Source: an uncultured Thermodesulfobacteriota bacterium
GTDB lineage: Bacteria; Desulfobacterota; S145-22
Length of the DNA: 64,000 nucleotides
Direction of reading: 5' to 3'
Assembly: GCA_964577975.1 (NCBI GenBank)
Contig: CAZOBB010000068.1
Span: 2,041-66,040, forward strand
Part shown: positions 1 through 64,000 of the stretch, in pieces
Numbering within the stretch: position 1 is the first letter of the stretch
How the letters are laid out: each line of letters opens with the position of its first letter
Made by a program: the position numbers and the translations under genes
The notes under the pieces: model-generated
The model's database searches: none
Seen by the model: only the letters and a program-made list of their open reading frames with translations
Told to the model about the DNA's origin: nothing

Positions 1-1
1 G

Positions 2-298
2 ATGCCCAATCCCAAGGTAGGAACTGTTACGTTTGATGTTGGAAAAGCGGTGAAAGAAGTTAAAGGCGGTAAAGTCGAATTCCGAACTGAGAAGACGGGT
101 ATAGTGCATACCATCATAGGGAAAAAGAGTTTCGGGAAGGAGAAATTGAAGGAAAATTTCCTGACTCTTTTGGATACCTTAATCCGCCTGAAACCAGCAG
201 CTAGCAAGGGAGCTTATTTGAAGGGAATTGCCCTGTCGACGACGATGAGTCCTGGCATCAAGATCGATCCGGTACAGGTGCGGAATCTTTTGAAGTAA
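2..298 (+). CDS. rplA: 50S ribosomal protein L1, C-terminal part (gene starts upstream of window)
   Basis: ORF runs from the window edge; the translation matches the conserved L1 C-terminal region; sits upstream of rplJ-rplL-rpoBC as in the canonical operon. Confidence 0.85.
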
Positions 299-470
299 CT
301 TAATAAAAGGAAACATCAGGCATTATCCCCCTGTCAAAGACAGACGGTGCTTCGGCGTAAAGGCTTCATGCCACCTCTCGAGACGGGATGAGGGTAAAGG
401 AGAGTTCATCTCCCAGATAGAAAGGTCACCCTCTGACTTTGATGGGCGTGGAAATATCAAAAGGAAGGGG
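299..470 (+). promoter_or_regulatory. L10 (rplJ) leader region, likely the autoregulatory L10/L12-binding 5'UTR
   Basis: 172-nt non-coding gap between rplA and rplJ with GC-rich pairing segments; position is the same as the known L10 leader in bacteria. Called from position and composition, structure not folded. Confidence 0.4.
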
Positions 471-998
471 GTGAAGACGATTAATAGAGAAGAAAAAGCT
501 GCGGTTGTTTCACAACTAAAAGAGGCATTCTCAAATTACAAGGTTCTGATTCTTGCGGATTATCGTGGACTGAACGTAGAAGCCATGAACGCGCTTCGCA
601 AGCAGCTGCGGGAGAGCGGTGTGACGTTGAGAGTAGTGAAAAATACCCTCTTGCGAATAGCGAGTGAAGAGACGGATGTGGCGCAGATTCAGGACCTCTT
701 CGTGGGACCGACGGCGATTGTGATTTCGGATGATGATCCGGTGGCGCCTGCGAAGGTATTGAAGGAGTTTGCCAAGAACAACGAAGCGTTGAAAATCAAA
801 GGTGGAATCCTTTCGGGGAAACCTTTGACCGTGGCAGACGTGGAAGGATTGGCAAGTTTGCCGGACAGGGATGTCTTGTTGGCTCAGTTGCTGTCAGTGT
901 TCAACGCTTCTCAATCTGGATTGGTGAATGTTTTGGCCGGTGTAATCCGGGGATTTCTGAATGTGTTGCATGCGGTTGAAGAGAAAAAGGCCGCGTAA
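471..998 (+). CDS. rplJ: 50S ribosomal protein L10
   Basis: GTG start; 175 aa; translation MKTINREEKAAVVSQLKEAF is typical of L10; located between rplA and rplL. Confidence 0.9.
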   Translation: MKTINREEKAAVVSQLKEAFSNYKVLILADYRGLNVEAMNALRKQLRESGVTLRVVKNTLLRIASEETDVAQIQDLFVGPTAIVISDDDPVAPAKVLKEFAKNNEALKIKGGILSGKPLTVADVEGLASLPDRDVLLAQLLSVFNASQSGLVNVLAGVIRGFLNVLHAVEEKKAA

Positions 999-1025
999 AA
1001 TTAGAGAGAATTAAAGGAGGAATCA

Positions 1026-1412
1026 ATGGCTGATATAACAAAGGAAGATGTCATCAAATTTATTGAGAACATGACGGTTCTCGAGCTTTCCGAGTTTGTG
1101 AAGGAGCTTGAAGAGAAGTTTGGGGTGTCCGCGGCGGCTCCCATGGCGGTGGCGGCGGTGGCACCAGGCGCGGCTGCGGGGGCTGAAGCGGCGGAGGAGA
1201 AGACAGAGTTTGACGTGATTCTTACTGGGTTTGGTGAGAAAAAGATTCAGGTTATTAAAGCGGTCCGCGAGGTGACAAGCCTCGGTCTCAAAGAAGCAAA
1301 GGAATTGGTTGAAAGTGTTCCGAAGCCTGTAAAAGAGGGAATCCCGAAAGAAGAAGCAGAGGCGATCGTAAAGAAAATTGAAGAGGCGGGCGGTACGGCT
1401 GAGATCAAGTAG
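1026..1412 (+). CDS. rplL: 50S ribosomal protein L7/L12
   Basis: 128 aa; Ala/Gly/Glu-rich flexible hinge ([24 protein letters not shown]); conserved C-terminal domain ending [10 protein letters not shown]; GGAGG RBS. Confidence 0.95.
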
Positions 1413-1434
1413 GTATCGAAAGAGGCAATAGAGA

Positions 1435-1458
1435 GGCGGGGGAGAACAGTCCCCCGCC
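1435..1458 (+). promoter_or_regulatory. GC-rich hairpin between rplL and rpoB (partial terminator/attenuator)
   Basis: GGCGGGGGA-gaacag-TCCCCCGCC perfect 9-bp stem with no U-tract after it; same position as the rplL-rpoB attenuator known in E. coli. Confidence 0.4.
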
Positions 1459-1483
1459 CAATCGGGATAGAGGTAGGGAGCCG

Positions 1484-4400
1484 ATGAAAGGTAAAATTAT
1501 TCGTAAAGATTTCTCGAAGATTAGGGAGGTCATTGAAGTTGGCAATCTGATTGAAATTCAAACGAAGTCGTATCGGGACTTCTTGCAGATGGATGTTCCT
1601 CCCGAAGAGAGAAAAGATGTTGGATTGCAGAAGGTCTTCAATACGGTTTTCCCCATCCACGATTTTTATGAATCGGCCACATTGGAGTTTGTGGAATATC
1701 ATATTGGAAAGCCGAAGGCGGATGTGATGGAGTGTATCCTCAAGGGATTGACGTATGAAGCCCCCATGAAGGTCATCATTCGTCTGGTTATATGGGATAC
1801 GGAAGGGGAAGAGAAATCCATCAAGGCTATTAAGGAACAAGATGTCTATCTCGGGGAAATTCCCCTTATGACGGACCACGGGACCTTTGTTATCAACGGA
1901 ACGGAAAGGGTCGTGGTCAGCCAACTTCATCGTTCCCCTGGGGTCTTCTTTAGTTCGGAAAAACAGGGTGGCAAGAAGATCTATTTCTGTCGGGTGATTC
2001 CTTACCGAGGGTCATGGCTCGATTTTGAGTTTGACGCGAAAGATTATATGTATGTTCGCATCGACCGCCGCCGGAAGCTTCCCGTTACCATCCTTTTGAG
2101 GGCGTTGGGATATAGCAAGGAGGAGATTTTAAATTTTTTCTACGACAGTGAAATCGTGGAGGTTTCGAACGGACAGTTTTATAAGCGCCTGAAAGAAGAT
2201 ATTATTTTGAAGCAGCGGCTGGATCAGGATGTCTTGCATCCTGAGACGGGTGAGGTTATTGCCAGAAAAGGGAGAAAGGTAACCCGGACAACCCTCAGAA
2301 AGATCGAGGCTGCAGGAATTAATCGGATACCGATTGACCGGGAATCTCTAATAGGAAAGGCCGTTGGAAAAGATGTGGTGGATGAAGAGACAGGAGAGGT
2401 CATTGTTCCTTGTAATGAAGAGTTGACAGAGGAAACCATTGATAAGATCTTGGAGGCGAAGGTTTCAGAATTTCCTATCCTTTTTATCGACAATATCAAT
2501 GTGAATCCGTCGATTCATCAAACATTCTTGATTGATAAACTAACGATCACGGAAAAGGATGTGGAGAGCCTTCAGGAGGAAGGTATTGAAAAGGGGATGA
2601 AAGAATTGGAACGGGACAAGGCTATGATAGAGATTTATAAACGCCTTCGTCCGGGAGATCTCCCCACGCTCGAAACGGCGCGGATATTCTTCCGAAATCT
2701 CTTCTTCAACCCCGATCGGTATGATCTCTCAAAAGTGGGGCGGATGAAACTCAATTATAAATTGGGCATCGACGTGGATGAAAATGAGATGACGCTGACG
2801 GAAGAGGATATCCTTGCCGTCGTGAAATATCTCTTTCGACTTCGTGATGGATATGGGGTAGAGGATGATATTGATCATTTAGGGAATCGACGCGTCCGAA
2901 CGGTTGGAGAGTTGGTGGAAGACCAATTCCATATCGGGATGGTGCGGCTTGAGCGGGCTATCAAGGAAAAGATGAGCTTGCAGGATGTGGAGACGCTTAT
3001 GCCCCATGATCTCATCAATTCCAAGCCCCTGACGGCGATACTGAAAGAGTTTTTTGGGAGCAGCCAGCTATCTCAGTTCATGGATCAAGTGAATCCACTG
3101 TCCGAGATTACCCATAAGCGGCGTTTGAGTGCGTTGGGGCCCGGGGGGTTGACTCGTGAACGGGCAGGATTTGAGGTGCGTGACGTCCATCCAACCCATT
3201 ATGGACGGATTTGCCCGATTGAAACGCCGGAAGGTCCCAATATCGGGTTGATCTCTTCCTTGAGTGTCTTTGCTCGTATCAACCCGTATGGGTTTATAGA
3301 GACCCCTTACCGGGTCGTGAAGAATGGGCGGGCTACCAACGAGATCAAATACCTTTTCGCCTTGGATGAAGAGGATCACGTAATCGCCCAGGCGAATGCC
3401 CCGTTGGACGAGGATGGCCGTTTTGTGAACGATTTGATTTCCGCCAGGAAGGGGGGGGAGTTCGTGATGGTTCCTCCCGAAGAGGTGGACTTTATGGATG
3501 TGTCTCCTAAGCAGCTCGTTAGTGTGGCGGCGGCGTTGATTCCTTTTTTGGAGCATGACGATGCAAACCGTGCCCTCATGGGATCAAACATGCAGCGCCA
3601 GTCCGTTCCCCTGTTGAAGGCGGAGGCCCCCTTGGTTGGTACGGGGATGGAATGGATTGTGGCGAGGGATTCAGGGGTAGTCGTCTCGGCGAAACGGGAT
3701 GGAGTCGTTACGTTTGTGGATTCCACAAAGATAATTATCAAGCACGCTAAAAACGGTGATGGGGATTTTGAACTGGATGTCTATCCGTTAACAAAGTACA
3801 TGCGGTCGAATCAAAATACCTGTATCAACCAAAAGCCCATCGTGAAAAAGGGACAAAAGGTTGCAAAAGGAGAGATTATAGCCGATGGTCCCGCGACGGA
3901 TCATGGGGAACTCGCCTTGGGGAGAAATGTCTTGGTGGCTTTCTTACCATGGGGCGGGTACAATTTTGAGGATTCGATTCTCGTAAGCGAAAAAATCCTC
4001 AAGGAAGACATCTATACCTCCATTCATATCGAGGAACTCGAGATTTCGGCGCGTGATACGAAATTGGGAAAGGAAGAGATAACGCGGGATATCCCAAACG
4101 TGGGAGAGGAGGCCTTAAAGGACCTTGACGAGAGCGGTATCATTCGATTGGGGGCACTGGTTTCGTCGGGTGATATTCTGGTGGGAAAGATCACGCCCAA
4201 GGGAGAAACCCAACTTTCCCCTGAGGAAAAACTCCTACGGGCGATTTTCGGCGAAAAAGCGGGGGATGTTCGGGACACCTCGTTGCGGGTACCCCATGGG
4301 GTGGAAGGCGTCGTGATTGATGTGAAGGTCTTGTCCCGGCGGGGTCAAGAAATCGATGAACGGACCCGGGCCATCGAAGAAGAAGAGCGCCGAAACCTGG

Positions 4401-5626
4401 AGAGGGATCAAGCGGATGAGATTAGAGTGGTTTTGGAAGCGACCAAAGAGGCATTGTCTTCCTTTTTTATTGGGAAAACCGTGGAGAAAGATACGGAGCT
4501 TCCCTGTGGCGTGAAGCTGGAAAAAGGGATGACCTTGGATGAGGGGGTGCTGGACGAGATAGATGTTCGAGATTTTGAGAAGATAGCCGCGGCGGATGTG
4601 GATACGGTTAAAGTTCGCTCGATGTTGGATCGGATGCAGGAAAGGATTGATGCTATCCGAAGCCTCTATCAGTCTCGCATTTCAAAGATCTCGAAAGGGG
4701 AAGAGCTACCCCCAGGTGTGTTGAAAACGGTAAAGGTCTATCTCGCGATGAAACGGAAGTTGTCGGTGGGAGACAAGATGTCGGGGCGCCACGGAAACAA
4801 GGGTATCATTTCACGAATCCTTCCGGAAGAAGACATGCCTTATCTCCCGGATGGAACGCCGGTGGACATCGTGTTGAACCCTCTGGGTGTTCCCTCCCGA
4901 ATGAATGTGGGGCAGATTTTGGAGACACACCTTGGGTGGGCTGCTGGCGAATTGGGAAGGCAAATTGAGGAGATGCTGGAGAAACATTATCCCATGGAGG
5001 GTATCCGGAAACATCTGAAAGAGGTTTTTCAGTCGGAACGGATCGATAAGCTTATCGATGAAGCCACGGACGAGGAAGTGCTTGAGATGGCCCAGAAGAT
5101 GTCGAAGGGAGTCCATGTCTCTGTTCCCGTTTTCGATGGGGCATCCGAAGAGGAAGTTAAGGAATACATGGAGAAAGCGGGAGTGCCCAAGGTGGGCCAG
5201 ACGATCCTTTTTGACGGAAGGACCGGAGAGCCGTTTGAGCATGAAGTGACGGTTGGGAAGATGTATATGTTGAAGCTTCATCATCTGGTGGATGATAAGA
5301 TACACGCCCGCTCTATTGGTCCGTACTCGCTGGTTACTCAACAGCCTTTGGGTGGAAAGGCGCAGTTTGGAGGACAGCGCTTTGGCGAAATGGAAGTGTG
5401 GGCGATGGAGGGGTATGGAGCCGCCTATTCTCTCCAAGAGTTTCTCACGATCAAGTCGGATGACGTGGGAGGAAGGACCCGAGCGTATGAAGCGATTGTG
5501 AAAGGGGAGGACGTACTCCAACCGGGTATCCCCGAATCGTTTAATGTTTTGGTGAAAGAACTGCAAAGCCTTTGTCTTGATGTGGAGTTGATCAACACAT
5601 CCAAGATGAAGCGTAAGGAGGGATAA
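1484..5626 (+). CDS. rpoB: DNA-directed RNA polymerase subunit beta
   Basis: 1380 aa; unmistakable RpoB motifs (rifampicin-region block ...[27 protein letters not shown]...; catalytic-region block ...[15 protein letters not shown]...). Confidence 0.97.
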
Positions 5627-5628
5627 CC

Positions 5629-8600
5629 TTGCAAAGTTTTGCCTCTTCATGGTTTTCAGAATCGAAAGAAACGTTGGATTTTGATGCCATTCGTATTGGT
5701 CTGGCTTCACCCGAAAAGATTGAAGCCCTGTCTCACGGTGAAGTCAAGAAACCTGAAACGATAAACTATCGGACATTTAAACCGGAGAAAGACGGGCTCT
5801 TCTGTGCGAGGATCTTCGGACCCGTCAAGGATTATGAATGTAATTGCGGTAAGTACAAACGGATGAAGCATCGCGGGATTGTGTGCGAAAAATGTGGCGT
5901 CGAGGTGATTCAGTCCAAGGTGCGGAGGGAAAGATTAGGGCATATCAAGCTGGCGAGCCCCGTGGCCCACATCTGGTTTTTGAAAAGTATTCCCAGCAAG
6001 ATTGGGACGTTGTTGGATATGTCCATCAGTGAGCTGGAGAGCATTCTTTATTTCGAGTCCTATGTGGTTTTGGATCCGAAAGAGACATCTTTGAAACGTG
6101 GAGAACTCCTCTCCGAGGAACGGTACAGAGATCTCTACGATGGAGAAGGATGGGATTTTAGGGCCGGAATTGGAGCGGAGGCGGTGCGCGAGCTTCTTCA
6201 AGACCTCGATCTGGAGGCCTTGGCGAAGGAACTGAGGGCGGAGCTGGCGGATACCAATTCTGACACGAAGAAGAAGAAGCTCGTGAAGCGCCTGAGGATC
6301 GTGGAGGCGTTCCTTGAATCGGGGAACAAACCGGAATGGATGATCTTAACCGTCATACCTGTGTTGCCTCCCGATTTGCGACCCCTTGTTCCTTTGGATG
6401 GAGGAAGGTTCGCGACATCGGATCTGAATGACCTCTACCGGCGGGTCATCAACCGGAACAACCGTTTGAAACGTCTCCTCGAGTTGGATGCCCCTGATAT
6501 TATCATCCGCAACGAAAAGCGGATGCTCCAAGAAGCCGTGGATGCCTTGTTTGACAATGGCAAGCGGGGACGCGCGATCGTGGGAGCGAATAAAAAGCCG
6601 CTGAAATCCTTGAGTGACATGCTTCGCGGAAAGCAGGGACGGTTCCGTCAGAACCTGCTGGGGAAACGGGTGGACTATTCGGGACGTTCCGTGATCGTTG
6701 TAGGCCCGGAGCTCAAACTGCATAAGTGTGGCCTTCCGAAGCGGATGGCTTTGGAGCTTTTTAAGCCGTTTATCTATGGGAAACTCCGAGAAAAGGGGCT
6801 GGCTATCACCATCAAAGCGGCTAAAAAGATTGTTGAGAAAGAAGGGCCCGAGGTTTGGGATATCCTCGATGAGATCATCCGGGAACATCCTGTTCTCCTG
6901 AACCGTGCCCCTACCCTCCACCGGCTTGGGATTCAGGCGTTTGAGCCGATTTTGATCGAGGGGAAGGCGATACAGTTGCATCCTCTTGTTTGTACGGCCT
7001 ATAATGCCGACTTCGATGGGGACCAGATGGCCGTTCATGTTCCTCTTTCGATCGAGGCAATGACGGAGGCGAGGGTTTTGATGATGTCTACCAACAACAT
7101 TCTTTCCCCCGCCAATGGAAAACCCATCATTGTGCCTACGCAGGATATCGTGCTTGGTTTGTATTTTATGACCATTACCCGTCCCTTTGTGAAGGGGGAA
7201 GGAAAGGTTTTCGCGAATCCTGAGGAGGTCCGAATTGCTCATGATCAGGGAGAAGCGGATCTTCATGCCGCCATCAAGGTCCGGATGGATGGTCAGATTG
7301 TGGAAACGAGTGTGGGAAGGATCCTTTTGAAGGAAGTAATCCCGGAGGATATACCCTTTGATCTCATCAACAAGCCGATGACAAAGAAGGAAGTGGCGAA
7401 GTTGGTGGACTATTCCTTCCGCAAGGCGGGAGATAAAAAGACCGTCATCCTTTCGGATAAATTGAAAAATCTTGGATATTACTACGCCACAAAGGCGGGA
7501 ATTTCCATTTGCATTGATGACCTCGTGATTCCCAAGCGAAAAGAAGAGTTGTTGGCCAAGGCGAATGAGGAAGTGGCAGAGGTGTATAAACACTATAGGG
7601 AAGGGATCATCACGGAGAGTGAGCGGTATAACAAGGTTATCGACATCTGGGCCGATACGACGGAAAAGGTGGCGGAAGAGATGATGGAAGAGCTCCGCTA
7701 TGAGGTCGTAGAGGATGTGGATGGCGAGAAAAAGGCGAAAACGAAAAGCCTTAACCCTGTCTTTATCATGGCGGATTCGGGCGCGAGAGGAAGCGCGCAG
7801 CAGATCCGCCAGTTGGCCGGGATGCGAGGGTTGATGGCAAAACCAACGGGAGAAATTATCGAAACACCGATTACCGCCAATTTCCGTGAAGGCTTGACCG
7901 TGTTGCAGTATTTTATCTCGACGCACGGCGCCAGGAAAGGGTTGGCGGATACCGCTTTGAAGACGGCGAACTCCGGTTACCTCACGCGCCGCCTCGTGGA
8001 TGTCTCCCAGGATACCGTGATTACCGAGTACGATTGTGGAACCTTGGATGGGATAGAGATGACCTCCCTGATTGAGGGTGGAAAGATCATAGAACCGGTT
8101 GGGGCAAGGATTCTGGGACGCGTGGCTTTGGAAGATATCGTGGATCCCTTTAGTGGGGAAGTTATCGTCGAGGCGAACCAGGAGATTGATGAAGAAGCCG
8201 TTCAAAGGATCAACGAGTGTGGAATTAACTCGGTGAAAATCCGCTCGGTTCTCACGTGCAAATCGAAACGCGGATGTTGCGTTCTTTGCTACGGACGTGA
8301 TCTCGCGAGGGGGCGATTGGTCAACGTGGGGGAGGCTATTGGAATTATTGCCGCCCAGTCCATTGGTGAGCCTGGTACCCAGTTGACGATGCGGACGTTT
8401 CATATCGGCGGTACGGCGAGTCGTCGGGTCGAGCAGAACACGTTGGAGTCGCCAATAGATGGAACCATAAAGTATGTGAACCTCAAGACAGTCAAAAATC
8501 GGCGAGGGGAGCATGTTGTCTTGAATCGGAATGGGGAGATTGCCATTCTGGATGCCGAGGGGAGGGAACGGAAGAAGTATCCTCTCATCTATGGGACGCG

Positions 8601-9843
8601 GGTGAAACTTGCGGATGGAGCAAAGGTCAAGGAAAAGCAACTTATCGCCGAATGGGATCCTTACAACACACCGGTCGTGACGGAAGTGTCGGGAAAGGTC
8701 AAATTTGGCGATGTGATCGAAGGCTTTACGATGCAGGAGCAGGTGGATGAGATCACGGGGCTTTCGACGAAGGTTATCGTGGAGTCCCGAGATCCTTCCC
8801 TGAGACCGAGGATCTCCATCAAGGATGAAAAAGGTAGAACGCAGAAACTGCCAGGTAGCTCCAGCATGGCCCGGTACCTCTTGCCGGTGGGTGCGATTAT
8901 TCAGGTTGCCGAAGGTGATGAGGTGCAGGCGGGAGATGTCATCGTCAAGATTCCAAGGGAAACCACGAAGACAAAGGACATCACCGGCGGATTGCCACGG
9001 GTTGTGGAATTGTTCGAAGCGAGAAAGCCGAAAGAGAGTGCCGTTATTAGCGAGATCGATGGGATTGTTTCCATTGGAAAGGATATCAAGGGGAAGCGAA
9101 CGGTTATTGTGACCCCCGAGGTCGGGGAGCCGAAAGAGTATGTGATTCCGAAGGGGAAGCATATCAGTGTTCATTCGGGTGATTTTATCAAGGCTGGAGA
9201 GGCATTGATGGATGGCCCCATCAATCCGCACGATATCCTGCGAGTGAAGGGGGAGAAGGAACTGGCAAAATATCTGGTGGACGAGGTTCAGGAAGTCTAC
9301 CGACTCCAAGGCGTCGAGATAAACGATAAGCACATTGAGGTCATTGTGCGTCAGATGCTCAAACGGGTGAAGATAAAAGAATCGGGAGACACGAAATTTC
9401 TGATTGATGACGTGGTGGAAAAACATGTTTTTGAAGAAGAGAACGAGCGTGTGTTGCAGGAAGGGGGGACACCTGCCGTGGCGGAACCGCTTCTGATGGG
9501 CATAACGAAAGCGGCGTTGATTACGGATAGCTTTATTTCGGCGGCCTCCTTTCAAGAAACGACAAAGGTTCTCACGGGGGCGAGTATCGCCGGAAAGATA
9601 GATTACTTGAAAGGCTTGAAGGAAAACGTAGTGGTGGGAAGGTTGATTCCGGCTGGTACGGGTTTTCGGAAGTATCAGGAACTGGAGGTAGTAACGGAGA
9701 CGGGAGAGCGGGAGTTTGGACCAAAATTTGATGCAACCCGAGAGTTGGAAGCGTTTGATGCCTTTGTGGCGACACCCCCTTCGCCGGTGAGTAGTGGCGG
9801 AGATGGCTCGACGGACAGCATAACGCCCATTGAGTTTAGATGA
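5629..9843 (+). CDS. rpoC: DNA-directed RNA polymerase subunit beta'
   Basis: TTG start 3 nt after the rpoB stop; 1404 aa; zinc-finger block [23 protein letters not shown]; catalytic motif [14 protein letters not shown]. Confidence 0.97.
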
Positions 9844-9869
9844 TTAGAAAGTTTTTTACAAAACAAAAA

Positions 9870-9895
9870 GCGGGAGCCAGCGGCTCCCGCTTTTT
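9870..9895. terminator. Bidirectional rho-independent terminator between rpoC (+) and ybgF (-)
   Basis: AAAAA-GCGGGAGCC-agc-GGCTCCCGC-TTTTT; perfect 9-bp GC stem flanked by A- and T-runs. Confidence 0.65.
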
Positions 9896-9913
9896 CGCTT
9901 ATCAGAGAGAGAC

Positions 9914-10714
9914 TTATCTGATTTTTCGGAGGACACGCTTGGCAATTTTTGCTTGATCTGTCCTGGGGAATTTTCTGATCAGTTTTTTCAAAACGAGTTT
10001 TCCATCCGTTTTATCCCCCAGTTTCAAAAACGCTAGACCCTCTTTGAGAAGGGCGGAAGGTATCTTGTCTCCTCGAGGGTAGGAACGGATAACCTTTTCA
10101 TACTCTAGGATTGCGCTTTCGAAATCGCCTTCCGAAAAATAGGTTTCCCCGATCCAGAATTGGGCATTGTCGGAGTAGACCGTTTTCGGATATTTTTTAA
10201 GAAAAGCCCGAAATTTTTCCCGTGCTTCAGAGTAGTTCCCTTGTGTGAAACTCTGATAGGCATCATCGTACATGGTTTCCATGGGTGATGCCGTTCCCGT
10301 GATGTCGTTCCGAATGGGAGCGGGCCTTGTGGGTTTTTGCCGTTGGGTGTGGACGGATTTCTCGATCTCCGAAATTCGCTGGTTTTGCACTTGAAGTTGC
10401 TGGCGCAGCTTTTCTATCTTGGCGTCATTCTCGCCCAAGCGTTGTGTCACATCTTCCGCTTTCGCGTCGACCGCTTTGACCTCGGTACTTAAGGAATCGA
10501 AACGGTTTTGTAGTTCAGCATATTTTATCTCGTTCTTGCTTTTCAGCGCCTTTAATTCAGCTCTTAGTTGGGAAATTTCGGCATTAAGACGGGCAATATC
10601 GCGCTGAAGGGGATCCTCGCTGGTTACACATCCCGTCAGGAGGACAACAAAGAAAAGAAGAAGGAAGAGAATCCTTCTTCTTCGTATATCATATTTGAGC
10701 CGTTGCGTGTTCAC
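9914..10714 (-). CDS. cpoB: Tol-Pal system protein YbgF/CpoB (coiled-coil plus TPR)
   Basis: Lipoprotein-type signal (LLTGCV); N-terminal coiled coil; C-terminal TPR repeats with YbgF-like pattern (YDDAYQSF..GNYSEAREKFRAFLKKYPKTVYSDNAQFWIGETYF); last gene of a tolB-pal-ybgF string. Confidence 0.8.
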   Translation of the reverse strand: MNTQRLKYDIRRRRILFLLLFFVVLLTGCVTSEDPLQRDIARLNAEISQLRAELKALKSKNEIKYAELQNRFDSLSTEVKAVDAKAEDVTQRLGENDAKIEKLRQQLQVQNQRISEIEKSVHTQRQKPTRPAPIRNDITGTASPMETMYDDAYQSFTQGNYSEAREKFRAFLKKYPKTVYSDNAQFWIGETYFSEGDFESAILEYEKVIRSYPRGDKIPSALLKEGLAFLKLGDKTDGKLVLKKLIRKFPRTDQAKIAKRVLRKIR

Positions 10715-10771
10715 GATGTCCGGAGGATTTGGCTCGGGGTGCCGTTACGGTACCCCGAGCTGTTGTTTTGT

Positions 10772-11311
10772 TTATTTTGCTAAAATAATGAAGTGGCACC
10801 GACGATTTTTGGCCCATGCCTCCTCATTGTGACGTGGATCCAGAGGCATTTCTTCTCCATAGCTAATCGTAGAGAGACGGTTGGCGTCCACGCCAAGGTT
10901 GATGAGGTATTTCTTGGCGCTTTCCGCTCTCCTTTCGCCCAATACCAAGTTGTATTCTACCGATCCCCGCTCGTCGCAGTGTCCTTCTATCTGGATCTTG
11001 TAGGTTGGGTGCGCCAGCAGGAACTCGGCGTTCTTTTTCAGGATCGCCGCCGCGTCAGGCCTGATATTGTATTTGTCGAAATCGAAGTGGATGTCCTTCA
11101 AATATTTGCTTTCCATGAATTCCCCTTGGATGCCCGGATATTTCTTCTTTTCCAGGCCTTCTTCTTGGACACCCTGTTTTTCTGTGCTTACCTGTTTCCC
11201 CTGTCCTTCGCCCGTTGTTGGTTTTACCGCCTTCTTGCTACAGCAACTTACCGTGATAAACAAGGGAAGCACCAAAAGGGCAATAAAAACTCCTAGGTTT
11301 CTCCTCTTCAT
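10772..11311 (-). CDS. pal: Peptidoglycan-associated lipoprotein Pal (OmpA-family C-terminal domain)
   Basis: Start taken at MKRRNLGV; lipobox ITVSCC; OmpA-like domain (DFDKYNIRPDAAAILKKNAEFL...EGHCDERGSVEYNLVLGERRAESAKKYL); between tolB and ybgF. Confidence 0.85.
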   Translation of the reverse strand: MKRRNLGVFIALLVLPLFITVSCCSKKAVKPTTGEGQGKQVSTEKQGVQEEGLEKKKYPGIQGEFMESKYLKDIHFDFDKYNIRPDAAAILKKNAEFLLAHPTYKIQIEGHCDERGSVEYNLVLGERRAESAKKYLINLGVDANRLSTISYGEEMPLDPRHNEEAWAKNRRCHFIILAK

Positions 11312-11325
11312 TGTTTCACCTCCTT

Positions 11326-12702
11326 TCATTTCTTAAGGTTTTCCAAATGCGGGGACCATGACGGCATTGTGTTTTTCCCCCTCCCCCGCGTTAGCCTTCG
11401 CTTGAAATTCCCATCAAAGTTCATGATATAGATGTCAACTCCCTGACGTGTGGCTTGGCTGTAAGCGATGTACCTCCCATCTGGTGACCATGTCGGCGAT
11501 TGATTATTGCCTACGAACGTTAGCACATGAATCGCGTTTCCGTCAAGAGAAATTGTACAGATTTGAAATTTGCCGTCAAGGATTCCGCTATAGGCGATTT
11601 TATCGCCTCTTGGAGACCAGGCGGGAGAAACGTTGTAAGAGCCGCGGAAGGTAAGTCGTTTCACGTTTGTTCCATCGACGTTCATAGTGTATATCTGGGG
11701 ATGTCCCGTTCTATTGGAAACAAAAGCGATTTTCTTGCCATCGGGAGACCATGAAGCGGAGAGATTGTCTCCCCATCCTTTCGTGAGTTGTTTGACTTTT
11801 CTTCCCCTTCTGTCAAGAAGGAAGATTTCGGATCCGGAGGGGGTTCGCATGGTAACGGCGAGATACCGACCATCCGGCGACCATGCAGGCGCGGTATTAA
11901 GACCGGTGCGATGGGAGAAAAGAGAGATTTTTCCCCGTATGAAGTCAATGATGTAGAGGTCGGGGTTTCTCCTCAAATAACACGTGAAAGCGATTTTCGT
12001 TCCATCGGGAGACCATCGTGGAGATAGATTGATGGAGCCGTTGTGCGTGACTCTTTTGAGATTTCGTCCATCGAAGTCAATGGTGTAGACTTCTTTGTTG
12101 CCGGGAAGTGTGGAAATGAAAGCGATTTTTGTATCGAAAAGGCCGTCGCTACCTGTAATATGGTAAATGATTTTGTTTTCAAAGGCGTGATAAACCCTGT
12201 CTAATGCCTTGATGGAACCCTTAATTCGGGCCCCTGCTATTTCCTTTGAAAGGGCAACGTCATAGAGATGATATTCGATGGAAAGGGAGTTTTGGACAAT
12301 TCCCACTGTAGTTGCAAGGACAAATTCGGCTCCTAGGTTTTTGTATTTTTTTAAGTCAATATGGTTATGGTAGAGATAGGCTGCTGTTACGGGTGACGGA
12401 ATCTCTTTCCCGGAAATGACGTTGAAAAAACCGGTGATCCATAAGTCGCGAGTAATCCTTTTTTCGAAAAGAAACGGTGTTATTTTCTTTGGGACGAAAT
12501 TGTCGTGCCACCGGGGAGGTAGAATGGCGATGTTGATCTTTCGGATATTCGGGGAAAAGATGTCAAGGTAAACTTTCGCCTCGGAGATAGAGGAGACGGC
12601 TAATACGGCAAAGAAAACGAAGAGAGGCAGGATAAAATTCCGTATGATTTTGTTTTTTCTGTTTATTTTTTCACCTCCAGGAGTTTTGGCTAATATACAC
12701 AT
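11326..12702 (-). CDS. tolB: Tol-Pal system beta-propeller protein TolB
   Basis: 458 aa; signal/TM followed by repeated WSPDG propeller blades (LSPRWSPDGTKIAF, APAWSPDGRYLAV, ASWSPDGKKIAF, PAWSPRGDKIAY, PTWSPDGRYIAY); the exact start codon is uncertain. Confidence 0.85.
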   Translation of the reverse strand: MCILAKTPGGEKINRKNKIIRNFILPLFVFFAVLAVSSISEAKVYLDIFSPNIRKINIAILPPRWHDNFVPKKITPFLFEKRITRDLWITGFFNVISGKEIPSPVTAAYLYHNHIDLKKYKNLGAEFVLATTVGIVQNSLSIEYHLYDVALSKEIAGARIKGSIKALDRVYHAFENKIIYHITGSDGLFDTKIAFISTLPGNKEVYTIDFDGRNLKRVTHNGSINLSPRWSPDGTKIAFTCYLRRNPDLYIIDFIRGKISLFSHRTGLNTAPAWSPDGRYLAVTMRTPSGSEIFLLDRRGRKVKQLTKGWGDNLSASWSPDGKKIAFVSNRTGHPQIYTMNVDGTNVKRLTFRGSYNVSPAWSPRGDKIAYSGILDGKFQICTISLDGNAIHVLTFVGNNQSPTWSPDGRYIAYSQATRQGVDIYIMNFDGNFKRRLTRGRGKNTMPSWSPHLENLKK

Positions 12703-12773
12703 AGCGAGGGGAAGTTGTCAATTGTTGTTTGTGGGAGCTTGCTTTTTTTCCGGTAAATTTTATAATGGATCCT

Positions 12774-13445
12774 ATGAGAATCCTTGTGGTGGAAGACGAG
12801 AAGAAGGTTGCCTCTTTTATTGCCAAAGGTCTGACGGAAGAAAGTTACGCCGTGGATGTGGCTTACGACGGGGAGGAAGGGGCTTTCATGGCATTGGAGA
12901 ATGATTATGATCTCATGGTCCTCGACCTAATGCTCCCAAAACTTAGTGGAATGGAGGTATTGAGAAGGGTGAGGGAGGCCGGAAAAGCCTTTCCTGTACT
13001 CATATTGACTGCAAGAGATTCTGTTGAAGATATTGTGGCAGGATTTGAGGGAGGGAGTGACGATTATCTGACGAAGCCCTTTGCTTTTGCGGAATTATTG
13101 GCCCGTATCAAGGCATTGCTGCGAAGGACACAAGAACAAAAGGTTCCCATTTTGAAGGTGGGTGACTTAACGTTAAATCCATTAACGCGTGAAGTCAAAA
13201 GGGGAGAGAAAGAGATAGAGTTGACTAGCAAGGAGTATGCGTTGCTGGAGTATTTTATGCGGAATGTGAATCGGGTTCTGACAAGGACGTTGATTTCTGA
13301 GCATGTTTGGAATTATGAATTTGATCCTCTAACCAATGTCGTTGATGTCTATGTGAATTATTTGCGAAAAAAGATCGACCAAGGAAATAGCGTGAAGTTG
13401 ATCCACACGGTTCGAGGTGTCGGATATATGATGAAAGAGGGGTAG
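12774..13445 (+). CDS. OmpR/PhoB-family two-component response regulator
   Basis: Receiver domain (MRILVVEDE...DLMVLDLMLP) plus winged-helix trans_reg_C domain (LTSKEYALLEYFMRN...TVRGVGY); divergent from tolB. Confidence 0.85.
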   Translation: MRILVVEDEKKVASFIAKGLTEESYAVDVAYDGEEGAFMALENDYDLMVLDLMLPKLSGMEVLRRVREAGKAFPVLILTARDSVEDIVAGFEGGSDDYLTKPFAFAELLARIKALLRRTQEQKVPILKVGDLTLNPLTREVKRGEKEIELTSKEYALLEYFMRNVNRVLTRTLISEHVWNYEFDPLTNVVDVYVNYLRKKIDQGNSVKLIHTVRGVGYMMKEG

Positions 13446-14861
13446 ATGAAGTTCTTTCAATCCGTTCGCGCCCGTCTAACCTTGTGGTACATTGTTATTC
13501 TGGGGTGTACACTCGTTCTTTTTAGCGCCATCGTTTACTATCAGATGTCGCGAAGCCTCTATAAAAGTGTGGATCATAAAATTTTGACTATCTCGGAAAT
13601 TATTGCCTCTTCCATCGCCCCGAACAGCCGGAGTGTTTTCTCAGACATTGAAAAGAAATTGGCCAAACAGGTAGGGCGTCAGCCTTCTGCCAAGTTCATT
13701 CAACTCCTTGACCGGTCGGGAAATATCGGGAGTAAGTCCCTCAACCTGAGGAACAGGCGTTTGCCGGTTAGCTTCGAGGCTCTCAAGAATGCCTCCAATG
13801 GGATTATTACCTATGAAACGAAAGAGGTGTTTGGAGAGCCCTTAAGGATTATCACGTATCCCGTTAAACAAAAGGGAACCGATGTGCGAAGCATCATCCA
13901 AGTGGCAACTTCCCTTTCCGAGGTCAGGGATACGTTGAAAAAGCTTGTGTTGATTCTCGTTTCCGTGGTTCCATTGGCGTTGATAATAGCGAGTATCGGT
14001 GGGACGTTTTTGGCAAACAAGGTTTTGAAACCCATTGATGAGATTAACCGAATAACGAAAGAGATCACCTCCAAGAACCTGGGGCTTCGAGTTCCTCAGC
14101 CCTCCACCCATGATGAATTGGGACAACTGGTGGAGACAATCAATGGCATGATTGAGCGCCTGGAGAATTCATTCAAGCAGATCCAGCAGTTTACGGCGGA
14201 TGCCTCACATGAGCTGAAAACGCCGTTAACGATTCTCAAGGGAGAGGCGGAACTGGCATTGAGAAAGGAGCGGAAACCGGAAGAGTATCGCCAGTATTTG
14301 GAGAGTAGCTTGGAAGAGATTAATCGCCTCAGTCGACTGGTGCAGGATTTGCTCATTTTGTCGAAGGCGGATATGGGACGGCTGACCTTGCATCGAGAGC
14401 CGGTGGACTTGGTTGCCTTGGCCGATTCCTGTTGTGATCAGTGTAAGTTCCTGGGAGAAGAGAAAGAAATTCAAATTGTCTTCCGAAAATCTCCGAATGT
14501 GTGGGTGGTTGGAGATCGGTACCGTCTGAAACAAATGTTTTACAATCTGATTGAGAATGCGATCAAATACTCGAACGTGGGGAAACGGGTGGAGATAGAG
14601 GTTAAAAGAAACGGATCGTACGCAAGGGTTTCAGTTAGGGACGAAGGTGTTGGGATCGCGGAGGGGGATCTTCCTTTCATCTTCGACCGGTTTTACCGGG
14701 TGGACAAGTCGCGATCCAGGGAAGCGGGGGGGACCGGTTTAGGACTTTCCATTTGCAAATGGATTGCAGAAGCTCATGGGGGGAGGATTACTGTAGAAAG
14801 TGTCGTGGATCAGGGAAGTTGTTTTACCGTTTGGCTTCCCCTTCACCAGGGGAAATTCTGA
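13446..14861 (+). CDS. Sensor histidine kinase (two TM segments, HAMP, HisKA, HATPase_c)
   Basis: TAGATG overlap with the response regulator; H-box ADASHELKTPLT; N-box NLIENAIKYS; G-boxes DEGVGI and GGTGLGLSI. Confidence 0.85.
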   Translation: MKFFQSVRARLTLWYIVILGCTLVLFSAIVYYQMSRSLYKSVDHKILTISEIIASSIAPNSRSVFSDIEKKLAKQVGRQPSAKFIQLLDRSGNIGSKSLNLRNRRLPVSFEALKNASNGIITYETKEVFGEPLRIITYPVKQKGTDVRSIIQVATSLSEVRDTLKKLVLILVSVVPLALIIASIGGTFLANKVLKPIDEINRITKEITSKNLGLRVPQPSTHDELGQLVETINGMIERLENSFKQIQQFTADASHELKTPLTILKGEAELALRKERKPEEYRQYLESSLEEINRLSRLVQDLLILSKADMGRLTLHREPVDLVALADSCCDQCKFLGEEKEIQIVFRKSPNVWVVGDRYRLKQMFYNLIENAIKYSNVGKRVEIEVKRNGSYARVSVRDEGVGIAEGDLPFIFDRFYRVDKSRSREAGGTGLGLSICKWIAEAHGGRITVESVVDQGSCFTVWLPLHQGKF

Positions 14862-14955
14862 TACCTTTACAGATAATATTAAATAATTCTAATCTTTTTT
14901 TAATCGTCTTCTAATTTTCTTTTGCTACACTTTTGGTAAAAGGAGAGGAAAAGAA

Positions 14956-15165
14956 GTGTATTATAAGGTGATCTTAGAGACAGGTCATGTGGGAGCCGGG
15001 AAAAGCCTGGAGAGGGTTGCCTATTGCCGGGGGGGGGACATTCTGTCTGTCTTTGAGAAGGCGCATCGTTTCCCTCGTGTAAAGAAAAAGGCGCGGCGTC
15101 GCGGAATTATTTTGATTCAGCAGATCTCACGGTTGGAATACGAAAAGGGTCACTATAGGACGTAA
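14956..15165 (+). CDS. Hypothetical small protein (69 aa) carrying a Walker-A-like GHVGAGKS motif; possibly a gene remnant
   Basis: GTG start 8 nt after an AAAGGAGAGG RBS; lies inside a 424-nt gap whose 5' part is extremely AT-rich; too short to be a complete P-loop NTPase. Confidence 0.2.
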   Translation: MYYKVILETGHVGAGKSLERVAYCRGGDILSVFEKAHRFPRVKKKARRRGIILIQQISRLEYEKGHYRT

Positions 15166-15285
15166 GATTCATATCTTTTTGTCAATATTTCTGTTATAAA
15201 GTTTGGGATTGTTAAAGAGAAGAGAACCCTTGAGGTGAGACGAAAGGGTTTTCTGTCTTTATGGAATGGGGAAAGGAGGGAAAAA

Positions 15286-17397
15286 GTGCGAAGTAACCGA
15301 TGGTCTGCAGGAGAACTGAAACAGTACCTTGATCGTTATGCGTCTCAATGGGGAGAGGCGTTGGCGATTAGGGTTTATACATCTCAATTGCTGGGAAGGG
15401 ACAAAGAGCTCGTTCTTCATGGAGGGGGCAATACGTCGGTAAAGGCGCCTTTTACAACCTTGTTGCAGGAAGAGGTACCAGCGGTCTATGTCAAAGGCTC
15501 GGGATGGGACATGGCGACGACGGGACCTGAAGGATTTGTGCCTTTGGATATGAAAGCGCTGAAAAAGTTGAGGAAGCTTGCCGCAATAGAAGACAGAGTA
15601 ATGTTTGAGCAGTTTCGTCTCTCCATGTTGCGGATCCTTTCTTTCCATCCATCCATCGAGGCCTTGGCCCATGCTTGGTTACCGTATAAATATGTGGATC
15701 ATACCCATGCCAATGCGATCTTGGCACTTACGAATCAGGAAAACGGGGAGGAGAGAGTGCGGGAGGCGCTTGGGGAAGATGTCGTTATACGTCCGTATCT
15801 TCATCCCGGTTTTCACCTGAGCAAGGATCTTGCCGAAGTGGTTGAGAAGGTGCCGGATTGCAAGGGGGTTGTTCTGTTGCACCATGGCCTTTTTACCTTT
15901 CATGACGATGCCCGCGTGTCGTACGAGACGCATATCGAGTTGGTGAATCGCGCTGAGGCCTACCTGAGAACAAAGGCTTCCAAAACATTTTTCGATGTTC
16001 GGATAGAAAAAAAGGTGTCCCCTTTCTTTCCCCAGTTTGTTCCTATTATTCGAGGGCTTCTTGCGGAAAAGAGAGAGAATCCAGACCATCCTTACGCCCC
16101 CGTGATCCTTCGGACACTGGTGGAAGAAGAGGTTGGAAACATCGTTACGCATCCCCAGTTGGAAAAGATCGTGGAAGGACCAGTCTTGACGGCGGATTTT
16201 CTTATCCGTACCAAACCGTGGTTGGCATGGGTTAAGAATCCTCGGGTGGATGACATGGATGCGCTGCGCCGGCAACTTACCGAAGCGGTGGATGCGTTTT
16301 CGGAAAAATATGTGGCCTATTACCAGAGAGGGAGGGAAAGAACGGGGAGAAAACTTCCGATGTTTAATCCCAAACCTCGGATCCTTGTGATTCAAGGAGT
16401 GGGGGTTTTCTGTTCCGGAGATACGTTGAAAGAGGCAATGATAACGGCCGATTTGGCGTTGGCTACCTTAAGGGTAAAACGTGACATTGCGGCGATGGGT
16501 GGGGTGTACAAAGGGATTGAAGAAGCAAGGTTGTTTGAGATGGAATATTGGGAGCCCCAAATCGCGAAGCTTTCTGCGGGGAATAGAGGAGTGTTAGAGG
16601 GAAAGGTGGCTGTGATTACGGGGGCCGCGGGTGCGATTGGTTCAGCGATTTGTAGACGGCTTTTGGAAGAGGGGTGTGTCGTCGTGGGGACGGATTTGGA
16701 AGGGGATCCGTTGAGGGGTTTGGCGGAGGAATTGGAAGGAAGATTTGGGAAGAATTTCTTTGCGTTGCCGATGGACGTGACGGATGAGGCGTCGGTTCGG
16801 CAGGCCTTCGATACGATTCTCCTTCAGTTTGGAGGAGTGGACATTCTCGTGCCCAATGCGGGGGTGGCGTTTGTGAAACCGCTGGACGAGCTTGAGCTGG
16901 AGGATTTTCGAAGGGTTCACCGCGTAAACGTGGAAGGAACCCTCCTTTTCTTGAAATGGGGAGGGCGGATCCTGAAGAGCCAGGGGACAGGAGGGGATAT
17001 TATCTTTATCTCCACTAAGAATGTGCCCGCCCCTGGAGCGAGTTTTGGTGCGTATAGCGCGACGAAGGCCGCCGCACACCAGTTGGCGAGGGTAGCGAGT
17101 TTGGAGTTGGCTCCCTATGGAATTCGAGTGAATAATTTGGCCCCGGATGCCGTCTTTAGGGGAGAGGAAGGTAGAAAATCGGGTTTGTGGGAGGTTTGTG
17201 GACCTGAAAGGATGAAGAGTCGAGGGCTCGACGAAAAAGGGTTGGAGGAATATTATCGCAACAGGAACCTTCTCAAGATTCAGGTTAGAGCGGAGCATGT
17301 GGCGAATGGGGTGGTCTTTTTCGCCTCACGCCAGACCCCTACGACGGGGGCGACCCTCCCGGTGGACGGGGGATTGCCGGAAGCGACACCTCGATAG
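15286..17397 (+). CDS. Bifunctional class-II aldolase (rhamnulose-1-phosphate aldolase-like) / short-chain dehydrogenase
   Basis: GTG start after a GGAAAGGAGGG RBS; N-terminal aldolase-II/adducin fold; C-terminal SDR with TGAAGAIG Rossmann motif and YSATKAA catalytic YxxxK. Confidence 0.8.
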   Translation: MRSNRWSAGELKQYLDRYASQWGEALAIRVYTSQLLGRDKELVLHGGGNTSVKAPFTTLLQEEVPAVYVKGSGWDMATTGPEGFVPLDMKALKKLRKLAAIEDRVMFEQFRLSMLRILSFHPSIEALAHAWLPYKYVDHTHANAILALTNQENGEERVREALGEDVVIRPYLHPGFHLSKDLAEVVEKVPDCKGVVLLHHGLFTFHDDARVSYETHIELVNRAEAYLRTKASKTFFDVRIEKKVSPFFPQFVPIIRGLLAEKRENPDHPYAPVILRTLVEEEVGNIVTHPQLEKIVEGPVLTADFLIRTKPWLAWVKNPRVDDMDALRRQLTEAVDAFSEKYVAYYQRGRERTGRKLPMFNPKPRILVIQGVGVFCSGDTLKEAMITADLALATLRVKRDIAAMGGVYKGIEEARLFEMEYWEPQIAKLSAGNRGVLEGKVAVITGAAGAIGSAICRRLLEEGCVVVGTDLEGDPLRGLAEELEGRFGKNFFALPMDVTDEASVRQAFDTILLQFGGVDILVPNAGVAFVKPLDELELEDFRRVHRVNVEGTLLFLKWGGRILKSQGTGGDIIFISTKNVPAPGASFGAYSATKAAAHQLARVASLELAPYGIRVNNLAPDAVFRGEEGRKSGLWEVCGPERMKSRGLDEKGLEEYYRNRNLLKIQVRAEHVANGVVFFASRQTPTTGATLPVDGGLPEATPR

Positions 17398-17467
17398 GGG
17401 GGGACAACTTGAATTTTGGGGTGGAGTGTGGCATTTTATGATGCACTAGATTGAGAAGGAGGCGTTC

Positions 17468-17917
17468 ATGGAAGTAATATTGATGGAGGATATACCGGAA
17501 CTGGGAAAGATTGGGGATGTGGTTAAGGTAAAGGATGGGTACGGAAGAAACTACCTCATTCCGGCAAAAAAGGCCATTAGGGCGACGACACGGAACCTGA
17601 AGAGATTGCAGCATGAAAAACAGCTTGCGCAGCACCGAATCCAAAAGGCCCACCAAAACGCCGAGGCCTTGAAAGAGAAAATTTCAAACCTCGTGTGCGT
17701 TATCAAAAAGGCGGCAGGGGATACGGGAAAACTGTTTGGATCTGTTACGAGCATGGAAATCGAAGCCTATTTGAAGGAACATGGGGTGCCGGTGGATAAA
17801 AAGCAGATTCATCTGGAAGAACCCATCAAATCGGTTGGGTCTTTTGAAGTGCCCATTCGTTTGATGGAAGGTGTTACGGCAACCTTGAAGTTGGAGGTTG
17901 AGGCGGAGGAGAAATGA
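17468..17917 (+). CDS. rplI: 50S ribosomal protein L9
   Basis: 149 aa; MEVILMEDIPELGKIGDVVKVKDGYGRNYLIP is the canonical L9 N-terminus. Confidence 0.92.
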   Translation: MEVILMEDIPELGKIGDVVKVKDGYGRNYLIPAKKAIRATTRNLKRLQHEKQLAQHRIQKAHQNAEALKEKISNLVCVIKKAAGDTGKLFGSVTSMEIEAYLKEHGVPVDKKQIHLEEPIKSVGSFEVPIRLMEGVTATLKLEVEAEEK

Positions 17918-19284
17918 GCCTTCCCTTGTCAAAACCCTCTGCGGAACGGATTCCTCCCCATAATGTAGAGGCGGAACAGGCCATTTTGGGAGGAATTTTA
18001 CTTGACCCGGATGCTTTGGGAAGGGTGTTGGAGCTTGTGGAACCGGAGGATTTTTATCACGAGGCCCACCAAGCCATCTATCAGCAGATGCTGAACCTCT
18101 TCGAGCGGGGTGAGCCAATAGACCTTATCACTTTGACGGAAAGCCTTCAAACGCGCCAACTTTTGGAACGGTGTGGAGGAGCTCCTTATATCGCGGGGCT
18201 TACGGATATTGTTGTCACATCTGCGAATATCACGCATTACGCGCGGATCGTTAAGGAAAAAGCGACGTTGCGGAAATTGATGCAGGTGACGAGTGATATC
18301 TTTTCGCGGTGTTTTGAATTGGATATGGAGGTCGATGCCTTCTTGGATGAGGTGGAAAAAAAGATATTTAGTATCGCGGAAAATAAGATCCATCCCGATT
18401 ATTACCCCATCAAGGAGGTTGTGAAAGAGAGCTTTGAGCAGATCGAGCGTCTGACGCAGGCGAAGGAGTTTATCACCGGCGTCCCAACGGGTTTCGATGA
18501 CTTGGATAGATACACGGCAGGGTTTCAACCATCGGATCTGATTATCGTAGCGGGACGTCCTGGGATGGGGAAAACAGCCTTTGCCTTGAATGTGGCCCAA
18601 CACTGTGCGACGCAGCACGGGATTGGGGTGGGAATCTTTTCTCTCGAGATGTCGAAGAATCAGCTAGTCACTCGCATGCTGTGTTCCGAGGCCCAGGTGG
18701 ATTCCCAAAGGTTGCGACGCGGGTATATCGAATTGGCGGAAATGCAGCGTCTCATCCAGGCCGCGGGGAAGCTGGCGGAGGCACCGATTTTGATAGACGA
18801 GACGGCTTCCACCGTTTTGGAGATTCGGGCCACCGCCAGGAGGATGATGGCAGAAGGGAATATCGGTCTTCTCATCATCGATTATCTTCAATTGATGAGG
18901 GGGCGTGCCGGAGCGGAACGGCGGGAACAGGAGATCTCGGAGATTTCAAGGTCCCTGAAACTTTTGGCAAAGGAACTTAATATTCCTATCATTGCCATTT
19001 CCCAGTTGAATCGAAGGGTGGAAGACAGAAAAGGTAAACGTCCTGAATTGGCAGATCTCCGAGAGTCGGGGGCGATAGAACAGGATGCGGACCTGATATT
19101 GTTTATCTTTCGGGAAGAGGTGTACAAGCAGGACGAGGCGAGCCCCAACAAAGGAGAGGCGGAAGTTATTATTGGCAAACAGAGGAATGGCCCGACAGGG
19201 GTTGTGAAGTTGGCTTTCTTGAGCCAGTATACCACCTTTCGAAATTTGGCGGTTAGACGGGAAGAGGAATCGATCATGCAATAA
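17914..19284 (+). CDS. dnaB: Replicative DNA helicase DnaB
   Basis: ATGA overlap with rplI; N-terminal DnaB domain (PHNVEAEQAILGGILLD); Walker A GRPGMGKTAF; Walker B LLIIDYLQLM; arginine-finger region. Confidence 0.95.
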   Translation: MSLPLSKPSAERIPPHNVEAEQAILGGILLDPDALGRVLELVEPEDFYHEAHQAIYQQMLNLFERGEPIDLITLTESLQTRQLLERCGGAPYIAGLTDIVVTSANITHYARIVKEKATLRKLMQVTSDIFSRCFELDMEVDAFLDEVEKKIFSIAENKIHPDYYPIKEVVKESFEQIERLTQAKEFITGVPTGFDDLDRYTAGFQPSDLIIVAGRPGMGKTAFALNVAQHCATQHGIGVGIFSLEMSKNQLVTRMLCSEAQVDSQRLRRGYIELAEMQRLIQAAGKLAEAPILIDETASTVLEIRATARRMMAEGNIGLLIIDYLQLMRGRAGAERREQEISEISRSLKLLAKELNIPIIAISQLNRRVEDRKGKRPELADLRESGAIEQDADLILFIFREEVYKQDEASPNKGEAEVIIGKQRNGPTGVVKLAFLSQYTTFRNLAVRREEESIMQ

Positions 19285-19307
19285 ATAACGCATAGGGAGG
19301 TTGGGTT

Positions 19308-20399
19308 ATGAAAAAGGTAATGAAGGCTGGAGTATTGTTAGGATTGATTGGAATAGTGACGGTGTTTCTTTCCTGTGCGCCGACGGCGGAGGTGACGAGT
19401 GGGACGGGAGGTCCCTCCATGGGACAGGCGCAAGCGGAATACTATAATGGGCCGAAGGCCAGAATTGCGGTGGCACGATTTGATGTCAAGGCGGCAAAGG
19501 CTCGTGATATCTATGGCTATGCCCAAATAGGGGATGGACTGGCAGAGATGCTGACCACGGAGCTTTTCAACACGAACCGTTTTATCGTGTTGGAGCGTCA
19601 ACAGCTACAGGACATCTTAAAAGAACAGGATCTGGGAGCTTCGGGACGAGTCAGACCCGAGACGGCGGCTCCCATCGGACAGGTGGAAGGCGCGGAACTG
19701 CTGGTTTATGGTGCCGTCACGGCATTTGAACCCAACTATCGGGGAGGCGGCGGCGGCTTAGTCGTTCCCGGCTTGAATTTTGGGTTGGGGGCAGGTGCGA
19801 AACAGGCCTATATGGCAATCGATCTGAGAATTGTGGATACGCGAACATCCCGGATATTAGCGGCTACGTCTGTCGAGGGGAAGTCCACCGACTTTGGCGC
19901 TGTTTTTGGAGCGGTTATTGGTGGAGGGAAAACGAGGATGCCGTTGGGCCTGGGAGGTTGGCAAAATACGCCGATGGAAAAGGCGATCCGGGTTTGTATC
20001 AAAAGGGCGGTTGACTTTATCGTAAGCCGGACTCCTCCTCAATACTATCACTACAATGCGCAGGGAATGCCTATCAGCGCTCCCCAAGGCAATTATGGAG
20101 CTGGCGGAGGGGGATCCGCTGCCGGTGGAGCACCATCCGGAAATCGTCCTCAACACCAACTGAACAGACCCGGTGGGCCCTCTCCGCAAACAAATCAGGG
20201 GGGGGGTGATATCGTGGTGGTTAAAGCCTTTAAAGCGAATATCCGAAAATCGAATTCGACCAACAGTCCCATCGTAACAACCGTGAAACGCGGAGAGAAA
20301 CTAGTCATCCTGGAAGAAAAAGGTGACTGGTATCATATTCAAACGGAATCGGGTGTAATGGGATGGGTCTATAAATTTCTCACCCGTCGGGGTGATTGA
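19308..20399 (+). CDS. CsgG-family lipoprotein (curli-secretion-pore homologue) with Gly-rich linker and C-terminal bacterial SH3 domain
   Basis: Lipoprotein signal with LSC lipobox; CsgG-like core (ARIAVARFDVKAA...GLAEMLTTELFNTNRFIVLERQQLQDILKEQ); low-complexity Gly tract; C-terminal SH3_3-like segment (VVKAFKANIRKSNSTNSPIVTTVKRGEKLVILEEKGDWYHIQTESGVMGWV). Confidence 0.75.
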   Translation: MKKVMKAGVLLGLIGIVTVFLSCAPTAEVTSGTGGPSMGQAQAEYYNGPKARIAVARFDVKAAKARDIYGYAQIGDGLAEMLTTELFNTNRFIVLERQQLQDILKEQDLGASGRVRPETAAPIGQVEGAELLVYGAVTAFEPNYRGGGGGLVVPGLNFGLGAGAKQAYMAIDLRIVDTRTSRILAATSVEGKSTDFGAVFGAVIGGGKTRMPLGLGGWQNTPMEKAIRVCIKRAVDFIVSRTPPQYYHYNAQGMPISAPQGNYGAGGGGSAAGGAPSGNRPQHQLNRPGGPSPQTNQGGGDIVVVKAFKANIRKSNSTNSPIVTTVKRGEKLVILEEKGDWYHIQTESGVMGWVYKFLTRRGD

Positions 20400-20412
20400 G
20401 AAGGGCGGAAAA

Positions 20413-20826
20413 ATGAAGCGCTTTTATGTGTATGTTCTTGTTTTCGTGCTTGGGTTGGGGGTGATAGGGGCACCCCCAACCAGGGCGAAGGTGATCTCCA
20501 AGAGGGTGGCCAAGATCTACCAGATTCGAATTTACCAGCGGGGCCCTAAAATGGCTGGTCCCCAGCAGACCTATTGGAATTTGAATGTGAATTACGTGGG
20601 CCCAGGGGATTTGGGCAATCTAATAAGTTTGGAGGTCTTCGTAAATAATCGCATGGAAGTTGAGGCGGTTAAAATCGTACGGAAAACCTACGATAGAAAG
20701 ATTGTGAGCTCCTTGTTGCGAAACGTGTCAGAGCTTTCCATCGAATATGTGCCGCCGGGTTCACCGGTGCGGGGAAAAGACCTCCAAATTACCGTATTGA
20801 CGATGGACGAACTAAAAATTCCATGA
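20413..20826 (+). CDS. Hypothetical secreted protein (about 137 aa, N-terminal signal peptide)
   Basis: Starts 14 nt after the CsgG-like stop; hydrophobic signal VYVLVFVLGLGVIGAPPTRA; no recognisable domain. Confidence 0.5.
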   Translation: MKRFYVYVLVFVLGLGVIGAPPTRAKVISKRVAKIYQIRIYQRGPKMAGPQQTYWNLNVNYVGPGDLGNLISLEVFVNNRMEVEAVKIVRKTYDRKIVSSLLRNVSELSIEYVPPGSPVRGKDLQITVLTMDELKIP

Positions 20827-20833
20827 AGGGGTC

Positions 20834-21361
20834 ATGAACCTTCCAAATTTCTTGACCCTGACAAGGATTCTGTTAGTCCCTTTTTTTGTCATAGCGGTTG
20901 TTTATCGTCATTTTACGTATGCCATCGGAATCTTTTTCGTAGCGGGAGTGACGGACGGGCTGGATGGACTTCTCGCGCGATCTTTGAAACAAAAGACGAG
21001 ACTGGGGGCCATCTTAGATCCTTTGGCGGACAAGCTTCTACTCATGTCTGGGTATATTACGTTGGGTACGTTGCATCTTGTGCCTTTTTGGCTGCCGGTC
21101 GTCGTGGTGAGTCGCGATGTGATTATTGCCCTGGGGATGCTCGTAATCGTGATTTTCGGTTACAACTATGAAATCCGACCTCGGCTGATTAGCAAGGCTA
21201 CGACGGTGTTTCAAATTGTGACGGTTCTTGCCGTGTTGGGTTCCCAGTATTGTTCATTTCTATCCCATCATCTCCTGGGGCTTTATGCGGTTACGGTTGT
21301 CTTTACAGTGGTCTCAGGGTTGTATTATATCTATTTGGGAATGAAAATCTTAAACCCTTAA
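20834..21361 (+). CDS. pgsA: CDP-alcohol phosphatidyltransferase (phosphatidylglycerophosphate synthase-like)
   Basis: D-G-x2-A-R...G...D-x3-D motif (DGLDGLLARSLKQKTRLGAILDPLADK); multiple TM helices; 175 aa. Confidence 0.8.
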   Translation: MNLPNFLTLTRILLVPFFVIAVVYRHFTYAIGIFFVAGVTDGLDGLLARSLKQKTRLGAILDPLADKLLLMSGYITLGTLHLVPFWLPVVVVSRDVIIALGMLVIVIFGYNYEIRPRLISKATTVFQIVTVLAVLGSQYCSFLSHHLLGLYAVTVVFTVVSGLYYIYLGMKILNP

Positions 21362-21372
21362 CAAAGGAGTAG

Positions 21373-22656
<1,284 letters not shown>

Positions 22657-22685
22657 AAGATCAAAATTGAAAAGGTTTTTCCAGA

Positions 22686-22713
22686 AAGAGAGGGGTGGCC
22701 CCCTCTCTTTCCA
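22686..22713 (+). terminator. Long GC hairpin after eno (terminator-like)
   Basis: GAAAGAGAGGGG-tgg-CCCCCTCTCTTTC stem; a T-run (tcttatttttg) follows about 20 nt downstream. Confidence 0.4.
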
Positions 22714-22782
22714 TAAGAGCGGTATCTTATTTTTGTCTTTGGCAGGTTTTGACATATAAAAGAAGGGTGATAGAATCGATTT

Positions 22783-24258
22783 ATGCGACTGGATCGTAGA
22801 AAAGAAGGTATAGAAGAACAACCAGAGAATTTAAAAAGGATTCCTTTCATTTTCACTATGGCCGGGTTGGCGGTAGGTCTTTTCCTCGTGCTTATGGCTT
22901 ATGTCATCCAATATGTTGCAGGGCCTCCCATTGCCAATGCCAATGGTTCTTTCTGGGATACACTCAAATCCCTTCATGCCGCCAATCCCATCCTTTTTCT
23001 TATGGATAATACCCCATGGGTGTTGGCGACGGTGGCGGCCGTCATGGGGAAAAGGCAAAAAGAGAAGGCGATCTATCTATGGAAGCTCAAAGGGATGTTG
23101 AGACGACGGAGTGCAGAGTTGCGCTCCATTCGGAGCCGTTATACCAAGCTGTTTGAAGGTGTCAATGAGTGTCTGTTCATCACCACCCATGAAGGGGAGA
23201 TCATCGACATCAACCAGGCAGGAATTACCCTTTTCAAGATGGAGGAATTGGTTGGGGAAAAGGGCAAGAACAAGGGAGCGATTCGGGAAATTTTAAGGGA
23301 AAAGGGTGTGAGTGCCAAGACTTTTTATGCCAGTGAGGAGGATGGGGCCCGCTTGATAGAAGAATTGGAGAAGAAGGGAATTGTTTCCAATTATCAGATA
23401 CGAATGAAGCGTTTCAATGGAGAGATATTCGAGGCCCTTTTTACGATGTCGGTGAAAACGGACGATGGAGGGGGGAAGCTTTTTTTTGGGCGAATTATTG
23501 ATCTGAGTTCTGTGAAACGGGCGGAGCTGCTATTGGCGAAGGCGAATCTGGAATTGGAGAGAAAAAATCGGGAGCTGATGGAGGCGTTTTCGGAGCTTCA
23601 GGTCTTGAAGGTACGGTATGAAAAGCGCAGTATCGAGCTTGAGAGGGCAAATAGGGAACTTCATCGTTTGAACAGGTTGCTGGCAGACATGGCGATTACG
23701 GATGGATTGACGGGGCTTTATAATCATCGCCATTTTAGGGGGCTTTTAAAGAGGGAATGGGAAAGGGCCAATAGAGAAAAGACAAATTTTTGCGTCATGA
23801 TGATTGATATCGATTATTTTAAAGCCTTTAATGATACGTGGGGGCATCAGTTTGGAGATGAGATACTTAAGACCGTCGCGTATACCATTAAACGTCAAAT
23901 GAGAAGCTATGATGTCGTGGCGAGGTACGGAGGAGAAGAATTTTGTGTTATCCTGCCGGGCACGGATTTGGAAACCTGTTATACGATTGCGCAGCGTATT
24001 CGTGAGGCGGTCGAAGACAAAATTCTCCTGTCTGGCCCGGAAGAGAAGAAAGAAAAACTTACCGTAAGTATAGGTGTCACTATTTTCCTTCCTCAAGAAG
24101 GAGACCGCCGCACATCCGATCAGATTCTTCAAGATGCGGATGTAGCCCTTTATCGTGCAAAGAGCAAGGGACGAAACAGGGTTGAGATGCATCGAAGAGA
24201 TTTGTCGGCGGAACGAGGGTACCTTTCCTTTTCATTGAGAGGAAGTAATGGGGGATGA
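22783..24258 (+). CDS. Membrane-anchored PAS-GGDEF diguanylate cyclase
   Basis: N-terminal TM helices; PAS-like segment; coiled coil; GGDEF domain with RYGGEEF active site and RxxD I-site-like motif; stop overlaps the next gene (ATGA). Confidence 0.85.
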   Translation: MRLDRRKEGIEEQPENLKRIPFIFTMAGLAVGLFLVLMAYVIQYVAGPPIANANGSFWDTLKSLHAANPILFLMDNTPWVLATVAAVMGKRQKEKAIYLWKLKGMLRRRSAELRSIRSRYTKLFEGVNECLFITTHEGEIIDINQAGITLFKMEELVGEKGKNKGAIREILREKGVSAKTFYASEEDGARLIEELEKKGIVSNYQIRMKRFNGEIFEALFTMSVKTDDGGGKLFFGRIIDLSSVKRAELLLAKANLELERKNRELMEAFSELQVLKVRYEKRSIELERANRELHRLNRLLADMAITDGLTGLYNHRHFRGLLKREWERANREKTNFCVMMIDIDYFKAFNDTWGHQFGDEILKTVAYTIKRQMRSYDVVARYGGEEFCVILPGTDLETCYTIAQRIREAVEDKILLSGPEEKKEKLTVSIGVTIFLPQEGDRRTSDQILQDADVALYRAKSKGRNRVEMHRRDLSAERGYLSFSLRGSNGG

Positions 24259-24944
24259 TGGCGGGAATCCTTTTGGCCTCTGGCCTATCACGACGATTCG
24301 GCTCTCAGAAGCTACTTTTTTCGCCGGGAGGGGGAAAAACCTTATTCGAGCAGGTTCTTTCCAATCATTTGAGATCGGGGTTGGATCCGTTGGTGGTGGT
24401 TGTATCGGAAGGTATGCTCGACAACATGAAAAATGGAAAGATGATTGGAATTACCGTGCATGAGAGGGGAGAGACAAACGAGTCGGAAGAGGGGAAATGG
24501 TTGGTTCTTGCCACCCCGTGGGGGAGAGGCCGATTGGTGGTGAACGAAGACCCGGAGAGAGGAATGGCTCGTTCTCTTCAAGAGGGGTTGTCCGTGTTGT
24601 CGGAAGAGGAAAAGGAAGAAGGTGTCTTGATCTCCCTCGCCGATATGCCAGGGATAACCCCTTCGGTGATAGAACGGGTGGTGACGGAATACCGACGAAG
24701 GAACGCAAAAATTCTCGTTCCAACATATCGCGGACAGATTGGGCATCCCGTTGTGGTCCATGAGCCTACGTTTCGGAAGGAGATAGCGGAGATTGAAGGG
24801 GACGTGGGCTTGCGCCATCTTTTGCGACGCTTTTGGGAGGAAGTGGAAACGGTTCCATGGGGAGATCCCTCCGTGGTGATGGATATTGATACCCCCTCAG
24901 ACGTGGAAAAGGTTTTTGCCGAAGGAGGGTGGGAATGGCCGTAA
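24255..24944 (+). CDS. mocA: MobA-like NTP transferase, YgfJ/MocA family (molybdenum cofactor cytidylyltransferase-like accessory protein)
   Basis: N-terminal GILLASGLSRRFGSQKLL nucleotidyltransferase motif; about 229 aa with an internal insertion; ATGA-coupled to the upstream GGDEF gene; clustered with yqeB/yqeC homologues. Confidence 0.7.
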   Translation: MMAGILLASGLSRRFGSQKLLFSPGGGKTLFEQVLSNHLRSGLDPLVVVVSEGMLDNMKNGKMIGITVHERGETNESEEGKWLVLATPWGRGRLVVNEDPERGMARSLQEGLSVLSEEEKEEGVLISLADMPGITPSVIERVVTEYRRRNAKILVPTYRGQIGHPVVVHEPTFRKEIAEIEGDVGLRHLLRRFWEEVETVPWGDPSVVMDIDTPSDVEKVFAEGGWEWP

Positions 24945-25693
24945 TTGATGAATTGATTGACTATGGGATGAAGCTTGACACAGGTCTTCGGGTTCAAGAT
25001 GTACGGATCGGTCTTGGTTACACTGCTGTACAGATTGAGGGCGGTGAAGTGGGGCTGGCCTATACCTTTCGCGGGGAGGCGGGACATACCTGTACCGCCG
25101 TTAAAATGGCGGGAGAACTCGCGGGCAAACCGGTGGGGCACCTCCTTGCCTTTATGAAAGAGGGGGATGTCGTGTCCGCGGCCGTGGGATTGGCGACCTT
25201 CAACGCCCTTTTACAACGACGTCTTCCGACGCCGGAGGGAGAAGATTTCTTCCCCATTATCCAATTGCAAGCTGGGGAAACGGTGGGGATGGTAGGTTTT
25301 TTCGGACCCGTTATCCCACTCATCCGTAAGGCGAGATGCGAGCTCAGGATTTTCGAGAAGAATCTCGCGCGGGGAGAGGGATTGTTTTCTCCCGAGAAGA
25401 TTCCTCAAAAGCTTCCGGAATGCTCGGTGGTTATCCTTTCTGCCACGACACTTATTAATCGTACCTTCGAGGAGGTTGTGGCGTATACAAGAGAGGCGAG
25501 GCATGTTGTTTTATTGGGCCCTTCTACTCCCCTTGTGCCGGAGGTAATGGGACGCTATGGGGTTACGTTGCTTGCGGGAATGAAGATTGTCCGTCCTGCC
25601 GCTGTCTTACGAATTGTCAGTGAAGGCGGAGGGACTCAAAGGTTGAGGGGAACCGTGGAAAAAATGGTTGTCTCGTGTAAAAAAGCGGGGTAG
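24935..25693 (+). CDS. DUF4213-DUF364 protein (Rossmann-like, putative heavy-metal chelation domain)
   Basis: GGAGG RBS 6 nt upstream; N-terminal VRIGLGYTAVQIEGGEVGLAYTF (DUF4213-like); C-terminal ...VVILSATTLINRTFEEV...VVLLGPSTPLVPEV...GGGTQRL (DUF364-like). Called from remembered family signatures, no database search run. Confidence 0.55.
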   Translation: MAVIDELIDYGMKLDTGLRVQDVRIGLGYTAVQIEGGEVGLAYTFRGEAGHTCTAVKMAGELAGKPVGHLLAFMKEGDVVSAAVGLATFNALLQRRLPTPEGEDFFPIIQLQAGETVGMVGFFGPVIPLIRKARCELRIFEKNLARGEGLFSPEKIPQKLPECSVVILSATTLINRTFEEVVAYTREARHVVLLGPSTPLVPEVMGRYGVTLLAGMKIVRPAAVLRIVSEGGGTQRLRGTVEKMVVSCKKAG

Positions 25694-25730
25694 TTTCAGG
25701 AATGTTCAAAGTGATAGAGAGAAAGACGGG

Positions 25731-26759
25731 ATGAAAAAGTTACCCATTGAAGAGGCCATCGGCAAACCATTGGCCAACGATATGACGCAAATTATTCCGG
25801 GTAAGGTGAAGGGGCCGGCCTTCAAACGGGGCCATATCTTGCGGGAAGAGGACATCCCACGGCTCAAAGATATGGGAAAAGCCCATGTGTATGTCCTTGA
25901 TCCCGATAAAGGGTACATCCACGAGGATGACGCGGCGATTGCTTTGTCCAATGCCTATGGAGGTGAAGAGTTCGAGCGGGTGGGACCCAGCGAAGGGCGG
26001 ATCAACCTCAAGGCCAAGTTCCGGGGCCTCTTGAAGATAAACCTTGATCTTTTGACATTTATCAATGCGTCGGGTGAAATCATCTGTTCCACGATTCATC
26101 AGCACACCGTCTGTGACGAGGGAGTGATTGTGGCCGCGACCCGTATCATCCCCGTGGCCATGGATGAAGAGGAGTTCAAGCGAGTTTTGGGTCGTGTGAA
26201 GACGGAAGGACCACTTCTGAGGCTGCTTCCTTTCGTAAGGAAACGCGTGGGTGTGGTTGTCACGGGAGAAGAGGTTTTTTCAGGTCGCATCCCTGACAGT
26301 TCCAAAAAGATTCTTTCTCCGAAGATTGAGGCCTTGGGAGGACGCATCGTCGCCCATGCGGTGTGCCCGGACGATGCGGAAGTTATTGGAGAAACGATTA
26401 CGAGGATGGTGCGTGGGGCCGCGTGCGATCTTATCATCACAACGGGCGGCCTTTCGGTAGATCCTGACGATGTCACCTTGGAGGGTATTGAAAAGAGTGG
26501 GGCACGGGTGGTTTCTTATGGCTCACCTATCCTTCCCGGTGCCATGTTTGCCTGCGCTTACCTGGGAAAGGTTCCGATCCTCGGCGTGCCGGCGGCGGTT
26601 TTCTATTTCAAAGCCACGGTCCTTGATATCTTCCTGCCGCGGGCCATGGCGGATGACCCCATTACCCGTGATGATGTCGTGGCCCTGGGGCACGGGGGGT
26701 TATGCCTCAACTGCAAGGTTTGTACCTATCCCGTTTGCCCGTTTGGAAAAGGGGTGTGA
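25731..26759 (+). CDS. Molybdopterin-binding protein (MoeA/MogA/CinA-type MoCF-biosynthesis domain) with C-terminal Cys-rich tail
   Basis: MoCF_biosynth signature (RVGVVVTGEEVFSGRIPDSS...DLIITTGGLSVDPDDVT); C-terminal CLNCKVCTYPVCPFGKG (C-x2-C-x2-C-x4-C). Confidence 0.65.
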   Translation: MKKLPIEEAIGKPLANDMTQIIPGKVKGPAFKRGHILREEDIPRLKDMGKAHVYVLDPDKGYIHEDDAAIALSNAYGGEEFERVGPSEGRINLKAKFRGLLKINLDLLTFINASGEIICSTIHQHTVCDEGVIVAATRIIPVAMDEEEFKRVLGRVKTEGPLLRLLPFVRKRVGVVVTGEEVFSGRIPDSSKKILSPKIEALGGRIVAHAVCPDDAEVIGETITRMVRGAACDLIITTGGLSVDPDDVTLEGIEKSGARVVSYGSPILPGAMFACAYLGKVPILGVPAAVFYFKATVLDIFLPRAMADDPITRDDVVALGHGGLCLNCKVCTYPVCPFGKGV

Positions 26760-26761
26760 CC

Positions 26762-27487
26762 ATGGGAGAGATTTTGACACATGTTCTTGAGGCGTTCCGA
26801 GAGGTGATGACACCGCATTTTCGTCTTGATGAGCGAGTTTCTGTCATAGCCCGTCCCCTCACGGCGGAAGAGGCTATCGGACATCCCGAACACGACGACT
26901 ACCCCCTTCTGAAAGGGAAGGAACGGATGATGGAGGCCCATTTCAGAGGTACGCCGGGTCAAGCCTATACCGACCAGGTTGGGAATTTCGAGGGAACTTT
27001 AGGAGATGTGCTGGCGCTTTCTCTTGATTCCAACTACCGTCGAGCCGTGTTGGTTGCCACGATCAACGCCGTGCTTCGCCATCTGGGTGTCATCGAAAAA
27101 AGCTGTCATTGCAAAGATGAGGATCCGGTAATATGCGCGCCAAAACTCCCGGGGGTACTCGCCGCTTTTGGCCCCCAGCGCGTGGGTATGATCGGCCACC
27201 AGCCTAGGCTGTTGGAAGTTGTTTCGAAGCGCTTCCAAGTCCGAATATGTGATCGGGATCCGGATCAGGTCTCCCGGCAAAAATCTGGCGTGACGGTTGA
27301 ACCACCGGAGGCGTGGCCGGATATTGTTTCGTGGTGCGATCTTATTCTTGCCACGGGGACGACCTTGGTGAATGATACGATTGATCATTTTGTGGTATCT
27401 GACAAGCCAACGGTCTTTTACGGAATAACCATTAGTGGCGCAGCCAAACTGCTCGATCTGAATCATTTCTGTCCTTTGGGAAGATGA
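26762..27487 (+). CDS. Second DUF364-like paralog (Rossmann-like putative metal-chelation domain) with a Cys/His cluster
   Basis: C-terminal VGMIGHQPRLLEV...DLILATGTTLVNDTIDHF...VFYGITISGAAKLL parallels the DUF364 part of 24935..25693; SCHCKDEDPVIC cluster; N-terminal part diverges from DUF4213. Confidence 0.5.
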   Translation: MGEILTHVLEAFREVMTPHFRLDERVSVIARPLTAEEAIGHPEHDDYPLLKGKERMMEAHFRGTPGQAYTDQVGNFEGTLGDVLALSLDSNYRRAVLVATINAVLRHLGVIEKSCHCKDEDPVICAPKLPGVLAAFGPQRVGMIGHQPRLLEVVSKRFQVRICDRDPDQVSRQKSGVTVEPPEAWPDIVSWCDLILATGTTLVNDTIDHFVVSDKPTVFYGITISGAAKLLDLNHFCPLGR

Positions 27488-28284
27488 AACCACTCGATTT
27501 AAAAATCTTGATTCGTGGGGCGGGAGAAATGGCAAGCGGGGTGGCATACCGTTTGTACCAGAGCCATTTCTCGATTCTCATGACGGAGATTCCGTCTCCC
27601 CTCTCCATTCGTCGTGCGGTCTGTTTTTCAGAGGCGGTATATGAAGGCGAAACGGAAGTGGAAGGAGTGAAAGCCGTCCGGATTGGGAAGACGGAAGAGA
27701 TAGAAACCGTGTGGCGCCACAGGAAGATACCCGTTCTTGTTGATCCGGATTTGACTGTAAGGAATAGGGTCTCCTTCCACGTCGTCGTAGACGCGGCCAT
27801 GGCGAAACGAAATCTTGGTACGTTCAAGGATTTTGCCCCTCTCGTTATAGGTTTGGGTCCAGGCTTCACGGCGGGCAGAGATGTGGATTGCGTCATAGAA
27901 ACGAATCGAGGGCATCATTTGGCTCGGGTTGTCAGAGAAGGAATGGCAGAGCCTGACACGGGAATTCCAGGAAGTACTCTTGGGTACACGGTGGAACGTG
28001 TTCTGCGCGCCCCGTCTGAGGGGATTTTTCGATCGGTCAAGGTTATTGGAGACCACATAGCCGCGGGAGAGACGGTGGGATGGGTGGGTGAAACCCCTAT
28101 GATTTCCCAGATTGAGGGCGTGCTTCGAGGAATCTTGCGGGATGGCGTGTCCGTTAGCAAAGGGATGAAGTCGGGGGACGTGGATCCGAGAGGGCAACGG
28201 ATCAACTGTTTTACCATTTCCGACAAAGCGCGAGCGGTTGGAGGGGGAGTCCTCGAGGCAATCCTTCACCGCTTCAACGAGTAG
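27484..28284 (+). CDS. yqeB: YqeB-family (XdhC-like Rossmann) selenium-dependent molybdenum hydroxylase system protein
   Basis: ATGA overlap with the upstream gene; N-terminal LKILIRGAGEMASGVAYRL XdhC/CoxI-type Rossmann motif; about 266 aa, consistent with the YqeB family. Confidence 0.65.
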   Translation: MKPLDLKILIRGAGEMASGVAYRLYQSHFSILMTEIPSPLSIRRAVCFSEAVYEGETEVEGVKAVRIGKTEEIETVWRHRKIPVLVDPDLTVRNRVSFHVVVDAAMAKRNLGTFKDFAPLVIGLGPGFTAGRDVDCVIETNRGHHLARVVREGMAEPDTGIPGSTLGYTVERVLRAPSEGIFRSVKVIGDHIAAGETVGWVGETPMISQIEGVLRGILRDGVSVSKGMKSGDVDPRGQRINCFTISDKARAVGGGVLEAILHRFNE

Positions 28285-28310
28285 AAGTTACGGGCAAGGG
28301 ATGGGATGCC

Positions 28311-29114
28311 GTGGGCGCGCCGGACTCTGCGAAGGTCCTATCGGTCGAAGATCTAATTACCCAACTTTTCCAGAAGCGAAAAGTAAATATTGCGTTGACG
28401 GGAGGCGGAGGAAAGACAACGTTCCTTGGGGTTTTGGGACGAGCGTTCGCGTCACGGGGCACACCGGTTTTATTGACAACAACCACCAAGGTTCAAAATC
28501 CATTTCCGATAGAGGTGGATCGCTTTTTCGTGTCAACGGATGCAAAGGAATTGAAGGGGCTCGTTTTGGGGGCATGGCGGCCGGGAATTCTCGGCATGGC
28601 GGTGGCAAGACCCTATGGGGATCATAAATGGGAGGGAGTATCATCCGAATGGATCGACGAACTCTTCAGCACCGTGCGAGAGGGAGCCATTTTAAACGAG
28701 GCGGACGGGGCTTTCCGCTTGCCCATTAAAGCGCCGGCGAGTCACGAACCGGTCATTCCCGCTTCTACGACGCACGTGCTACCTGTCTTGGGGCTGACGG
28801 CCATTGGGGCCCCCCTCGATGAAGCCCATGCCTTTCGGCCGCGCTTGATTGCCGATATAACGGGTCTTGCTCTGGGAGAACCTATGGATGAAGCAGCCCT
28901 GGCGCGTCTGATACTCCATCCCCGGGGATTGGCGAAAGATGCGCCCCAAGATGCGGAGATTGTTCCATTCCTGAATCAGGCGGACGACGGACGCCGTCGG
29001 GAAATGGGTTATCGGATCGCCGAGCGTGTCCTTTCGGCTTCCTTATCGGTGAAAACGGTGCTGATAGGCACATTAAATCCCTTCGTGCGTTTCGAGATTG
29101 TGAAACGCCCCTGA
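28311..29114 (+). CDS. yqeC: YqeC-family probable selenium-dependent hydroxylase accessory protein
   Basis: KVNIALTGGGGKTTFLGVL P-loop-like glycine-rich motif near the N-terminus; about 267 aa; pairing with yqeB is the classic signature of this family. Confidence 0.65.
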   Translation: MGAPDSAKVLSVEDLITQLFQKRKVNIALTGGGGKTTFLGVLGRAFASRGTPVLLTTTTKVQNPFPIEVDRFFVSTDAKELKGLVLGAWRPGILGMAVARPYGDHKWEGVSSEWIDELFSTVREGAILNEADGAFRLPIKAPASHEPVIPASTTHVLPVLGLTAIGAPLDEAHAFRPRLIADITGLALGEPMDEAALARLILHPRGLAKDAPQDAEIVPFLNQADDGRRREMGYRIAERVLSASLSVKTVLIGTLNPFVRFEIVKRP

Positions 29115-29138
29115 GGGACTTTCCTGATTTTTTTGCCC

Positions 29139-29729
29139 TTAAGAGGCTTCGGTAAAGAGGACGGCGAGAATCTTCGCGGGGGTGTCGCCTGCGCAGGCGA
29201 CACGGTGAGGAAGTTTGGAGTCGTAGTAGATGGAATCACCCGGTGAGAGGGTGTCCTTGAAATCTCCGAGCACCACTTCCATTTCCCCCTCCAGAACGTA
29301 GATAAATTCTTCGCCACTGTGAGAGGAGAGTTTTTCGTGTTTCACGGTAGCGGGTTCCAACGTGACAATGAAGGGTTCCATCTTCCGGTTCTTCTTGTCA
29401 TACCCGAGCGATTCGTAGGTGTATCCGTAATTGACGCCTTCCTTGGAGGCGAAGCGAGAAATGAGCTTTCTCTCGTTCTTTCGAACGATGGAGTAGGAGT
29501 GTCCTTTCTTCTCACCAAAGATTTTACTCAAGGGAACCTCCAAGGCATTGGCGATTTGGATGAGCGTGCCGAGGGAAGGAGAGACAAGGTGGTTTTCAAT
29601 TTGAGAGATGAGGGCCGAGGAGTAGCCCGTTTTGTCCGCTAAATCCTTGAGGCTCAACTTCTTTTCCTCTCGAACCTTTTTGATTCTTTCTCCAACTTTT
29701 GTTAACGCGACCTGGTCCGTTTTCTCCAT
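29139..29729 (-). CDS. XRE-family HTH plus cupin-domain transcriptional regulator
   Basis: N-terminal HTH_XRE (LTKVGERIKKVREEKKLSLKDLADKTGYSSALISQIEN); C-terminal cupin (EEFIYVLEGEMEVVLGDFKDTLSPGDSIYYDSKLPHRV); 12 nt downstream of the OFOR gamma gene on the same strand. Confidence 0.8.
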   Translation of the reverse strand: MEKTDQVALTKVGERIKKVREEKKLSLKDLADKTGYSSALISQIENHLVSPSLGTLIQIANALEVPLSKIFGEKKGHSYSIVRKNERKLISRFASKEGVNYGYTYESLGYDKKNRKMEPFIVTLEPATVKHEKLSSHSGEEFIYVLEGEMEVVLGDFKDTLSPGDSIYYDSKLPHRVACAGDTPAKILAVLFTEAS

Positions 29730-29741
29730 TTTTCCCTCCCA

Positions 29742-30299
29742 TCATGGGGTATTGGCGGTTTTGACCTGTTGGGCGCCCAGTTTTATGGCTTGGACATTTT
29801 GGGGGATGAATCGAGCATTCCTTTCCGAAATGACCTTGGATAGAGAATTGATCAGTGCTTCTTGGGAGACGACGCGGGTTATTTCCACGTAAGCGCCGAT
29901 GAGGATCATGTTGGCGAGTCTCGCGTTTCCCATTTCGGTAGCGAGATCATTGGCGGCGATAGGATAGACGTGGATATCTTTTCTCGTTTGTTGTTCAAAA
30001 GGGACGAGAGAGGTGTTGAAAAGGAGGTTTCCTCCTGGCTTGATCCACGATTCGAATTTCTTCAGCGAAGGGAGATTCATGACGATGGCCGCATCGGGCT
30101 TGCCAACGATAGGAGAGCCAATGGGGCCTTCGTCTGAGATAACCACAGTGCAATTGGCGGTTCCGCCTCGCATTTCGACCCCGTAAGCCGGCATATAGGT
30201 GACTTCTTTTTCTTCTTCGAGGGCGGCGAAGGCTAGCATGTTTCCGATGAGAAGGATACCTTGACCCCCGAATCCCGCCATAATGACTGAACTTTTCAT
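29742..30299 (-). CDS. 2-oxoacid:ferredoxin oxidoreductase, gamma subunit
   Basis: 185 aa; POR/KOR gamma-type N-terminus [23 protein letters not shown]. Confidence 0.85.
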
Positions 30300-30320
30300 G
30301 ATCTCGATCCTTTGCTTATG

Positions 30321-31079
30321 TTAGAGGACGTCTGCTGCCTTGCGTTCCTTGAAGATGCCCAACGGGAAGTAAGGAATCATCTCTTCTTCGACACGTTTCA
30401 TGGAGTCGATAGGATTGAGACCCCAGTTGGTAGGGCAGGCGGAAAGGACTTCCACGAACGTGAATCCCATTTCATCCCTTTGAAACTGGAACGCCTTCTC
30501 GATTGCTTTCTTGGCCAGATTGATGTTTTTGGGAGATGTAAAGGCTACCCGGGCCGCGAAGGCCGTGCCTTCCAGCGTGGCGAGGATTTCCGTCATACGG
30601 ATAGGGTACCCATCCTGCATGAAATCTCGGCCGTAAGGGCTCGTCGTGGTCTTTTGCCCGAGAAGAGTGGTAGGAGCCAACTGTCCTCCCGTCATGCCAT
30701 AGACCGTATTGTTGATGAAGATAATCGTGATGTTTTCTCCTCGATTGGCCGTGTGAATCGTTTCCGCGATGCCGATGGAGGCTAAATCACCGTCCCCTTG
30801 GTAACTGAAAACGATCTTGTCTTTCTGGGCGCGTTTTACACCCGTAGCTACGGCCGCGGCTCTTCCGTGGGGGGCTTCGATGACGTCAACGTCGAAATAG
30901 TCGTAAAGGAAGACGGAACACCCCACCGACGCCACGCCGATGGTTTTTTCCCGAAGGTTGAATTTATCGATTGCCTCTGCCACCATGCGGTGGGCGATGC
31001 CATGGTGACAGCCGGGACAGAAGTGAAAGGGAGTTTCTTTTAAGGACTTCGGCCGTTCGAAGATCTTTTTCTCACTCAT
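30321..31079 (-). CDS. 2-oxoacid:ferredoxin oxidoreductase, beta subunit (TPP-binding)
   Basis: Start taken at MSEKKIF, 8 nt overlap with the alpha stop; CPGCHHG motif; TPP-binding GDG...N motif (QGDGDLASIGIAETIHTANRGENITIIFINN). Confidence 0.85.
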   Translation of the reverse strand: MSEKKIFERPKSLKETPFHFCPGCHHGIAHRMVAEAIDKFNLREKTIGVASVGCSVFLYDYFDVDVIEAPHGRAAAVATGVKRAQKDKIVFSYQGDGDLASIGIAETIHTANRGENITIIFINNTVYGMTGGQLAPTTLLGQKTTTSPYGRDFMQDGYPIRMTEILATLEGTAFAARVAFTSPKNINLAKKAIEKAFQFQRDEMGFTFVEVLSACPTNWGLNPIDSMKRVEEEMIPYFPLGIFKERKAADVL

Positions 31080-32157
31080 GGTGTGTGTCTCTCTTTCGGG
31101 ATTTTGGATAGGTTTGTTGGATCTTTTCAAAGATTTCTTCCGGCGTGGGGAGTGAGCCAGGAGGTTGACCGTAGAAATCGACGGGTTTTCCCAACGCACA
31201 GATCTTTACATCTTCCAGCATCTGGCCCGTATTCAGTTCCACGACGAGAAATGATTTTTTCTCCGCCATGGCTTTTAGTTGTGGTTCGGGAAAGGGGAAG
31301 AGGGTAATGGGGCGGAAAAGACCGACCTTGAGACCGGATTCCCTTGCCATCATGACGGATGTGCGGCAGATGCGCGCCGCGCTTCCGTAGGCCACCACCA
31401 CGAGATCGGCGTCGTCAGTCAAAAGGGCCTCATAGCGGACTTCTTCCCTTTTCATCCTTTCGTATTTTTCGTGGAGCTTCCAGTTGTGTCGTGTCAACTC
31501 TCCGTCTTTCAAATAGAGGGATTTGAGGATTCGTTGGGGGCGTCCCTTCGCCCCCGTAAGGGCCCATTCTTTGGGTGAGGGCTCCCTCCTTTTTGGGGGA
31601 GCCTTTTTCAAGGGTTCTTTCATTTGACCGATCATCGCGTCTCCGAGGATCATCACAGGATTTCTATACTTTTCCGCCAAATCGAAGGCAAGGATGGTAA
31701 GATCGTACAGTTCCTGTACAGAGTTGGGTGCCAAAACGAGGAGATGATAATCTCCGTGCCCTCCCCCTTTAACGGCCTGGAAATAGTCACCCTGGGAAGG
31801 GGCGATCCCTCCGAGTCCCGGCCCACTCCGCGACATATTGACGATGACGATGGGGATTTCGCTGCCCGCGATATACGAAAGGCCTTCCTGCATGAGGGAA
31901 ATACCGGGGCTAGAAGAGGAAGTCATGGCACGGACTCCCGTTGCCGCTGCGCCCATCAGCATGTTGATGGCGGCCACCTCGCTTTCCGCTTGGACGAATT
32001 CACCACCAATCCTTGGTAAGTGATAGGAAAGGTATTCCGGGATGTCGCTTTGAGGGGTGATGGGATATCCAAAATAGTAGAGACATCCCGCGTCAATCGC
32101 TCCCATGGCGACGGCTTCATTTCCCTTGACAAAAAGGCGTTCTTCGCTCATTTCCAC
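31072..32157 (-). CDS. 2-oxoacid:ferredoxin oxidoreductase, alpha subunit
   Basis: 361 aa; POR/KOR alpha N-terminal domain (FVKGNEAVAMGAIDAGCLYYFGYPITPQSDI). Confidence 0.85.
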   Translation of the reverse strand: MEMSEERLFVKGNEAVAMGAIDAGCLYYFGYPITPQSDIPEYLSYHLPRIGGEFVQAESEVAAINMLMGAAATGVRAMTSSSSPGISLMQEGLSYIAGSEIPIVIVNMSRSGPGLGGIAPSQGDYFQAVKGGGHGDYHLLVLAPNSVQELYDLTILAFDLAEKYRNPVMILGDAMIGQMKEPLKKAPPKRREPSPKEWALTGAKGRPQRILKSLYLKDGELTRHNWKLHEKYERMKREEVRYEALLTDDADLVVVAYGSAARICRTSVMMARESGLKVGLFRPITLFPFPEPQLKAMAEKKSFLVVELNTGQMLEDVKICALGKPVDFYGQPPGSLPTPEEIFEKIQQTYPKSRKRDTHHE

Positions 32158-32351
32158 ACCTCAATGGCCACCTCGGGGCATATTTTAGCGCAGAGGGCAC
32201 ATCCTTTACATGATCCGTTGTCTTCAAAGACGGCGTAAAAATATCCTGTTTCGTTGATCTTGTCGCCGATCTTGATCAGCTTTTCCGGACACAGGATGGT
32301 GCAGAGGGCACATCCTTTACACAAATTTTCGTCGATTTTTATCCTGGCCAA
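32148..32351 (-). CDS. 2-oxoacid:ferredoxin oxidoreductase, delta subunit (2x[4Fe-4S] ferredoxin)
   Basis: 67 aa; two CxxCxxCxxxCP motifs (CKGCALCTILCP and CKGCALCAKICP); overlaps the alpha start by 10 nt. Confidence 0.8.
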   Translation of the reverse strand: MARIKIDENLCKGCALCTILCPEKLIKIGDKINETGYFYAVFEDNGSCKGCALCAKICPEVAIEVWK

Positions 32352-32616
32352 TGTTTTTTGCTCCTTCAGATGGTCTAAACTTTCTACGTAAATTCCGTGC
32401 GATTGTCAAGAAGGCATTATTATTTGGATTTTTTGGATGTGATGGTTTGCCTTGCTAAAATCATAAAAATTGAGTAACTTAATTATCACTATAAAAGTAA
32501 CGCTTGTTTTTTGGTTATATTATATTCTGTAGTATATGGTATGTCTTAATTGTTTTCAGGTGTTTGGAATCCTAGCATCCGAAAGAGGGCGCAAAAGTCG
32601 AGTAAAAGGGGGTGGC

Positions 32617-35600
32617 ATGGGAGAGTATCAGGATTTGAAAAAAGAAATTCGCCGTCTTAAGAGAAAACTTGTCAGTTGTGAGAAAAGGTTGGAAAAAGTG
32701 AGACGTGAGGGGAAGGCCCTGCAATCGCTGATACGTAATTCGGCGCTTGGGATCGTGGTGATTGATAAGGATCATATAGTCCAATCGTGCAATCGTGTCT
32801 TTGAGAAGCTTTTTCAGTACAGGAAATCGGAGATTGTGGGGAAAAATTTGGATGAGGTTGTTGCAAAAGGAGAGGCGATTGCGGAGGCGAGAGGTTATAC
32901 GGATAGGACATTGAAGGGGAAATCGGTACGTGGATTGGGGATGCGCTTTCGAAAAGATGGAACATCCATGTTCGTGGAATTTTTCGCAGTTCCGGCGATT
33001 GTGGATGGTGAAGTTGTGGGGGCCTACGGCATCTACCAGGATGTTTCGGAAAGAGAGGAACTGGCATTGGCTTTAAAAGAGAGTGAAGAGCGATATCGAA
33101 AACTGGTGGATTTATCTCCCTTGGCGATCGGGGTTTTCGATCTGGAGGGAAGAATTTTGTTTGGGAATGATGCGGCGGCAAAAGTGTTTGGGATTGAAGA
33201 CGTACGGGCATTTTTAGGAAAGAAAATTTTTGATTTATTGGATCCCACTATTTTCGATTTGATCCGCCCGAGGTTCAACGGGTTTAGAAAGGGAATCTTG
33301 CAGCCCAAGGTTGAGAAGAAGATCAAGAGCATTGACGGGAGGATAAAGCATATCGAAGTTGTTTCGAGTCTTTTGAGTTATGATGGAAGGCCCGCTATTT
33401 TGGCTGTCTTTCAAGACATCACGGAACGGATATACCTCCGACGGGCTCTCCAGGAGAATGAAATGCGTTTGAAACGGGTGTTGGAGGTGTCTCCGTTGGG
33501 AATGGGATTGGTTAAAAATAGGATGATGCAGTGGCATAATCGGGCGATGTCGAGGATGCTTGGATATGAACCGGGTGAGTTGCGGGGAAAGGAGGCCCGA
33601 ATTATTTATCCAAACGAGAAAGAATATCGACGTTCGGGAAAGATGATGGCATCGTTGGGAAAAGACCGAAGAGTTGTAGAGTTTGATTCGACATGGGTTC
33701 GGAAAAATGGAGAGGTTTTTGATTGCCATCTTTGGTATTCGTTGCTGGATGAGGATGAATCGGGAACAACAGTGCTGGCGATTGCGGAGGATGCCACGAA
33801 GCGGAAGGAAATGGAGCGGCGGCTTAGGGAAAGTGAAGAAAGATATCGGCTCTTGGTCAATTTTTCTCCTCTCCCGATTTGTGTTTTTGATAGAGAATAC
33901 CGAATCTTTTTCGGCAACCCGGCGGCTGTTCGATTAATAGAGGCGGAATCGGAAGAGGACTATGTGGGGAAGTCCTTGATGGATTTTATGGCTCCGGAAT
34001 TTCGCCCCATTGCCCAAAAAAGGATTGCCAGCCTACTTCAGGGTGATCGAAATCTACCTCCCATTATCTTTAAGGCGCTTACCCTGAAAGGGAATGAAAA
34101 GTTTGTGGAAGTTTATTCTATTCCCGTCGTTTTTGACGAGAAACGCTCGGTAATGTCGATATTTTTGGATGTAACGGAGAAGATAAAGACGGAAGAGAGA
34201 TTAAAGAGGGAGGAAGAAAGATACAGAAAACTTTATGGGGAGGCGAAGCGTCAGGAGGGGTTGTATCGTTCTTTGTTGGACTCATCCGCCGATGCCATTG
34301 TAATCTATGATTTGAAAGGCAATGTGGAATTCATAAGCCCTTCTTTTACCAAAATCTTTGGATGGACGTTTGATGAACTAAAGGGGAATCGGATCCCCTT
34401 TGTTCCGGAATCGGAGGTAGTGAGTTCCTTGCAAACCATTCATACCCTTCTTGAAACGGGTCAGCCTGTTCATGGTTTTGAAACGCGTCGTTTGACAAAG
34501 GATGGCAGGATCTTGGATGTGAGTATCAGTGCGTCTTGTTACAACGACCATGAAGGGAAAAGGCGCGGGATGCTGGTGGTGCTTCGGGATGTGACGGAAA
34601 GGAAGCGAGTCGAGATGAGGGTTCGAGAATCTGAAAAAAGATTCCGTGATCTTTATGATTCTGTTTCTGATCTGATTTACACACAGGATCTTAAGGGCCG
34701 TTTTCTCTCAGCCAACCGTGCCCTTGTGGATATCCTTGGAGTGACGCCGGAGGAGTGTATCGGAAAACCAACCTCCGATTTTATGAAAGAGGGGATGAAG
34801 CCAAGGTTTGAAAAAGAGTATTTGGAAGGAATCAAGAAAGAGGGCCACCATGAGGGGGTTGGAGTATATTTCTCCAAGGATGGGCGTAAGGTCTATCTCG
34901 AGTACCGAAGCACTTTGGTAAAAACCAAGGACGGAGTTCCCTATATCAGTGGGATTGCGCGAGACGTGACGGATCGGATCCGTGCGGATCGCCGGATCAA
35001 AAGGCTGAGGGAAGAGATGTTACAGGCGCAGAAAATGGAGGCCATCGGTACCCTAGCGGGAGGAATTGCGCATGATTTCAATAACCTTCTCATGGGTATC
35101 CAGGGTAATGTGTCCCTTTTGAAGATGCAGGCAGATCCTCAGAGCGAGGAGTATAAGAGGTTGAAAAGTATTGAGGAGTATATTCGAAGCGGTTCGGATC
35201 TGACCATGCAACTGCTCGGTTTCGCACGAGGCGGGAGATACGAGATAAAAGCTACGAACCTGAATGCCTTGATCGATAAAGAAGTAGAACTTTTTGGACG
35301 GACAAAGAAGGAGATCGAGATTCACGTGAAGCTCCAGGAGGATTTGTGGGCGGTGGAGGTGGATCAAGGTCAAATGGGGCAGGTCTTCTTGAATCTATTC
35401 GTGAATGCCTGGCAGGCCATGCCCAAAGGGGGGAGTATATTTGTCCAAACGGAAAATCTGATGTTGGAAAAGGGGCTCGAGAGTTATCCTACTCTGAAAC
35501 CGGGGAGATATGTCAAGATTGTCGTCGCCGATACGGGGGTGGGAATGGACAAGAAGACCTTGGAGCGGATTTTCGAGCCTTTTTTTACGACGAAAGAGAA

Positions 35601-36165
35601 AGGAAGGGGAACGGGATTGGGACTGGCGTCGGTGTATGGGATCATCAAGAATCACGGAGGAGTTATCGGGGTCGAGAGTGAAATAGGGCAAGGGACAAGT
35701 TTTACGATTTATCTTCCCGCGACGGAAAAAGTTATTTTTCAGCGAAAAGAGGAGACGAGAGACGAGGTGGTTTCGGGGAAGGGGAAAATATTATTGGTCG
35801 ATGATGAAGAAAGGATTCTCGATGTGGGTAAGCAGTTGCTGGAGACCCTTGGCTATGATGTTATTGCAACAAAAAGCGGGGAAGAGGCCCTTCGGATCTT
35901 TAAGAAAGAGAAGGGAGCATTTGACCTGGTTGTCTTGGATATGATTATGCCGGGAATGGGAGGGGCGGAAGTTTTTGATGCATTGAGGCGCTTGGATCCC
36001 AACATAAAGGTTTTGCTAGCCAGTGGTTATAGCTTGAGTGGTCAAGCCTCGAAGATTATGGAGAAAGGTTGCAATGGTTTTATTCAGAAGCCTTTTTCAA
36101 TGGAAAGACTTTCGAAGAAGATTCAAGAAGTGATGAGAGGAAGAAAAGAGGAAAAAACGCCTTAG
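32617..36165 (+). CDS. Multi-PAS hybrid sensor histidine kinase with C-terminal receiver domain
   Basis: About 1180 aa; at least six PAS/PAC-like repeats separated by ...SEERYRKL... linkers; HisKA (IAHDFNNLLMGI); HATPase (DTGVGMD...GTGLGLASV); REC domain (ILLVDDEE...VLDMIMPGMGG). Confidence 0.8.
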   Translation: MGEYQDLKKEIRRLKRKLVSCEKRLEKVRREGKALQSLIRNSALGIVVIDKDHIVQSCNRVFEKLFQYRKSEIVGKNLDEVVAKGEAIAEARGYTDRTLKGKSVRGLGMRFRKDGTSMFVEFFAVPAIVDGEVVGAYGIYQDVSEREELALALKESEERYRKLVDLSPLAIGVFDLEGRILFGNDAAAKVFGIEDVRAFLGKKIFDLLDPTIFDLIRPRFNGFRKGILQPKVEKKIKSIDGRIKHIEVVSSLLSYDGRPAILAVFQDITERIYLRRALQENEMRLKRVLEVSPLGMGLVKNRMMQWHNRAMSRMLGYEPGELRGKEARIIYPNEKEYRRSGKMMASLGKDRRVVEFDSTWVRKNGEVFDCHLWYSLLDEDESGTTVLAIAEDATKRKEMERRLRESEERYRLLVNFSPLPICVFDREYRIFFGNPAAVRLIEAESEEDYVGKSLMDFMAPEFRPIAQKRIASLLQGDRNLPPIIFKALTLKGNEKFVEVYSIPVVFDEKRSVMSIFLDVTEKIKTEERLKREEERYRKLYGEAKRQEGLYRSLLDSSADAIVIYDLKGNVEFISPSFTKIFGWTFDELKGNRIPFVPESEVVSSLQTIHTLLETGQPVHGFETRRLTKDGRILDVSISASCYNDHEGKRRGMLVVLRDVTERKRVEMRVRESEKRFRDLYDSVSDLIYTQDLKGRFLSANRALVDILGVTPEECIGKPTSDFMKEGMKPRFEKEYLEGIKKEGHHEGVGVYFSKDGRKVYLEYRSTLVKTKDGVPYISGIARDVTDRIRADRRIKRLREEMLQAQKMEAIGTLAGGIAHDFNNLLMGIQGNVSLLKMQADPQSEEYKRLKSIEEYIRSGSDLTMQLLGFARGGRYEIKATNLNALIDKEVELFGRTKKEIEIHVKLQEDLWAVEVDQGQMGQVFLNLFVNAWQAMPKGGSIFVQTENLMLEKGLESYPTLKPGRYVKIVVADTGVGMDKKTLERIFEPFFTTKEKGRGTGLGLASVYGIIKNHGGVIGVESEIGQGTSFTIYLPATEKVIFQRKEETRDEVVSGKGKILLVDDEERILDVGKQLLETLGYDVIATKSGEEALRIFKKEKGAFDLVVLDMIMPGMGGAEVFDALRRLDPNIKVLLASGYSLSGQASKIMEKGCNGFIQKPFSMERLSKKIQEVMRGRKEEKTP

Positions 36166-37388
36166 GGGATAGCTCGCCGCGCAAGATTTTCCACAGCTTT
36201 CATCACTGTTTTGATGTCCTCTTCCGTGTTGAAATAGCCTATGCTTATACGAATGGTTCCCTCAGGAAACGTGCCCAATGCTTTATGGGCGAGGGGGGCG
36301 CAGTGAAGGCCTGTTCTAACAAGAATATCGTACTTTGTGTTAAGCAAGGCTCCGGCTTCTGAAGGGAGGGGGCCGTCTTCCGTCCAGGCGAGATTGATGG
36401 CGCCGCATCCCCCCAGGGTTTGCTCTTCCCCCCCCGGAAGGAGGCTGTCGAAGGTGAGGGATACCGTCGCGGTTTGTTTGGCCGGGTCCAAGGGACCATA
36501 AAGGGTGACTCCCGAAAGGTCTCGGAGTCCTTTAAGAAGTAGGGTCAAAAGCTTTTGTTCATGGATGAGGATGGAGTCTATTCCAGTCTTGAGAATAAAA
36601 TCGACTCCCGCCCCAAGCCCCGCGATGCCTACGTTGTTCTGGGTTCCGCTTTCAAAAGCATCGGGGAGGAATTCGGGTTGCTCCAGGCTTTCGGAGAGGC
36701 TTCCCGTTCCTCCTCGTTTCAAGGGGCGTAGGGAGAGACCCTCTCGGAAGTAAAAACCACCCGTTCCTTGAGGTCCCATGAGTCCTTTGTGTCCCGTGAA
36801 TGTCAAGAAATCTATGCCGTCCTTCACCACGTCTATGGGAAAGTGCCCTGCTGTTTGGGCCGTATCGACGAGAAGGGGGATGTCTCCGGCGATATTCCGG
36901 ATGCTCTTAAGATCCTGGATGGTTCCACATACGTTGGAAGCGTGGTTGACAACGAGAAGCCGCGTTTTCCTTGTGAGGGCTTTTTTTAGGGCGTCCAGAT
37001 CAAGGATGCCTTGGGAATCACAGGGGACAATGTCATAAGTTATGATTCCCTTGTTTTTTAAATAAGTCAGAGGCCGGAGAACGGCATTGTGTTCCATCGC
37101 CGTGGCAACAACGTGGTCACCCTCCTCGAGAAAGCCGAGAAGAACGGTGTTGATGGCTTCCGTGATGTTGAGGGTAAAGACGATGCGCGAGGGATCGGCG
37201 ATATGGAAGAGTTTTGCCAAGCTTTCACGTGTCGAGCGGACGATTTTCTCGGCTTCCTGAGCCAGCGCATGTCCGGATCTCCCTGGGTTTGCTCCCACGT
37301 TGGTCATGAAATGAATCATGGCTTCAATGACTTCTGGTGGCTTCGGGAATGAGGTGGCGGCGTTGTCCAAATAGACGAGTTTTTTCAT
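36162..37388 (-). CDS. Class-V aminotransferase-fold PLP enzyme (cysteine desulfurase / selenocysteine lyase-like)
   Basis: 408 aa; N-terminus VYLDNAATSFPKP typical of NifS/SufS/CsdA; PLP-lysine region FLTFTGHKGLMGPQGTGGF. Confidence 0.8.
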   Translation of the reverse strand: MKKLVYLDNAATSFPKPPEVIEAMIHFMTNVGANPGRSGHALAQEAEKIVRSTRESLAKLFHIADPSRIVFTLNITEAINTVLLGFLEEGDHVVATAMEHNAVLRPLTYLKNKGIITYDIVPCDSQGILDLDALKKALTRKTRLLVVNHASNVCGTIQDLKSIRNIAGDIPLLVDTAQTAGHFPIDVVKDGIDFLTFTGHKGLMGPQGTGGFYFREGLSLRPLKRGGTGSLSESLEQPEFLPDAFESGTQNNVGIAGLGAGVDFILKTGIDSILIHEQKLLTLLLKGLRDLSGVTLYGPLDPAKQTATVSLTFDSLLPGGEEQTLGGCGAINLAWTEDGPLPSEAGALLNTKYDILVRTGLHCAPLAHKALGTFPEGTIRISIGYFNTEEDIKTVMKAVENLARRAIP

Positions 37389-37534
37389 AGCGGCTCCTTC
37401 TTTTTTGTCACGCCGGAGATGATAAACTTTTATGAAATCCCTTTCCTTTTAACGCATCGTGGTGGAATTGTGAAGGGTGTATCATGGGGTGTCGATGATT
37501 GGTTGCTTTGGGAAAGGGACTATACTATGATGAA

Positions 37535-38638
37535 CCGATGGTGATCATGGGAACAGCTCGATTTGGTTTGATGCCTTGGGAAAAGGGAAGGCTCCTTCCA
37601 ACTATGTTGGCACCGTTTGGTTGGATGTATGGGTTCGGAATGGAGGTGAGAAACCTTTGCTATGAGGTAGGGGTATTTAAGACGCATCGGCTTCCTGTCC
37701 CCGTCGTATCGGTTGGAAACCTAACAGTGGGAGGAACGGGAAAGACCCCGCTGATCGTGGAAATTGCGGAAGAATTACGGCGAAGGCGTAGCTCTGTTCG
37801 GATTGGGATTCTTTCAAGGGGATACAAGGGGCGTCCCGGTTCCAAATGGGTAGTATCGGATGGGTTGAGAATTGAGATGTCGGTGGAAGAGGCGGGAGAT
37901 GAACCGGTGGTGTTGGCGAAACGTTTGCCCGGCGTCAAGGTCTTTGTGGGAAAAGATCGAGTCGCTGTGGCGAGAAAGGCCCTCACACGGTTCGATTTGG
38001 ACCTTTTAATCCTAGATGACGCCTTTCAACATAGGAGAATCCATCGGGACATGGATCTCCTTTTGATAGATGGGCAAAGGGGATTTGGAAACGGGCGTGT
38101 CCTGCCCGCCGGGCCCCTGAGGGAGTTTCCATGGAACCTGTCCCGGGCGAGCTGTGTGGTTGTCACGCATCGAAAGGAAGGGATTCCGACGAATCTGCGG
38201 TCCTGGGTTCCCGAAAAAACACCTATCTACCATGCCACGTTTGAGGTTACCAGGATTTTCGAGGGAGTTTCTGGGGGAGAGGTGCCGCTGGATGCTTTGC
38301 GCGGCAAGCGGTTGTTGGGGGTTTGTGGTATTGCTAACCCAGATTCTTTCAAGGAGACGTTGGAGGGATTGGGAGCGAAGATTCAAGATCTCGTGGTATT
38401 CCCTGATCATCATGCCTATGTCCCGCCGGATTTCTCGCCCATCCTCGAACGTTTGAAGGGGAAAGATGAGATTGTGACAACTGAAAAAGATTGGGTAAAA
38501 TGGCACATGAAACATCCGTTTAGGCGTGTTTTTGTTGTCGCCGGGGTGATGAGGATACATCGAGCGCATGAACTGTATGATTTTATGGAAAAGATCGTGT
38601 ATAATGCAAAGAAATGCTTGAAGGAGGATAAGGGCTAA
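37535..38638 (+). CDS. lpxK: Tetraacyldisaccharide 4'-kinase
   Basis: VPVVSVGNLTVGGTGKTP P-loop diagnostic of LpxK; the start is uncertain (ORF opens at 37499); C-terminus extends about 40 aa beyond typical LpxK. Confidence 0.8.
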   Translation, partial: PMVIMGTARFGLMPWEKGRLLPTMLAPFGWMYGFGMEVRNLCYEVGVFKTHRLPVPVVSVGNLTVGGTGKTPLIVEIAEELRRRRSSVRIGILSRGYKGRPGSKWVVSDGLRIEMSVEEAGDEPVVLAKRLPGVKVFVGKDRVAVARKALTRFDLDLLILDDAFQHRRIHRDMDLLLIDGQRGFGNGRVLPAGPLREFPWNLSRASCVVVTHRKEGIPTNLRSWVPEKTPIYHATFEVTRIFEGVSGGEVPLDALRGKRLLGVCGIANPDSFKETLEGLGAKIQDLVVFPDHHAYVPPDFSPILERLKGKDEIVTTEKDWVKWHMKHPFRRVFVVAGVMRIHRAHELYDFMEKIVYNAKKCLKEDKG

Positions 38639-40197
38639 TGAGGGAGCGCGTGTACATTTTCGATACGACCCTTCGCGATGGAGAACAATCGCCTGGGGCA
38701 ACCATGAATATACAGGAGAAGCTCAGGGTTGCCAAGCAGTTGGAGCGAATGGGAGTAGACGTCATCGAGGCGGGATTCCCCATTTCCTCGGAGGGAGACT
38801 TTGAATCGGTTCGAGCGATTGCGAAAGCCCTCGAGAAGAGCATCGTGGCGGGTCTGGCGCGGGCAAACAAGGAGGACATTGATCGGGCGTGGGATGCTGT
38901 TCGGGCGGCCAAGTATCCGAGGATCCACACCTTCATCGCAACCTCGGATATTCATTTGACGCATAAGCTGAAGATGACACGTGAAGAGGTTCTCCGGGAC
39001 ATAGCGGAAGCTGTCTCTTACGCCAGGAAGATGACGGACGACGTAGAGTTTTCTGCAGAGGATGCCACGCGTACGGAGCTGGGATTTCTTTGCGAGGTTG
39101 TGCGTGTGGCGCTGGAAGCTGGGGCGACGACCATCAACATTCCCGATACCGTTGGCTATACCGTTCCTACCGAGTACGCGCACATCTTGGATACGATTCG
39201 AAAAGAAGTGAAAGGAATTGAAAAAGCCGTGTTGAGCGTCCATTGTCATAACGACCTTGGACTTGCAACGGCAAACTCCGTCATGGCGATTCAGCACGGT
39301 GCCCGTCAAGTGGAATGCACCATCAACGGGATCGGAGAGCGTGCGGGAAACACGGCCATGGAAGAGGTGGTGATGGCCCTGAGAACGAGGGCGGATCTCT
39401 TCCCTTATGAGACAGGCATTGACACCAAAATGATCTATCCGACGAGCCGTCTGGTATCGCAGGTGACGGGGATGAAGGTTCAGCCTAACAAGGCCATTGT
39501 GGGAGCCAACGCCTTTGCCCATGAAGCGGGGATCCATCAGGATGGCGTGTTAAAGGAAAGGCTGACCTATGAGATCATGACGCCGGAATCGGTAGGAATT
39601 CCCAAAAGCTCCCTGGTGATGGGGAAACATTCCGGGCGGCATGCCTTTCGGGAGCGTCTGAAGTCACTGGGATTCGACTTGAATACGGAACAGATTCAAA
39701 AGGCCTTTGAGCTGTTTAAGGCCTTGGCGGACAAGAAAAAGGCCGTTTATGACGAAGATATTGTAGCCATCGTCATGCATGAGGTGTTACGGATTCCTTA
39801 TCGGTATCGTCTGAATTATCTTAACATCGTGAGCGGAACCTCCGCGATTCCCACTGCCGTTGTTACGATGGAAATTGACGGGGAACCGATCCGGGATGTG
39901 GATTTTGGGGATGGACCGGTAGATGCGGCCCTGAAGACCATCAAAAAGATGACGAAATCGAAGAGTAGGCTTTTGAGGTTTGCCGTCAACGCCATTACGG
40001 GGGGTACGGATGCCCAGGGAGAGGTAACGGTGCATGTGGAAGAGGAGGGGATCTCTGTCATGGGGCAGGGAGCTCACACCGATATCATTGTGGCGAGCGC
40101 GAAAGCCTATATCAACGCCTTGAATAAACTCGAATATCAAAAGGCAAAACGAAAAGAAAGATCGGGTTACGCAGGCGACGCGGAAAGGAATGTATAG
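38638..40197 (+). CDS. leuA: 2-isopropylmalate synthase (short form) or citramalate synthase
   Basis: TAATG overlap with lpxK; N-terminus RVYIFDTTLRDGEQSPGA; HMGL-like TIM barrel plus C-terminal LeuA dimerisation domain; 519 aa. Confidence 0.85.
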   Translation: MRERVYIFDTTLRDGEQSPGATMNIQEKLRVAKQLERMGVDVIEAGFPISSEGDFESVRAIAKALEKSIVAGLARANKEDIDRAWDAVRAAKYPRIHTFIATSDIHLTHKLKMTREEVLRDIAEAVSYARKMTDDVEFSAEDATRTELGFLCEVVRVALEAGATTINIPDTVGYTVPTEYAHILDTIRKEVKGIEKAVLSVHCHNDLGLATANSVMAIQHGARQVECTINGIGERAGNTAMEEVVMALRTRADLFPYETGIDTKMIYPTSRLVSQVTGMKVQPNKAIVGANAFAHEAGIHQDGVLKERLTYEIMTPESVGIPKSSLVMGKHSGRHAFRERLKSLGFDLNTEQIQKAFELFKALADKKKAVYDEDIVAIVMHEVLRIPYRYRLNYLNIVSGTSAIPTAVVTMEIDGEPIRDVDFGDGPVDAALKTIKKMTKSKSRLLRFAVNAITGGTDAQGEVTVHVEEEGISVMGQGAHTDIIVASAKAYINALNKLEYQKAKRKERSGYAGDAERNV

Positions 40198-41475
40198 ATG
40201 GGAAAGACACTTACCCAAAAGATTCTTGAAAGGCATTGCGGTACGGAAGGAATCGTCGCGGGACAAATTGTTCAGTGTTCGGTAGATGTGGCATTGGGGA
40301 ACGATGTCACGGCCCCCTTGGCCATCGAAGCGTTTGAAACGTTGGGGGTAGAAGAGGTTTTCGATAAGGAGAGAGTTGTCTTGGTGCCGGACCATTTCGT
40401 CCCCAACAAGGATATTGCGGCCGCAACCCAAGTGAAGGTCATGAGGGATTTCGCGCGGCGATATGGAATCGTCAACTATTTCGAAGTGGGGCAAATGGGG
40501 ATCGAGCATGCCCTCCTGCCTGAGAAGGGACTGGTAACAGCGGGGGATGTGGTTATCGGTGCGGACAGCCATACCTGCACCTATGGTGCCCTTGGCGCTT
40601 TTGCCACGGGGGTGGGAAGTACGGATTTGGCGGCCGTAATGGCGACAGGGCGATGTTGGTTCCGGGTTCCGGAAGCCATGAAATTCGTGTATCGCGGCAA
40701 GCTTCAGCCTTGGGTTTCGGGGAAGGATTTGATTTTATATACCATAGGGGATATTGGCGTGGACGGAGCGCTTTACCGCTCCATGGAGTTCGAGGGAGAG
40801 GTCATCCACCTTCTTTCCATGGATGGACGGTTTACGATGGCGAATATGGCGATTGAAGCAGGAGCCAAAAATGGGATCTTCCCTGTGGATGAGGTAACCT
40901 TGGCCTATCTCAAAGAGAGAGCCCAGCGGCCTCCCGTGGTGATGACCCCAGACGAAGACGCGGAATACGTGGAGGTTCGGGAATACGACGTGAGCCAAAT
41001 CGGACCGCAAATTGCCTTTCCTTCCCTGCCGGGGAATGTCCATCCCGTGGAAGAGGCGGAGGGTATTCCTATCGACCAGGTTGTGATCGGGTCGTGTACG
41101 AACGGACGTTTGTCTGACCTTCGGGAGGCGGCGGAAATATTGAGGGGAAAACGGGTGCATCCGGAGGTGCGACTTATCATTTTTCCGGCGACTCAACACA
41201 TCTATCTCAGGGCGTTGAGGGAAGGATTGCTGGAGACTTTTGTGGAGGCCGGGGCGGCGGTAAGCACGCCAACGTGCGGCCCCTGTTTGGGGGGTCATAT
41301 GGGGATTCTTGCGGAAGGCGAGCGGGCCCTTGCGACGACGAATCGGAATTTCCCGGGGCGAATGGGACATCCGAAGAGTGAAGTCTACCTTGCATCCCCC
41401 GCCGTAGCGGCAGCCAGTGCAGTAACGGGAAAAATCACGCATCCCTTGAAAGTGGCACGAAGGAGCAGAAAATGA
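40198..41475 (+). CDS. leuC: 3-isopropylmalate dehydratase large subunit (archaeal-type, about 425 aa)
   Basis: Aconitase-family Fe-S ligands ([31 protein letters not shown]); starts 1 nt after the leuA stop. Confidence 0.9.
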
Positions 41476-41984
41476 AATTTAGAGGGAAAGTATGGGTGTT
41501 TGAGGATGATGTGGATACGGATCAAATCATTCCTGCGCGTTATCTTACCACGTCTGATCCAACGATCCTTGCCAGGCATTGCATGGAGGATGCCGATCCG
41601 ACCTTTCCTGGGAAGGTTCAGAAGGGCGATATTCTCGTGGCGGGGAAGAATTTTGGGAGTGGTTCTTCCCGGGAACATGCTCCTATTGCCATCAAAGCGG
41701 CGGGGATAGCGTGTGTGATTGCAGAGAGTTTTGCAAGGATTTTCTATCGCAATGCGTTTAACATGGGACTGCCCATCTTTGTGTGCGAAGGAATCAGCAA
41801 ATCGGTGAAAGACGGCGATATTGTTCAGGTAGACGGGGATAGGGGCGAGATCCTTTTGGAAAAGACAGGGGAGCGTTTTCAAGTGGCTCCCATTCCAGAG
41901 TTTATGCAGGCGTTGATAGAAGCGGGGGGGTTGATGCCGTATGTGAGAAGAACCTTTGTTGATGAGAAGGGTATCTCTTCTTGA
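41472..41984 (+). CDS. leuD: 3-isopropylmalate dehydratase small subunit
   Basis: ATGA overlap with leuC; 170 aa; aconitase swivel domain ([14 protein letters not shown]). Confidence 0.9.
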
Positions 41985-42027
41985 AAGAGAACAGGGGGAC
42001 GTAGAAGAAAGAAGGGGAGGGAAGCCT

Positions 42028-43047
42028 ATGGAGAAAAAGGTGAATGTCGCGGTAGTGGGAGCCACGGGAGCCGTGGGGAACATGATGGTGGAGGTGCTCC
42101 AAGAGAGGAATTTTCCGGTAAATGAATTGAAACTTTTGGCCTCGGAGAGGAGCGCGGGAACGACCATGTTGTTCCACGGTAAGGCCCATAAAGTAGAAGT
42201 CTTAAAGCCGGAATCGTTTGACGGGATTGACGTGGCTCTGTTTTCTGCTGGAGGTTCCGTGAGCCTGGAATATGCCCCCATTGCCGCCGAGCGAGGGGCG
42301 GTCGTGGTGGATAACTCGAGCGCCTTTCGGATGGAGCCGGATGTTCCCCTGGTGGTTCCGGAGGTGAATCCCCAGCGGATCGCCGATTACCGAAACCGGG
42401 GGATTATTGCCAATCCCAACTGTTCCACCATCCAAATGGTGGTAGCCTTGAAACCGATCTACGATGCCGCGGGGATCGAACGGATTGTGGTTTCCACCTA
42501 CCAGGCCGTTTCGGGAACGGGGAAACGCGCTATCCAAGAATTACAGGATCAATCCATTTCCATTTTCAATTTCAAGCCGGTCAAGACGGAGGTTTATCCT
42601 CATCAGATCGCGTTTAATTGTCTGCCACACATCGATGTCTTTTTGGAGAACGGCTATACGAAGGAAGAGATGAAGATGGTCAACGAGACGAAGAAGATCC
42701 TGGAGGATCCTTCCATCCGTGTGACGGCGACTACGGTTCGGGTTCCCGTATTCTACGGTCATTCGGAATCTGTCAACGTGGAGACGAAAAAGAAGATCAG
42801 CGCCGAGGACGTGCGTGAGCTTCTCTCTAGGGCTCCAGGAGTGGTGGTCGTGGATGATCCTGACAGCAATCTCTATCCATTGGCTATCGACGCTGCCGGG
42901 AAGGACGAGACCTTCGTGGGCAGGATTCGAGAGGACGAGTCGATAGAAAAGGGAATCAACCTCTGGGTCGTGGCGGATAATATCCGTAAAGGGGCGGCGA
43001 CGAACGCCGTTCAGATAGCGGAGATCCTGATCGAACAATATTTCTAA
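42028..43047 (+). CDS. asd: Aspartate-semialdehyde dehydrogenase
   Basis: AGGGGAGGG RBS; N-terminus VNVAVVGATGAVG; active-site block NPNCSTIQMVVALKP. Confidence 0.9.
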   Translation: MEKKVNVAVVGATGAVGNMMVEVLQERNFPVNELKLLASERSAGTTMLFHGKAHKVEVLKPESFDGIDVALFSAGGSVSLEYAPIAAERGAVVVDNSSAFRMEPDVPLVVPEVNPQRIADYRNRGIIANPNCSTIQMVVALKPIYDAAGIERIVVSTYQAVSGTGKRAIQELQDQSISIFNFKPVKTEVYPHQIAFNCLPHIDVFLENGYTKEEMKMVNETKKILEDPSIRVTATTVRVPVFYGHSESVNVETKKKISAEDVRELLSRAPGVVVVDDPDSNLYPLAIDAAGKDETFVGRIREDESIEKGINLWVVADNIRKGAATNAVQIAEILIEQYF

Positions 43048-43081
43048 AAAACGTCGTGTAAGGGATTTTGCTAGAAGGGTT

Positions 43082-44296
43082 ATGATTAAAAAAATCCCTG
43101 TCTCGAAACTGAGGGTAGGCATGTATGTTGCCCGTATCGATCGCGGGTGGTTGGAAAATCCCTTTTTCAGGGGACGTTTCGAGATTGTCTCTCAGGATCA
43201 GATAGACAAATTTGCAGAGTATAACATTTCCGATGTGTATATTGATACGTCGAAGGGATTGGATGTTCTTGAGGAGAGCGGAAAAGAGTTAGAAAAGGGG
43301 GATCCATATCTCAGCCCGTCGATCGAAGTGGGGAAGAAAAAGGGGGAGGGAGAAGAGAGAAGGAAGGCCTATCGAAAGGCGGGAAGGCTCTATAAGAATT
43401 CTCTCGAAACCACACGGAGACTGATGAATGATGTTCGATTGGGTAGGCTTGTGGACGCTAAAGAGATAACAGATACGGTAGAGAATCTCGTGGATCAGAT
43501 TCTGAATGATCAGGATGCGATTGTTGGACTTGGCAAACTTCAGGATTATGACGATTATACGTATACCCATTCCCTCAATGTGTGTATCTTTTGCCTTGCC
43601 ATCGGGAGGGCTGTGGGCTATTCCAAAGAGAAGCTTTCTGTTCTTGGAGCGGGGGCTTTGGCACACGATTTTGGAAAGATGCTGGTTCCTAAAAAGATCT
43701 TGAATAAACCTGGGAAATTGACAGCGAGAGAGTTTGTCATTATGAAGGAGCATGTGATTCGGGGCGTGGAATACCTGAGGGGGGTTAGCGGGATGGTTCC
43801 GGAAGCGATTCAAGTGGCGTTGGAACATCATGAAAGGTATAGTGGAAGGGGTTATCCTCAAGGGCTGAAAGGGGAGAAGATTTCTGAGTTCGGAAAGATC
43901 GCGGCCGTTGTGGACGTGTATGATGCCATCACCTCTGATCGCGTGTATCACCGGGGGATGGTTCCTACTAAGGCTTTGCGGAAAATCTATGAGTGGCGGT
44001 ACCATGATTTCGATCCGGTGCTCGTGGAGTTGTTTATCAAAATTATCGGGATCTATCCGTTGGGAAGTTTGGTGCGATTAAGCGATGGGAGCATCGGTAT
44101 GGTGATTGAAGGGAATCCGAAAAATGCTGTTTGGCCTAAACTGCTTCTATTCTATGATCAAAAGGGGAATCTTCTTCGTGAACCAGTAAGAGTAGATCTT
44201 GCTAAAGAGACATCGTTGAAGATCTTGGAAAGCGTGGAGCCAAAAGAGGTAGAGGTGGATATAAAAAAGGCGTGGGATAAATATCTTTATCTGTGA
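43082..44296 (+). CDS. DUF3391-HD-GYP c-di-GMP phosphodiesterase-like protein
   Basis: N-terminus KIPVSKLRVGMYVARIDRGWLENPF (DUF3391-like); HD motif AHDFGKMLVP; HHERYSGRGYPQGL (GYP motif). Confidence 0.8.
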   Translation: MIKKIPVSKLRVGMYVARIDRGWLENPFFRGRFEIVSQDQIDKFAEYNISDVYIDTSKGLDVLEESGKELEKGDPYLSPSIEVGKKKGEGEERRKAYRKAGRLYKNSLETTRRLMNDVRLGRLVDAKEITDTVENLVDQILNDQDAIVGLGKLQDYDDYTYTHSLNVCIFCLAIGRAVGYSKEKLSVLGAGALAHDFGKMLVPKKILNKPGKLTAREFVIMKEHVIRGVEYLRGVSGMVPEAIQVALEHHERYSGRGYPQGLKGEKISEFGKIAAVVDVYDAITSDRVYHRGMVPTKALRKIYEWRYHDFDPVLVELFIKIIGIYPLGSLVRLSDGSIGMVIEGNPKNAVWPKLLLFYDQKGNLLREPVRVDLAKETSLKILESVEPKEVEVDIKKAWDKYLYL

Positions 44297-44420
44297 GGCA
44301 AGATGTCTTCTCTCCGGATCGAGTGTAGGGTTGCCTGGAGAAAAAGGGATCGATACCCTCGTGTGTGGGATGGATAGTTTGCTTGACAACCTTTCAAGGG
44401 GAACCAAACGGCCGAATTGA

Positions 44421-44450
44421 CACGCCTCGGTTGGATGTGGTAAAGATACG
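44421..44450 (+). promoter_or_regulatory. Candidate sigma-70 promoter for tRNA-Ser(CGA)
   Basis: TTGACA - 17 nt - TAAAGA, about 10 nt before the mature tRNA 5' end. Confidence 0.35.
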
Positions 44451-44459
44451 GCCGCGAGC

Positions 44460-44551
<92 letters not shown>

Positions 44552-44580
44552 TTTTCTATAAATGTGGATGGGTGGGGGGG

Positions 44581-44608
44581 TTCACATCCAACAAGGGTGT
44601 GATATAAT
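44581..44608 (+). promoter_or_regulatory. Candidate sigma-70 promoter for tRNA-Ser(GGA) / ffs
   Basis: TTCACA - 16 nt - TATAAT, 17 nt upstream of the tRNA 5' end. Confidence 0.45.
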
Positions 44609-44625
44609 GAGGTGATTTCGTGAAG

Positions 44626-44719
44626 GGAGAGATGTCCGAGCTGGCCGAAGGAGCACGATTGGAAATCGTGTGTACCCCCACAAGGGGTACCGAGGGTTCG
44701 AATCCCTCTCTCTCCGCCA
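44626..44719 (+). tRNA. tRNA-Ser (anticodon GGA), class II, encoded CCA
   Basis: Same acceptor and T arms as the first tRNA-Ser; anticodon stem-loop CACGA-TTGGAAA-TCGTG; long variable arm. Confidence 0.85.
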
Positions 44720-44730
44720 TGAGTGTGAAA

Positions 44731-44860
44731 GGGTGAATGGCCTGGATAGTCGGGTCCTGCGCAACATAAACCCGCGAACCCCGTCAGGTCCGGAAGGAAG
44801 CAGCGGTAGTGGGACCTTATGTGTGCCGCAGGGGTGCCTGACTATCCAGTCGGTTCACCC
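44731..44860 (+). ncRNA. ffs: Signal recognition particle RNA (small/4.5S-type SRP RNA)
   Basis: Contains the universally conserved domain-IV sequence GTCAGGTCCGGAAGGAAGCAGC; 5' GGGTGAATGGCCTGGATAGTC pairs with 3' GACTATCCAGTCGGTTCACCC; followed by a TTTT tract; lies immediately upstream of dnaX, the classic ffs-dnaX-ybaB-recR arrangement. Confidence 0.8.
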
Positions 44861-44878
44861 TTTTAATGGATAGTAGGC

Positions 44879-46570
44879 ATGTCGTATCTCGTTCTTGCTA
44901 GAAAATGGCGTCCCCAAACCTTTGAAGAGGTTGTTGGTCAGGAAATCATAACCAAGACCCTGAAGAACGCGATCGAACAAGGACGCGTTGCTCATGCCCT
45001 TTTGTTTTGTGGACCTCGAGGTGTTGGAAAGACCTCTGTGGCGCGCATCTTAGCCAAGGCCTTGAATTGCGAGCACGGTCCCACGGCTAATCCTTGCGGT
45101 ACATGCCCTGCCTGTCGAGAGATTACCCAGGGAACTAGCCTCGACATCCATGAAATCGATGGAGCTTCGAACCGGGGAATCGATGAAATCCGGAAACTCA
45201 AAGAGACGGTGGTCTATCTTCCTGCCAGCTTGACGACCAAGGTTATCATCATCGATGAAGTGCACATGCTGACGAAGGAGGCCTTCAACGCCCTTTTGAA
45301 GACGTTGGAAGAGCCTCCTGAGCATGTCGTCTTCATTCTCGCCACCACGGAACCCCACAAGATTCCTCCCACTATCCTTTCTCGGTGTCAACGTTACGAT
45401 TTTCGAAGGGTTCCCTTTCGGAAGATGGTGGCGCATCTGAAAAAGATAGTGGAAAAAGAAGGATTCTCGGTGGACGAGAAGGCCCTTATGCTGGTGGCTC
45501 GGGAGGCGACGGGAAGCCTTCGGGACGCAGAGGTCGTTCTTGATCAACTCATGCTTATTTCGGAGGGAAAGCGGATTACCGTGGAGGATGCCCGTTCGGC
45601 CCTTTCGGTCGTGGATACCTCTGTTATGTTGCGTTTTCTGAGGGGGATCATTGACAAAGAGCCGGAAACCGTTTTGAGTTTGGTTCACGAGCTGGTCGAT
45701 GCAGGGACGGATTTGGGCTCTTTCTATCGATCCTTTCTCTTCTTTCTCCACGATCTCCTCCTACTTAAGGCGGCGGGCGATGAGGAAGTTTCCATGGAAC
45801 GGGGCGAGGAGGAGATAAGGGAGATGAGAGAAATTATCCGTCCTGTTTCTCTGGAACAGATGGAGGCGTGGATTCAGATCTTTCATGAAAAAGAGCGGTT
45901 TGTGTTACAGAGTGATTATGCCCGTATTGGCATAGAAACGGCCCTGTTGAAGATGGTCCATCTCCATCAAGTGGTTTCCCTTACCTCGTTGATCCAACGG
46001 TTGGAGAAAAGGGTGGAGGGCGGAGTGGAAACCCCTTCTTCCACTGTTGAGGGAAAAAGGGGGAAAAAGAGGGAGGGGGAGGCAGATTCTCCATCGCGAA
46101 TTCATCATGAGGAAGGCGATGTTCCCGTGGAATCGGAAAAAGGGGAATCGGATACCGGCGAAGGGAATTTCCTGGCGGAATTCTTGGATTATGTAAAAAG
46201 GAAGGCGATGCCTCTTTCCGTGCAATTGTCGGAGGCTCACGGCTTCCGGTGGCGGGGAAATGTGGCGGAATTTCTGTTTCGACCCCATTCCTTTTCCCTT
46301 CATCTTCTTCAGACGCCCGAGAAGGAGATCCAGATCAAGGAGCTTTTGAAGACCTTTTCTGGGCGTGACGTGGGGAAGTTGGTCTTCAGAGAAGAAGAGG
46401 AAGGCAAAGGGAAGAAACAAAAGGGGCAAGAAACCAGTGGAAACGCCTCTCCTTCCCCTGGACAAAAAGGGTTGGCGCTGCACCCTGCCGTCAAAGACGC
46501 CTTGGGAATTCTTGGGGGAAGATTGGTCGAAATCAAACCTATTGATCGTAAAGAGAAGGAGGAACAATGA
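44879..46570 (+). CDS. dnaX: DNA polymerase III subunit tau/gamma
   Basis: AAA+ N-terminus FEEVVGQE...LFCGPRGVGKTS; Zn-module CGTCPAC; Walker B IIIDEVHML; low-complexity C-terminal region. Confidence 0.9.
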   Translation: MSYLVLARKWRPQTFEEVVGQEIITKTLKNAIEQGRVAHALLFCGPRGVGKTSVARILAKALNCEHGPTANPCGTCPACREITQGTSLDIHEIDGASNRGIDEIRKLKETVVYLPASLTTKVIIIDEVHMLTKEAFNALLKTLEEPPEHVVFILATTEPHKIPPTILSRCQRYDFRRVPFRKMVAHLKKIVEKEGFSVDEKALMLVAREATGSLRDAEVVLDQLMLISEGKRITVEDARSALSVVDTSVMLRFLRGIIDKEPETVLSLVHELVDAGTDLGSFYRSFLFFLHDLLLLKAAGDEEVSMERGEEEIREMREIIRPVSLEQMEAWIQIFHEKERFVLQSDYARIGIETALLKMVHLHQVVSLTSLIQRLEKRVEGGVETPSSTVEGKRGKKREGEADSPSRIHHEEGDVPVESEKGESDTGEGNFLAEFLDYVKRKAMPLSVQLSEAHGFRWRGNVAEFLFRPHSFSLHLLQTPEKEIQIKELLKTFSGRDVGKLVFREEEEGKGKKQKGQETSGNASPSPGQKGLALHPAVKDALGILGGRLVEIKPIDRKEKEEQ

Positions 46571-46881
46571 GTCCTAAACTGTCTGATATCATGAAACAAG
46601 CCCAAAAGATGCAAGCCAAGATGGCGGAGATTCAGGAAGAATTGGCTGAGAAAGTGGTGGAGGCCACATCCGGGGGCGGGATGGTCAAGGTGCAAGCGAA
46701 TGGTCGGCAGGAAATCCTTTCAATCCAGATCGAACCGGATGTGGTAAACCCAGATGATGTAGAGATGCTTCAGGATCTTGTAGTAGCCGCTGTTAATGAG
46801 GCCTTGCGAAAGTCCCAGGAGATGATGGCGGAAGAGATGAAGAAGCTGACCGGGGGCATGTCGATCCCGGGGCTGTTTTGA
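46567..46881 (+). CDS. ybaB: Nucleoid-associated protein YbaB/EbfC
   Basis: ATGA overlap with dnaX; 104 aa; MKQAQKMQAKMAEIQEELA...GGGMVKV is typical of YbaB. Confidence 0.9.
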   Translation: MSPKLSDIMKQAQKMQAKMAEIQEELAEKVVEATSGGGMVKVQANGRQEILSIQIEPDVVNPDDVEMLQDLVVAAVNEALRKSQEMMAEEMKKLTGGMSIPGLF

Positions 46882-46893
46882 GTTTCGGTGACC

Positions 46894-47493
46894 ATGGAAG
46901 CCTATCCCAAACCCATTGTCAGATTGATCGATTTGTTGGGAAAACTGCCGGGAGTGGGACGTAAGAGCGCCACACGGATGGCGTTTCATATTTTGTACGA
47001 GTCGGACCAGTATGGGGAATCATTGGCCGAGGCGATCGTGGCGGTCAAAAGCGATATCCGGCTTTGCACACGATGTTTCAACCTTTCCGATGGGGAGCTT
47101 TGTGCCATCTGCCGCAGCCCCAAGCGGGATCCCCACCTTCTTTGTGTGGTGGAGGATACGAAAGACCTGATCGCCGTGGAACAGACGGGTGCCTTTTCAG
47201 GGCTTTATCATGTGCTCCAAGGGCATCTCGATCCTTTGCAGGGGATAGGTCCAGAAAAGCTCAAGATTGAGGAGCTCTTAGAACGGTTGAGACATGAGCC
47301 GATTCGGGAGGTTATTCTTGCCACGAACCCTGATGCGGCGGGGACGGCGACGGCCCTCTATCTCCAAAAGCGTCTCCAGCCTTTTCACCTCAAGATCACG
47401 CGCCTTGCCCAAGGTGTCCCAGTTGGGGGCGATATCGAGTACGTGGATACCCAGACCCTTCGCGCTTCTCTCAAACAGCGCACGGAATTTTAA
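46894..47493 (+). CDS. recR: Recombination protein RecR
   Basis: HhH N-terminus LPGVGRKSATRMAFHIL; C4 zinc finger CTRCFNLSDGELCAICRS; Toprim domain. Confidence 0.9.
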   Translation: MEAYPKPIVRLIDLLGKLPGVGRKSATRMAFHILYESDQYGESLAEAIVAVKSDIRLCTRCFNLSDGELCAICRSPKRDPHLLCVVEDTKDLIAVEQTGAFSGLYHVLQGHLDPLQGIGPEKLKIEELLERLRHEPIREVILATNPDAAGTATALYLQKRLQPFHLKITRLAQGVPVGGDIEYVDTQTLRASLKQRTEF

Positions 47494-47520
47494 GCCCGCT
47501 TTGATTCTGCGTTTGTACGA

Positions 47521-47550
47521 AAAAAAGCCACGAGAATATCGTGGCTTTTC
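47521..47550. terminator. Bidirectional rho-independent terminator (recR on + / tRNA-Leu on -)
   Basis: AAAAAA-GCCACGA-gaatat-TCGTGGC-TTTTC. Confidence 0.6.
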
Positions 47551-47562
47551 GGTATCGAGATA

Positions 47563-47648
47563 TGGTGCCGAAGGCGGGACTCGAACCCGCACAGGCGTAG
47601 CCCACCACCCCCTCAAGATGGCGTGTCTACCAGTTCCACCACTTCGGC
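47563..47648 (-). tRNA. tRNA-Leu (anticodon GAG), class II, encoded CCA
   Basis: Reverse complement GCCGAAGTGGTGGAACTGGTAGACACGCCATCTTGAGGGGGTGG...GGGTTCGAGTCCCGCCTTCGGCACCA; acceptor GCCGAAG/CTTCGGC; anticodon loop TTGAGGG. Confidence 0.85.
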
Positions 47649-47656
47649 ACGAGGTT

Positions 47657-48031
47657 TCACGGCTTCGTTTTCGTTCCTGTTTCCGGTTTCGGTTGAGCTT
47701 CCGATGCCGGCTTTTGAGGAACCGTCTTCGGTTTCTCACCCGTTTTCACGGGAGCCGTTTTTTTCGTCTTGTTTTTCATGATGGTGGAGACGCTGGCTTT
47801 TCTGTGTCCGCTCGCATAGGCGAGTAGAAGCGAGGTTAACATGAAAACCACGGCGGCCCCCACCGTGACGCGATTGAGAAAAGGGGTCGATCCGGAACTG
47901 CCGAAGACCGTCTGGCTCGCCCCGGCTCCAAATGCCGCCCCGATGTCACTTCCTCGGCCTGTTTGCATAAGGATGATCAGAATCAGGGCAATTGCTACCA
48001 CCACGTGCAGAACAGAGATGACTGTTACCAT
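47657..48031 (-). CDS. secG: Preprotein translocase subunit SecG
   Basis: 124 aa; two TM helices with the conserved LMQTGRGSDIGAAFGAGASQTVFGS motif; Lys/Pro/Thr-rich C-terminal tail. Confidence 0.85.
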   Translation of the reverse strand: MVTVISVLHVVVAIALILIILMQTGRGSDIGAAFGAGASQTVFGSSGSTPFLNRVTVGAAVVFMLTSLLLAYASGHRKASVSTIMKNKTKKTAPVKTGEKPKTVPQKPASEAQPKPETGTKTKP

Positions 48032-48040
48032 TTGTTTTCC

Positions 48041-48805
48041 TTACACACCCCGCGTGACGATTTGAGCGAAGGAATCGGCTTTCAGACTAGCCCCTCCAAC
48101 CAACCCTCCGTCGATGTTTTCCATCGCCATGAGGCCTTCAATATTTTCCGGTTTTACGCTTCCTCCGTATAAGATACGGATTTCCGCCGCCATTCCTTTC
48201 CCCACCCGTGAATCGAGCCACTTTCGGATAAAGGCGTGCACCTCTTCCGCTTGTTCCGGGGAAGCAGTTTTTCCCGTCCCGATGGCCCAGATGGGTTCGT
48301 AAGCAAGGATCATAGACCGAACTTGTTCCGTTGTCAAGCCATTCAAGCCTTTTTCGAGCTCCTCTTCGATAATGGTGAAGGTTTGACCAGCCTCCCTCTG
48401 TTCCAGAGATTCTCCCACGCAAAGGATCGGTATAAGGTCGTGGGTGAAGGCGGCACGGAGTTTCTTGTTCACAGTTTCGTTCGTTTCTCCGAAATATTGA
48501 CGTCTTTCTGAATGCCCGATGATGACATGGCTACATCCGACCTCTTTCAGCATGACGGGAGAGATCTCGCCCGTGAAGGCCCCTTTTTCCTCCCAGTGCA
48601 TGTTCTGCCCTGCCAGGAGGAGAGAGGTGTCAGAGACGAGTTCCGAGGCTGTGGTGAGCGCCGTGAAAGGGGGCGCTATCAAGATGTCCACCTTTTCGGG
48701 CTCCACCTCTTTCGTTTGTCGGAGGATGCCCGTGATGAGATCTCGCGCCTCTCTCGTAGTCATGTGCATTTTCCAGTTGCCCGCGATCATGGGTTTGCGT
48801 TTCAT
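48041..48805 (-). CDS. tpiA: Triosephosphate isomerase
   Basis: 254 aa; IAGNWKMH N-terminus; active-site blocks GHSERR and AYEPIWAIGTGKTA. Confidence 0.92.
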   Translation of the reverse strand: MKRKPMIAGNWKMHMTTREARDLITGILRQTKEVEPEKVDILIAPPFTALTTASELVSDTSLLLAGQNMHWEEKGAFTGEISPVMLKEVGCSHVIIGHSERRQYFGETNETVNKKLRAAFTHDLIPILCVGESLEQREAGQTFTIIEEELEKGLNGLTTEQVRSMILAYEPIWAIGTGKTASPEQAEEVHAFIRKWLDSRVGKGMAAEIRILYGGSVKPENIEGLMAMENIDGGLVGGASLKADSFAQIVTRGV

Positions 48806-48823
48806 GCTTGAATCTCCTTGAAA

Positions 48824-50014
48824 TTATTGTGTGGCAAGGGCCTCGATTCCCGGAAGGGTTTTCCCTTCGAGAAACTCGAGTGACGCGCCTCCGCCACTGG
48901 AGATATGGGTTATCTGATCGGCCACGCCCGATTCATGAATAGCCCGAATAGAGTCCCCACCACCCACGTAGCTTTCTCCCGGTGAAGCCGCCACCGCCTT
49001 CGCTACTTCGAAGGTCCCTTTCGCGAAAGACGGGATTTCGAAGACTCCCATGGGACCGTTCCAAAAGATCATGGTGGCGTCACGTAATTGTTCCTCGAAG
49101 GCCTTGATCGTTTGCGGGCCGATGTCCACTCCTTTGAAATCGGGGGGGATGGCCGCTCCTTCCGTTGTCTGAAAAGAGGCCGTTTCACCAATATCGGTGG
49201 CGATTACGTGATCGCTCGGGAGGAGAAAGCTCGTGTGGGTGGTTTCTGCTTTCTTCAGAATGGATTTCGCATCTTGGAAGGAATCTGTTTCAACAAGAGA
49301 ACTTCCCACCTCGATACCTTGAACTTTTAGAAAGGTGTAGGCCATGGCCCCGCCAATGAGGATGGTATGAGCCTTTCCCATGAGGGAGAGAAGGATCCCT
49401 AACTTGTCGGAGACCTTGGCGCCTCCCAAGATGAGGACGAATTTTTCAGTCTGGGCTTTCAGGACGCGTGTAAGGGCCTCTACTTCCTTCTTGAGGAGAA
49501 ACCCGCCTCCTTTGATGTCCATCAATCTAGGGACACCTACGACGGAAGCGTGGGCCCTGTGAACGGCGCCAAAGGCGTCACTGATATACACATCCCCCAG
49601 ACTAGCCAGTGCCTCGGCAAAGGCGGGATCATTCTTGGTCTCTCCTTTATGAAACCGGAGGTTTTCCAGAAGGAGAATCTCCCCTTCCCCAAGGGAAGCC
49701 ACGGTGTTTTCCACCTCTGATCCCACGCAATCCGGCGCGAGGGTGACGGGGCGACCTAAAATCTCCGAAAGTCTTATGGCCACTGGTCGGAGGCTCAGCT
49801 CAGGTGTGACCTTCCCTTTGGGTCTCCCGAGATGGGACATCAGGATGACACGACTCCGTTGCTCCAAGGCATACCGGAGGGTGGGAAGGGCCATTTGGAT
49901 ACGACTGTCATCCGCGACGGTTCCCTCTTTCAAGGGGACGTTGAAGTCGACCCGTAGCAGGACGCGTTTCCCCGCGATGGGGAGTTGGTCGATCGTTTTG
50001 AAGGGGAGGCTCAT
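48824..50014 (-). CDS. pgk: Phosphoglycerate kinase
   Basis: Start taken at [11 protein letters not shown] (ATGA overlap with the gap stop; the upstream in-frame extension is likely not translated); RVDFNVP and GGGAS.E motifs. Confidence 0.9.
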
Positions 50015-51048
50015 TCCGTTCCTTTCGCCACGAAGCCGAAGAGTTCGCTCATGCGATTGGAGAATCCCCATTCGTTGTCGTACCACGAGAGAATTTTGAC
50101 CATCCGTCCCCCAATGACCTTCAGAGACGGCGCGTCTATGGTTGAGGAGTTGGGATTTCCGTTGAAATCAATGGAGACCAGAGGTTCTTCACTGATACCG
50201 AGGATTCCCTTCATGCTGCCTTCTGCGTAGGATTTGAAGGTATCAAGAAGTTCCTCCACCGTGGTCTCTTTTGAGAGCCACGCGACCAGATCTACCACCG
50301 ATACGTTGGGAGTGGGCACTCGAATGGCCATTCCGTCCAATTTCCCTTCCGTTTCCGGGATCACGAGGGAGAGGGCCTTCGCCGCGCCGGTCGTGGTGGG
50401 AATCATGGACACCCCAGCGGCGCGCGCCCGGCGGAGATCCTTGTGGGGCAGATCGAGGATACGCTGATCGTTTGTGTAGGCGTGAGTGGTAGTCATTAGG
50501 CCGTACTCGAGCCCGAATTTGTCAACGAGAATCTTTGCGATTGGCGCGAGACAATTGGTGGTGCAGGATCCCATTGAGATGACGTGATGTTTGGCTGGAT
50601 CGTACACTTCCGGATTGACGCCCAGCACGACGGTTACGTCGGCGTTTTTGGAAGGTGCCGAAATGATGACTTTCTTGGCTCCCGCCGCAAGGTGACCTGC
50701 CGCCTTGTCGCGATCCGTGAAAAGGCCGGTGCTTTCCAGAACGATGTCAACCCCCAGCTCTTTCCAAGGAAGTTTTTGCATGTCTCGCTCGGAGAGGACG
50801 CGGATCTTTTTGCCATTGACAACGAGATAATCTCCTTCGACGGAGACATCCGCCTCGATCTTTCCATGGACGGAATCGTATTTCAAAAGATGGGCCAGTG
50901 TTTGGCTGTCCGTTAAATCGTTTACAGCGACGAATTCCAAATTATCTTTGTTCAACGAAGCGCGGAAAACATTCCTTCCGATTCGTCCGAACCCATTAAT
51001 CGCGATTTTTAGCGCCATAGTTTCCTCCACTTTGTAAGTTTTGGTCAT
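50011..51048 (-). CDS. gap: Glyceraldehyde-3-phosphate dehydrogenase (type I)
   Basis: 345 aa; Rossmann motif INGFGRIGR; active-site SCTTNCLAP. Confidence 0.95.
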
Positions 51049-51146
51049 TTATACCGTAACGGCCCGCCTTTTTCAAGCTGACGTTCCGCGTGGGGGAGTA
51101 CTTTTGGCTTTCAGGATGAAGGGGTCTTTGAATCGGTATTCCCTTA

Positions 51147-52034
51147 TCATACCTTCTTCAAACTTGTTTCCCGAATGATTCGCGTGACTGTTTTCGGAAA
51201 ATCGGCGTTTTCATCGCGTGTCTTTTTGTCGACGCTATAAAAAAGAGGACGAAACATGTAGGTGGGGAGGAACATGTTGATGAAAACCCTTCCACTTTCG
51301 GATCGTACGGACCCAAGGCATGGAAGTGCGAGATTGTACGTTCGGTTCATCCTCATGGCCTGCCCTGCATACTGGGGGGTGCAAAACTCGATCAAAATGA
51401 GGTTTTCGACACCTTTTGCGAAACTGTAGTCCCTCACGTCGATAATCTTCCAACCCTCGAGTTCGTCGAAACTCGTGGTGACCTTCTTGGCGTAAGCCTC
51501 GACCGCCGCGTGGGGATCTCCTTCGATGTTTGTTTTGAATATATCTCTCGTTTTTCGAAGCCGTTTGAGGTAACTCATACGTGTGTCATCCATGTCGAAT
51601 CCCTCGGATCGATGGATCAGTGTCATTTCTCCGATGTCGTTTGAGATCCCCGAGAAAAAATCGATGACCTTCCCTTTGAAATCCTGAAAAATCTGATCCG
51701 CCTTGGCCAGCTGATTACCGTCAATCTCTTCCCCAATAAGTTCGAGGAAAGTTTCAGGTTGGCGGGTATTGATGCAGACGGTGGTATCATCGCCGAGGTA
51801 GACGCCTACTTTGAGAAGGGGGAGCGCGTAGACGTTTTCCCACCTTTTTTCGAGTAAGATGTCGGAAAGTAGGTCGTTGTGGAACTCGAAGCTAAAGGCT
51901 TCCGGAGACCAACGGTGAATCCCTCCCAGGGTGAACCCCTCGATTTTTCCTATGTTTTGCTTCAAGAAATCAATCGTTTCGCTAAATTCCTCTTTCGGAT
52001 TTTGAATCTGTCCGATCCTCAAGAAAGGCTTCAA
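51147..52034 (-). CDS. Conserved hypothetical protein (295 aa, acidic, no TM or recognisable domain) directly upstream of gap-pgk-tpiA-secG
   Basis: Long intact ORF with a coding-like composition; 98 nt upstream of gap on the same strand; no motif I recognise. Confidence 0.5.
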   Translation of the reverse strand: MKPFLRIGQIQNPKEEFSETIDFLKQNIGKIEGFTLGGIHRWSPEAFSFEFHNDLLSDILLEKRWENVYALPLLKVGVYLGDDTTVCINTRQPETFLELIGEEIDGNQLAKADQIFQDFKGKVIDFFSGISNDIGEMTLIHRSEGFDMDDTRMSYLKRLRKTRDIFKTNIEGDPHAAVEAYAKKVTTSFDELEGWKIIDVRDYSFAKGVENLILIEFCTPQYAGQAMRMNRTYNLALPCLGSVRSESGRVFINMFLPTYMFRPLFYSVDKKTRDENADFPKTVTRIIRETSLKKV

Positions 52035-52193
52035 GGGAAATTCCCCTCCTTTGTATTTTTTTATGTCTTTACTTTTATTGGAAAAATTGTCAAGAAAAAA
52101 CGGAAATGGAAGAAGGGACTGAAAAAGGGGTTGGTCCCCTTTCTTTTTGGAAGGGAAAAACTGTGGTAGATTAGAGGATGTGAGAGGGGAAAG

Positions 52194-52700
52194 ATGATGA
52201 AATTTCGACCGACTCGTTCAGAGAAATTGTGGGGAGAAACGGGAAGAGAAAAAGGGATTATTCTTTTGGCTACGGGATTCTATACGGGGTACGCACCGGT
52301 GGCCCCAGGCACCTTCGGAACCCTGGTAGGGATTCCGGTTGCCTGTTTGCTCGCCTTATGGGGGCTGAAAAGCGCCACGGTAGTATTGGTGGGAATGATT
52401 CTCGCTTCTTGCTGGATTGCCAACGAGGCGGAGAAGATTTATGGCATGCAGGATCCCAATGATATCGTCATCGACGAGGTGATGGGATATGCGGTGACGC
52501 TGTGGGGGTTACCCTTCACGTGGGTGACAGTGGTATTGGGATTTGTTTTTTTCAGAATTTTGGACATCCTTAAACCCTATCCCATCCGAAAGGTGGAAGA
52601 ATGGATTCCGGGTGGCACGGGTGTCGTGATGGATGATGTCCTGGCGGGGATCTACGGTTGTATCCTGCTTCATGGGGTGATGAGGTTGTGGCATGGTTGA
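52194..52700 (+). CDS. pgpA: Phosphatidylglycerophosphatase A
   Basis: GFYTGYAPVAPGTFGTLVGIPVA is the PgpA signature; multiple TM helices; about 165 aa. Confidence 0.8.
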   Translation: MMKFRPTRSEKLWGETGREKGIILLATGFYTGYAPVAPGTFGTLVGIPVACLLALWGLKSATVVLVGMILASCWIANEAEKIYGMQDPNDIVIDEVMGYAVTLWGLPFTWVTVVLGFVFFRILDILKPYPIRKVEEWIPGGTGVVMDDVLAGIYGCILLHGVMRLWHG

Positions 52701-53178
52701 GGAAAGGGTCTATCGGCTACTTATGAAGAAGGATAAAACCCTTGCGACGGCCGAATCGTGTTCGGGAGGGCTCATGGCGCACCGTTTGACCAACATTCCA
52801 GGGGTTTCCAAAGTCTTTTTGCTGGGAGTCGTCAGCTACAGCAACGAGGCAAAGTCGAGGGTGTTGGGGGTAGATGCTGAGGCAATCGAGACGTACGGTG
52901 CCGTCAGCGCCGAGGTGGCAAGTCAGATGGCAGAGGGCGTCCGCCGACTGGCGGGAAGCGATATAGGCGTTGGTATTACGGGAATCGCGGGGCCTACGGG
53001 TGGCTCGAAGGAAAAACCTGTCGGAACCGTCTATATGGCCCTTTCGTTTCCAGAGGCGGAGGTTTCCAAAGCCTCGCGATTCAACTTCACAGGGGATAGG
53101 ATTTCGATCAAGACTCAAACGGCTGAGATGGCCCTCGACTGGCTGTGTCGTGTTCTGGAGGATTTTGAAATTTCATGA
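52693..53178 (+). CDS. pncC: CinA C-terminal domain protein / nicotinamide-nucleotide amidohydrolase PncC-like
   Basis: ATGGTTGA overlap with pgpA; LATAESCSGGL...GITGIAGPTGG motifs typical of the CinA-C family. Confidence 0.8.
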   Translation: MVEERVYRLLMKKDKTLATAESCSGGLMAHRLTNIPGVSKVFLLGVVSYSNEAKSRVLGVDAEAIETYGAVSAEVASQMAEGVRRLAGSDIGVGITGIAGPTGGSKEKPVGTVYMALSFPEAEVSKASRFNFTGDRISIKTQTAEMALDWLCRVLEDFEIS

Positions 53179-53993
53179 CACGAAAGAAACTAATCCTCCA
53201 TGGCGCCCTTTTTATCTTGACCTTCCTTTCTACCTATTTCGTTGCCGGAATCTGGTATGCCGTGCCGCTCATGACGATTCTTCTTTGCCATGAGATGGGA
53301 CATTACGTGATGAGCCGCTTTTATGGAGTCGAGGCAACGTTGCCGTTTTTCATTCCTTTTCCCTTTTCTCCTTTTGGGACATTCGGGGCGATCATTAAGA
53401 TGAAAGGATGGATTCCAAGCCGCCGGGCCCTTTTCGATATTGGGGCAGGAGGGCCGCTTGCCGGGCTCGTTTTGACGCTTCCGGCCATCTATTTCGGCTT
53501 GAAGATGTCGACAATCGTTCCCATCTCTGCCGTCCGTGGAGAGGGATTGGTTCTGGGGGATAGCCTTCTTTTCAAGGGATTGGAATATCTGGCATTGGGA
53601 CCCCTTCCAAAAGGGCACGACGTGGTGCTGCATCCCTTGGCCTATGCCGGATGGGTCGGATTGTTCGTGACGGCTCTCAACCTCCTTCCCATAGGACAGT
53701 TGGACGGCGGACACGTTGTGTATGCCCTTCTCGGCCCCAAAAGTCTGAAGGTTTATCGGGTGGCGATTCTCCTCTTTGCCCTTTACGCCCTTTTCTTCAA
53801 TCCAGGTTGGGTCATCTTGGTGGTCCTCCTCTTCTTTTTCGGATTGAAACATCCCTCACCCCTCGATGATGAGACCCCCCTGGATCGAGGACGCATGATA
53901 CTTGGGATTGGAATGCTCCTTATTTTTTTCAGTTCCTTCATGCCAGCTCCTTTTCCGGAATTGGCAAAGGAATTGGGGGGACTCATGGGGTGA
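53175..53993 (+). CDS. Site-2 protease family (M50) intramembrane zinc metalloprotease
   Basis: Polytopic; HEMGHYV (HExxH) within a TM helix; downstream LDGGH motif (LLPIGQLDGGHVVYA). Confidence 0.7.
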   Translation: MTRKKLILHGALFILTFLSTYFVAGIWYAVPLMTILLCHEMGHYVMSRFYGVEATLPFFIPFPFSPFGTFGAIIKMKGWIPSRRALFDIGAGGPLAGLVLTLPAIYFGLKMSTIVPISAVRGEGLVLGDSLLFKGLEYLALGPLPKGHDVVLHPLAYAGWVGLFVTALNLLPIGQLDGGHVVYALLGPKSLKVYRVAILLFALYALFFNPGWVILVVLLFFFGLKHPSPLDDETPLDRGRMILGIGMLLIFFSSFMPAPFPELAKELGGLMG

Positions 53994-55351
53994 GAAAAGA
54001 GGAGGGAACGTTCTGTTTTTACAGTCTAGGTTGCCCTAAAAACCTTGTCGATTCGGAATGGCTCATCGGGGCTTTGCAACGGGTTGGGTGGCGTGTTACG
54101 GATAATCCTACGGAGGCCGATGTGGTGTTCGTTAACACGTGCTCTTTTATTGAGCCGGCGGTTTCGGAATCGATAGACACGATTCTGTCCCTGCGTGAAA
54201 TCGCCCCCCAAGCCCGATTGGTAGTGACGGGATGCCTTCCCCTTCGTTATGGGAAGAAGCTAAAAAAGCTTTTACCTGAAGTAACCGTTTTTTTCCTTTC
54301 TCGAAGGATGGAAGAGGTAGGGGCCGAGACCCTAATGGAGATTCTTCGGGGAGATGGGTGGCTATCCCATGTTCCCGGATCTTCCTCGTCCCGCCATCGG
54401 ATAGAACGGGCTTTGTCGACACCGTTTTATACCGCCTATGTGAAGATAGCCGATGGATGTAATCGGCGATGCGCCTTCTGCACGCTTCCGGCTATTCGAG
54501 GAAGATACCATTCCCGCCCGGTGGAAGAAATCGTACGTGAAGTAGAAACGTTGGGGAGACGTGGTGTAAAGGAGATAATCCTCGTGGCTCAGGACACGGC
54601 GGCGTTTGGACGAGACTTGGGCGAGGATGTCACCCTTGCCCACCTTCTGGAACGTTTGGCGGGAGTTGAAGGAATCGAGTGGATAAAGCTGCTTTACCTT
54701 TATCCGGACGTGCGTCGGGTTGACCGCTCCTTCGTGGCGGCGATGGCACAGCATCCTACGGTCTGTCCCGTTGTGGACGTTCCAATTCAACATGCGGCTC
54801 CGGCTGTGTTGAAACGCATGAACCGCCCCGGGATTGACGCGATACGGCGAGTACTGGATCGGTTACGGACCATCCCAGAGATTCGCTTGCGCACCACGGT
54901 GTTGGTCGGGTTCCCGGGAGAGACGGAAGCGGATTTTGAGATTCTGCTGGATTTTATTCGCGAGCAGGAGTTTTATAGTCTGGGAGTTTTCCCCTATTCG
55001 GACGAGGAGGGAACCCGGGCTTTTGGTTTTAACGGCAAAGTTCCGGAAGAGGTGAAGCAGGAACGCGTGCGGCTTCTAATGGAGGCGCAACAGGCCATTT
55101 CCCGTCGCCGGAATCGAGGGATGATAGGAAGGATATTTCCCGTCATTGTCGAGGGCTACCATGAGGAAACGGAACTTCTATTGCGGGGGCGAACGGCTTT
55201 CCAGTTTCCAGAAATCGATGGCTGTGTCCTCATCAATGAAGGAAAAGCCGAAGTGGGGACAATGGTGCCCGTTCGAATAACCGATGCGGGGGATTACGAC
55301 CTTGTGGGAGAAATCGTGACCGATGTGGACTCATCGAAGAGGAAAGGATGA
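53990..55351 (+). CDS. rimO: Radical-SAM methylthiotransferase, RimO/MiaB family (ribosomal protein S12 methylthiotransferase-like)
   Basis: MTTase N-domain; radical-SAM cluster motif CNRRCAFC; C-terminal TRAM domain; 453 aa. Confidence 0.8.
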   Translation: MRKEEGTFCFYSLGCPKNLVDSEWLIGALQRVGWRVTDNPTEADVVFVNTCSFIEPAVSESIDTILSLREIAPQARLVVTGCLPLRYGKKLKKLLPEVTVFFLSRRMEEVGAETLMEILRGDGWLSHVPGSSSSRHRIERALSTPFYTAYVKIADGCNRRCAFCTLPAIRGRYHSRPVEEIVREVETLGRRGVKEIILVAQDTAAFGRDLGEDVTLAHLLERLAGVEGIEWIKLLYLYPDVRRVDRSFVAAMAQHPTVCPVVDVPIQHAAPAVLKRMNRPGIDAIRRVLDRLRTIPEIRLRTTVLVGFPGETEADFEILLDFIREQEFYSLGVFPYSDEEGTRAFGFNGKVPEEVKQERVRLLMEAQQAISRRRNRGMIGRIFPVIVEGYHEETELLLRGRTAFQFPEIDGCVLINEGKAEVGTMVPVRITDAGDYDLVGEIVTDVDSSKRKG

Positions 55352-55640
55352 GGAAAGATATGGATGGATACGTCTGGGGAGGTTGCTTTACTTTTTTATT
55401 CCCATCGTCAACTTCGTGATTTTCATTGTGACGGTCCTAGCCCTAGCCGGGAATTTTGTGGAAAGCGGTGCCTTTGCCGTTGGGGTGATCTTTCTTCCCA
55501 TCATCTTTTCCCCATTTTGGTGTTTGGAGACGCTTCCTATCGAGGGTGAGGGAGACTCGGAAAAAACTCTTCTCCCTTCCCTTCGCTATCTTCCTGAAAG
55601 GAGCGATGTGAGGTGCTCCTTGATCTTGTGGGAAAGATAG
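55323..55640 (+). CDS. Hypothetical small membrane protein (two predicted TM helices)
   Basis: ORF overlaps the rimO 3' end by 29 nt; hydrophobic stretches LLYFFIPIVNFVIFIVTVLALAG and AVGVIFLPIIFSPFW. Confidence 0.25.
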   Translation: MWTHRRGKDEERYGWIRLGRLLYFFIPIVNFVIFIVTVLALAGNFVESGAFAVGVIFLPIIFSPFWCLETLPIEGEGDSEKTLLPSLRYLPERSDVRCSLILWER

Positions 55641-56737
55641 CGCTGGTTCAACCGGTCATCGTAGATAAGATGGGATGGCGTCTTGAGAAAGAGGACATTC
55701 CAACGAAATTGTCCTAGGGTCAGGACGGTATCGAGAAGGTCTTCGGACGGCCCTTTGTAAACGTCTTTGAAGACGCAGAGGAAATCGTCGGATTGAAGAA
55801 TATCCCCACTGGAGAATTCGAGACGGGTGGCGATTTCGAAGGACGAGGGAAAGAGCTGGTCATCGTTTTTCGCGAAAGGATAGGGATGCTCCGTGCGCCG
55901 GAAGACGAACTGGACGATCTGCCGGCCTTGGGCGCGCCATTTCCTTTCATATTTCGTGGGAAAGGGGAGTGTGGCATTTTCGACCTCATGAGCGAGCTTA
56001 AAAAGGTGGGTTTCTGAAAACAGTTGGCGGGTGTAGTCGGCGTAGTCGTGGTGGTCGGTCGTGAAGTGAAGACTTCCTGACGGTTTGAGGACACGGGCGA
56101 AATTGGGGATGCTTTCGGCGGAAATGAGGCGGCGTTTGAGATAGCGCTTTTTCTCCCAAGGATCGGGGAAGTGGATGAAAATGTGGTCGAAACAGGTGGG
56201 GGGGAAATGATAACGGAGAAGATACCGGGCGTCGCTGCGGACAAAGAAGATATTGGTAAGCTGAGCCCTAGCCGCTTTCCGTAAGGCTTTCCGAATGGTA
56301 AAACCGTTGATCTCTGCGCCCACGTGAAGGGTGTGGGGGGCTCTGAAAGCGTGTTCGCAGAGAAAAGCTCCATTCCCAGTACCGATCTCGAAGATTTTGG
56401 GCTGAGGGATCGTCCAGTCGAAGGCGTAAAGTTGCTTTTCGTCCAAAAGCCTCTCCAAACCGATGTCCGGCTTGAGGCGGTTGCCTAGATTGCTTTGAAG
56501 AATGTGAACCCCAAGTTGTTGGGCCGCCGTGAGGAGGATTTCTTTGTGCCGCGTCAGAATGAGGTCGATGGGGGTGGTGAGAAGGGAGAGGCGGAGAAGT
56601 CCATTGCGAAGGGGATGAATCTTGACAAAATAGGGACGTTCCGGGGTGACGATGCGGATGAGTTCGAAAGGCTCACGATCGTGTTTCCACCGGGGGGAGG
56701 GGAAATTCACGGGTTTTGTCGTATAGAGATGTGGCAT
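55586..56737 (-). CDS. trmB: tRNA (guanine46-N7)-methyltransferase with N- and C-terminal extensions
   Basis: SAM-binding motif FEIGTGNGAFL; catalytic motif IHFPDPWEKKRYLKRRL in the central roughly 220 aa; extra roughly 80-aa N-terminal and roughly 70-aa C-terminal regions. Confidence 0.7.
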   Translation of the reverse strand: MPHLYTTKPVNFPSPRWKHDREPFELIRIVTPERPYFVKIHPLRNGLLRLSLLTTPIDLILTRHKEILLTAAQQLGVHILQSNLGNRLKPDIGLERLLDEKQLYAFDWTIPQPKIFEIGTGNGAFLCEHAFRAPHTLHVGAEINGFTIRKALRKAARAQLTNIFFVRSDARYLLRYHFPPTCFDHIFIHFPDPWEKKRYLKRRLISAESIPNFARVLKPSGSLHFTTDHHDYADYTRQLFSETHLFKLAHEVENATLPFPTKYERKWRAQGRQIVQFVFRRTEHPYPFAKNDDQLFPSSFEIATRLEFSSGDILQSDDFLCVFKDVYKGPSEDLLDTVLTLGQFRWNVLFLKTPSHLIYDDRLNQRYLSHKIKEHLTSLLSGR

Positions 56738-56928
56738 GACCCTTCTCCCTTTTTGTTTGGTGGTGTATTTTCTGAAAATACGAGAGATTTGGCAAGGGTA
56801 ACTTTACGCGTGAAAAGGATTTTGTTAGTAAAGTGGTATGAACCGGGAAGAAGGGTTTGGGATGGGGAAACTTTCGGTGAAAAGAGAAATCAGGTTTGGA
56901 CGGATCCAGACAACGTGAGGAGGATGGG

Positions 56929-58818
56929 ATGACAACCGAACATTCCGGAGACAATGATAAAAAGCATCTAATGACCCTTTCCATTGCGGCGTTGGGTGTG
57001 GTCTTTGGCGACATCGGAACCAGCCCTCTGTATGCCATCCGGGAGTGTTTCTACGGGGATTTCGGAATCGCCGTGACGCCCGCCAACGTGCTGGGGGTTC
57101 TGTCCCTGATTTTCTGGTCACTTATTTTGGTGGTTTCGATCAAGTATCTCAGTTTCATCCTCCGGGCGGACAACAACGGGGAAGGGGGGATCATCGCCCT
57201 GACCTCTTTGATCCGCCCGCGCGGTTTGATGAAGATGGAGGGAAAGTGGGTCCTCGTGGCGATCGGGGTTTTCGGCGCCTGCCTCCTCTACGGGGACGGG
57301 ATGATTACGCCCGCCATTTCCGTGATGAGCGCCATCGAGGGGATGGGGGTCATCACGCACAAGCTGGACCCCTACATCCTGCCCGTGACGGTTCTGATCC
57401 TCGCGGGGCTCTTCATGCTCCAGCCCCGTGGCACGGGGAGCGTGGGGGCCCTTTTCGGTCCCGTGATTTTTGTCTGGTTTTGCACACTGGGGGTGCTGGG
57501 TTTTGCCCAAGTCGTTAAAAATCCCGCCATCTTTCATGCCCTGCTTCCCTGGCACGGGATCGACTTCCTCCTCCGGAACCGCGTGCACGGCTTTCTCGTC
57601 CTGGGGGCGGTATTCCTGGTTGTGACGGGAGCGGAGGCCCTCTATGCCGACATGGGCCATTTCGGGAAACGGCCCATCCGCCTGGTCTGGACGGTGCTGG
57701 TGCTTCCCGCGCTGCTGCTCAACTACTTCGGTCAGGGGGCGGTGCTGCTGGTGAATCCCCAGGCGGCCAACGACCCCTTTTACGCCATCGTTCCTTCCTG
57801 GGGAATGATTCCCATGGTATTTCTCGCGACGGCCGCCACGATCATCGCCTCGCAGGCGGTGATTTCGGGTTCCTTTTCCCTCACGCGCCAGGCGGTCCAG
57901 CTCGGGTATCTGCCAAGGATCAAGATCGTGCACACCTCCGCCAAGCAGATAGGGCAGATCTACGTGCCCCTCGTCAACTGGGTGCTGATGATCTGCACGA
58001 TCAGCCTCGCGCTGGGATTCCACTCCTCCAGCAAGCTGGCGGCGGCCTACGGCGTGGCGGTGACCTCCACCATGCTGATCTCCACCATCCTCTTTTTCGT
58101 GGTGGCGAAGGAGAAGTGGAAGTGGTCTCCCGTGTGGATGACCGTATTTCTGGGATTTTTCCTCGTGATCGACATCTCCTTCTTCGCGGCGAATATCAGC
58201 AAGATCTTCCACGGGGCGTGGTTTCCTCTCGTGATCGGCGGGATGGTGTTCACCGTGATGATTACCTGGAAACAAGGCAGGGAGATGTTGTGGTCTCGGT
58301 TACGGCGTCGGGCCATGACGATGGAAAAATTTCTTGAATCTATCAGCAAGGATCCCCCTCTCCGGGTGGAAGGCCAGGCGGTTTTTTTGACGGGGAATCC
58401 GGACATGGTGCCGGTGGCCCTGCTGCACAATCTCAAGCACAATAAGGTGATGCATAATAACGTCGCCTTCCTCAACTTCCGGACCCGAGAGATCCCTCGG
58501 GTTCCCAACGACGAGAAGGTGGAGATCACGAAATTGGGGGGCGGTTTTTACAAGATCATCGCTTACTACGGTTTCATGGAGGACCCCAGGATCAAGCACA
58601 TCTTCTCCCTGGCCAAAGGGAAAGGTCTCGATTTCGATCCGGACAAGATCAGTTACTTTCTCGGCCGTGAGAAACTGACCGTCAGCCGGAAACCGGGGAT
58701 GTGGCGATGGCGGATCAAGCTGTTTTCCTTCATGTCGCGCAACGCGTTGGAGGCATCCGACTTTTTCAAAATTCCTGGATCGCAGATTATTGAGTTAGGG
58801 GTGACGCTTGAAATTTAG
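56929..58818 (+). CDS. kup: KUP/HAK/KT-family potassium uptake transporter
   Basis: GAGGAGG RBS; conserved N-terminal AALGVVFGDIGTSPLYA motif; 12 TM helices plus cytoplasmic C-terminal domain. Confidence 0.9.
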   Translation: MTTEHSGDNDKKHLMTLSIAALGVVFGDIGTSPLYAIRECFYGDFGIAVTPANVLGVLSLIFWSLILVVSIKYLSFILRADNNGEGGIIALTSLIRPRGLMKMEGKWVLVAIGVFGACLLYGDGMITPAISVMSAIEGMGVITHKLDPYILPVTVLILAGLFMLQPRGTGSVGALFGPVIFVWFCTLGVLGFAQVVKNPAIFHALLPWHGIDFLLRNRVHGFLVLGAVFLVVTGAEALYADMGHFGKRPIRLVWTVLVLPALLLNYFGQGAVLLVNPQAANDPFYAIVPSWGMIPMVFLATAATIIASQAVISGSFSLTRQAVQLGYLPRIKIVHTSAKQIGQIYVPLVNWVLMICTISLALGFHSSSKLAAAYGVAVTSTMLISTILFFVVAKEKWKWSPVWMTVFLGFFLVIDISFFAANISKIFHGAWFPLVIGGMVFTVMITWKQGREMLWSRLRRRAMTMEKFLESISKDPPLRVEGQAVFLTGNPDMVPVALLHNLKHNKVMHNNVAFLNFRTREIPRVPNDEKVEITKLGGGFYKIIAYYGFMEDPRIKHIFSLAKGKGLDFDPDKISYFLGREKLTVSRKPGMWRWRIKLFSFMSRNALEASDFFKIPGSQIIELGVTLEI

Positions 58819-58847
58819 CTCAACCGCTGAAAGGTTTTTCTAGGTGC

Positions 58848-60794
58848 TTGATTTTCAGGGAGATTTGCGTTTTATTAACTTTCATGAAGTCTTTTTCGGA
58901 TCGTCTGTTTTTCTCCCAACGGAGTCGGAAACGTTGGATGGCTTTTGCTGTACTGGGCGGAATAGTCTATGTGATAATCCTATGGCAGACGAGGATTTGG
59001 ACGCTGAAATTCGAAATGCAGCGTATCAAACGAACGTCGCGGGAGTCTTTGAATGTTTACGTCGGGGATTTAAAAAGTGAGCTGGATAAGTTCAAGACGT
59101 TACCGTTGATCTTGTCCCGCGACCCCCTGTTCGTCGAGCTTGTAGCCCATCCCTTTTCAGAAAAGCAACGGAAGGTTGTCAATTTCGAGCTGGAGCGGAT
59201 TAATGCTTTGGCTGAGACATCGGCCATTTATATCTTAAATCGGCAGGGAGTTACTATCGCCTCCAGCAATTGGCGAGGTCCCGTTTCGTTTATCGGGGAG
59301 GATTTGAGTTTCCGTCCCTACTATCGGCAAGCCATCAAAGGGAAACCAGGGCACTATTTTGCTCTTGGAACCACCTCCAAAATTCGCGGCTACTATTTCT
59401 CTGCTCCCATACTATACAAGGGACGTGTGGCGGGAGTTATCGTCGTCAAGGTTCAAATGCGGCGTCTGGAGGAGAACTGGTCTAAGGGATCGGAAAAGGT
59501 GGTTGTGACGGACCGATACGGTGTAATCTTCATTACTAGTTACGCCCCTTGGAAATTTTGTACCCTCGGACCCCTGGATAAAAAGACTACGGAAATCCTC
59601 CGGAGGAGCCGGCGATATGGAAACTTTCATCCCCTCCACCTTTGCGAGACCCCTTTTCGGATTCGAAAGGGAGGAATGTTGATTCGTATTCAAGCGTCGA
59701 TGCTCCCCGAGGAGGAACGTCCTCGGAAAGGAAGGGTGACGAGTATTCCTTTTCTCCTCTTGTCTCAAGAAATGCCCGAGGCGGGATGGACCGTTCATAT
59801 TCTTTCCAATCTTTCCCGAGTCGATGAGAGGGTTAGGGATATGGTCCTCCTTACAGGTTCGATGTTGTTGACCATTTTCCTCGCGTGCCTGTTGCTCTAT
59901 CATAGACGGCATGCCAGATTGGAACGCCAGTTGCTGGAAAAACGTTCCAGGGAAGCCCTAGAAGAGGCCAACAGGATGTTGGAGGAGCGGGTTCGTTCCA
60001 GGACGCGTGAGCTGACGGAGATCAACGAACGTTTGAGGGCAGAGATTGAAGAGAGAAAGCGCACTGAAGCAGAGCTGAGGGCAACCCAAGAGGGGTTGAT
60101 CCAAGCTGGAAAATTGGCGGCAATTGGACAGATGGCGGCAGGGATTACCCATGAGATCAATCAGCCCCTGTCAGCCATCCGGATGTATACGGATAATGCT
60201 ATTGTGTTTCTCGAGCGAGGACAGCTCCACGATGTCAGGAAGAATTTGAAGAGCATAGCAGAGCTTGCCGGGAAGATGACCGAGATCTCGCGCCATTTGA
60301 AATCATTTGCCCGGAAGTCACGGGGGGAGAATGTTCCTGTACCGATCAAACGGGTATTAGAGGGGGCGTTGATCCTCTTGGAAACCCGGATTCGTGAATT
60401 GGGGGTTCGAATCGATTGGAAAGACAAGGAGTACGAGGAGGATCTGCTGGTGTGGGGCGACCAGGTGCGCCTGGAGCAAGTGATGGTCAATGTGCTCAGG
60501 AACAGCCTGGATGCCGTTTCCCAGTCTTCCGAGCGAAAGATCGAAATTATGATTCGTCCCTCGGATGACAGAATCGTGATTGTGGTCCGGGATTCTGGGC
60601 CGGGAATTGCTCCGGACGATCTGGAACGGTTATTTGAACCATTTTTTAGCCGAAAACAGGATGGAAAGGGGTTGGGGTTGGGATTGTCTCTTTCCTTGGC
60701 GATCGTAAAAGATTTCGGAGGGACGATACGGATGGCTAATCATCCGGCAGGGGGAGCGATGACGACAATCGAACTACGCCGTTGCGCGTTGTGA
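58848..60794 (+). CDS. Sensor histidine kinase, DctB-like (periplasmic double-Cache-type sensor, HisKA, HATPase)
   Basis: TM - periplasmic roughly 270-aa domain - TM; coiled coil; H-box AAGITHEINQPLSAI; G-boxes DSGPGI and GLGLGLSLSL; precedes and overlaps the NtrC-type regulator. Confidence 0.8.
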   Translation: MIFREICVLLTFMKSFSDRLFFSQRSRKRWMAFAVLGGIVYVIILWQTRIWTLKFEMQRIKRTSRESLNVYVGDLKSELDKFKTLPLILSRDPLFVELVAHPFSEKQRKVVNFELERINALAETSAIYILNRQGVTIASSNWRGPVSFIGEDLSFRPYYRQAIKGKPGHYFALGTTSKIRGYYFSAPILYKGRVAGVIVVKVQMRRLEENWSKGSEKVVVTDRYGVIFITSYAPWKFCTLGPLDKKTTEILRRSRRYGNFHPLHLCETPFRIRKGGMLIRIQASMLPEEERPRKGRVTSIPFLLLSQEMPEAGWTVHILSNLSRVDERVRDMVLLTGSMLLTIFLACLLLYHRRHARLERQLLEKRSREALEEANRMLEERVRSRTRELTEINERLRAEIEERKRTEAELRATQEGLIQAGKLAAIGQMAAGITHEINQPLSAIRMYTDNAIVFLERGQLHDVRKNLKSIAELAGKMTEISRHLKSFARKSRGENVPVPIKRVLEGALILLETRIRELGVRIDWKDKEYEEDLLVWGDQVRLEQVMVNVLRNSLDAVSQSSERKIEIMIRPSDDRIVIVVRDSGPGIAPDDLERLFEPFFSRKQDGKGLGLGLSLSLAIVKDFGGTIRMANHPAGGAMTTIELRRCAL

Positions 60795-60808
60795 AAAGGG
60801 AACAAGCG

Positions 60809-62155
60809 ATGGAAGGTAAGAGGGGATCCGTCATCTTTGTCGACGATGACGAGCATGTGTGCCGGGCCGTTGAGCAGACTCTCAAACTGGCGGGGTACGA
60901 TGTGATTACTTTTCGAGACCCACGTCAAGCAATGAAGGTGATTTCCCAAGATTGGCCTGGCATCTTGCTTACGGATGTGAAAATGCCCGGAATCGACGGT
61001 TTTTTTCTTTTAGAGTGGACGATTCGACAAGATCGAGATCTACCTGTTCTCCTCGTTACAGGTCATGGAGACATCAGCATGGCTGTGGAGGCTATGCGAA
61101 AAGGTGCCTACGATTTCATAGAAAAACCGATATCGGCGGAAAGGCTCGTGGAGGTTGTCGCCCGGGCCATGGAAAAGCGTCGGCTTATCATGTATAACCG
61201 GAAACTTCGTGCGCAAGTGGCGCGTCAGGATGGGCTTGAGTCGGTAATTCTCGGTCGAAGTGAGGCGATCACGAGGTTACGAGAGAAGATTCATGCCATC
61301 GCTGATGCTCATGTGGACGTGCTTGTGATTGGGGAGACGGGGACGGGAAAGGAGCTTGTTGCCCGGTGTTTGCATCGTTACAGCAACCGGAGAGAGCGTC
61401 CGTTTGTAGCGATCAATTGTGGGGCAATACCGGAATCGATCATTGAGAACGAACTTTTTGGACATGAACCTGGTGCATTCACGGGTGCCGACCGTTTGTA
61501 TATGGGTAAGTTCGAGCAAGCCGATGGCGGAACTCTGTTTCTCGACGAGATCGAGTCGATGCCGTTAAACCTACAAGTCAGGCTGTTGAGGGTCTTGCAG
61601 GAGCGATCCATAGAGAGATTGGGTGGCAGCAAGACGATCCAGCTGGATCTCCGTGTGATTGCAGCTACTAAACGTGACTTACGGGAGGCCAGCGAAAAGG
61701 GAGAGTTCCGAAGTGATCTCTATTATCGTTTAAGTGTGGCCAATCTTGTAATTCCTCCCCTGAGGGAACGGGTGGAAGACATACCCCCTCTCTTTTTCCA
61801 TTTTTTGCACAAGGCGTCGGAGCGTCTTGGACGTCCGGCGCCGCAAGTCGACGAGATTCGACTCCAACAACTCATGCGATATGCGTGGCCGGGGAATGTG
61901 CGGGAATTGCAGAACGTGGCAGAGCGGGTGGCCCTTGGGATAGATGATTTGGTGAGGATTGTGGATGTTGAAGGTGAAAATTCCGGGCGTTTTTTACAGG
62001 AGCGGTTGGATGCCTTTGAAAAGTATCTTATCGAAGAAGAACTCAAGCGACAAAAGGGGAATATCACAGCGGCTTACAAGGCCTTGGGGTTACCTAGGAA
62101 AACTTTTTACAACAAGATGAGAAAATACGGGCTGACGAAAAAGGACTATGTATAG
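60809..62155 (+). CDS. Sigma-54-dependent response regulator (NtrC/DctD family)
   Basis: REC domain; AAA+ sigma-54 activator domain (GETGTGKELVAR, GAFTGA motif in EPGAFTGA, ESMPLNLQVRLLRVLQE); C-terminal Fis-type HTH. Confidence 0.9.
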   Translation: MEGKRGSVIFVDDDEHVCRAVEQTLKLAGYDVITFRDPRQAMKVISQDWPGILLTDVKMPGIDGFFLLEWTIRQDRDLPVLLVTGHGDISMAVEAMRKGAYDFIEKPISAERLVEVVARAMEKRRLIMYNRKLRAQVARQDGLESVILGRSEAITRLREKIHAIADAHVDVLVIGETGTGKELVARCLHRYSNRRERPFVAINCGAIPESIIENELFGHEPGAFTGADRLYMGKFEQADGGTLFLDEIESMPLNLQVRLLRVLQERSIERLGGSKTIQLDLRVIAATKRDLREASEKGEFRSDLYYRLSVANLVIPPLRERVEDIPPLFFHFLHKASERLGRPAPQVDEIRLQQLMRYAWPGNVRELQNVAERVALGIDDLVRIVDVEGENSGRFLQERLDAFEKYLIEEELKRQKGNITAAYKALGLPRKTFYNKMRKYGLTKKDYV

Positions 62156-62406
62156 ATTTTGTATAGTGTTTGCCGGTCTCGCGTAGAAGGCTGTTGGGAA
62201 ATGGGCCATTTTTTACCCACGCCTTTTCGATGTATGTGTAATAATTGGCCCGTTTCTGTCGAGTGGGCAGAAATGCCAAGAAGGCAAACCGTGCTTCCGT
62301 AACGGGGCCCCTCCAAGGAAGGAATCCTTTTTTTTCGGCTTTTCACCTTCCCAGAAAAGCAAACGTTGTTCCATTGAGGTGAGGGTAAAGTTCCCATTCG
62401 TTTGCA

Positions 62407-62422
62407 TGGCATGAATCGTGCT
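62407..62422 (+). promoter_or_regulatory. Candidate sigma-54 (-24/-12) promoter upstream of the binding-protein/symporter genes
   Basis: TGGCAT-gaatc-GTGCT matches the TGGCAC-N5-TTGCW consensus with correct GG/GC spacing; about 155 nt upstream of the ATG at 62580; downstream of the sigma-54 activator gene. Confidence 0.45.
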
Positions 62423-62579
62423 TAACATACCATACATATACCCTTGTTTTGAAAAGATGGGAAAGGTTTTTTTAAACGATAGGGTAGATGGAGGTTTCAG
62501 GGAGATGGAACTGCCGAACTGAGGGAACGAGAGGCGGTGGTTTCATCACAAGATGATTAACCGCAACAAGGGAGGAGGT

Positions 62580-63494
62580 ATGAGACGCGCCATTTTGAGG
62601 ATTTTGAAGATGGGAGGAATGGTTTTGTGTGTCATGGCGTTTCTGGTGGGATCATCCCCCGCAGAGAAGGTCGTGACCCAATCCCCGACCCTTCAGAAGG
62701 TGATTTCGAAAGGAGTCATCCGTGTGGGGGTAAACCCGAAATTTAAACCTTTTTCCTTCATGGAAGGAGGCCAAAGGCGAGGGGTGGACATCGACATTGC
62801 GATGCTGCTTGCTAAGAAACTGGGTGTCCAGGCGAAAATTGTCGTTCCATCGAGTTTTTCCCAACTGATTCCCATGCTGCTGGAGGGGAAAATAGACATC
62901 ATTATGGCGGGAATGAGTATCACCTTCGATCGAGCGAAAGTAGTCGATTATTCGAAACCTTATTTCGATACCGGGCTTTCGATTCTCCTTAATAAGATTA
63001 CCACGACCCGTTTGGGAATTTCGGCTGTGACGAATTATGAGGCCTTGCGTGAAGAACTTGTACGCAACGGGAAGGCAGGGCAACTTGTCGTGGCGGTCAC
63101 CAAAGGAAAAGCACCGGAGCGAATTGTTCCCCGTTTCTTTCCCGGTGCACGGATAAAATCTTATCCTTCAAACGAGGCGGCGGCTGAAGCAACTTTGAAG
63201 GGTGAGGCCGATATCATGGTGCATGATGAGATATTCCTTAAAGTCTGGTTGAAAGAGAACGCGAAACGGGCGAGTTTTCGAATGGTGGTTTTAGATCCTC
63301 CTTTCAAACCCGATTATTATGGTTTTGCCATTCGAAAGGGGAATCAAGATTTTCTTAACCTGCTCGATGTTTTTGTCCTGGAACTGCGAGCAAACGGGTA
63401 TGTCAATCAATTCATGGGAAAGTATCTTCCCGTCAAGGCCCGAGTGACCACGCGAAGTTATAAGATCAGCGAAGATTATTACGGAGGGGACTAA
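62580..63494 (+). CDS. Periplasmic substrate-binding protein, family 3 (polar amino acid-type)
   Basis: GGGAGGAGG RBS; signal peptide; SBP_bac_3-like fold (GVIRVGVNPKFKPFSF...GVDIDIAMLLAKKLG...GKIDIIMAGMSIT). Confidence 0.8.
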   Translation: MRRAILRILKMGGMVLCVMAFLVGSSPAEKVVTQSPTLQKVISKGVIRVGVNPKFKPFSFMEGGQRRGVDIDIAMLLAKKLGVQAKIVVPSSFSQLIPMLLEGKIDIIMAGMSITFDRAKVVDYSKPYFDTGLSILLNKITTTRLGISAVTNYEALREELVRNGKAGQLVVAVTKGKAPERIVPRFFPGARIKSYPSNEAAAEATLKGEADIMVHDEIFLKVWLKENAKRASFRMVVLDPPFKPDYYGFAIRKGNQDFLNLLDVFVLELRANGYVNQFMGKYLPVKARVTTRSYKISEDYYGGD

Positions 63495-63495
63495 A

Positions 63496-64000
63496 ATGAG
63501 CAGCACTGAAGCGAAGAAAAAGGGATTGGATCTTCAGTGGAAGATTCTCATCGGGATCATCGCTGGGATCGCCCTTGGAATCGGTTTGAATCTGACAGTG
63601 GGATCAGGTATCACTTCTGGCCCCATTTTTTATGTGAAAACCCTTTTCAAATACGGCGGGGACGTCTTCATCCGTCTCTTGCGAATGCTGATCGTGCCGT
63701 TGGTGTTTGCCTCCATTTACATGGCTGTAGCGAATCTTGGTGATGTGCGGAAGCTGGGAAGAATTGGGGGGAAAACCATTGGTTATTATATGTTGACCAC
63801 GGCTTTGGCAGTTTTGGTAGGCCTGATCGTAGTCAACATCATCAATCCGGGTATGGGTATCAACAAAGAGGCTTTGTCGGCCCTTCACATTGGTACGGAG
63901 GTTCCAGCGAAGGTTGCGAAACAGGGAGTCGGAGAACGGAGCCCTGTTATCATTATTGTGGATACCTTTGTGAACATGATTCCCAAAAATCCCGCCGCTG
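63496..64000 (+). CDS. Dicarboxylate/amino acid:cation (Na+/H+) symporter, DAACS family (GltP/DctA-like), 3'-truncated by the window end
   Basis: Starts 2 nt after the SBP stop; LQWKILIGIIAGIALGIGLN and RLLRMLIVPLVFASI are typical of DAACS transporters. Confidence 0.8.
   Translation, partial: MSSTEAKKKGLDLQWKILIGIIAGIALGIGLNLTVGSGITSGPIFYVKTLFKYGGDVFIRLLRMLIVPLVFASIYMAVANLGDVRKLGRIGGKTIGYYMLTTALAVLVGLIVVNIINPGMGINKEALSALHIGTEVPAKVAKQGVGERSPVIIIVDTFVNMIPKNPAA

Follow-up and report, generated by a model that had tools for sequence, protein, structure and literature searches.

We report a conserved gene pair that is not a curli system: a CsgG-like lipoprotein (ORF A) followed by a small secreted protein (ORF B). 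The pair lies in the window, by which we mean the whole 64-kb stretch of DNA that was analysed. Judged from its sequence, ORF A is a real, conserved gene whose product is a lipoprotein of the outer membrane and a relative of the curli pore CsgG. ORF B is likewise a real gene, under purifying selection.

Both ORFs are where the earlier note had placed them, and the 137 aa it gave for the downstream protein is correct. Profile identification of the flanking genes also agreed with its description of the surroundings as a housekeeping string (rplI-dnaB-pair-pgsA-eno; Table 1). Spacings along this string are 23 nt (dnaB to ORF A), 13 nt (ORF A to ORF B), 7 nt (ORF B to pgsA), and 14 nt (pgsA to eno), and the 13-nt gap is compatible with translational coupling of the pair. 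A scan for promoters and terminators inside the string returned none that was convincing and none above shuffled background; ORF A and ORF B probably share a transcript with dnaB, pgsA, and eno. We set the start of ORF B at ATG 20413 by homologue alignment, leaving the GTG of the longest ORF (20392) unused. A database protein 100% identical to ORF A exists (P0001), the exact sequences of ORF A and ORF B had no match in the contig index, and the gene-context data below come from the loci of relatives. Elsewhere in the window, at 9914-12702, there is a canonical TolB-Pal-CpoB set.

Table 1. Features of the locus, in window positions; the coordinates of ORF A and ORF B include the stop codon
Feature	Position	Strand	Remarks
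rplI	17468..17917	+	same strand, 5' of ORF A
dnaB	17914..19284	+	same strand, 5' of ORF A
Shine-Dalgarno-like GGGAGG	19296..19301	+	6-nt spacer to ORF A ATG; read from sequence
ORF A	19308..20399	+	363 aa; CsgG-like outer-membrane lipoprotein (predicted), C-terminal SH3b
Lipoprotein signal peptide (ORF A)	19308..19376	+	VFLS-C23 lipobox, read from sequence
CsgG-family alpha/beta domain (ORF A)	19452..20027	+	residues 49-240; PF03783
Gly-rich segment at CsgG TM1 position	19731..19799	+	residues 142-164; alignment to E. coli
Gly-rich segment at CsgG TM2 position	19893..19970	+	residues 196-221; alignment to E. coli
Low-complexity Gly/Pro/Gln/Asn/Ser linker (ORF A)	20055..20207	+	about residues 250-300
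Bacterial SH3 (SH3b) domain (ORF A)	20208..20390	+	residues 301-361; SH3_3, SH3_4
ORF B	20413..20826	+	137 aa; small secreted partner
PxxPxR-pattern loop (ORF B)	20755..20772	+	P115-G-S-P-V-R120
pgsA-like (CDP-alcohol phosphatidyltransferase)	20834..21361	+	same strand, 3' of ORF B
eno	21376..22656	+	same strand, 3' of ORF B

ORF A had been described as a CsgG-family lipoprotein, and the searches bear out both parts of that description. The PF03783 profile matched with an E value of 1.8e-45 (155 bits versus a cut-off of 20.8) over profile positions 8-199 of 210. The lipobox cysteine, Cys23, is invariant across 31 aligned homologues, and residues 2-21 form a helix in the AF2 model. A comparison with PDB profiles matched E. 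coli CsgG (E 2e-11), and Foldseek returned CsgG (4uv2) as the top match (E 1e-8), with FlgT, PelC, GNA1162, and CT253 next at E 1e-7 to 1e-5. Against clade relatives, dN is 0.12-0.20 for ORF A and 0.13-0.25 for ORF B; dN/dS cannot be quantified for either gene because synonymous sites are saturated.

The curli reading was rejected, given an equivalog score far short of its cut-off, a missing constriction loop, and no csg genes in the window. ORF A scored 36.5 bits with the NCBIfam CsgG equivalog NF011731, which has a cut-off of 505. A phmmer search with E. coli queries, limited in sensitivity, found no csgA, csgB, csgE, or csgF in the 64-kb window or in 91 related loci. The earlier note had read the locus as possibly non-curli and as missing these four genes, and the equivalog score and the phmmer search over window ORFs are in line with it. 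Most PF03783 hits (74%) lie outside curli systems (Dueholm et al. 2012, PMC3521004).

We aligned ORF A to E. coli CsgG at the two membrane-hairpin positions. At the TM1 position it has 27 residues (aligned span 142-168) versus 25 in E. coli, and at the TM2 position 28 residues (aligned span 194-221) versus 29. Family medians are 29 and 28 residues, respectively, and the length is kept across ~96 diverse members. Family-wide, the TM1-position segment is 41% Gly and 11% charged and the TM2-position segment 35% Gly and 5% charged; charge is thus 5-11% in these segments versus 23-27% in the core. W218 lies near the end of the TM2 segment, and this position is W, Y, or F in 96% of members. In the monomer model, the segments have low pLDDT and form no extended hairpins, and a hydrophobic-moment analysis did not show a clear two-residue periodicity. 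They consist almost wholly of Gly and hydrophobic residues with almost no polar lining, unlike the E. coli barrel. Segments with 35-41% Gly, so little polar lining, and no clear periodicity need not form an open aqueous pore. CsgG is a nonameric 36-strand barrel with two membrane hairpins (TM1 and TM2) per subunit. Its constriction loop has no counterpart in ORF A: the E. coli residues PYPASNFS sit in an 8-residue gap of the ORF A family profile, and the loop spans 19 residues in E. coli CsgG but 14 in ORF A, with a family median of 11. The loop of the ORF A family has no conserved Phe-Asn pair, and the Tyr51/Asn55/Phe56 loop is missing. A stacked Phe56/Asn55/Tyr51 constriction loop has been described as a requirement in CsgG-like translocators (PMC4594475).

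Beyond the CsgG-family domain, ORF A carries the Gly-rich linker and the SH3 domain that the earlier note had proposed. The linker (residues ~250-300, rich in Gly, Pro, Gln, Asn, and Ser) is roughly 60 residues long, is modelled as disordered (pLDDT 37-43), and varies in sequence and length across homologues. In the profile search, SH3_3 (PF08239) matched residues 310-355 with an E value of 5.9e-13 (49.2 bits versus a cut-off of 27), and SH3_4 matched with an E value of 2.7e-7. The region is modelled as six strands (pLDDT 95-97), and its closest PDB relatives are the SH3b domains of NlpC/P60 peptidases, autolysins, and cell-wall hydrolases (E 1e-7 to 1e-4). By homology, this domain probably binds the cell wall or peptidoglycan. 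The CsgG-SH3 architecture is common in environmental genomes, accounting for most of the best 120 database hits, and such genes are typically solitary, among housekeeping genes.

ORF B had been described as a signal-peptide protein with no recognisable domain, and it indeed matched nothing in Pfam or NCBIfam; Pfam was also blank for 52 family members. Residues 1-25 form a signal peptide of the n/h/c type (MKR, a hydrophobic stretch, then PPTRA before a cleavage site followed by KV) with no lipobox. The mature protein has 112 aa, a pI of 9.8, and no cysteine, and it is modelled as seven strands (pLDDT 84). Foldseek searches with this fold returned nothing significant in the PDB (best E 0.03, the RbmC beta-prism, TM 0.26) or in BFVD (best E 0.02, an uncharacterised phage protein). 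Lectins of the jacalin type appear repeatedly among the low-ranked fold matches, below threshold. A relationship of ORF B to CsgA, CsgC, CsgE, or CsgF was rejected (hhalign probability below 1%). All 9 aligned proteins from the SH3-bearing clade have the PxxPxR loop of ORF B, versus 2 of 43 other family members; this distribution counts as a single phylogenetic event and is a weak lead only. More speculatively, the loop could be a ligand of the SH3 domain.

The ORF B family is rare. An exhaustive profile search of 1.84 billion proteins yielded 13 clusters at 50% identity, and an iterated ORF B profile run over all loci added no more-distant members. Where it occurs, its position is strict: every one of the 20 judgeable loci has ORF B 3' of a CsgG-like gene, at a distance of 0-59 nt. 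Relatives, the distant Nitrospinota and Nitrospirota included, keep the small ORF next to a CsgG-like gene, a point on which the earlier note had staked its proposal. The pair spans two phylum-level lineages, that of the window and that of Nitrospinota and Nitrospirota, and the CsgG-like proteins that have the partner fall into a single clade. Of the 99 CsgG-like ORFs in our sample, an SH3 domain without the partner occurs in 43, the partner without an SH3 domain in 11, and both in 9; the last are all from the window's own clade. The SH3-only form is also carried by a cultured organism, Desulfospira joergensenii DSM 10085. The earlier note had proposed one module, with secretion or periplasmic anchoring as its putative role; its CsgG domain, SH3 domain, and partner are separable parts, found together in this clade (9 loci) alone. 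ORF B is absent beside 79 of the 99, so it is dispensable for the core function of the family. No universal conserved neighbour of the CsgG-like genes was found; their surroundings are lineage-specific and mostly housekeeping, and include uvrB/uvrC, a radical-SAM enzyme, a Ser/Thr kinase, a PEGA protein, and a bactofilin.

We suggest, at a little short of even confidence and largely by analogy, that ORF A forms a peptidoglycan-anchored outer-membrane ring or pore with ORF B as its clade-specific periplasmic accessory partner. ORF A would be exported by Sec, lipidated on Cys23, and lodged in the inner leaflet of the outer membrane, where it would assemble into a ring as CsgG does. In each subunit, the two Gly-rich, hairpin-length segments would enter or traverse the outer membrane, and the SH3b domain would trail on its flexible linker. 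At ~60 residues, this linker would span far enough to reach peptidoglycan, so that the ring would be pinned to the cell wall. ORF B would also be exported by Sec and cleaved after Ala25; once in the periplasm, it would fold as a small all-beta domain, contact the ring, and act with it as an accessory subunit (a cap or adaptor). We favour an accessory over a cargo because the beta domain predicted for ORF B is compact and basic, with neither repeats nor cysteine.

A two-gene secretion system, in which ORF A is the channel and ORF B the cargo sent to the cell surface or medium, is a less likely reading of the same pair, and one we consider doubtful. The strict adjacency and the single clade of the pair would fit it, as would a Sec signal peptide with no lipobox on ORF B, and the shortened constriction loop might widen the pore. 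In the known cases, curli and the holdfast anchor, the gene of the CsgG-family channel lies next to those of its substrates: CsgG exports CsgA and CsgB, and HfaB serves HfaA and HfaD. The cargo of CsgG-type channels is, however, disordered and repeat-rich, and its chains pass unfolded, whereas the predicted structure of ORF B is a compact folded domain, and the protein has no repeats, no Gln/Asn-rich amyloid-like character, and no similarity to CsgA. A candidate cargo gene is also absent beside most family members. A bolder possibility, which we likewise consider doubtful, is a previously undescribed two-protein outer-membrane device: a ring derived from CsgG, its hairpins lined with glycine and without a phi-clamp, that has ORF B as its plug, cap, or cargo. 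Such a device may span the window lineage, Nitrospinota, and Nitrospirota, with ORF B as a needed small beta-sandwich of a new family, and in the window lineage the SH3 domains may also attach the ring to the cell wall.

It is improbable, in our estimate, that ORF A makes no pore at all and is instead a periplasm-facing ring or scaffold under the outer membrane, like PelC, FlgT, or LpoB. Its SH3 domain would then organise or regulate cell-wall or envelope processes, and the Gly-rich segments would be flexible loops or peripheral anchors. Several observations point this way. First, Foldseek matched FlgT, PelC, GNA1162, and CT253 as given above. Second, the hairpin segments offer no polar face to a lumen, and the constriction loop is missing. 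Third, family neighbours such as the Ser/Thr kinase, the PEGA protein, and the bactofilin are envelope-related or housekeeping genes and not cargo. There are also faint LpoB matches below threshold (PF13036, 20.4 bits versus 22.3; TIGR02722, 21.8 versus 110.55), which arise from the common core fold only. Against a pore-free scaffold, the inserted segments keep the CsgG-hairpin length across the diverse members noted above, the matched PelC, LpoB, and GNA1162 are far smaller (131-158 residues), and the sequence of ORF A is clearly closest to CsgG.

That the two ORFs have no functional relationship, and are adjacent only through inherited synteny, is very unlikely. The nine window-clade loci do count as one observation because the whole region is syntenic, and the Nitrospinota and Nitrospirota loci share much gene context with one another. 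Nevertheless, the pair is kept between two lineages with nothing common in their flanks (dnaB and pgsA in the window lineage versus panC and ADH-lgt-rluD in Nitrospinota and Nitrospirota), at an ORF B identity of only 30-40%. It also outlasts local rearrangements in the second lineage (L060, L085, and L090), and ORF B was never found elsewhere at the 20 judgeable loci. Finally, only part of the genome is visible and PF03783 is the curli channel family, but a cryptic curli system with csgA, csgB, csgE, and csgF outside the window is extremely unlikely, given the NF011731 score, the missing Tyr51/Asn55/Phe56 loop, the lack of any curli component in the window or the related loci, and the mostly non-curli membership of PF03783.

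These results overturn no existing view, and the function we propose is inferred. CsgG belongs to a large family of lipoproteins and is, to our knowledge, the only one of them understood structurally. It is also the pore of commercial nanopore sequencing. By 2012, about three quarters of the CsgG family lay outside curli and had no assigned function (PMC3521004). The locus represents a widespread non-curli branch of this family that has lost the constriction, has glycine-rich, hairpin-length segments, and often has a predicted cell-wall-binding domain; the rare, strictly co-located ORF B provides an experimental handle on it through co-purification, co-modelling, and localisation. Should the ring be a pore, its geometry would be unlike that of CsgG; otherwise, it would be a case of the CsgG fold reused as an envelope scaffold.

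We compared the pair with known systems, beginning with CsgG (PDB 4UV3, 4UV2, and 4Q79), through which Enterobacteria secrete curli (type VIII secretion). ORF A shares with CsgG the N-terminal lipobox, the alpha/beta core, the Pfam family, and two inserted segments of equal length at the membrane-hairpin positions. It differs in being only ~20% identical and far under the equivalog cut-off, in its Gly-rich, nearly uncharged hairpin segments, in a shorter constriction loop without Tyr51, Asn55, and Phe56, in the added linker and SH3b domain, and in its partner, which is a different all-beta protein. ORF B resembles CsgE, CsgF, and CsgC (about 100-120 mature residues, Sec-exported) in size, signal peptide, and a gene next to that of the channel, but its hhalign probability is at most 0.4% with each, and none of them is among its fold matches.

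In the hfaABD operon of Caulobacter, genes for small secreted partners accompany that of HfaB, the holdfast-anchor lipoprotein, which belongs to the CsgG family but not to curli. ORF A is likewise a non-curli CsgG-family lipoprotein beside a small secreted protein, with a weak NCBIfam match to HfaB (NF037935), although it scores 25.2 bits versus a cut-off of 300. The two loci also differ in the order of partner genes, the partner families are unrelated, and HfaB is not known to have an SH3 domain like that of ORF A. PelC, FlgT, GNA1162, and LpoB are outer-membrane lipoproteins that work on the periplasmic side, and ORF A shares the alpha/beta core of these ring-forming or scaffold proteins, although it resembles them only marginally in sequence. 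The matched PelC and GNA1162 chains, at the sizes given above, do not have the two long inserted segments of ORF A, and the long disordered periplasm-spanning linker is N-terminal in LpoB and on the C-terminal side in ORF A.

A search of the available literature for CsgG-like proteins with SH3 domains found no characterised example. Some outer-membrane machines are anchored to peptidoglycan by Pal/OmpA-like domains or by the AMIN domains of the PilQ secretin. The design predicted for ORF A, an outer-membrane part joined to a cell-wall-binding domain, is of the same kind, but the module is SH3b in place of OmpA_C or AMIN and the membrane part belongs to the CsgG family.

The CsgG-like lipoprotein gene (ORF A) and the gene of its small secreted partner (ORF B) belong to a string of genes that all run in one direction, with gaps of 23, 13, 7, and 14 nt between dnaB, ORF A, ORF B, pgsA, and eno. 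A scan of these gaps found no prominent promoter- or terminator-like sites. Given the shared direction, the short gaps, and this result, the genes are likely to be co-transcribed. The mechanical frame of ORF B opens at GTG 20392 and overlaps ORF A by 7 nt; all homologues start at the equivalent of ATG 20413 (MKR...), which yields the 137 aa originally reported for this protein.

Genes of the ORF A/ORF B string
Feature	Position	Strand	Product
rplI	17468-17917	+	
dnaB	17914-19284	+	
ORF A	19308-20399	+	363 aa; CsgG-like lipoprotein with SH3
ORF B	20413-20826	+	137 aa; small secreted protein
pgsA	20834-21361	+	pgsA-type CDP-alcohol phosphatidyltransferase
eno	21376-22656	+	enolase

The best sigma-70-like site of the scanned region (22749-22776; TTGACA, 16 nt, TAGAAT; 11 of 12 matches plus a TG extension) directly precedes the gene of a PAS-GGDEF diguanylate cyclase (22783-24258). 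The rplI-to-eno transcription unit probably ends at this point. Directly upstream of rplI, a position it keeps in clade relatives, is a 720-aa class II aldolase and short-chain dehydrogenase fusion (15235-17397). Farther upstream are rpoC, an OmpR-type two-component pair, and, on the opposite strand, cpoB-pal-tolB, which marks the source organism as a diderm whose Tol-Pal system is normal. A 1,069-aa open frame (6346-9555, - strand) that has no family match and is antisense to rpoC (5629-9843, + strand) is almost certainly a shadow ORF, not a gene. Elsewhere in the window (44460-44846 and 47566-47648), two + strand tRNA genes have a small SRP RNA gene directly behind them, and a third tRNA gene lies on the - strand.

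Pfam assigns residues 49-240 of ORF A to CsgG (PF03783, E = 1.8e-45) and residues 310-355 to SH3_3 (PF08239, E = 5.9e-13). The N terminus is a lipoprotein signal peptide ending in VFLS-C23, whose lipobox Cys is shared by all 31 of the diverse homologues aligned. Together with the signal peptide of ORF B, in which Ala at -1 is near-invariant, these matches confirm the earlier note's observation of a CsgG-like lipoprotein with an SH3 domain, followed by a small secreted protein. ORF A scores far below the cut-offs of the narrower NCBI models, i.e., CsgG equivalog (36.5, cut-off 505), HfaB (25, cut-off 300), and LpoB (22, cut-off 111). Its AF2 model (mean pLDDT 72) is confident for the alpha/beta core and for the SH3 barrel (pLDDT 95-97), gives a disordered linker at about residues 250-300, and drops to low confidence in segments 142-164 and 196-221. 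A Foldseek comparison with the PDB placed CsgG first (4uv2, E = 1e-8), followed by further outer-membrane lipoproteins that form rings, namely FlgT, GNA1162, PelC, and CT253; the ORF A family profile likewise finds E. coli CsgG (E = 2e-11). The SH3 part of that profile matches SH3b domains in NlpC/P60 dipeptidyl-peptidase VI, in an autolytic lysozyme, and in several hydrolases of the cell wall (E = 1e-7 to 1e-4). Purifying selection acts on both ORFs (dN of 0.12-0.25 against clade relatives, synonymous sites saturated).

A database search with ORF A returned more than 2,000 relatives, the closest labelled Thermodesulfobacteriota or "Deltaproteobacteria" MAGs, and both domains occur in most of the best 120. 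The fusion by itself is common and already present in databases, where source annotations read "CsgG/HfaB family protein" or "SH3 domain-containing protein"; our literature search found no paper characterising it. Dueholm et al. (2012; PMC3521004) found 74% of PF03783 matches outside curli systems. Our genome scan for CsgG-like genes gave 308 loci, from groups that include Thermodesulfobacteriota, Desulfobacterales, Nitrospirota, Planctomycetota, Gammaproteobacteria (Wenzhouxiangella), Aminicenantes, Rokubacteria, and Nitrospinota. Among the loci listed is that of a cultured strain, Desulfospira joergensenii DSM 10085. Neighbourhoods vary by lineage and are mostly housekeeping (67 loci analysed), which weighs against the family in general having a dedicated cargo encoded alongside. 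Among 99 CsgG-like ORFs sampled, 43 have the SH3 domain only, 11 the partner only, 9 both, and 36 neither.

Several other neighbours recur. The large SH3-bearing clade has 12 loci (L026, L029, L033, L038, L042, L058, L061, L048, L071, L054, L073, and L076) in which a Hanks-type Ser/Thr kinase gene of varying orientation directly adjoins the CsgG-SH3 gene; in L014 one lies a few kb away, and the window has none. The kinase combines a Pkinase domain with a Pro-rich region, a membrane segment, and, on the extracytoplasmic side, a C-terminal domain that lacks annotation; it occurs, among others, in Desulfobulbaceae, Desulfohalobiaceae, Desulfospira, and a Kiloniellaceae MAG. It may be the functional partner in that clade. 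Diverged CsgG-like genes stand in tandem in L018, L019, L021, L025, and L041 (SH3-less) and in L055, L080, and probably L011 (SH3-bearing). In Nitrospirota, Planctomycetota, and Wenzhouxiangella, this points to rings that are hetero-oligomeric or to paralogues that have subfunctionalised. In Nitrospirota loci, a gene for a secreted PEGA-domain protein recurs shortly upstream of the CsgG-like gene. Both share a strand in L016, L025 (4845-5930), L041, and L068, four loci of which L025 and L041 have a DUF4870 membrane protein encoded in between; in L075 the PEGA gene is on the other strand. Six Aminicenantes-type loci have a bactofilin gene directly downstream on the opposite strand. Seven loci titled "Eubacteriales" or "Clostridiales" (L027, L037, L046, L049, L052, L059, and L072) group tightly with Aminicenantes in the CsgG tree and share their uvrB/uvrC context; these taxonomic labels look doubtful.

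ORF B has no Pfam or NCBIfam match, alone or across 52 family members, and its profile shows no similarity to CsgA, CsgC, CsgE, or CsgF. The mature protein (112 residues, pI 9.8, Cys-free) conserves Ser29, Gln37, Trp55, Gly-Pro-Gly 63-65, and a C-terminal Pro. AF2 predicts an all-beta domain of seven strands (pLDDT 84), without significant fold matches in the PDB or BFVD. The loop PGSPVR (residues 115-120; 20755-20772) matches PxxPxR, the class II SH3 ligand pattern, which is found in 9 of 9 aligned partners of the SH3-bearing clade versus 2 of 43 from SH3-less lineages, where PGSxRPxK mostly takes its place. As a candidate SH3 ligand the loop is a weak lead, since the difference reflects one phylogenetic event and the usual ligands of bacterial SH3b domains are cell-wall peptides.

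Searching with the single ORF B sequence found only 17 close relatives (at least 67% identity). A profile built from them found four distant homologues among the fetched loci (30-41% identity), each directly 3' of a CsgG-like gene without SH3, in MAGs of Nitrospinota or Nitrospirota, and the widened alignment returned 60 clusters from the protein database. The family is evidently rare, to judge by an exhaustive profile search that found only 13 members among 1.84 billion representatives. All six further members examined on contigs directly follow a CsgG-like gene of 244-248 aa. Leaving out two copies at contig ends, the partner lies 0-59 nt downstream of the CsgG-like gene in 20 of 20 judgeable loci. 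The flanks of the pair differ by lineage, dnaB|pair|pgsA-eno in the window versus panC|pair|ADH-lgt-rluD in Nitrospinota/Nitrospirota, the latter with additional local changes in L060, L085, and L090. In a neighbour-joining tree of CsgG domains, which is crude and carries no support values, the partnered proteins form a single clade, within which the window lineage (SH3 and partner) and the Nitrospinota/Nitrospirota lineage (partner only) are sisters. In both lineages, the pair adjoins lipoprotein or phospholipid biogenesis genes: the pgsA-like gene in the window and lgt in Nitrospinota (L085-L091), with lnt (6757-7362) nearby in L090. PgsA leads to phosphatidylglycerol, the lipid donor for Lgt. 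In Rokubacteria L020, the CsgG-like gene is one gene from an ORF (3394-3933) that clusters by sequence with the pgsA-like gene of the window. This proximity could be coincidence.

We tentatively favour a reading in which ORF A would form a lipid-anchored ring in the outer membrane, with glycine-rich hairpins that are embedded in or cross that membrane, and its SH3b domains, on flexible linkers of ~60 residues, would pin the ring to peptidoglycan; ORF B would then be a periplasmic accessory subunit in contact with ORF A, specific to the partnered clade. It is doubtful that ORF B is instead the cargo of a dedicated channel, although secretion and strict adjacency would suit a cargo. A non-pore scaffold or regulator resembling PelC, FlgT, or LpoB is unlikely; FlgT and PelC are among the fold matches, and the hairpin lengths are kept. 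That the adjacency is meaningless synteny seems highly improbable with flanks that change around an intact pair. A cryptic curli system is barely credible: phmmer with the E. coli sequences found no CsgA, CsgB, CsgE, or CsgF relatives in the 64-kb window and 91 related loci. The proposal in the earlier note of a non-curli secretion or periplasmic-anchoring module is thus partly supported; anchoring accords with our favoured reading.

Besides a rare, undescribed protein family strictly coupled to one of its clades, the analysis adds a branch of CsgG-like proteins with atypical hairpin segments and without the CsgG constriction. In an alignment of E. coli CsgG and 96 members of the family, the two segments at the places of the CsgG membrane hairpins keep their lengths: 27 residues in ORF A versus 25 in E. 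coli at TM1 (family median 29) and 28 versus 29 at TM2 (median 28). Their composition departs from E. coli CsgG, with 35-41% Gly versus 12-25% and only 5-11% charged residues versus 15-24%; the soluble core of the family is 23-27% charged. No clear two-residue periodicity was seen in these segments. TM2 ends in W/Y/F in 96% of the family, directly ahead of an invariant Asn/Lys-Thr-Pro, which fits a residue at the membrane interface. The constriction loop is 14 residues in ORF A (family median 11) versus 19 in E. coli, and the E. coli stretch PYPASNFS (Tyr51, Asn55, and Phe56) aligns to a gap in the family profile. Van den Broeck et al. (PMC4594475) state that CsgG-like translocators require a stacked phi-clamp and hydrogen-bonding ring; with that stretch missing, ORF A is, by their criterion, not a CsgG-type peptide translocator.

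Follow-up and report, generated by a model that had tools for sequence, protein, structure and literature searches.

Two DUF364 genes lie within a probable molybdenum-cofactor maturation operon of the YqeB/YqeC type

The closest described system is the selenium-dependent molybdenum hydroxylase (SDMH) accessory set YqeB/YqeC/YgfJ(MocA) (Haft & Self 2008, PMC2276186; Zhang et al. 2008; Johnstone & Self 2024, PMC11448449), a trait whose reported carriers are mostly Firmicutes and Enterobacterales (PMC5322559). Its YqeB family, TIGR03309, was found in selD-positive genomes only (PMC2276186), and in C. difficile deletion of yqeB phenocopies the loss of selD on xanthine and urate, while deletion of yqeC gives no phenotype (PMC11448449, 2024). 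Homologues of YqeB or YqeC also occur where the selenium trait is incomplete, and their roles may have nothing to do with selenium (Peng et al., PMC5029168). The canonical molybdenum-cofactor (Moco) route runs through MogA/MoeA, then MocA or MobA, and then an XdhC-type chaperone (PMC2997495); the tungsten-specific MoeA1-MobB-MobA-FdhD pathway (PMC13197769) is a related case that serves as an analogy. Nothing in the canonical Moco pathway corresponds to DUF364 proteins. Known examples are Dhaf4260 (3L5O), PH1506 (3NPG), the modABC-linked DUF364 of Methanococcus maripaludis and Orf5, the MeAZE synthase. Their genes adjoin Mo, W and V transporters, and their structure resembles Rossmann-type methyltransferases, and the authors proposed that the proteins make a derivative of a pterin, a flavin or a siderophore (PMC2954201); a DUF364 gene that belongs to a modABC operon shows cofitness with nifH (bioRxiv 10.1101/2024.03.05.583561). 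A single DUF364 enzyme, Orf5, has been characterised; work from 2026 demonstrated that it cyclises 4''-methyl-SAM, and it is a SAM-derivative cyclase rather than a metal handler (PMC12930334). An earlier statement that no function had been shown experimentally for YqeB, YqeC or DUF364 is thus outdated, given the C. difficile yqeB deletion and Orf5.

Here we describe a variant of the SDMH accessory system, in a sulfate-reducer-like host of Thermodesulfobacteriota type, that ties two DUF364 proteins to the pathway. Within the window (the whole 64-kb stretch of DNA analysed), the six genes that a sequence-only reading had placed at 24255-29114 are real: all are intact, densely spaced ORFs on the + strand, and each product is identical, residue for residue, to that of a gene called on a 68,096-bp contig in the public collection of proteins, which fixes their starts. 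In order, they encode a MocA-like NTP transferase (mocA, 24255-24944, 229 aa), DUF364A (24935-25693, 252 aa), the 'molybdopterin-binding protein' MoCF341 (25731-26759, 342 aa), DUF364B (26762-27487, 241 aa), YqeB (27484-28284, 266 aa) and YqeC (28311-29114, 267 aa, with a GTG start). The successive junctions are a 10-nt overlap, a 37-nt gap, a 2-nt gap, an ATGA overlap and a 26-nt gap. That observation is confirmed, and the interpretation then attached to it, an orphan selenium-type accessory module, is partly supported. We consider it probable, at roughly 0.6, that the locus functions as a vertically inherited operon, with six genes (or seven if the upstream GGDEF gene is co-transcribed), and that it assembles and matures a molybdopterin-cytosine-dinucleotide-type Mo cofactor for an XO-family hydroxylase encoded elsewhere in the genome.

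As in the SDMH set, YqeB and YqeC are adjacent and score above their NCBIfam cutoffs, and a MocA-like gene shares their operon. YqeB matches TIGR03309 with 359.3 bits (cutoff 220) over profile positions 1-255 of 256; it has no Pfam family at E 0.01 or better, lacks the XdhC/CoxI Pfam domains (PF02625 + PF13478) and has no solved homologue detectable by sequence. YqeC, whose gene adjoins yqeB, matches TIGR03172 (173.9 bits, cutoff 73) and PF19842 (7e-35) and carries the P-loop GGGGKTT; YqeC-MocA and YqeC-XdhC fusion proteins are present in other loci. Neither product was reassigned to another family, and both original calls hold. The profile matches of the six products are much stronger than chance would give. 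The transferase, recorded exactly as P0121, matches PF12804 (3e-29) and, partially, NF045665 (the DVU_1551 family), and contains an insertion of ~40 aa. Judged by its profile matches, it is a MobA-like nucleotidyltransferase nearest to MocA/YgfJ. To this extent its earlier naming as YgfJ stands, but the score with its best family, TIGR03310, is 123.3 bits and falls short of the 186.45 cutoff, a further difference from the SDMH set.

MoCF341 comprises an N-terminal domain of ~170 aa, a MoCF (MogA/MoaB/MoeA-domain-III) domain and a C-terminal Cys4 motif, CxxCxxCxxxxC, that is invariant. Its only Pfam match is PF00994 (2.5e-22, residues 195-321 of the long ORF), good superposition on solved structures is confined to the MoCF domain, and the protein belongs to a very large family of 340-aa 'molybdopterin-binding proteins'. 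The description of this gene as MoeA-like is accurate for the MoCF domain but goes no further, since Pfam finds neither MoeA_N nor MoeA_C, and a canonical MoeA is rejected on both Pfam and NCBIfam grounds (architecture and equivalog cutoff). Together with the low-scoring transferase, this missing architecture counts against the maturation of a cofactor for a hydroxylase. Nor is the gene an expansion unique to this locus: full-length homologues with 40-45% identity lie near yqeB in 36 of ~90 loci, mostly from Firmicutes. The locus follows the logic of the described Moco routes, in which an insertase with a MoCF domain is joined by a P-loop protein as helper, a nucleotidyltransferase, and a chaperone with the added task of completing the chalcogenide ligand. 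It differs from them in that the candidate insertase has a Cys4 tail in place of MoeA_N and MoeA_C, the P-loop protein is YqeC and not MobB, and the chaperone is YqeB and not XdhC or FdhD.

DUF364A has 1050 homologues and matches PF04016 (3e-41, 141 bits) and PF13938 (2.5e-18, 66.5 bits) as well as, by sequence, the PDB entries 3NPG (1.6e-14) and 3L5O (1.2e-12), and on these matches is a canonical two-domain DUF4213 + DUF364 protein. DUF364B is 26% identical to DUF364A and matches PF04016 partially (2e-12, 47 bits, cutoff 23), with no PF13938 match in Pfam and no PDB match by sequence. Its AF2 model (pLDDT 83) matches full-length 3NPG (Foldseek E 2e-8) and 3L5O (8e-6), with 237-247 columns aligned at a TM of about 0.5, and this predicted fold confirms DUF364B as a divergent DUF364 paralogue with two domains. 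Both products had previously been assigned to DUF364, correctly so on PF04016/PF13938 for the first and on PF04016 and the predicted fold for the second. SAM-/SAH-binding proteins such as HcgC and SAH hydrolase are among the weak structural matches to the DUF364B model. Like the known DUF364 proteins, the pair have the two-domain fold, and DUF364B homologues occur repeatedly with metal-oxyanion ABC transporters. The pair differ from them in the lineage-specific invariant His/Cys-rich loops of DUF364B (H44, D46, H116, C117, C125, C163 and C237) and in their position between a Moco cytidylyltransferase, a MoCF-domain protein and YqeB/YqeC, a context not found in the DUF364 literature searched. 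The activity of Orf5, the sole characterised member, and the phenotype-free yqeC deletion in C. difficile both run against the hydroxylase-cofactor reading.

We compared the cluster with about 170 related loci. Neighbours of yqeB were counted in 80 yqeB loci from a genome scan and the first ten context loci (L001-L090), which yielded YqeC (55), MocA (39), XdhC (37), MoCF341 (36), the XO-family large subunit (35), TusA-DsrE (24), SelD (22), the FAD subunit (22) and the class V aminotransferase (20), as well as MoaA, MoaC, MogA and ModABC. These counts mark the genes of the cluster other than the DUF364 pair as standard members of the yqeB system. The same six-gene cluster, in the same housekeeping neighbourhood, was found in the relatives L002, L003, L083-L086 and L096, where no hydroxylase, selD, TusA-DsrE or XdhC lies within 10 kb of it. 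At least six related contigs preserve the gene order, with protein identities of 68-86%, and this synteny argues for purifying selection on the cluster.

In a second lineage, the full form reads PadR - YqeB (375 bits) - YqeC - XdhC - SsuA-like ABC importer - MocA - MoCF341 - DUF364B; XdhC is a separate gene in the PadR-type clusters and absent from the window, and a methyltransferase gene lies inside L087, L120 and L129. Furthermore, L093 and L094 carry MocA - DUF364A - MoCF341 without YqeB or YqeC, an ABC importer is flanked by DUF364A and DUF364B in L156 and L159, and ModA lies beside DUF364B in L171 and L174. MoCF341 is directly upstream of DUF364B in 52 of 80 DUF364B loci, and of these 80 loci, all metagenomic, a hydroxylase is nearby in one and selD in one. 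In Thermodesulfobacteriota-type contigs, the conserved core is MocA + DUF364 (A or B) + MoCF341, with or without YqeB/YqeC/XdhC and the SsuA-like ABC importer and almost never with a hydroxylase close by, and the three core proteins are coupled across lineages. The term 'orphan' fits in that the 64 kb hold neither client nor selD, but what it describes is the rule in this clade rather than a peculiarity of one genome. The Moco enzyme closest to the cluster in L084 and L086 is a PhsA-like DMSO-reductase-family protein encoded 1.9 kb downstream, accompanied by a 4Fe-4S subunit, a radical SAM protein and NifU; that it is not a hydroxylase speaks against a hydroxylase client. This neighbour is absent from the window, and the L083 contig ends 1.1 kb past yqeC.

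Searches of the 64-kb window with tblastn, using reference SelD, XO-family large, FAD and 2Fe-2S subunits, TusA-DsrE, XdhC, MoaA/C and ModA, returned none of them, an absence that, with the same gap around the syntenic clusters, also weighs against the reading given above. The earlier report of no selD and no XO-family hydroxylase is upheld, but an EF2568-family class V aminotransferase gene lies 7 kb downstream of the cluster (36162-37388, minus strand; TIGR01977 458 bits, cutoff 377). Its product matches NF040779 SclA with 350 bits, below the exception cutoff of 525, and is 45% identical to a homologue beside selD, TusA-DsrE and yqeB in L020; its class V aminotransferase family occurs in 20 of 80 yqeB loci. 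The selD locus of E. faecalis contains a member of the EF2568 family, so that selenium-linked markers are not altogether missing from the window. It is possible that this cysteine desulfurase/selenocysteine-lyase-like protein is an S/Se donor with a putative link to the cluster.

If the operon matures a hydroxylase cofactor, the DUF364 proteins would receive or condition a metal oxyanion and hand it to the Cys4-bearing MoCF341, which would act as a MoeA-type insertase on molybdopterin. The MocA-like transferase would then add CMP, and the P-loop protein YqeC and the XdhC-like Rossmann protein YqeB would complete the terminal chalcogenide ligand and then transfer the cofactor to its apo-enzyme. 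In a genome with selD this ligand would be selenium, possibly donated by the EF2568-type lyase; the cofactor is probably selenium-modified, and we infer both selenium use by this organism and the identity of the client. The main value of the locus lies in linking DUF364 to molybdenum-cofactor metal insertion. As a more speculative extension, which we hold only tentatively, DUF364 could represent a previously unassigned step in Mo/W cofactor synthesis, delivering an oxyanion (or its thio- or seleno-derivative) from a dedicated ABC importer to the Cys4 MoCF insertase and forming, with MocA and with or without YqeB/YqeC, an alternative metal-insertion route for enzymes encoded elsewhere, perhaps with a distinct Se- or W-cofactor.

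The scarcity of selD and hydroxylase genes near DUF364B (1/80 each), the PhsA-like enzyme that follows the cluster in L084 and L086, the ties of DUF364 to tungstate and molybdate transporters (PMC2954201), the YqeB/YqeC homologues without a complete selenium trait (PMC5029168) and the existence of tungsten-selective MoeA paralogues (PMC13197769) would also suit a cassette that does not depend on selenium or has another target, in which YqeB and YqeC are generic XdhC-like and MobB-like chaperones and a sulfurated Mo or W cofactor goes to a non-XO enzyme of the DMSO-reductase or AOR family. We regard this as unlikely, however, since a MocA-type cytidylyltransferase points to the MCD cofactor typical of bacterial XO-family enzymes, YqeB is at 359 bits a true member of a family confined to selD-positive genomes (PMC2276186), the DMSO-reductase-family neighbour is not conserved, and the window does contain the lyase-like gene.

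It seems rather improbable that the DUF364 pair are instead SAM-utilising enzymes like the methyl-azetidine-carboxylate synthase Orf5, which would make a metal-chelating small molecule or modify the pterin, so that the operon builds a new cofactor variant. The chemistry of Orf5 (PMC12930334), the methyltransferase-like fold and the derivatives proposed from it (PMC2954201), the weak matches of DUF364B to HcgC and SAH hydrolase, and the methyltransferase genes in some PadR-type clusters are consistent with such a role, but the window has no other biosynthetic genes beside the pair (NRPS or radical SAM C-methylase), one paralogue alone suffices in other lineages, and the invariant His/Cys loops of DUF364B and its place right behind ABC importers fit a role in handling a ligand or metal. 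Finally, a decaying, no longer working remnant of a former hydroxylase locus might explain why client and selD are not nearby and why the MocA-like protein falls below its family cutoff; six intact ORFs with coupled junctions, a gene order kept across related contigs at such identities and invariant catalytic-looking motifs make this very improbable.

The flanks of the cluster are as previously described. The 3' side carries, on the minus strand, an HTH-cupin gene and a three-subunit 2-oxoacid:ferredoxin oxidoreductase, and on the 5' side the stop of a PAS-GGDEF diguanylate cyclase gene (22783-24258, + strand; PF00990 1e-50, PF13426) overlaps the mocA start (ATGA). The region's best sigma-70-like site (TTGACA-16-TAGAAT, 22749-22776), preceded by a terminator-like hairpin, lies just 5' of the PAS-GGDEF gene, with which the predicted transcription unit may begin. 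This gene is outside the conserved core: it is missing from L083, where enolase abuts mocA, and present in L084 and L085.

The cofactor cluster (24255-29114) comprises six ORFs, all on the + strand: a MocA-like gene (24255-24944), the first of two DUF364 paralogues, DUF364A (24935-25693), a gene for a 342-residue MoCF-domain protein, MoCF341 (25731-26759), the second paralogue, DUF364B (26762-27487), yqeB (27484-28284) and yqeC (28311-29114). In gene order, the first two genes overlap by 10 nt, the next two junctions are gaps of 37 and 2 nt, the fourth is an ATGA overlap, and 26 nt separate yqeB from yqeC. All six products are residue-identical to called genes of a 68,096-bp public contig, and a 5.3-kb copy of this contig (L081) agrees. 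In line with the sequence-only reading, YqeB and YqeC both scored above the cutoffs of their families (359 bits against 220 for TIGR03309 and 174 against 73 for TIGR03172, respectively). The YgfJ assignment of the first gene stands in part: the product is a MobA-like NTP transferase by PF12804 (3e-29) and its best NCBIfam match is MocA/YgfJ, but at 123 bits this falls below the cutoff of 186.

The two products read as DUF364 proteins also proved to be such, by different routes. DUF364A contains both Pfam domains and has sequence matches to the solved DUF364 structures 3NPG and 3L5O. For DUF364B the PF04016 match is only partial, and its AlphaFold model (pLDDT 83) aligns with 3NPG and 3L5O over the whole length. 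The two are distant paralogues (26% identity), and DUF364B carries three invariant segments, GxPxHDDYPLLKGKE, KSCHCKDxDPVxCA and HFCPLGR. Searches of PDB sequences with YqeB, YqeC and DUF364B returned nothing meaningful.

The gene previously labelled ‘MoeA-like’ has to be renamed. The only Pfam domain in MoCF341 is MoCF_biosynth, with all MoeA models far under their cutoffs, and good superpositions of its predicted structure (pLDDT 85) are limited to single MoCF domains, with a weaker and partial match to MoeA; domain architecture and scores together rule out MoeA. At its C-terminus, the product (residues 320-342) carries a four-cysteine motif, GHGGLCLxCxxCxYPxCPFGK, which is invariant in an alignment of 29 homologues and disordered in the metal-free AF2 model. 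This Cys4 motif of the 340-residue family resembles a binding site for a metal or an Fe-S cluster, and we found no mention of it in the literature consulted on these systems.

We then compared the best 80 yqeB loci of species-representative genomes, together with ten context loci (L081-L090), by clustering their ORFs and annotating the cluster representatives. Conserved neighbours of yqeB were YqeC (55 loci), MocA (39), XdhC (37), the large subunit of xanthine-oxidase (XO)-family molybdenum hydroxylases (35), TusA-DsrE (24), SelD (22), the FAD subunit (22) and a class V aminotransferase (20), followed by the 2Fe-2S subunit, MoaA, MoaC, MogA and ModABC in about 12-15 loci each. In various Firmicutes, Anaerolineae and Fusobacterium, YqeC is fused within a single ORF to MocA, in either order (L018, L020, L026, L033, L038, L048, L064 and L078), or to XdhC (L059, L062 and L065). 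As Rosetta-stone evidence, the fusions link YqeC physically to the cytidylylation and chaperone steps. With its presence in 36 of the yqeB and context loci, the full-length MoCF341 family counts as an established partner of yqeB and a regular neighbour of the YqeB/YqeC/YgfJ trio, a partnership for which we found no discussion in the literature consulted. In Firmicutes, MoCF341 often adjoins yqeB within Moco-biosynthesis blocks that have no 400-residue MoeA within 10 kb; in C. difficile its presumed orthologue, beside yqeC and mocA, is CDR20291_1976. In the set of 80 yqeB loci, the DUF364 pair is confined to the three closest relatives. Contig look-ups identified further syntenic copies (L083-L086), always following L9-dnaB-csgG-pgsA-(eno/GGDEF).

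A scan of metagenome contigs with a DUF364B alignment yielded 80 loci, many of them on truncated contigs. MoCF341 lies directly upstream of DUF364B in 52 of these loci; MocA is also seen in 28, components of an SsuA/NMT1-type ABC importer in 19-30, YqeB, YqeC and XdhC in 12-13, and a PadR regulator in 11. The complete form, found in L087, L114, L120, L122, L124, L127, L129 and L149, reads PadR-YqeB-(methyltransferase)-YqeC-XdhC-SBP-permease-ATPase-MocA-MoCF341-DUF364B, and its YqeB scores 375 bits. The SsuA/NMT1-type importer between XdhC and MocA (L087, 5091-8214; L114, L120, L124, L127, L129 and L149) is not of the ModA, TupA or WtpA type; an oxyanion and a heterocycle are both conceivable as its substrate. 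Reduced versions occupy the same genomic slot: PadR-MocA-DUF364A-MoCF341 without YqeB/YqeC (L093 and L094), PadR-ABC-DUF364B (L090) and DUF364A alone (L091). Since loci occur with and without YqeB, YqeC, XdhC and the importer, the conserved core consists of MocA, one DUF364 protein and MoCF341, to which the others are optional additions. More distant DUF364B homologues (L150-L174) come after an SsuA-like importer or before ModA, and in L156 and L159 both DUF364 paralogues flank the importer. A distant DUF364A-like protein of Saccharofermentanales has an unrelated gene context; a Moco link for the whole DUF364 family was therefore rejected, and it holds for particular clades only.

The cluster had been described as an orphan, with no hydroxylase or selD in the window. 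This is correct for the entire 64 kb, which encode no SelD, XO-family subunit, TusA-DsrE, XdhC, MoaA/C or ModA. No client, that is, no enzyme receiving the finished cofactor, adjoins the cluster, but this is not peculiar to the locus: an XO-family gene is nearby in only one of the 80 metagenomic DUF364B loci, and selD likewise in one, so that in this clade the cluster is normally separate from its client. One selenium-linked gene had been overlooked, for a class V aminotransferase of the TIGR01977/EF2568 family (36162-37388, − strand; 458 bits against a cutoff of 377) that resembles selenocysteine lyase SclA (350 bits with its model). Haft and Self name the EF2568 family as the probable selenocysteine lyase encoded at the selD locus of E. 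faecalis (PMC2276186). Homologues occur in 20 of the 80 clustered yqeB loci, and in many Firmicutes loci the family is found next to selD and yqeB. The window’s copy lies 7 kb from the cluster on the opposite strand, beside a PAS hybrid histidine kinase gene. In L084 and L086, the 10 kb around the cluster contain no homologue, and the L083 contig ends 1.1 kb past yqeC. We therefore rejected it as an operon member, and its tie to the cluster is a lead only.

Taken together, the evidence is consistent with an assembly line for the cofactor. MoCF domains are known to bind molybdopterin or MPT-AMP, and MocA adds CMP, which yields MCD, the cofactor of bacterial XO-family enzymes. Proteins of the XdhC type keep this cofactor bound, sulfurate it and insert it (PMC2997495). 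The DUF364 proteins would act between oxyanion import and MoCF341, as suggested by their position beside ABC importers and MoCF341, their invariant His/Cys loops, the link between DUF364 and transporters of Mo, W and V noted earlier (PMC2954201) and the cofitness with nifH of a modABC-embedded DUF364 in M. maripaludis (bioRxiv 10.1101/2024.03.05.583561). MoCF341 would then serve as the insertase, its Cys4 tail binding a metal or an Fe-S cluster, and YqeC might be a MobB-like P-loop helper, by analogy with the tungsten pathway MoeA1-MobB-MobA-FdhD (PMC13197769). Completion of the Se or S ligand and delivery of the finished cofactor would fall to YqeB. In C. difficile, yqeB, like SelD, is genetically required for xanthine and urate use, and deletion of yqeC gave no phenotype (PMC11448449); the activity of purified DOPDH also requires SelD (bioRxiv 10.1101/2025.04.24.650524).

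Selenium use and the client of the window cluster are putative, and the role proposed for DUF364 is drawn from gene context. The cassette could instead be selenium-independent or serve a non-XO target, as the absence of a nearby selD would suggest, together with the occurrence of YqeB/YqeC homologues in genomes without the complete selenium trait (PMC5029168). Furthermore, in L084 (14329-18573) and L086 (5690-9934), genes for a PhsA-like DMSO-reductase-family enzyme, a 4Fe-4S subunit, a radical SAM protein and a NifU-like protein follow about 1.9 kb downstream of yqeC. Against this, the transferase is MocA-type and TIGR03309 was reported to be restricted to selD-positive genomes (PMC2276186). 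The PhsA-like block is absent from the window, and the L083 contig ends too early to judge; we therefore retain the DMSO-reductase-family enzyme as a client in this alternative only. It is also conceivable that the DUF364 proteins use SAM to make a chelator or to modify the pterin, since Orf5, the only member characterised, cyclises 4''-methyl-SAM (PMC12930334). That the cluster is a decaying remnant is contradicted by its intact and coupled ORFs, the retained synteny and the invariant motifs.

DUF364 has stood as an orphan of structural genomics since 2010. The YqeB/YqeC/YgfJ trio, and what it signifies in comparative genomics, were already known in 2008. New with respect to the literature searched here are the recurrent, tight coupling of DUF364 to MocA and MoCF341, and optionally to YqeB/YqeC, and the wide distribution of a client-less cassette in Thermodesulfobacteriota-type metagenomic contigs; the parts of the DUF364 literature available to us do not appear to describe a MocA/MoCF341/YqeB/YqeC context. 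This locus and its ~100 relatives define a compact, recurrent set of MocA, DUF364 and a Cys4 MoCF protein, to which YqeB, YqeC, XdhC and an importer may be added. The set offers testable partners for two long-standing problems, DUF364 itself and the installation of the labile selenium ligand in molybdenum hydroxylases, which has been described as the way of incorporating selenium that is least understood (PMC11448449). In addition, the yqeB/yqeC markers are widespread in client-detached form in sediment Thermodesulfobacteriota-type contigs, which bears on their use as metagenome predictors of purine- or selenium-dependent metabolism.

Upstream of the cluster, the stop codon of a PAS-GGDEF diguanylate cyclase gene (22783-24258, +) overlaps mocA by ATGA, and a hairpin and the region’s best sigma-70-like site, the only good promoter-like one, precede this gene in terminator and promoter scans that report consensus matches only. 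Transcription may therefore begin upstream of the PAS-GGDEF gene. An Rfam scan of 20000-38000 detected no Moco riboswitch and no other RNA family. The PAS-GGDEF gene is variable among relatives, being present in L084 and missing from L083; a c-di-GMP regulatory tie to the cofactor operon is possible. On the other side, an HTH_3-cupin regulator gene (29139-29729, −) converges on yqeC, with stop codons 24 nt apart. It forms the head or end of a 2-oxoacid:ferredoxin oxidoreductase gene set, and no connection to the cofactor cluster was found among relatives. The window otherwise carries housekeeping genes of a Thermodesulfobacteriota-type genome (tolB-pal, L9, dnaB, enolase, leuA, leuCD, asd and gap-pgk-tpi, among others), with rpoBC-sized ORFs at the 3' end, a label that rests on length; the genomes nearest to it are Thermodesulfobacteriota, Syntrophaceae and ‘Deltaproteobacteria’ MAGs. 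Upstream of L9/dnaB, a gene for a 720-residue class II aldolase-short-chain dehydrogenase fusion (15235-17397, +) occupies the same position in L083-L085.

Follow-up and report, generated by a model that had tools for sequence, protein, structure and literature searches.

By the window we mean the whole 64-kb stretch of DNA that was analyzed. It contains six tightly packed genes on the + strand that encode, in order, a MocA-like protein, DUF364-A, MoCF-Cys4, DUF364-B, YqeB and YqeC (Table 1). A PAS-GGDEF gene precedes them and may open the transcription unit; its stop is overlapped by 4 nt by the MocA-like start, and the same neighbor of ~482 aa lies 5' of MocA in loci L002-L004. From PAS-GGDEF to YqeC, the junctions measure -4, -10, 37, 2, -4 and 26 nt (negative values denote overlaps), with only 2 nt separating the MoCF-Cys4 stop from the DUF364-B start and a 4-nt overlap between DUF364-B and the yqeB start. 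The three central open reading frames (DUF364-A, MoCF-Cys4 and DUF364-B, hereafter the trio), which a sequence-only reading had singled out, were found on the + strand at 252, 342 and 241 aa, and an independent public gene call returned identical lengths. The flanking MocA-like, YqeB and YqeC genes were not mentioned in that reading.

Table 1. Positions of genes and sequence features in the window.
Feature	Position	Strand	Basis
Sigma-70-like promoter	22749-22776		Promoter scan: 11/12 matches, extended -10 TG
PAS-GGDEF diguanylate cyclase gene	22783..24258	+	Pfam labels in locus L081; adjoins MocA-like gene 5'
MocA-like MobA-family nucleotidyltransferase, putative molybdenum cofactor cytidylyltransferase	24255..24944	+	Pfam NTP_transf_3, 102.6 bits
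DUF364-A, 252 aa	24935..25693	+	Pfam DUF4213 + DUF364
MoCF-Cys4, 342 aa	25731..26759	+	Pfam MoCF_biosynth
C-x2-C-x2-C-x4-C(P) tail of MoCF-Cys4, C325/C328/C331/C336	26703..26738	+	Peptide CLNCKVCTYPVC
DUF364-B, 241 aa	26762..27487	+	Partial Pfam DUF364; BLASTP; fold
C115-H116-C117...C125 loop of DUF364-B, CHCKDEDPVIC	27104..27136	+	Column counts
Cys237 of DUF364-B, third conserved Cys of putative Cys3His site	27470..27472	+	102/105
YqeB, selenium-dependent molybdenum cofactor biosynthesis protein	27484..28284	+	NCBIfam TIGR03309
YqeC, selenium cofactor biosynthesis protein, P-loop GGGGKTT	28311..29114	+	NCBIfam TIGR03172, Pfam YqeC

Both 3' genes were assigned above curated NCBIfam cut-offs: YqeB scored 359.3 bits against TIGR03309 (cut-off 220) and YqeC 173.9 bits against TIGR03172 (cut-off 73.05), with a further 120.8 bits against Pfam YqeC. 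The best NCBIfam match of the MocA-like protein was TIGR03310 (MocA/YgfJ) at 123.3 bits, under its cut-off of 186.45. YqeB and YqeC are markers of selenium-dependent molybdenum hydroxylases (SDMHs), and selenium-dependent purine use needs yqeB (PMC2276186, PMC11448449). Searches of the 64-kb window revealed no XDH-family enzyme, tRNA-Sec or Moco riboswitch, and a SelD-like ORF or motif was found neither there nor in 80 loci anchored on MoCF-Cys4.

A MoeA-like domain followed by four cysteines

MoCF-Cys4, which has more than 4200 homologs, consists of three parts: an N-terminal domain (residues 1-165) that matched no sequence family, a MoeA-type molybdopterin-binding domain (~170-310) and a C-terminal Cys4 tail. 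Pfam placed MoCF_biosynth (PF00994) at residues 174-300 with 79.7 bits and the tail peptide was located, bearing out the earlier description of a MoCF-biosynthesis domain in a protein that ends in C-x2-C-x2-C-x4-C. A conserved GHGG stands N-terminal to the tail, which was kept in 75 of 75 full-length homologs from 80 species-level genomes and was invariant in alignments A1 and A3. Residues G179, E181, D214, G239, G240, S242, D244, D246 and D247 were likewise invariant.

Structure comparison related the protein to MoeA, Cnx1E and gephyrin-E, which were the best whole-model Foldseek matches of its AF2 model (pLDDT 84.8; below 50 for the Cys4 tail in this metal-free model). The likeness is seen in domain III: profile matches in the PDB were to MoeA domain III only, alignment to MoeA (1uz5) showed the positions of the TGxE, xDD and GGxSxDxxD motifs to be kept, and in an hhalign comparison with a MoeA-like ORF the MoCF domain alone aligned. 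A long Foldseek alignment with MoeA reached a TM of 0.34. MoeA_N (PF03453) matched 0 of 51 family members at E<=1, and MoeA_C (PF03454) matched neither MoCF-Cys4 nor any of the 51. The chain stops ~40 residues past domain III, and, unlike in MoeA, Cnx1E and gephyrin-E, a 20-residue Cys4 tail stands for domain IV.

We therefore rejected a MoeA equivalog, given a score of 30 bits against NF007960 (cut-off 440) and the missing MoeA_N and MoeA_C; NCBIfam MoeA scores in general were ~30 bits against cut-offs of 440-560. Assignment to MogA/MoaB was discarded as well (NF006932, 27.5 bits versus a cut-off of 158; TIGR02667, 26.3 bits versus 222): a stand-alone MogA/MoaB MoCF domain spans ~160-190 aa, whereas MoCF-Cys4 has 342 aa, including the additional 165-residue N-terminal domain. 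Nor is the tail the 4Fe-4S ferredoxin motif C-x2-C-x2-C-x3-C-P, its actual spacing being C-x2-C-x2-C-x4-C-P. Pfam returned no Fer4-family match in the MoCF-Cys4 of the window, and 1 of 51 family members gave a marginal LdpA_Fe-S-bd match (E=0.056). The apparent ferredoxin resemblance of the tail is only a lead.

Two DUF364 proteins, one with a conserved His-Cys3 signature

DUF364-A is a canonical two-domain protein without a conserved Cys cluster. Both of its expected Pfam domains scored above cut-off (DUF4213, PF13938, 66.5 bits versus 23.5; DUF364, PF04016, 140.9 bits versus 23), in agreement with the architecture first proposed for it, and sequence searches of the PDB matched 3npg (1.6e-14) and 3l5o (1.2e-12). 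Orthologs are present in 13 related loci.

DUF364-B had been described as sharing only the C-terminal half of this architecture. Its Pfam DUF364 match indeed covers residues 139-223 (47.6 bits, cut-off 23) and only profile positions 12-97 of 147, with no DUF4213 (PF13938) match at E<=0.01. The description is nonetheless contradicted by BLASTP, whose alignment of DUF364-A and DUF364-B starts at residues 34/50 and ends at 186/215 (26% identity, E=8e-7), and by Foldseek, which aligned the AF2 model (pLDDT 86.4) to 3npg and 3l5o as top matches over 237-256 columns (E 4e-8, TM ~0.5). The N-terminal likeness is visible only by BLASTP against DUF364-A and by fold. As modeled, DUF364-B is a divergent full two-domain DUF364 fold (enolase-N-like plus Rossmann-like), and both proteins share this fold with the solved structures Dhaf4260 (3l5o) and PH1506 (3npg).

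What sets the DUF364-B subfamily apart from the canonical DUF364-A is an H-C-x7-C insertion loop together with a Cys at the C-terminus. The subfamily comprises 654 representative clusters, and columns were counted on 104 representatives after 50% clustering (counts out of 105). H116 was conserved in 103, C117 and C125 in 105 each and C237 in 102, giving a family-wide signature of H116-C117-x7-C125 plus C-terminal Cys237, and the loop persists in fused and divergent members. The CHC…C cluster noted earlier thus holds in part: the peptide is present and H116, C117 and C125 are conserved, but the first Cys of CHC, C115, occurs in only 4/105 representatives and is clade-specific. With the tail of MoCF-Cys4 kept in 75/75 homologs and the DUF364-B positions in 102-105 of 105, the cysteines passed the conservation test set in advance. 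Judged from these alignments, the Cys4 tail and the putative His-Cys3 site are family-defining, and their conservation is far beyond chance.

Gene neighborhoods and a proposed role in cofactor maturation

To place the trio in a wider context, we analyzed 80 loci anchored on MoCF-Cys4 in 80 species-level genomes. The neighbors included MocA (38 loci), YqeB (32), YqeC (29), XdhC (23) and a WtpC/ModC-like ABC ATPase (22), together with XDH-family FAD, 2Fe-2S and MoCo-binding subunits (FAD_binding_5, Fer2_2, MoCoBD; 10-11 loci); a ModE-N-like regulator and MoxR/VWA genes were also among the neighbors. These counts satisfied the second test set in advance, co-occurrence with molybdopterin or selenium genes. 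YqeB lies directly 3' of MoCF-Cys4 in 20/80 loci and follows via DUF364-B in 6, making MoCF-Cys4 and YqeB a conserved gene pair in several phyla. Together with the operon shared with MocA-like, YqeB and YqeC genes, this pairing lends support to the general idea, raised from the sequence alone, of a role in Mo, W or Se cofactor insertion or trafficking. The trio families occur together in three different arrangements, spanning no fewer than three phyla and in every case accompanied by Moco-related genes: one arrangement in Thermodesulfobacteriota (L001-L007), a second in Dehalococcoidia (L021, L024, L027) and a third, with a MOSC protein, in Syntrophaceae (L039, L069, L075). Elsewhere, divergent DUF364-B members adjoin FdhD in a formate dehydrogenase operon, or NifX-like, NifU and NifS genes, and fusions of divergent members with NifU_N, FmdE or an ABC ATPase (ABC_tran) also occur. 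The link to selenium may not be specific, since 41/80 MoCF-Cys4 loci have neither YqeB nor YqeC within 10 kb (FeoB and enoyl-CoA hydratase adjoin some of them) and divergent DUF364-B members occur in Fe-S/NifX-like or formate dehydrogenase/FdhD contexts.

The three proteins are candidates for steps of the SDMH cofactor pathway because they are encoded in an operon with its marker genes and because their motifs and neighbors are conserved across phyla. We consider the chances somewhat better than even that the trio forms the accessory pterin- and metal/chalcogen-handling parts of a YqeB/YqeC-type molybdenum-cofactor maturation operon, with the gene of the client XDH-family enzyme lying in another part of the genome. 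MoCF-Cys4 would hold molybdopterin or Mo-MPT via its MoeA-type domain III, acting as a pterin-holding or Mo-inserting partner that passes the cofactor to YqeB, while its ferredoxin-like Cys4 tail, in place of MoeA domain IV, could use a bound metal or Fe-S cluster to cap or service the site where the cofactor sits. MocA would convert the cofactor to its MCD form by attaching CMP. DUF364-B would position a Cys3His metal or Fe-S site beside the nucleotide-binding cleft of its DUF364 fold and, probably as a hetero-oligomer with DUF364-A, bring in the metal, the terminal ligand (sulfur or selenium) or both; YqeB and YqeC would complete and insert the cofactor. The locus of E. coli, a well-studied YqeB/YqeC organism, is not known to have such trio partners, and the trio would therefore not be a universal part of the YqeB/YqeC pathway.

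A selenium-independent supply of Mo or W is the alternative that survives best, although we regard it as rather unlikely. Here, the DUF364 pair would buffer or hand over imported molybdate or tungstate, MoCF-Cys4 would be a specialized MoeA-type insertase paralog, and adjacency to YqeB/YqeC would reflect only a shared client cofactor. Published work ties DUF364 to molybdate/tungstate (mod) transporters, beside which it is encoded, and reports cofitness with nifH (PMC2954201; bioRxiv 10.1101/2024.03.05.583561). This transport link, noted in 2010, is seen again in relatives of the window genes: in Dehalococcoidia, genes for an ABC SBP, permease and WtpC/ModC-like ATPase are followed by DUF364-B and DUF364-A, with a ModE-N-like regulator present, and a ModA-like SBP_bac_11 lies next to DUF364-B in locus L085. 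The ABC_tran::DUF364-B fusion and the absence of YqeB and YqeC from about half of MoCF-Cys4 loci point the same way. However, neither the window operon nor its close relatives contain a transporter, the Dehalococcoidia SBP and permease resemble the SsuA/TauC rather than the ModA/ModB type, and DUF364-B in the transporter-free operons sits between MoCF-Cys4 and YqeB at junctions of 2 nt and -4 nt. The NifU_N fusions and FdhD adjacency further suggest sulfur or Fe-S chemistry instead of oxyanion binding. A more specific version of the maturation role, to which we assign a low probability, is that the trio supplies chemistry still lacking for the labile-chalcogen step. DUF364-B, as a NifU-loaded Fe-S (Cys3His) protein acting on pterin held by MoCF-Cys4, would build or transfer a terminal sulfido/selenido ligand or a thio/seleno-metal species before insertion by YqeB/YqeC.

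The statement that DUF364 has no demonstrated function is outdated. Orf5, the only characterized member, was reported in 2026 to cyclize 4''-methyl-SAM; this 4-methylazetidinecarboxylate synthase breaks the C4''-S bond to yield an azetidine amino acid, with Tyr61 and Glu204 as catalytic residues (PMC12930334). The JCSG structure paper had docked SAH in the DUF364 interdomain cleft, and three invariant Cys plus NifU_N fusions are compatible with a site-differentiated [4Fe-4S] cluster. The DUF364 proteins might thus be SAM-using enzymes, with either the cofactor as the substrate to be modified or a small metal-binding molecule as the product, and for DUF364-B even a non-canonical (Dph2-like) type of radical-SAM enzyme is conceivable. 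We hold this to be very unlikely: neither the window nor any examined locus has a B12-radical-SAM C-methyltransferase, NRPS or other biosynthetic-cluster neighbor; unlike Orf5, the DUF364 proteins of the window are set in a cofactor-maturation context and not in a natural-product cluster; and a fourth ligand, to which the invariant His points, would be unusual in a radical-SAM cluster. Highly improbable, too, is the view that the Cys motifs are structural zinc sites, that the trio has separate housekeeping roles and that operon drift within lineages, with no common mechanism, brought the genes together. In its favor, Cys4 and Cys3His are the motifs expected of structural Zn, the tail is short and lacks a Pfam Fer4 domain, and gene order varies between lineages. 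On the other side, the families co-recur in three unrelated gene orders across three phyla or more and every time with Moco-related genes, their start and stop codons are coupled, and the fusions to NifU_N, FmdE and ABC ATPase speak against separate roles.

Significance and relation to known systems

The way in which molybdenum hydroxylases acquire selenium as their labile ligand is, according to specialists, the least understood of the routes by which selenium is incorporated (PMC11448449), and its known markers are YqeB and YqeC only, neither with a mechanism. In gut bacteria, selenium-dependent molybdenum hydroxylases drive the anaerobic degradation of purines and urate (bioRxiv 10.1101/2025.04.24.650524). 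Three more conserved, motif-bearing partners would offer concrete targets for study of the cofactor route: the MoeA-like protein, a predicted pterin binder whose gene is paired with that of YqeB; the DUF364 subfamily marked by its invariant His-Cys3 and by NifU, FmdE and ABC fusions; and the canonical DUF364 protein that accompanies it. The large DUF364 family would thereby gain a second role, outside natural products. The labile-chalcogen reading, if true, would amount to a previously unrecognized branch of molybdenum cofactor maturation that is widespread in anaerobes.

Among known systems, the YqeB/YqeC/MocA(YgfJ) set of SDMHs (PMC2276186; PMC11448449) resembles the window operon in its YqeB and YqeC, both above cut-offs, and in the MocA-like gene of the same operon, with XdhC and XDH-family subunits joining them in related loci. 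Unlike the described sets, which have no MoeA-like Cys4 or DUF364 proteins, the window carries three genes between MocA and YqeB, and its operon has no nearby client hydroxylase or selD. The sulfuration/insertion chaperones XdhC (with NifS/IscS) and FdhD show no homology to the trio, for which sulfur or selenium transfer is only putative. Like them, however, the trio would be a group of dedicated, non-catalytic partners whose genes lie next to those for Mo enzymes or for their maturation; in related loci, XdhC and FdhD are neighbors of MoCF-Cys4 or DUF364-B, and the NifU_N fusions of DUF364-B suggest input from the sulfur-transfer machinery.

Operon structure and surroundings

All three open reading frames proposed by the sequence-only reading are real, and a public gene call on an identical contig returned the same three products: a DUF364 protein (DUF364-A), a molybdopterin-binding protein with a Cys4 tail (MoCF-Cys4) and a second, divergent DUF364 protein (DUF364-B), together referred to as the trio. 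The flanks, overlooked in that reading, place the trio in the middle of a six-gene operon running from a MocA-like gene through DUF364-A, MoCF-Cys4 and DUF364-B to YqeB and YqeC, two markers of selenium-dependent molybdenum hydroxylase (SDMH) cofactor maturation, with successive junctions of -10, 37, 2, -4 and 26 nt. The MocA-like protein scored 123 bits against MocA/YgfJ (TIGR03310, NCBIfam), under the cut-off of 186. It comprises 229 aa compared to 188 model positions, and an apparent insertion of ~30-40 residues at around residues 55-95 (MKNGKMIGITVHERGETNESEEGKW...) may account for the sub-threshold score.

Coordinates of the operon, its motifs and examples of DUF364-B fusions
Feature	Position	Strand	Description
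PAS-GGDEF diguanylate cyclase gene	22749-24258 (including promoter)		directly upstream; stop overlaps MocA start (ATGA)
MocA-like MobA-family nucleotidyltransferase	24255-24944	+	upstream of trio; best NCBIfam match MocA/YgfJ
DUF364-A	24935-25693	+	252 aa; DUF4213 + DUF364 (Pfam)
MoCF-Cys4	25731-26759	+	342 aa; MoCF_biosynth at residues 174-300 (Pfam)
Cys4 tail CLNCKVCTYPVC (C-x2-C-x2-C-x4-C)	26703-26738	+	end of MoCF-Cys4
DUF364-B	26762-27487	+	241 aa; partial DUF364 match (Pfam)
CHCKDEDPVIC loop	27104-27136	+	in DUF364-B
YqeB	27484-28284	+	downstream of trio; TIGR03309, 359 bits (cut-off 220)
YqeC	28311-29114	+	TIGR03172, 174 bits (cut-off 73)
DUF364-B fusions (NifU_N, FmdE or ABC ATPase)	L082 8001-9119; L083 8001-9119		proteins P0259, P0287, P0271, P0368

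A strong sigma-70-like promoter (22749-22776; 11/12 matches, extended -10) precedes the PAS-GGDEF gene, and a PAS-GGDEF-type neighbour of ~482 aa also lies before MocA in three related loci (L002-L004). This arrangement suggests that a single transcript may cover the genes for c-di-GMP signalling and those for cofactor maturation.

Within the 64-kb window, we found no xanthine dehydrogenase (XDH)-family enzyme, selD, tRNA-Sec or Moco riboswitch, and searching the window and 80 related loci for selD by a GCGCK-type motif returned only noise. The region 29139-32351 (- strand) holds an HTH-cupin (PuuR-like) regulator, convergent with the operon and 24 nt past the yqeC stop; the ORFs that follow read as gamma, beta, alpha and delta subunits of a 2-oxoacid:ferredoxin oxidoreductase by translation and size, the Pfam and NCBIfam scan having covered the regulator only. 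Next come a hybrid histidine kinase of 1209 aa that has several PAS domains and ends in a receiver domain (32536-36165; domains read from the translation) and, 7 kb from the operon, a class V aminotransferase of the cysteine desulfurase or selenocysteine lyase type (36162-37388, - strand). Enzymes of this type supply sulfur or selenium to cofactor pathways. Two tRNA-Ser genes (CGA, GGA) and a small SRP RNA lie immediately 5' of dnaX (44460-44846), and a tRNA-Leu (GAG) occupies 47563-47648. The remaining genes are housekeeping (rplJ, rpoB, rpoC, tolB, pal, dnaB, eno, leuA, gap, pgk, tpi and others).

Gene neighbourhoods in relatives

Scanning a MoCF-Cys4 alignment against one genome per GTDB species yielded 80 loci, in which ORFs were clustered and representatives annotated. 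The co-occurrence with molybdopterin or selenium genes that the sequence-only reading had proposed to check was indeed observed, with MocA-like proteins (38/80), YqeB (32/80), YqeC (29/80) and XdhC (23/80) recurring. DUF364-B was present in 20 loci, DUF364-A in 13 and XDH-family FAD, 2Fe-2S and MoCo-binding subunits in 10-11; further recurrent neighbours were MoxR/VWA genes and a regulator resembling ModE-N. In Natroniella acetigena, for example, locus L065 combines MoCF-Cys4 with YqeB, YqeC, XdhC, MocA and XDH subunits. MoCF-Cys4 is tied most closely to YqeB, which starts less than 300 nt downstream in 20 loci. DUF364-B starts less than 500 nt downstream in 19, six of which run on into YqeB, and 23 of the 65 loci with room downstream of MoCF-Cys4 show one or the other pattern. 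Since YqeB is present in ~8% of genomes (PMC5322559), chance adjacency is negligible.

Only MAGs of Thermodesulfobacteriota (L001-L007, 77-86% identity) showed the exact gene order of the window, yet the three families also occur jointly in two further arrangements. Dehalococcoidia carry MoCF-Cys4, MocA, ModE-N, ABC, DUF364-B, DUF364-A, YqeB, YqeC and XdhC, and Syntrophaceae carry ABC, DUF364-B, MOSC, ..., DUF364-A, ..., FeoB and MoCF-Cys4. In the Syntrophaceae-type loci (L029, L031, L039, L042, L047, L058, L061, L069 and L075; just 5' of ~10000 or equivalent), FeoB and a conserved ~100-aa protein without Pfam match (motif EILYGMTVHEMDLE...PPYYSMRLLPYI) precede MoCF-Cys4, an enoyl-CoA hydratase follows it, and a MOSC-domain protein and GlpA/B-like flavoproteins are nearby. 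The ~640-aa neighbour, first guessed to be a tungsten BamB/AOR enzyme, was annotated as FeoB.

A recurrent ABC importer comprised an ATPase closest to WtpC/ModC (22/80) and an SsuA-type binding protein and TauC-type permease (10/80 each), with best scores to SsuA/TauC/SaoP-type components and a WtpC-like ATPase, all below cut-offs. These transporter links, together with the 41 of 80 loci carrying neither YqeB nor YqeC, favour a selenium-independent Mo/W supply line, an explanation we consider unlikely but the most plausible of the alternatives.

Conserved cysteine motifs in MoCF-Cys4 and DUF364-B

MoCF-Cys4 belongs to a large family (>4,200 proteins at E<=1e-10) publicly named just "molybdopterin-binding protein". 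Its Cys tail, whose conservation had been left to be checked, occurred in 75/75 full-length homologues from 80 species-level genomes; C325, C328, C331, C336, P337 and G320/G322/G323 were invariant, and H321 nearly so, among 51 aligned members with identities down to 48%. A PDB profile search matched residues ~164-326 only, to MoeA domain III, then MogA, MoaB and CinA, and alignment to P. horikoshii MoeA (1uz5) showed the TGxE, xDD and GGxSxDxxD positions to be retained. None of the 51 members matched MoeA_N or MoeA_C in Pfam, and the N-terminal 165 residues did not align to MoeA by Pfam, PDB profile search or hhalign, the last aligning domain III alone with a MoeA-like ORF from L029. Long alignments came from Foldseek only: the whole-chain matches of the AlphaFold model (pLDDT 84.8; tail <50) were led by MoeA, Cnx1E and gephyrin-E, at a TM of only 0.34. 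MoCF-Cys4 is therefore a predicted MoeA-type pterin binder, yet not a MoeA. In place of domain IV it carries a ferredoxin-like Cys4 tail, whose spacing is off by one residue compared to the classical 4Fe-4S motif.

DUF364-B had been thought to share only the C-terminal Rossmann half with DUF364-A; the BLASTP alignment instead takes in the N-terminal domain as well (172 residues, 26% identity, E=8e-7). A PDB sequence-profile search with DUF364-B found nothing, and a fold search was needed to reach the two solved DUF364 structures, the only strong matches of its AlphaFold model (pLDDT 86.4; 237-256 columns). When 1.84 billion representatives were searched with a profile of the subfamily, 654 clusters were returned, 160 at E<=1e-30. 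Across 104 full-length representatives (counts out of 105), C117 and C125 were kept in all, H116 in 103 and C237 in 102. The proposed CHC...C cluster thus held for H116, C117 and C125; its first cysteine, C115 (4/105), is clade-specific, as are C163 and H44. Given these counts and the lack of a counterpart of the loop in DUF364-A, H-C-x7-C plus a C-terminal Cys is the subfamily signature, a putative Cys3His site. Several representatives are fusions, namely NifU_N::DUF364-B (11 clusters, contigs up to 1 Mb; Planctomycetota and others), FmdE::DUF364-B and ABC_tran::DUF364-B, and each of these retains all four residues. We consider it improbable that the two Cys motifs are structural zinc sites in proteins that share no mechanism.

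An independent look-up found divergent DUF364-B members in other metallocofactor settings, some among NifX-like, NifU, NifS and MinD/ParA-type Fe-S ATPase genes and one adjoining a ModA-like binding protein. In L084, L085, L087 and L088 (~7000-9000 each), the divergent DUF364-B gene lies within a recurring set of DUF134, DUF5320, NifX-like (Nitro_FeMo-Co), NifU_N and NifS genes, together with two or three Fer4-bearing ATPases of the CbiA/ParA type and a protein of the metallo-beta-lactamase fold; the set looks like an uncharacterised metallocluster-assembly system. L086 (2668-7732) encodes an NAD-linked formate dehydrogenase (Mo/W-bisPGD), after which come FdhD, a ParA-type ATPase and DUF364-B. 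The subfamily is thus also found alongside a molybdoenzyme from outside the XDH family and the sulfurtransferase of that enzyme.

A candidate role in cofactor maturation

YqeB, YqeC and MocA/YgfJ have been proposed as accessory markers of SDMHs (Haft and Self, PMC2276186), and in C. difficile a yqeB deletion mutant behaves on xanthine and urate like one that has lost selD (PMC11448449). Together, the comparative facts make all three trio proteins candidate factors of metallocofactor maturation, and of molybdenum cofactor maturation in particular. We lean towards a general role in this process as the best explanation, and hold the individual steps with much lower confidence: MoCF-Cys4 would hold or metallate the pterin and hand it over to YqeB, MocA would form the cytosine dinucleotide form of the cofactor, the Cys3His centre of DUF364-B, with DUF364-A, would deliver the metal or a terminal S/Se ligand, and YqeC and YqeB would complete and insert the cofactor. 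DUF364, described by the sequence-only reading as lacking a demonstrated function, now has one shown activity, as Orf5 converts (4''R)-4''-methyl-SAM to cis-methylazetidinecarboxylate and MTA (PMC12930334); similar SAM-dependent, possibly radical, chemistry in the trio appears to us a distant prospect.

None of the literature searched connects YqeB or YqeC with DUF364 or with a MoeA-like Cys4 protein. Comparative genomics thus makes the trio a set of testable candidates for this pathway. The trio is not known from the classical E. coli locus; the YqeB, YqeC and MocA operon type is already known, and the three extra partners have so far carried generic names only.
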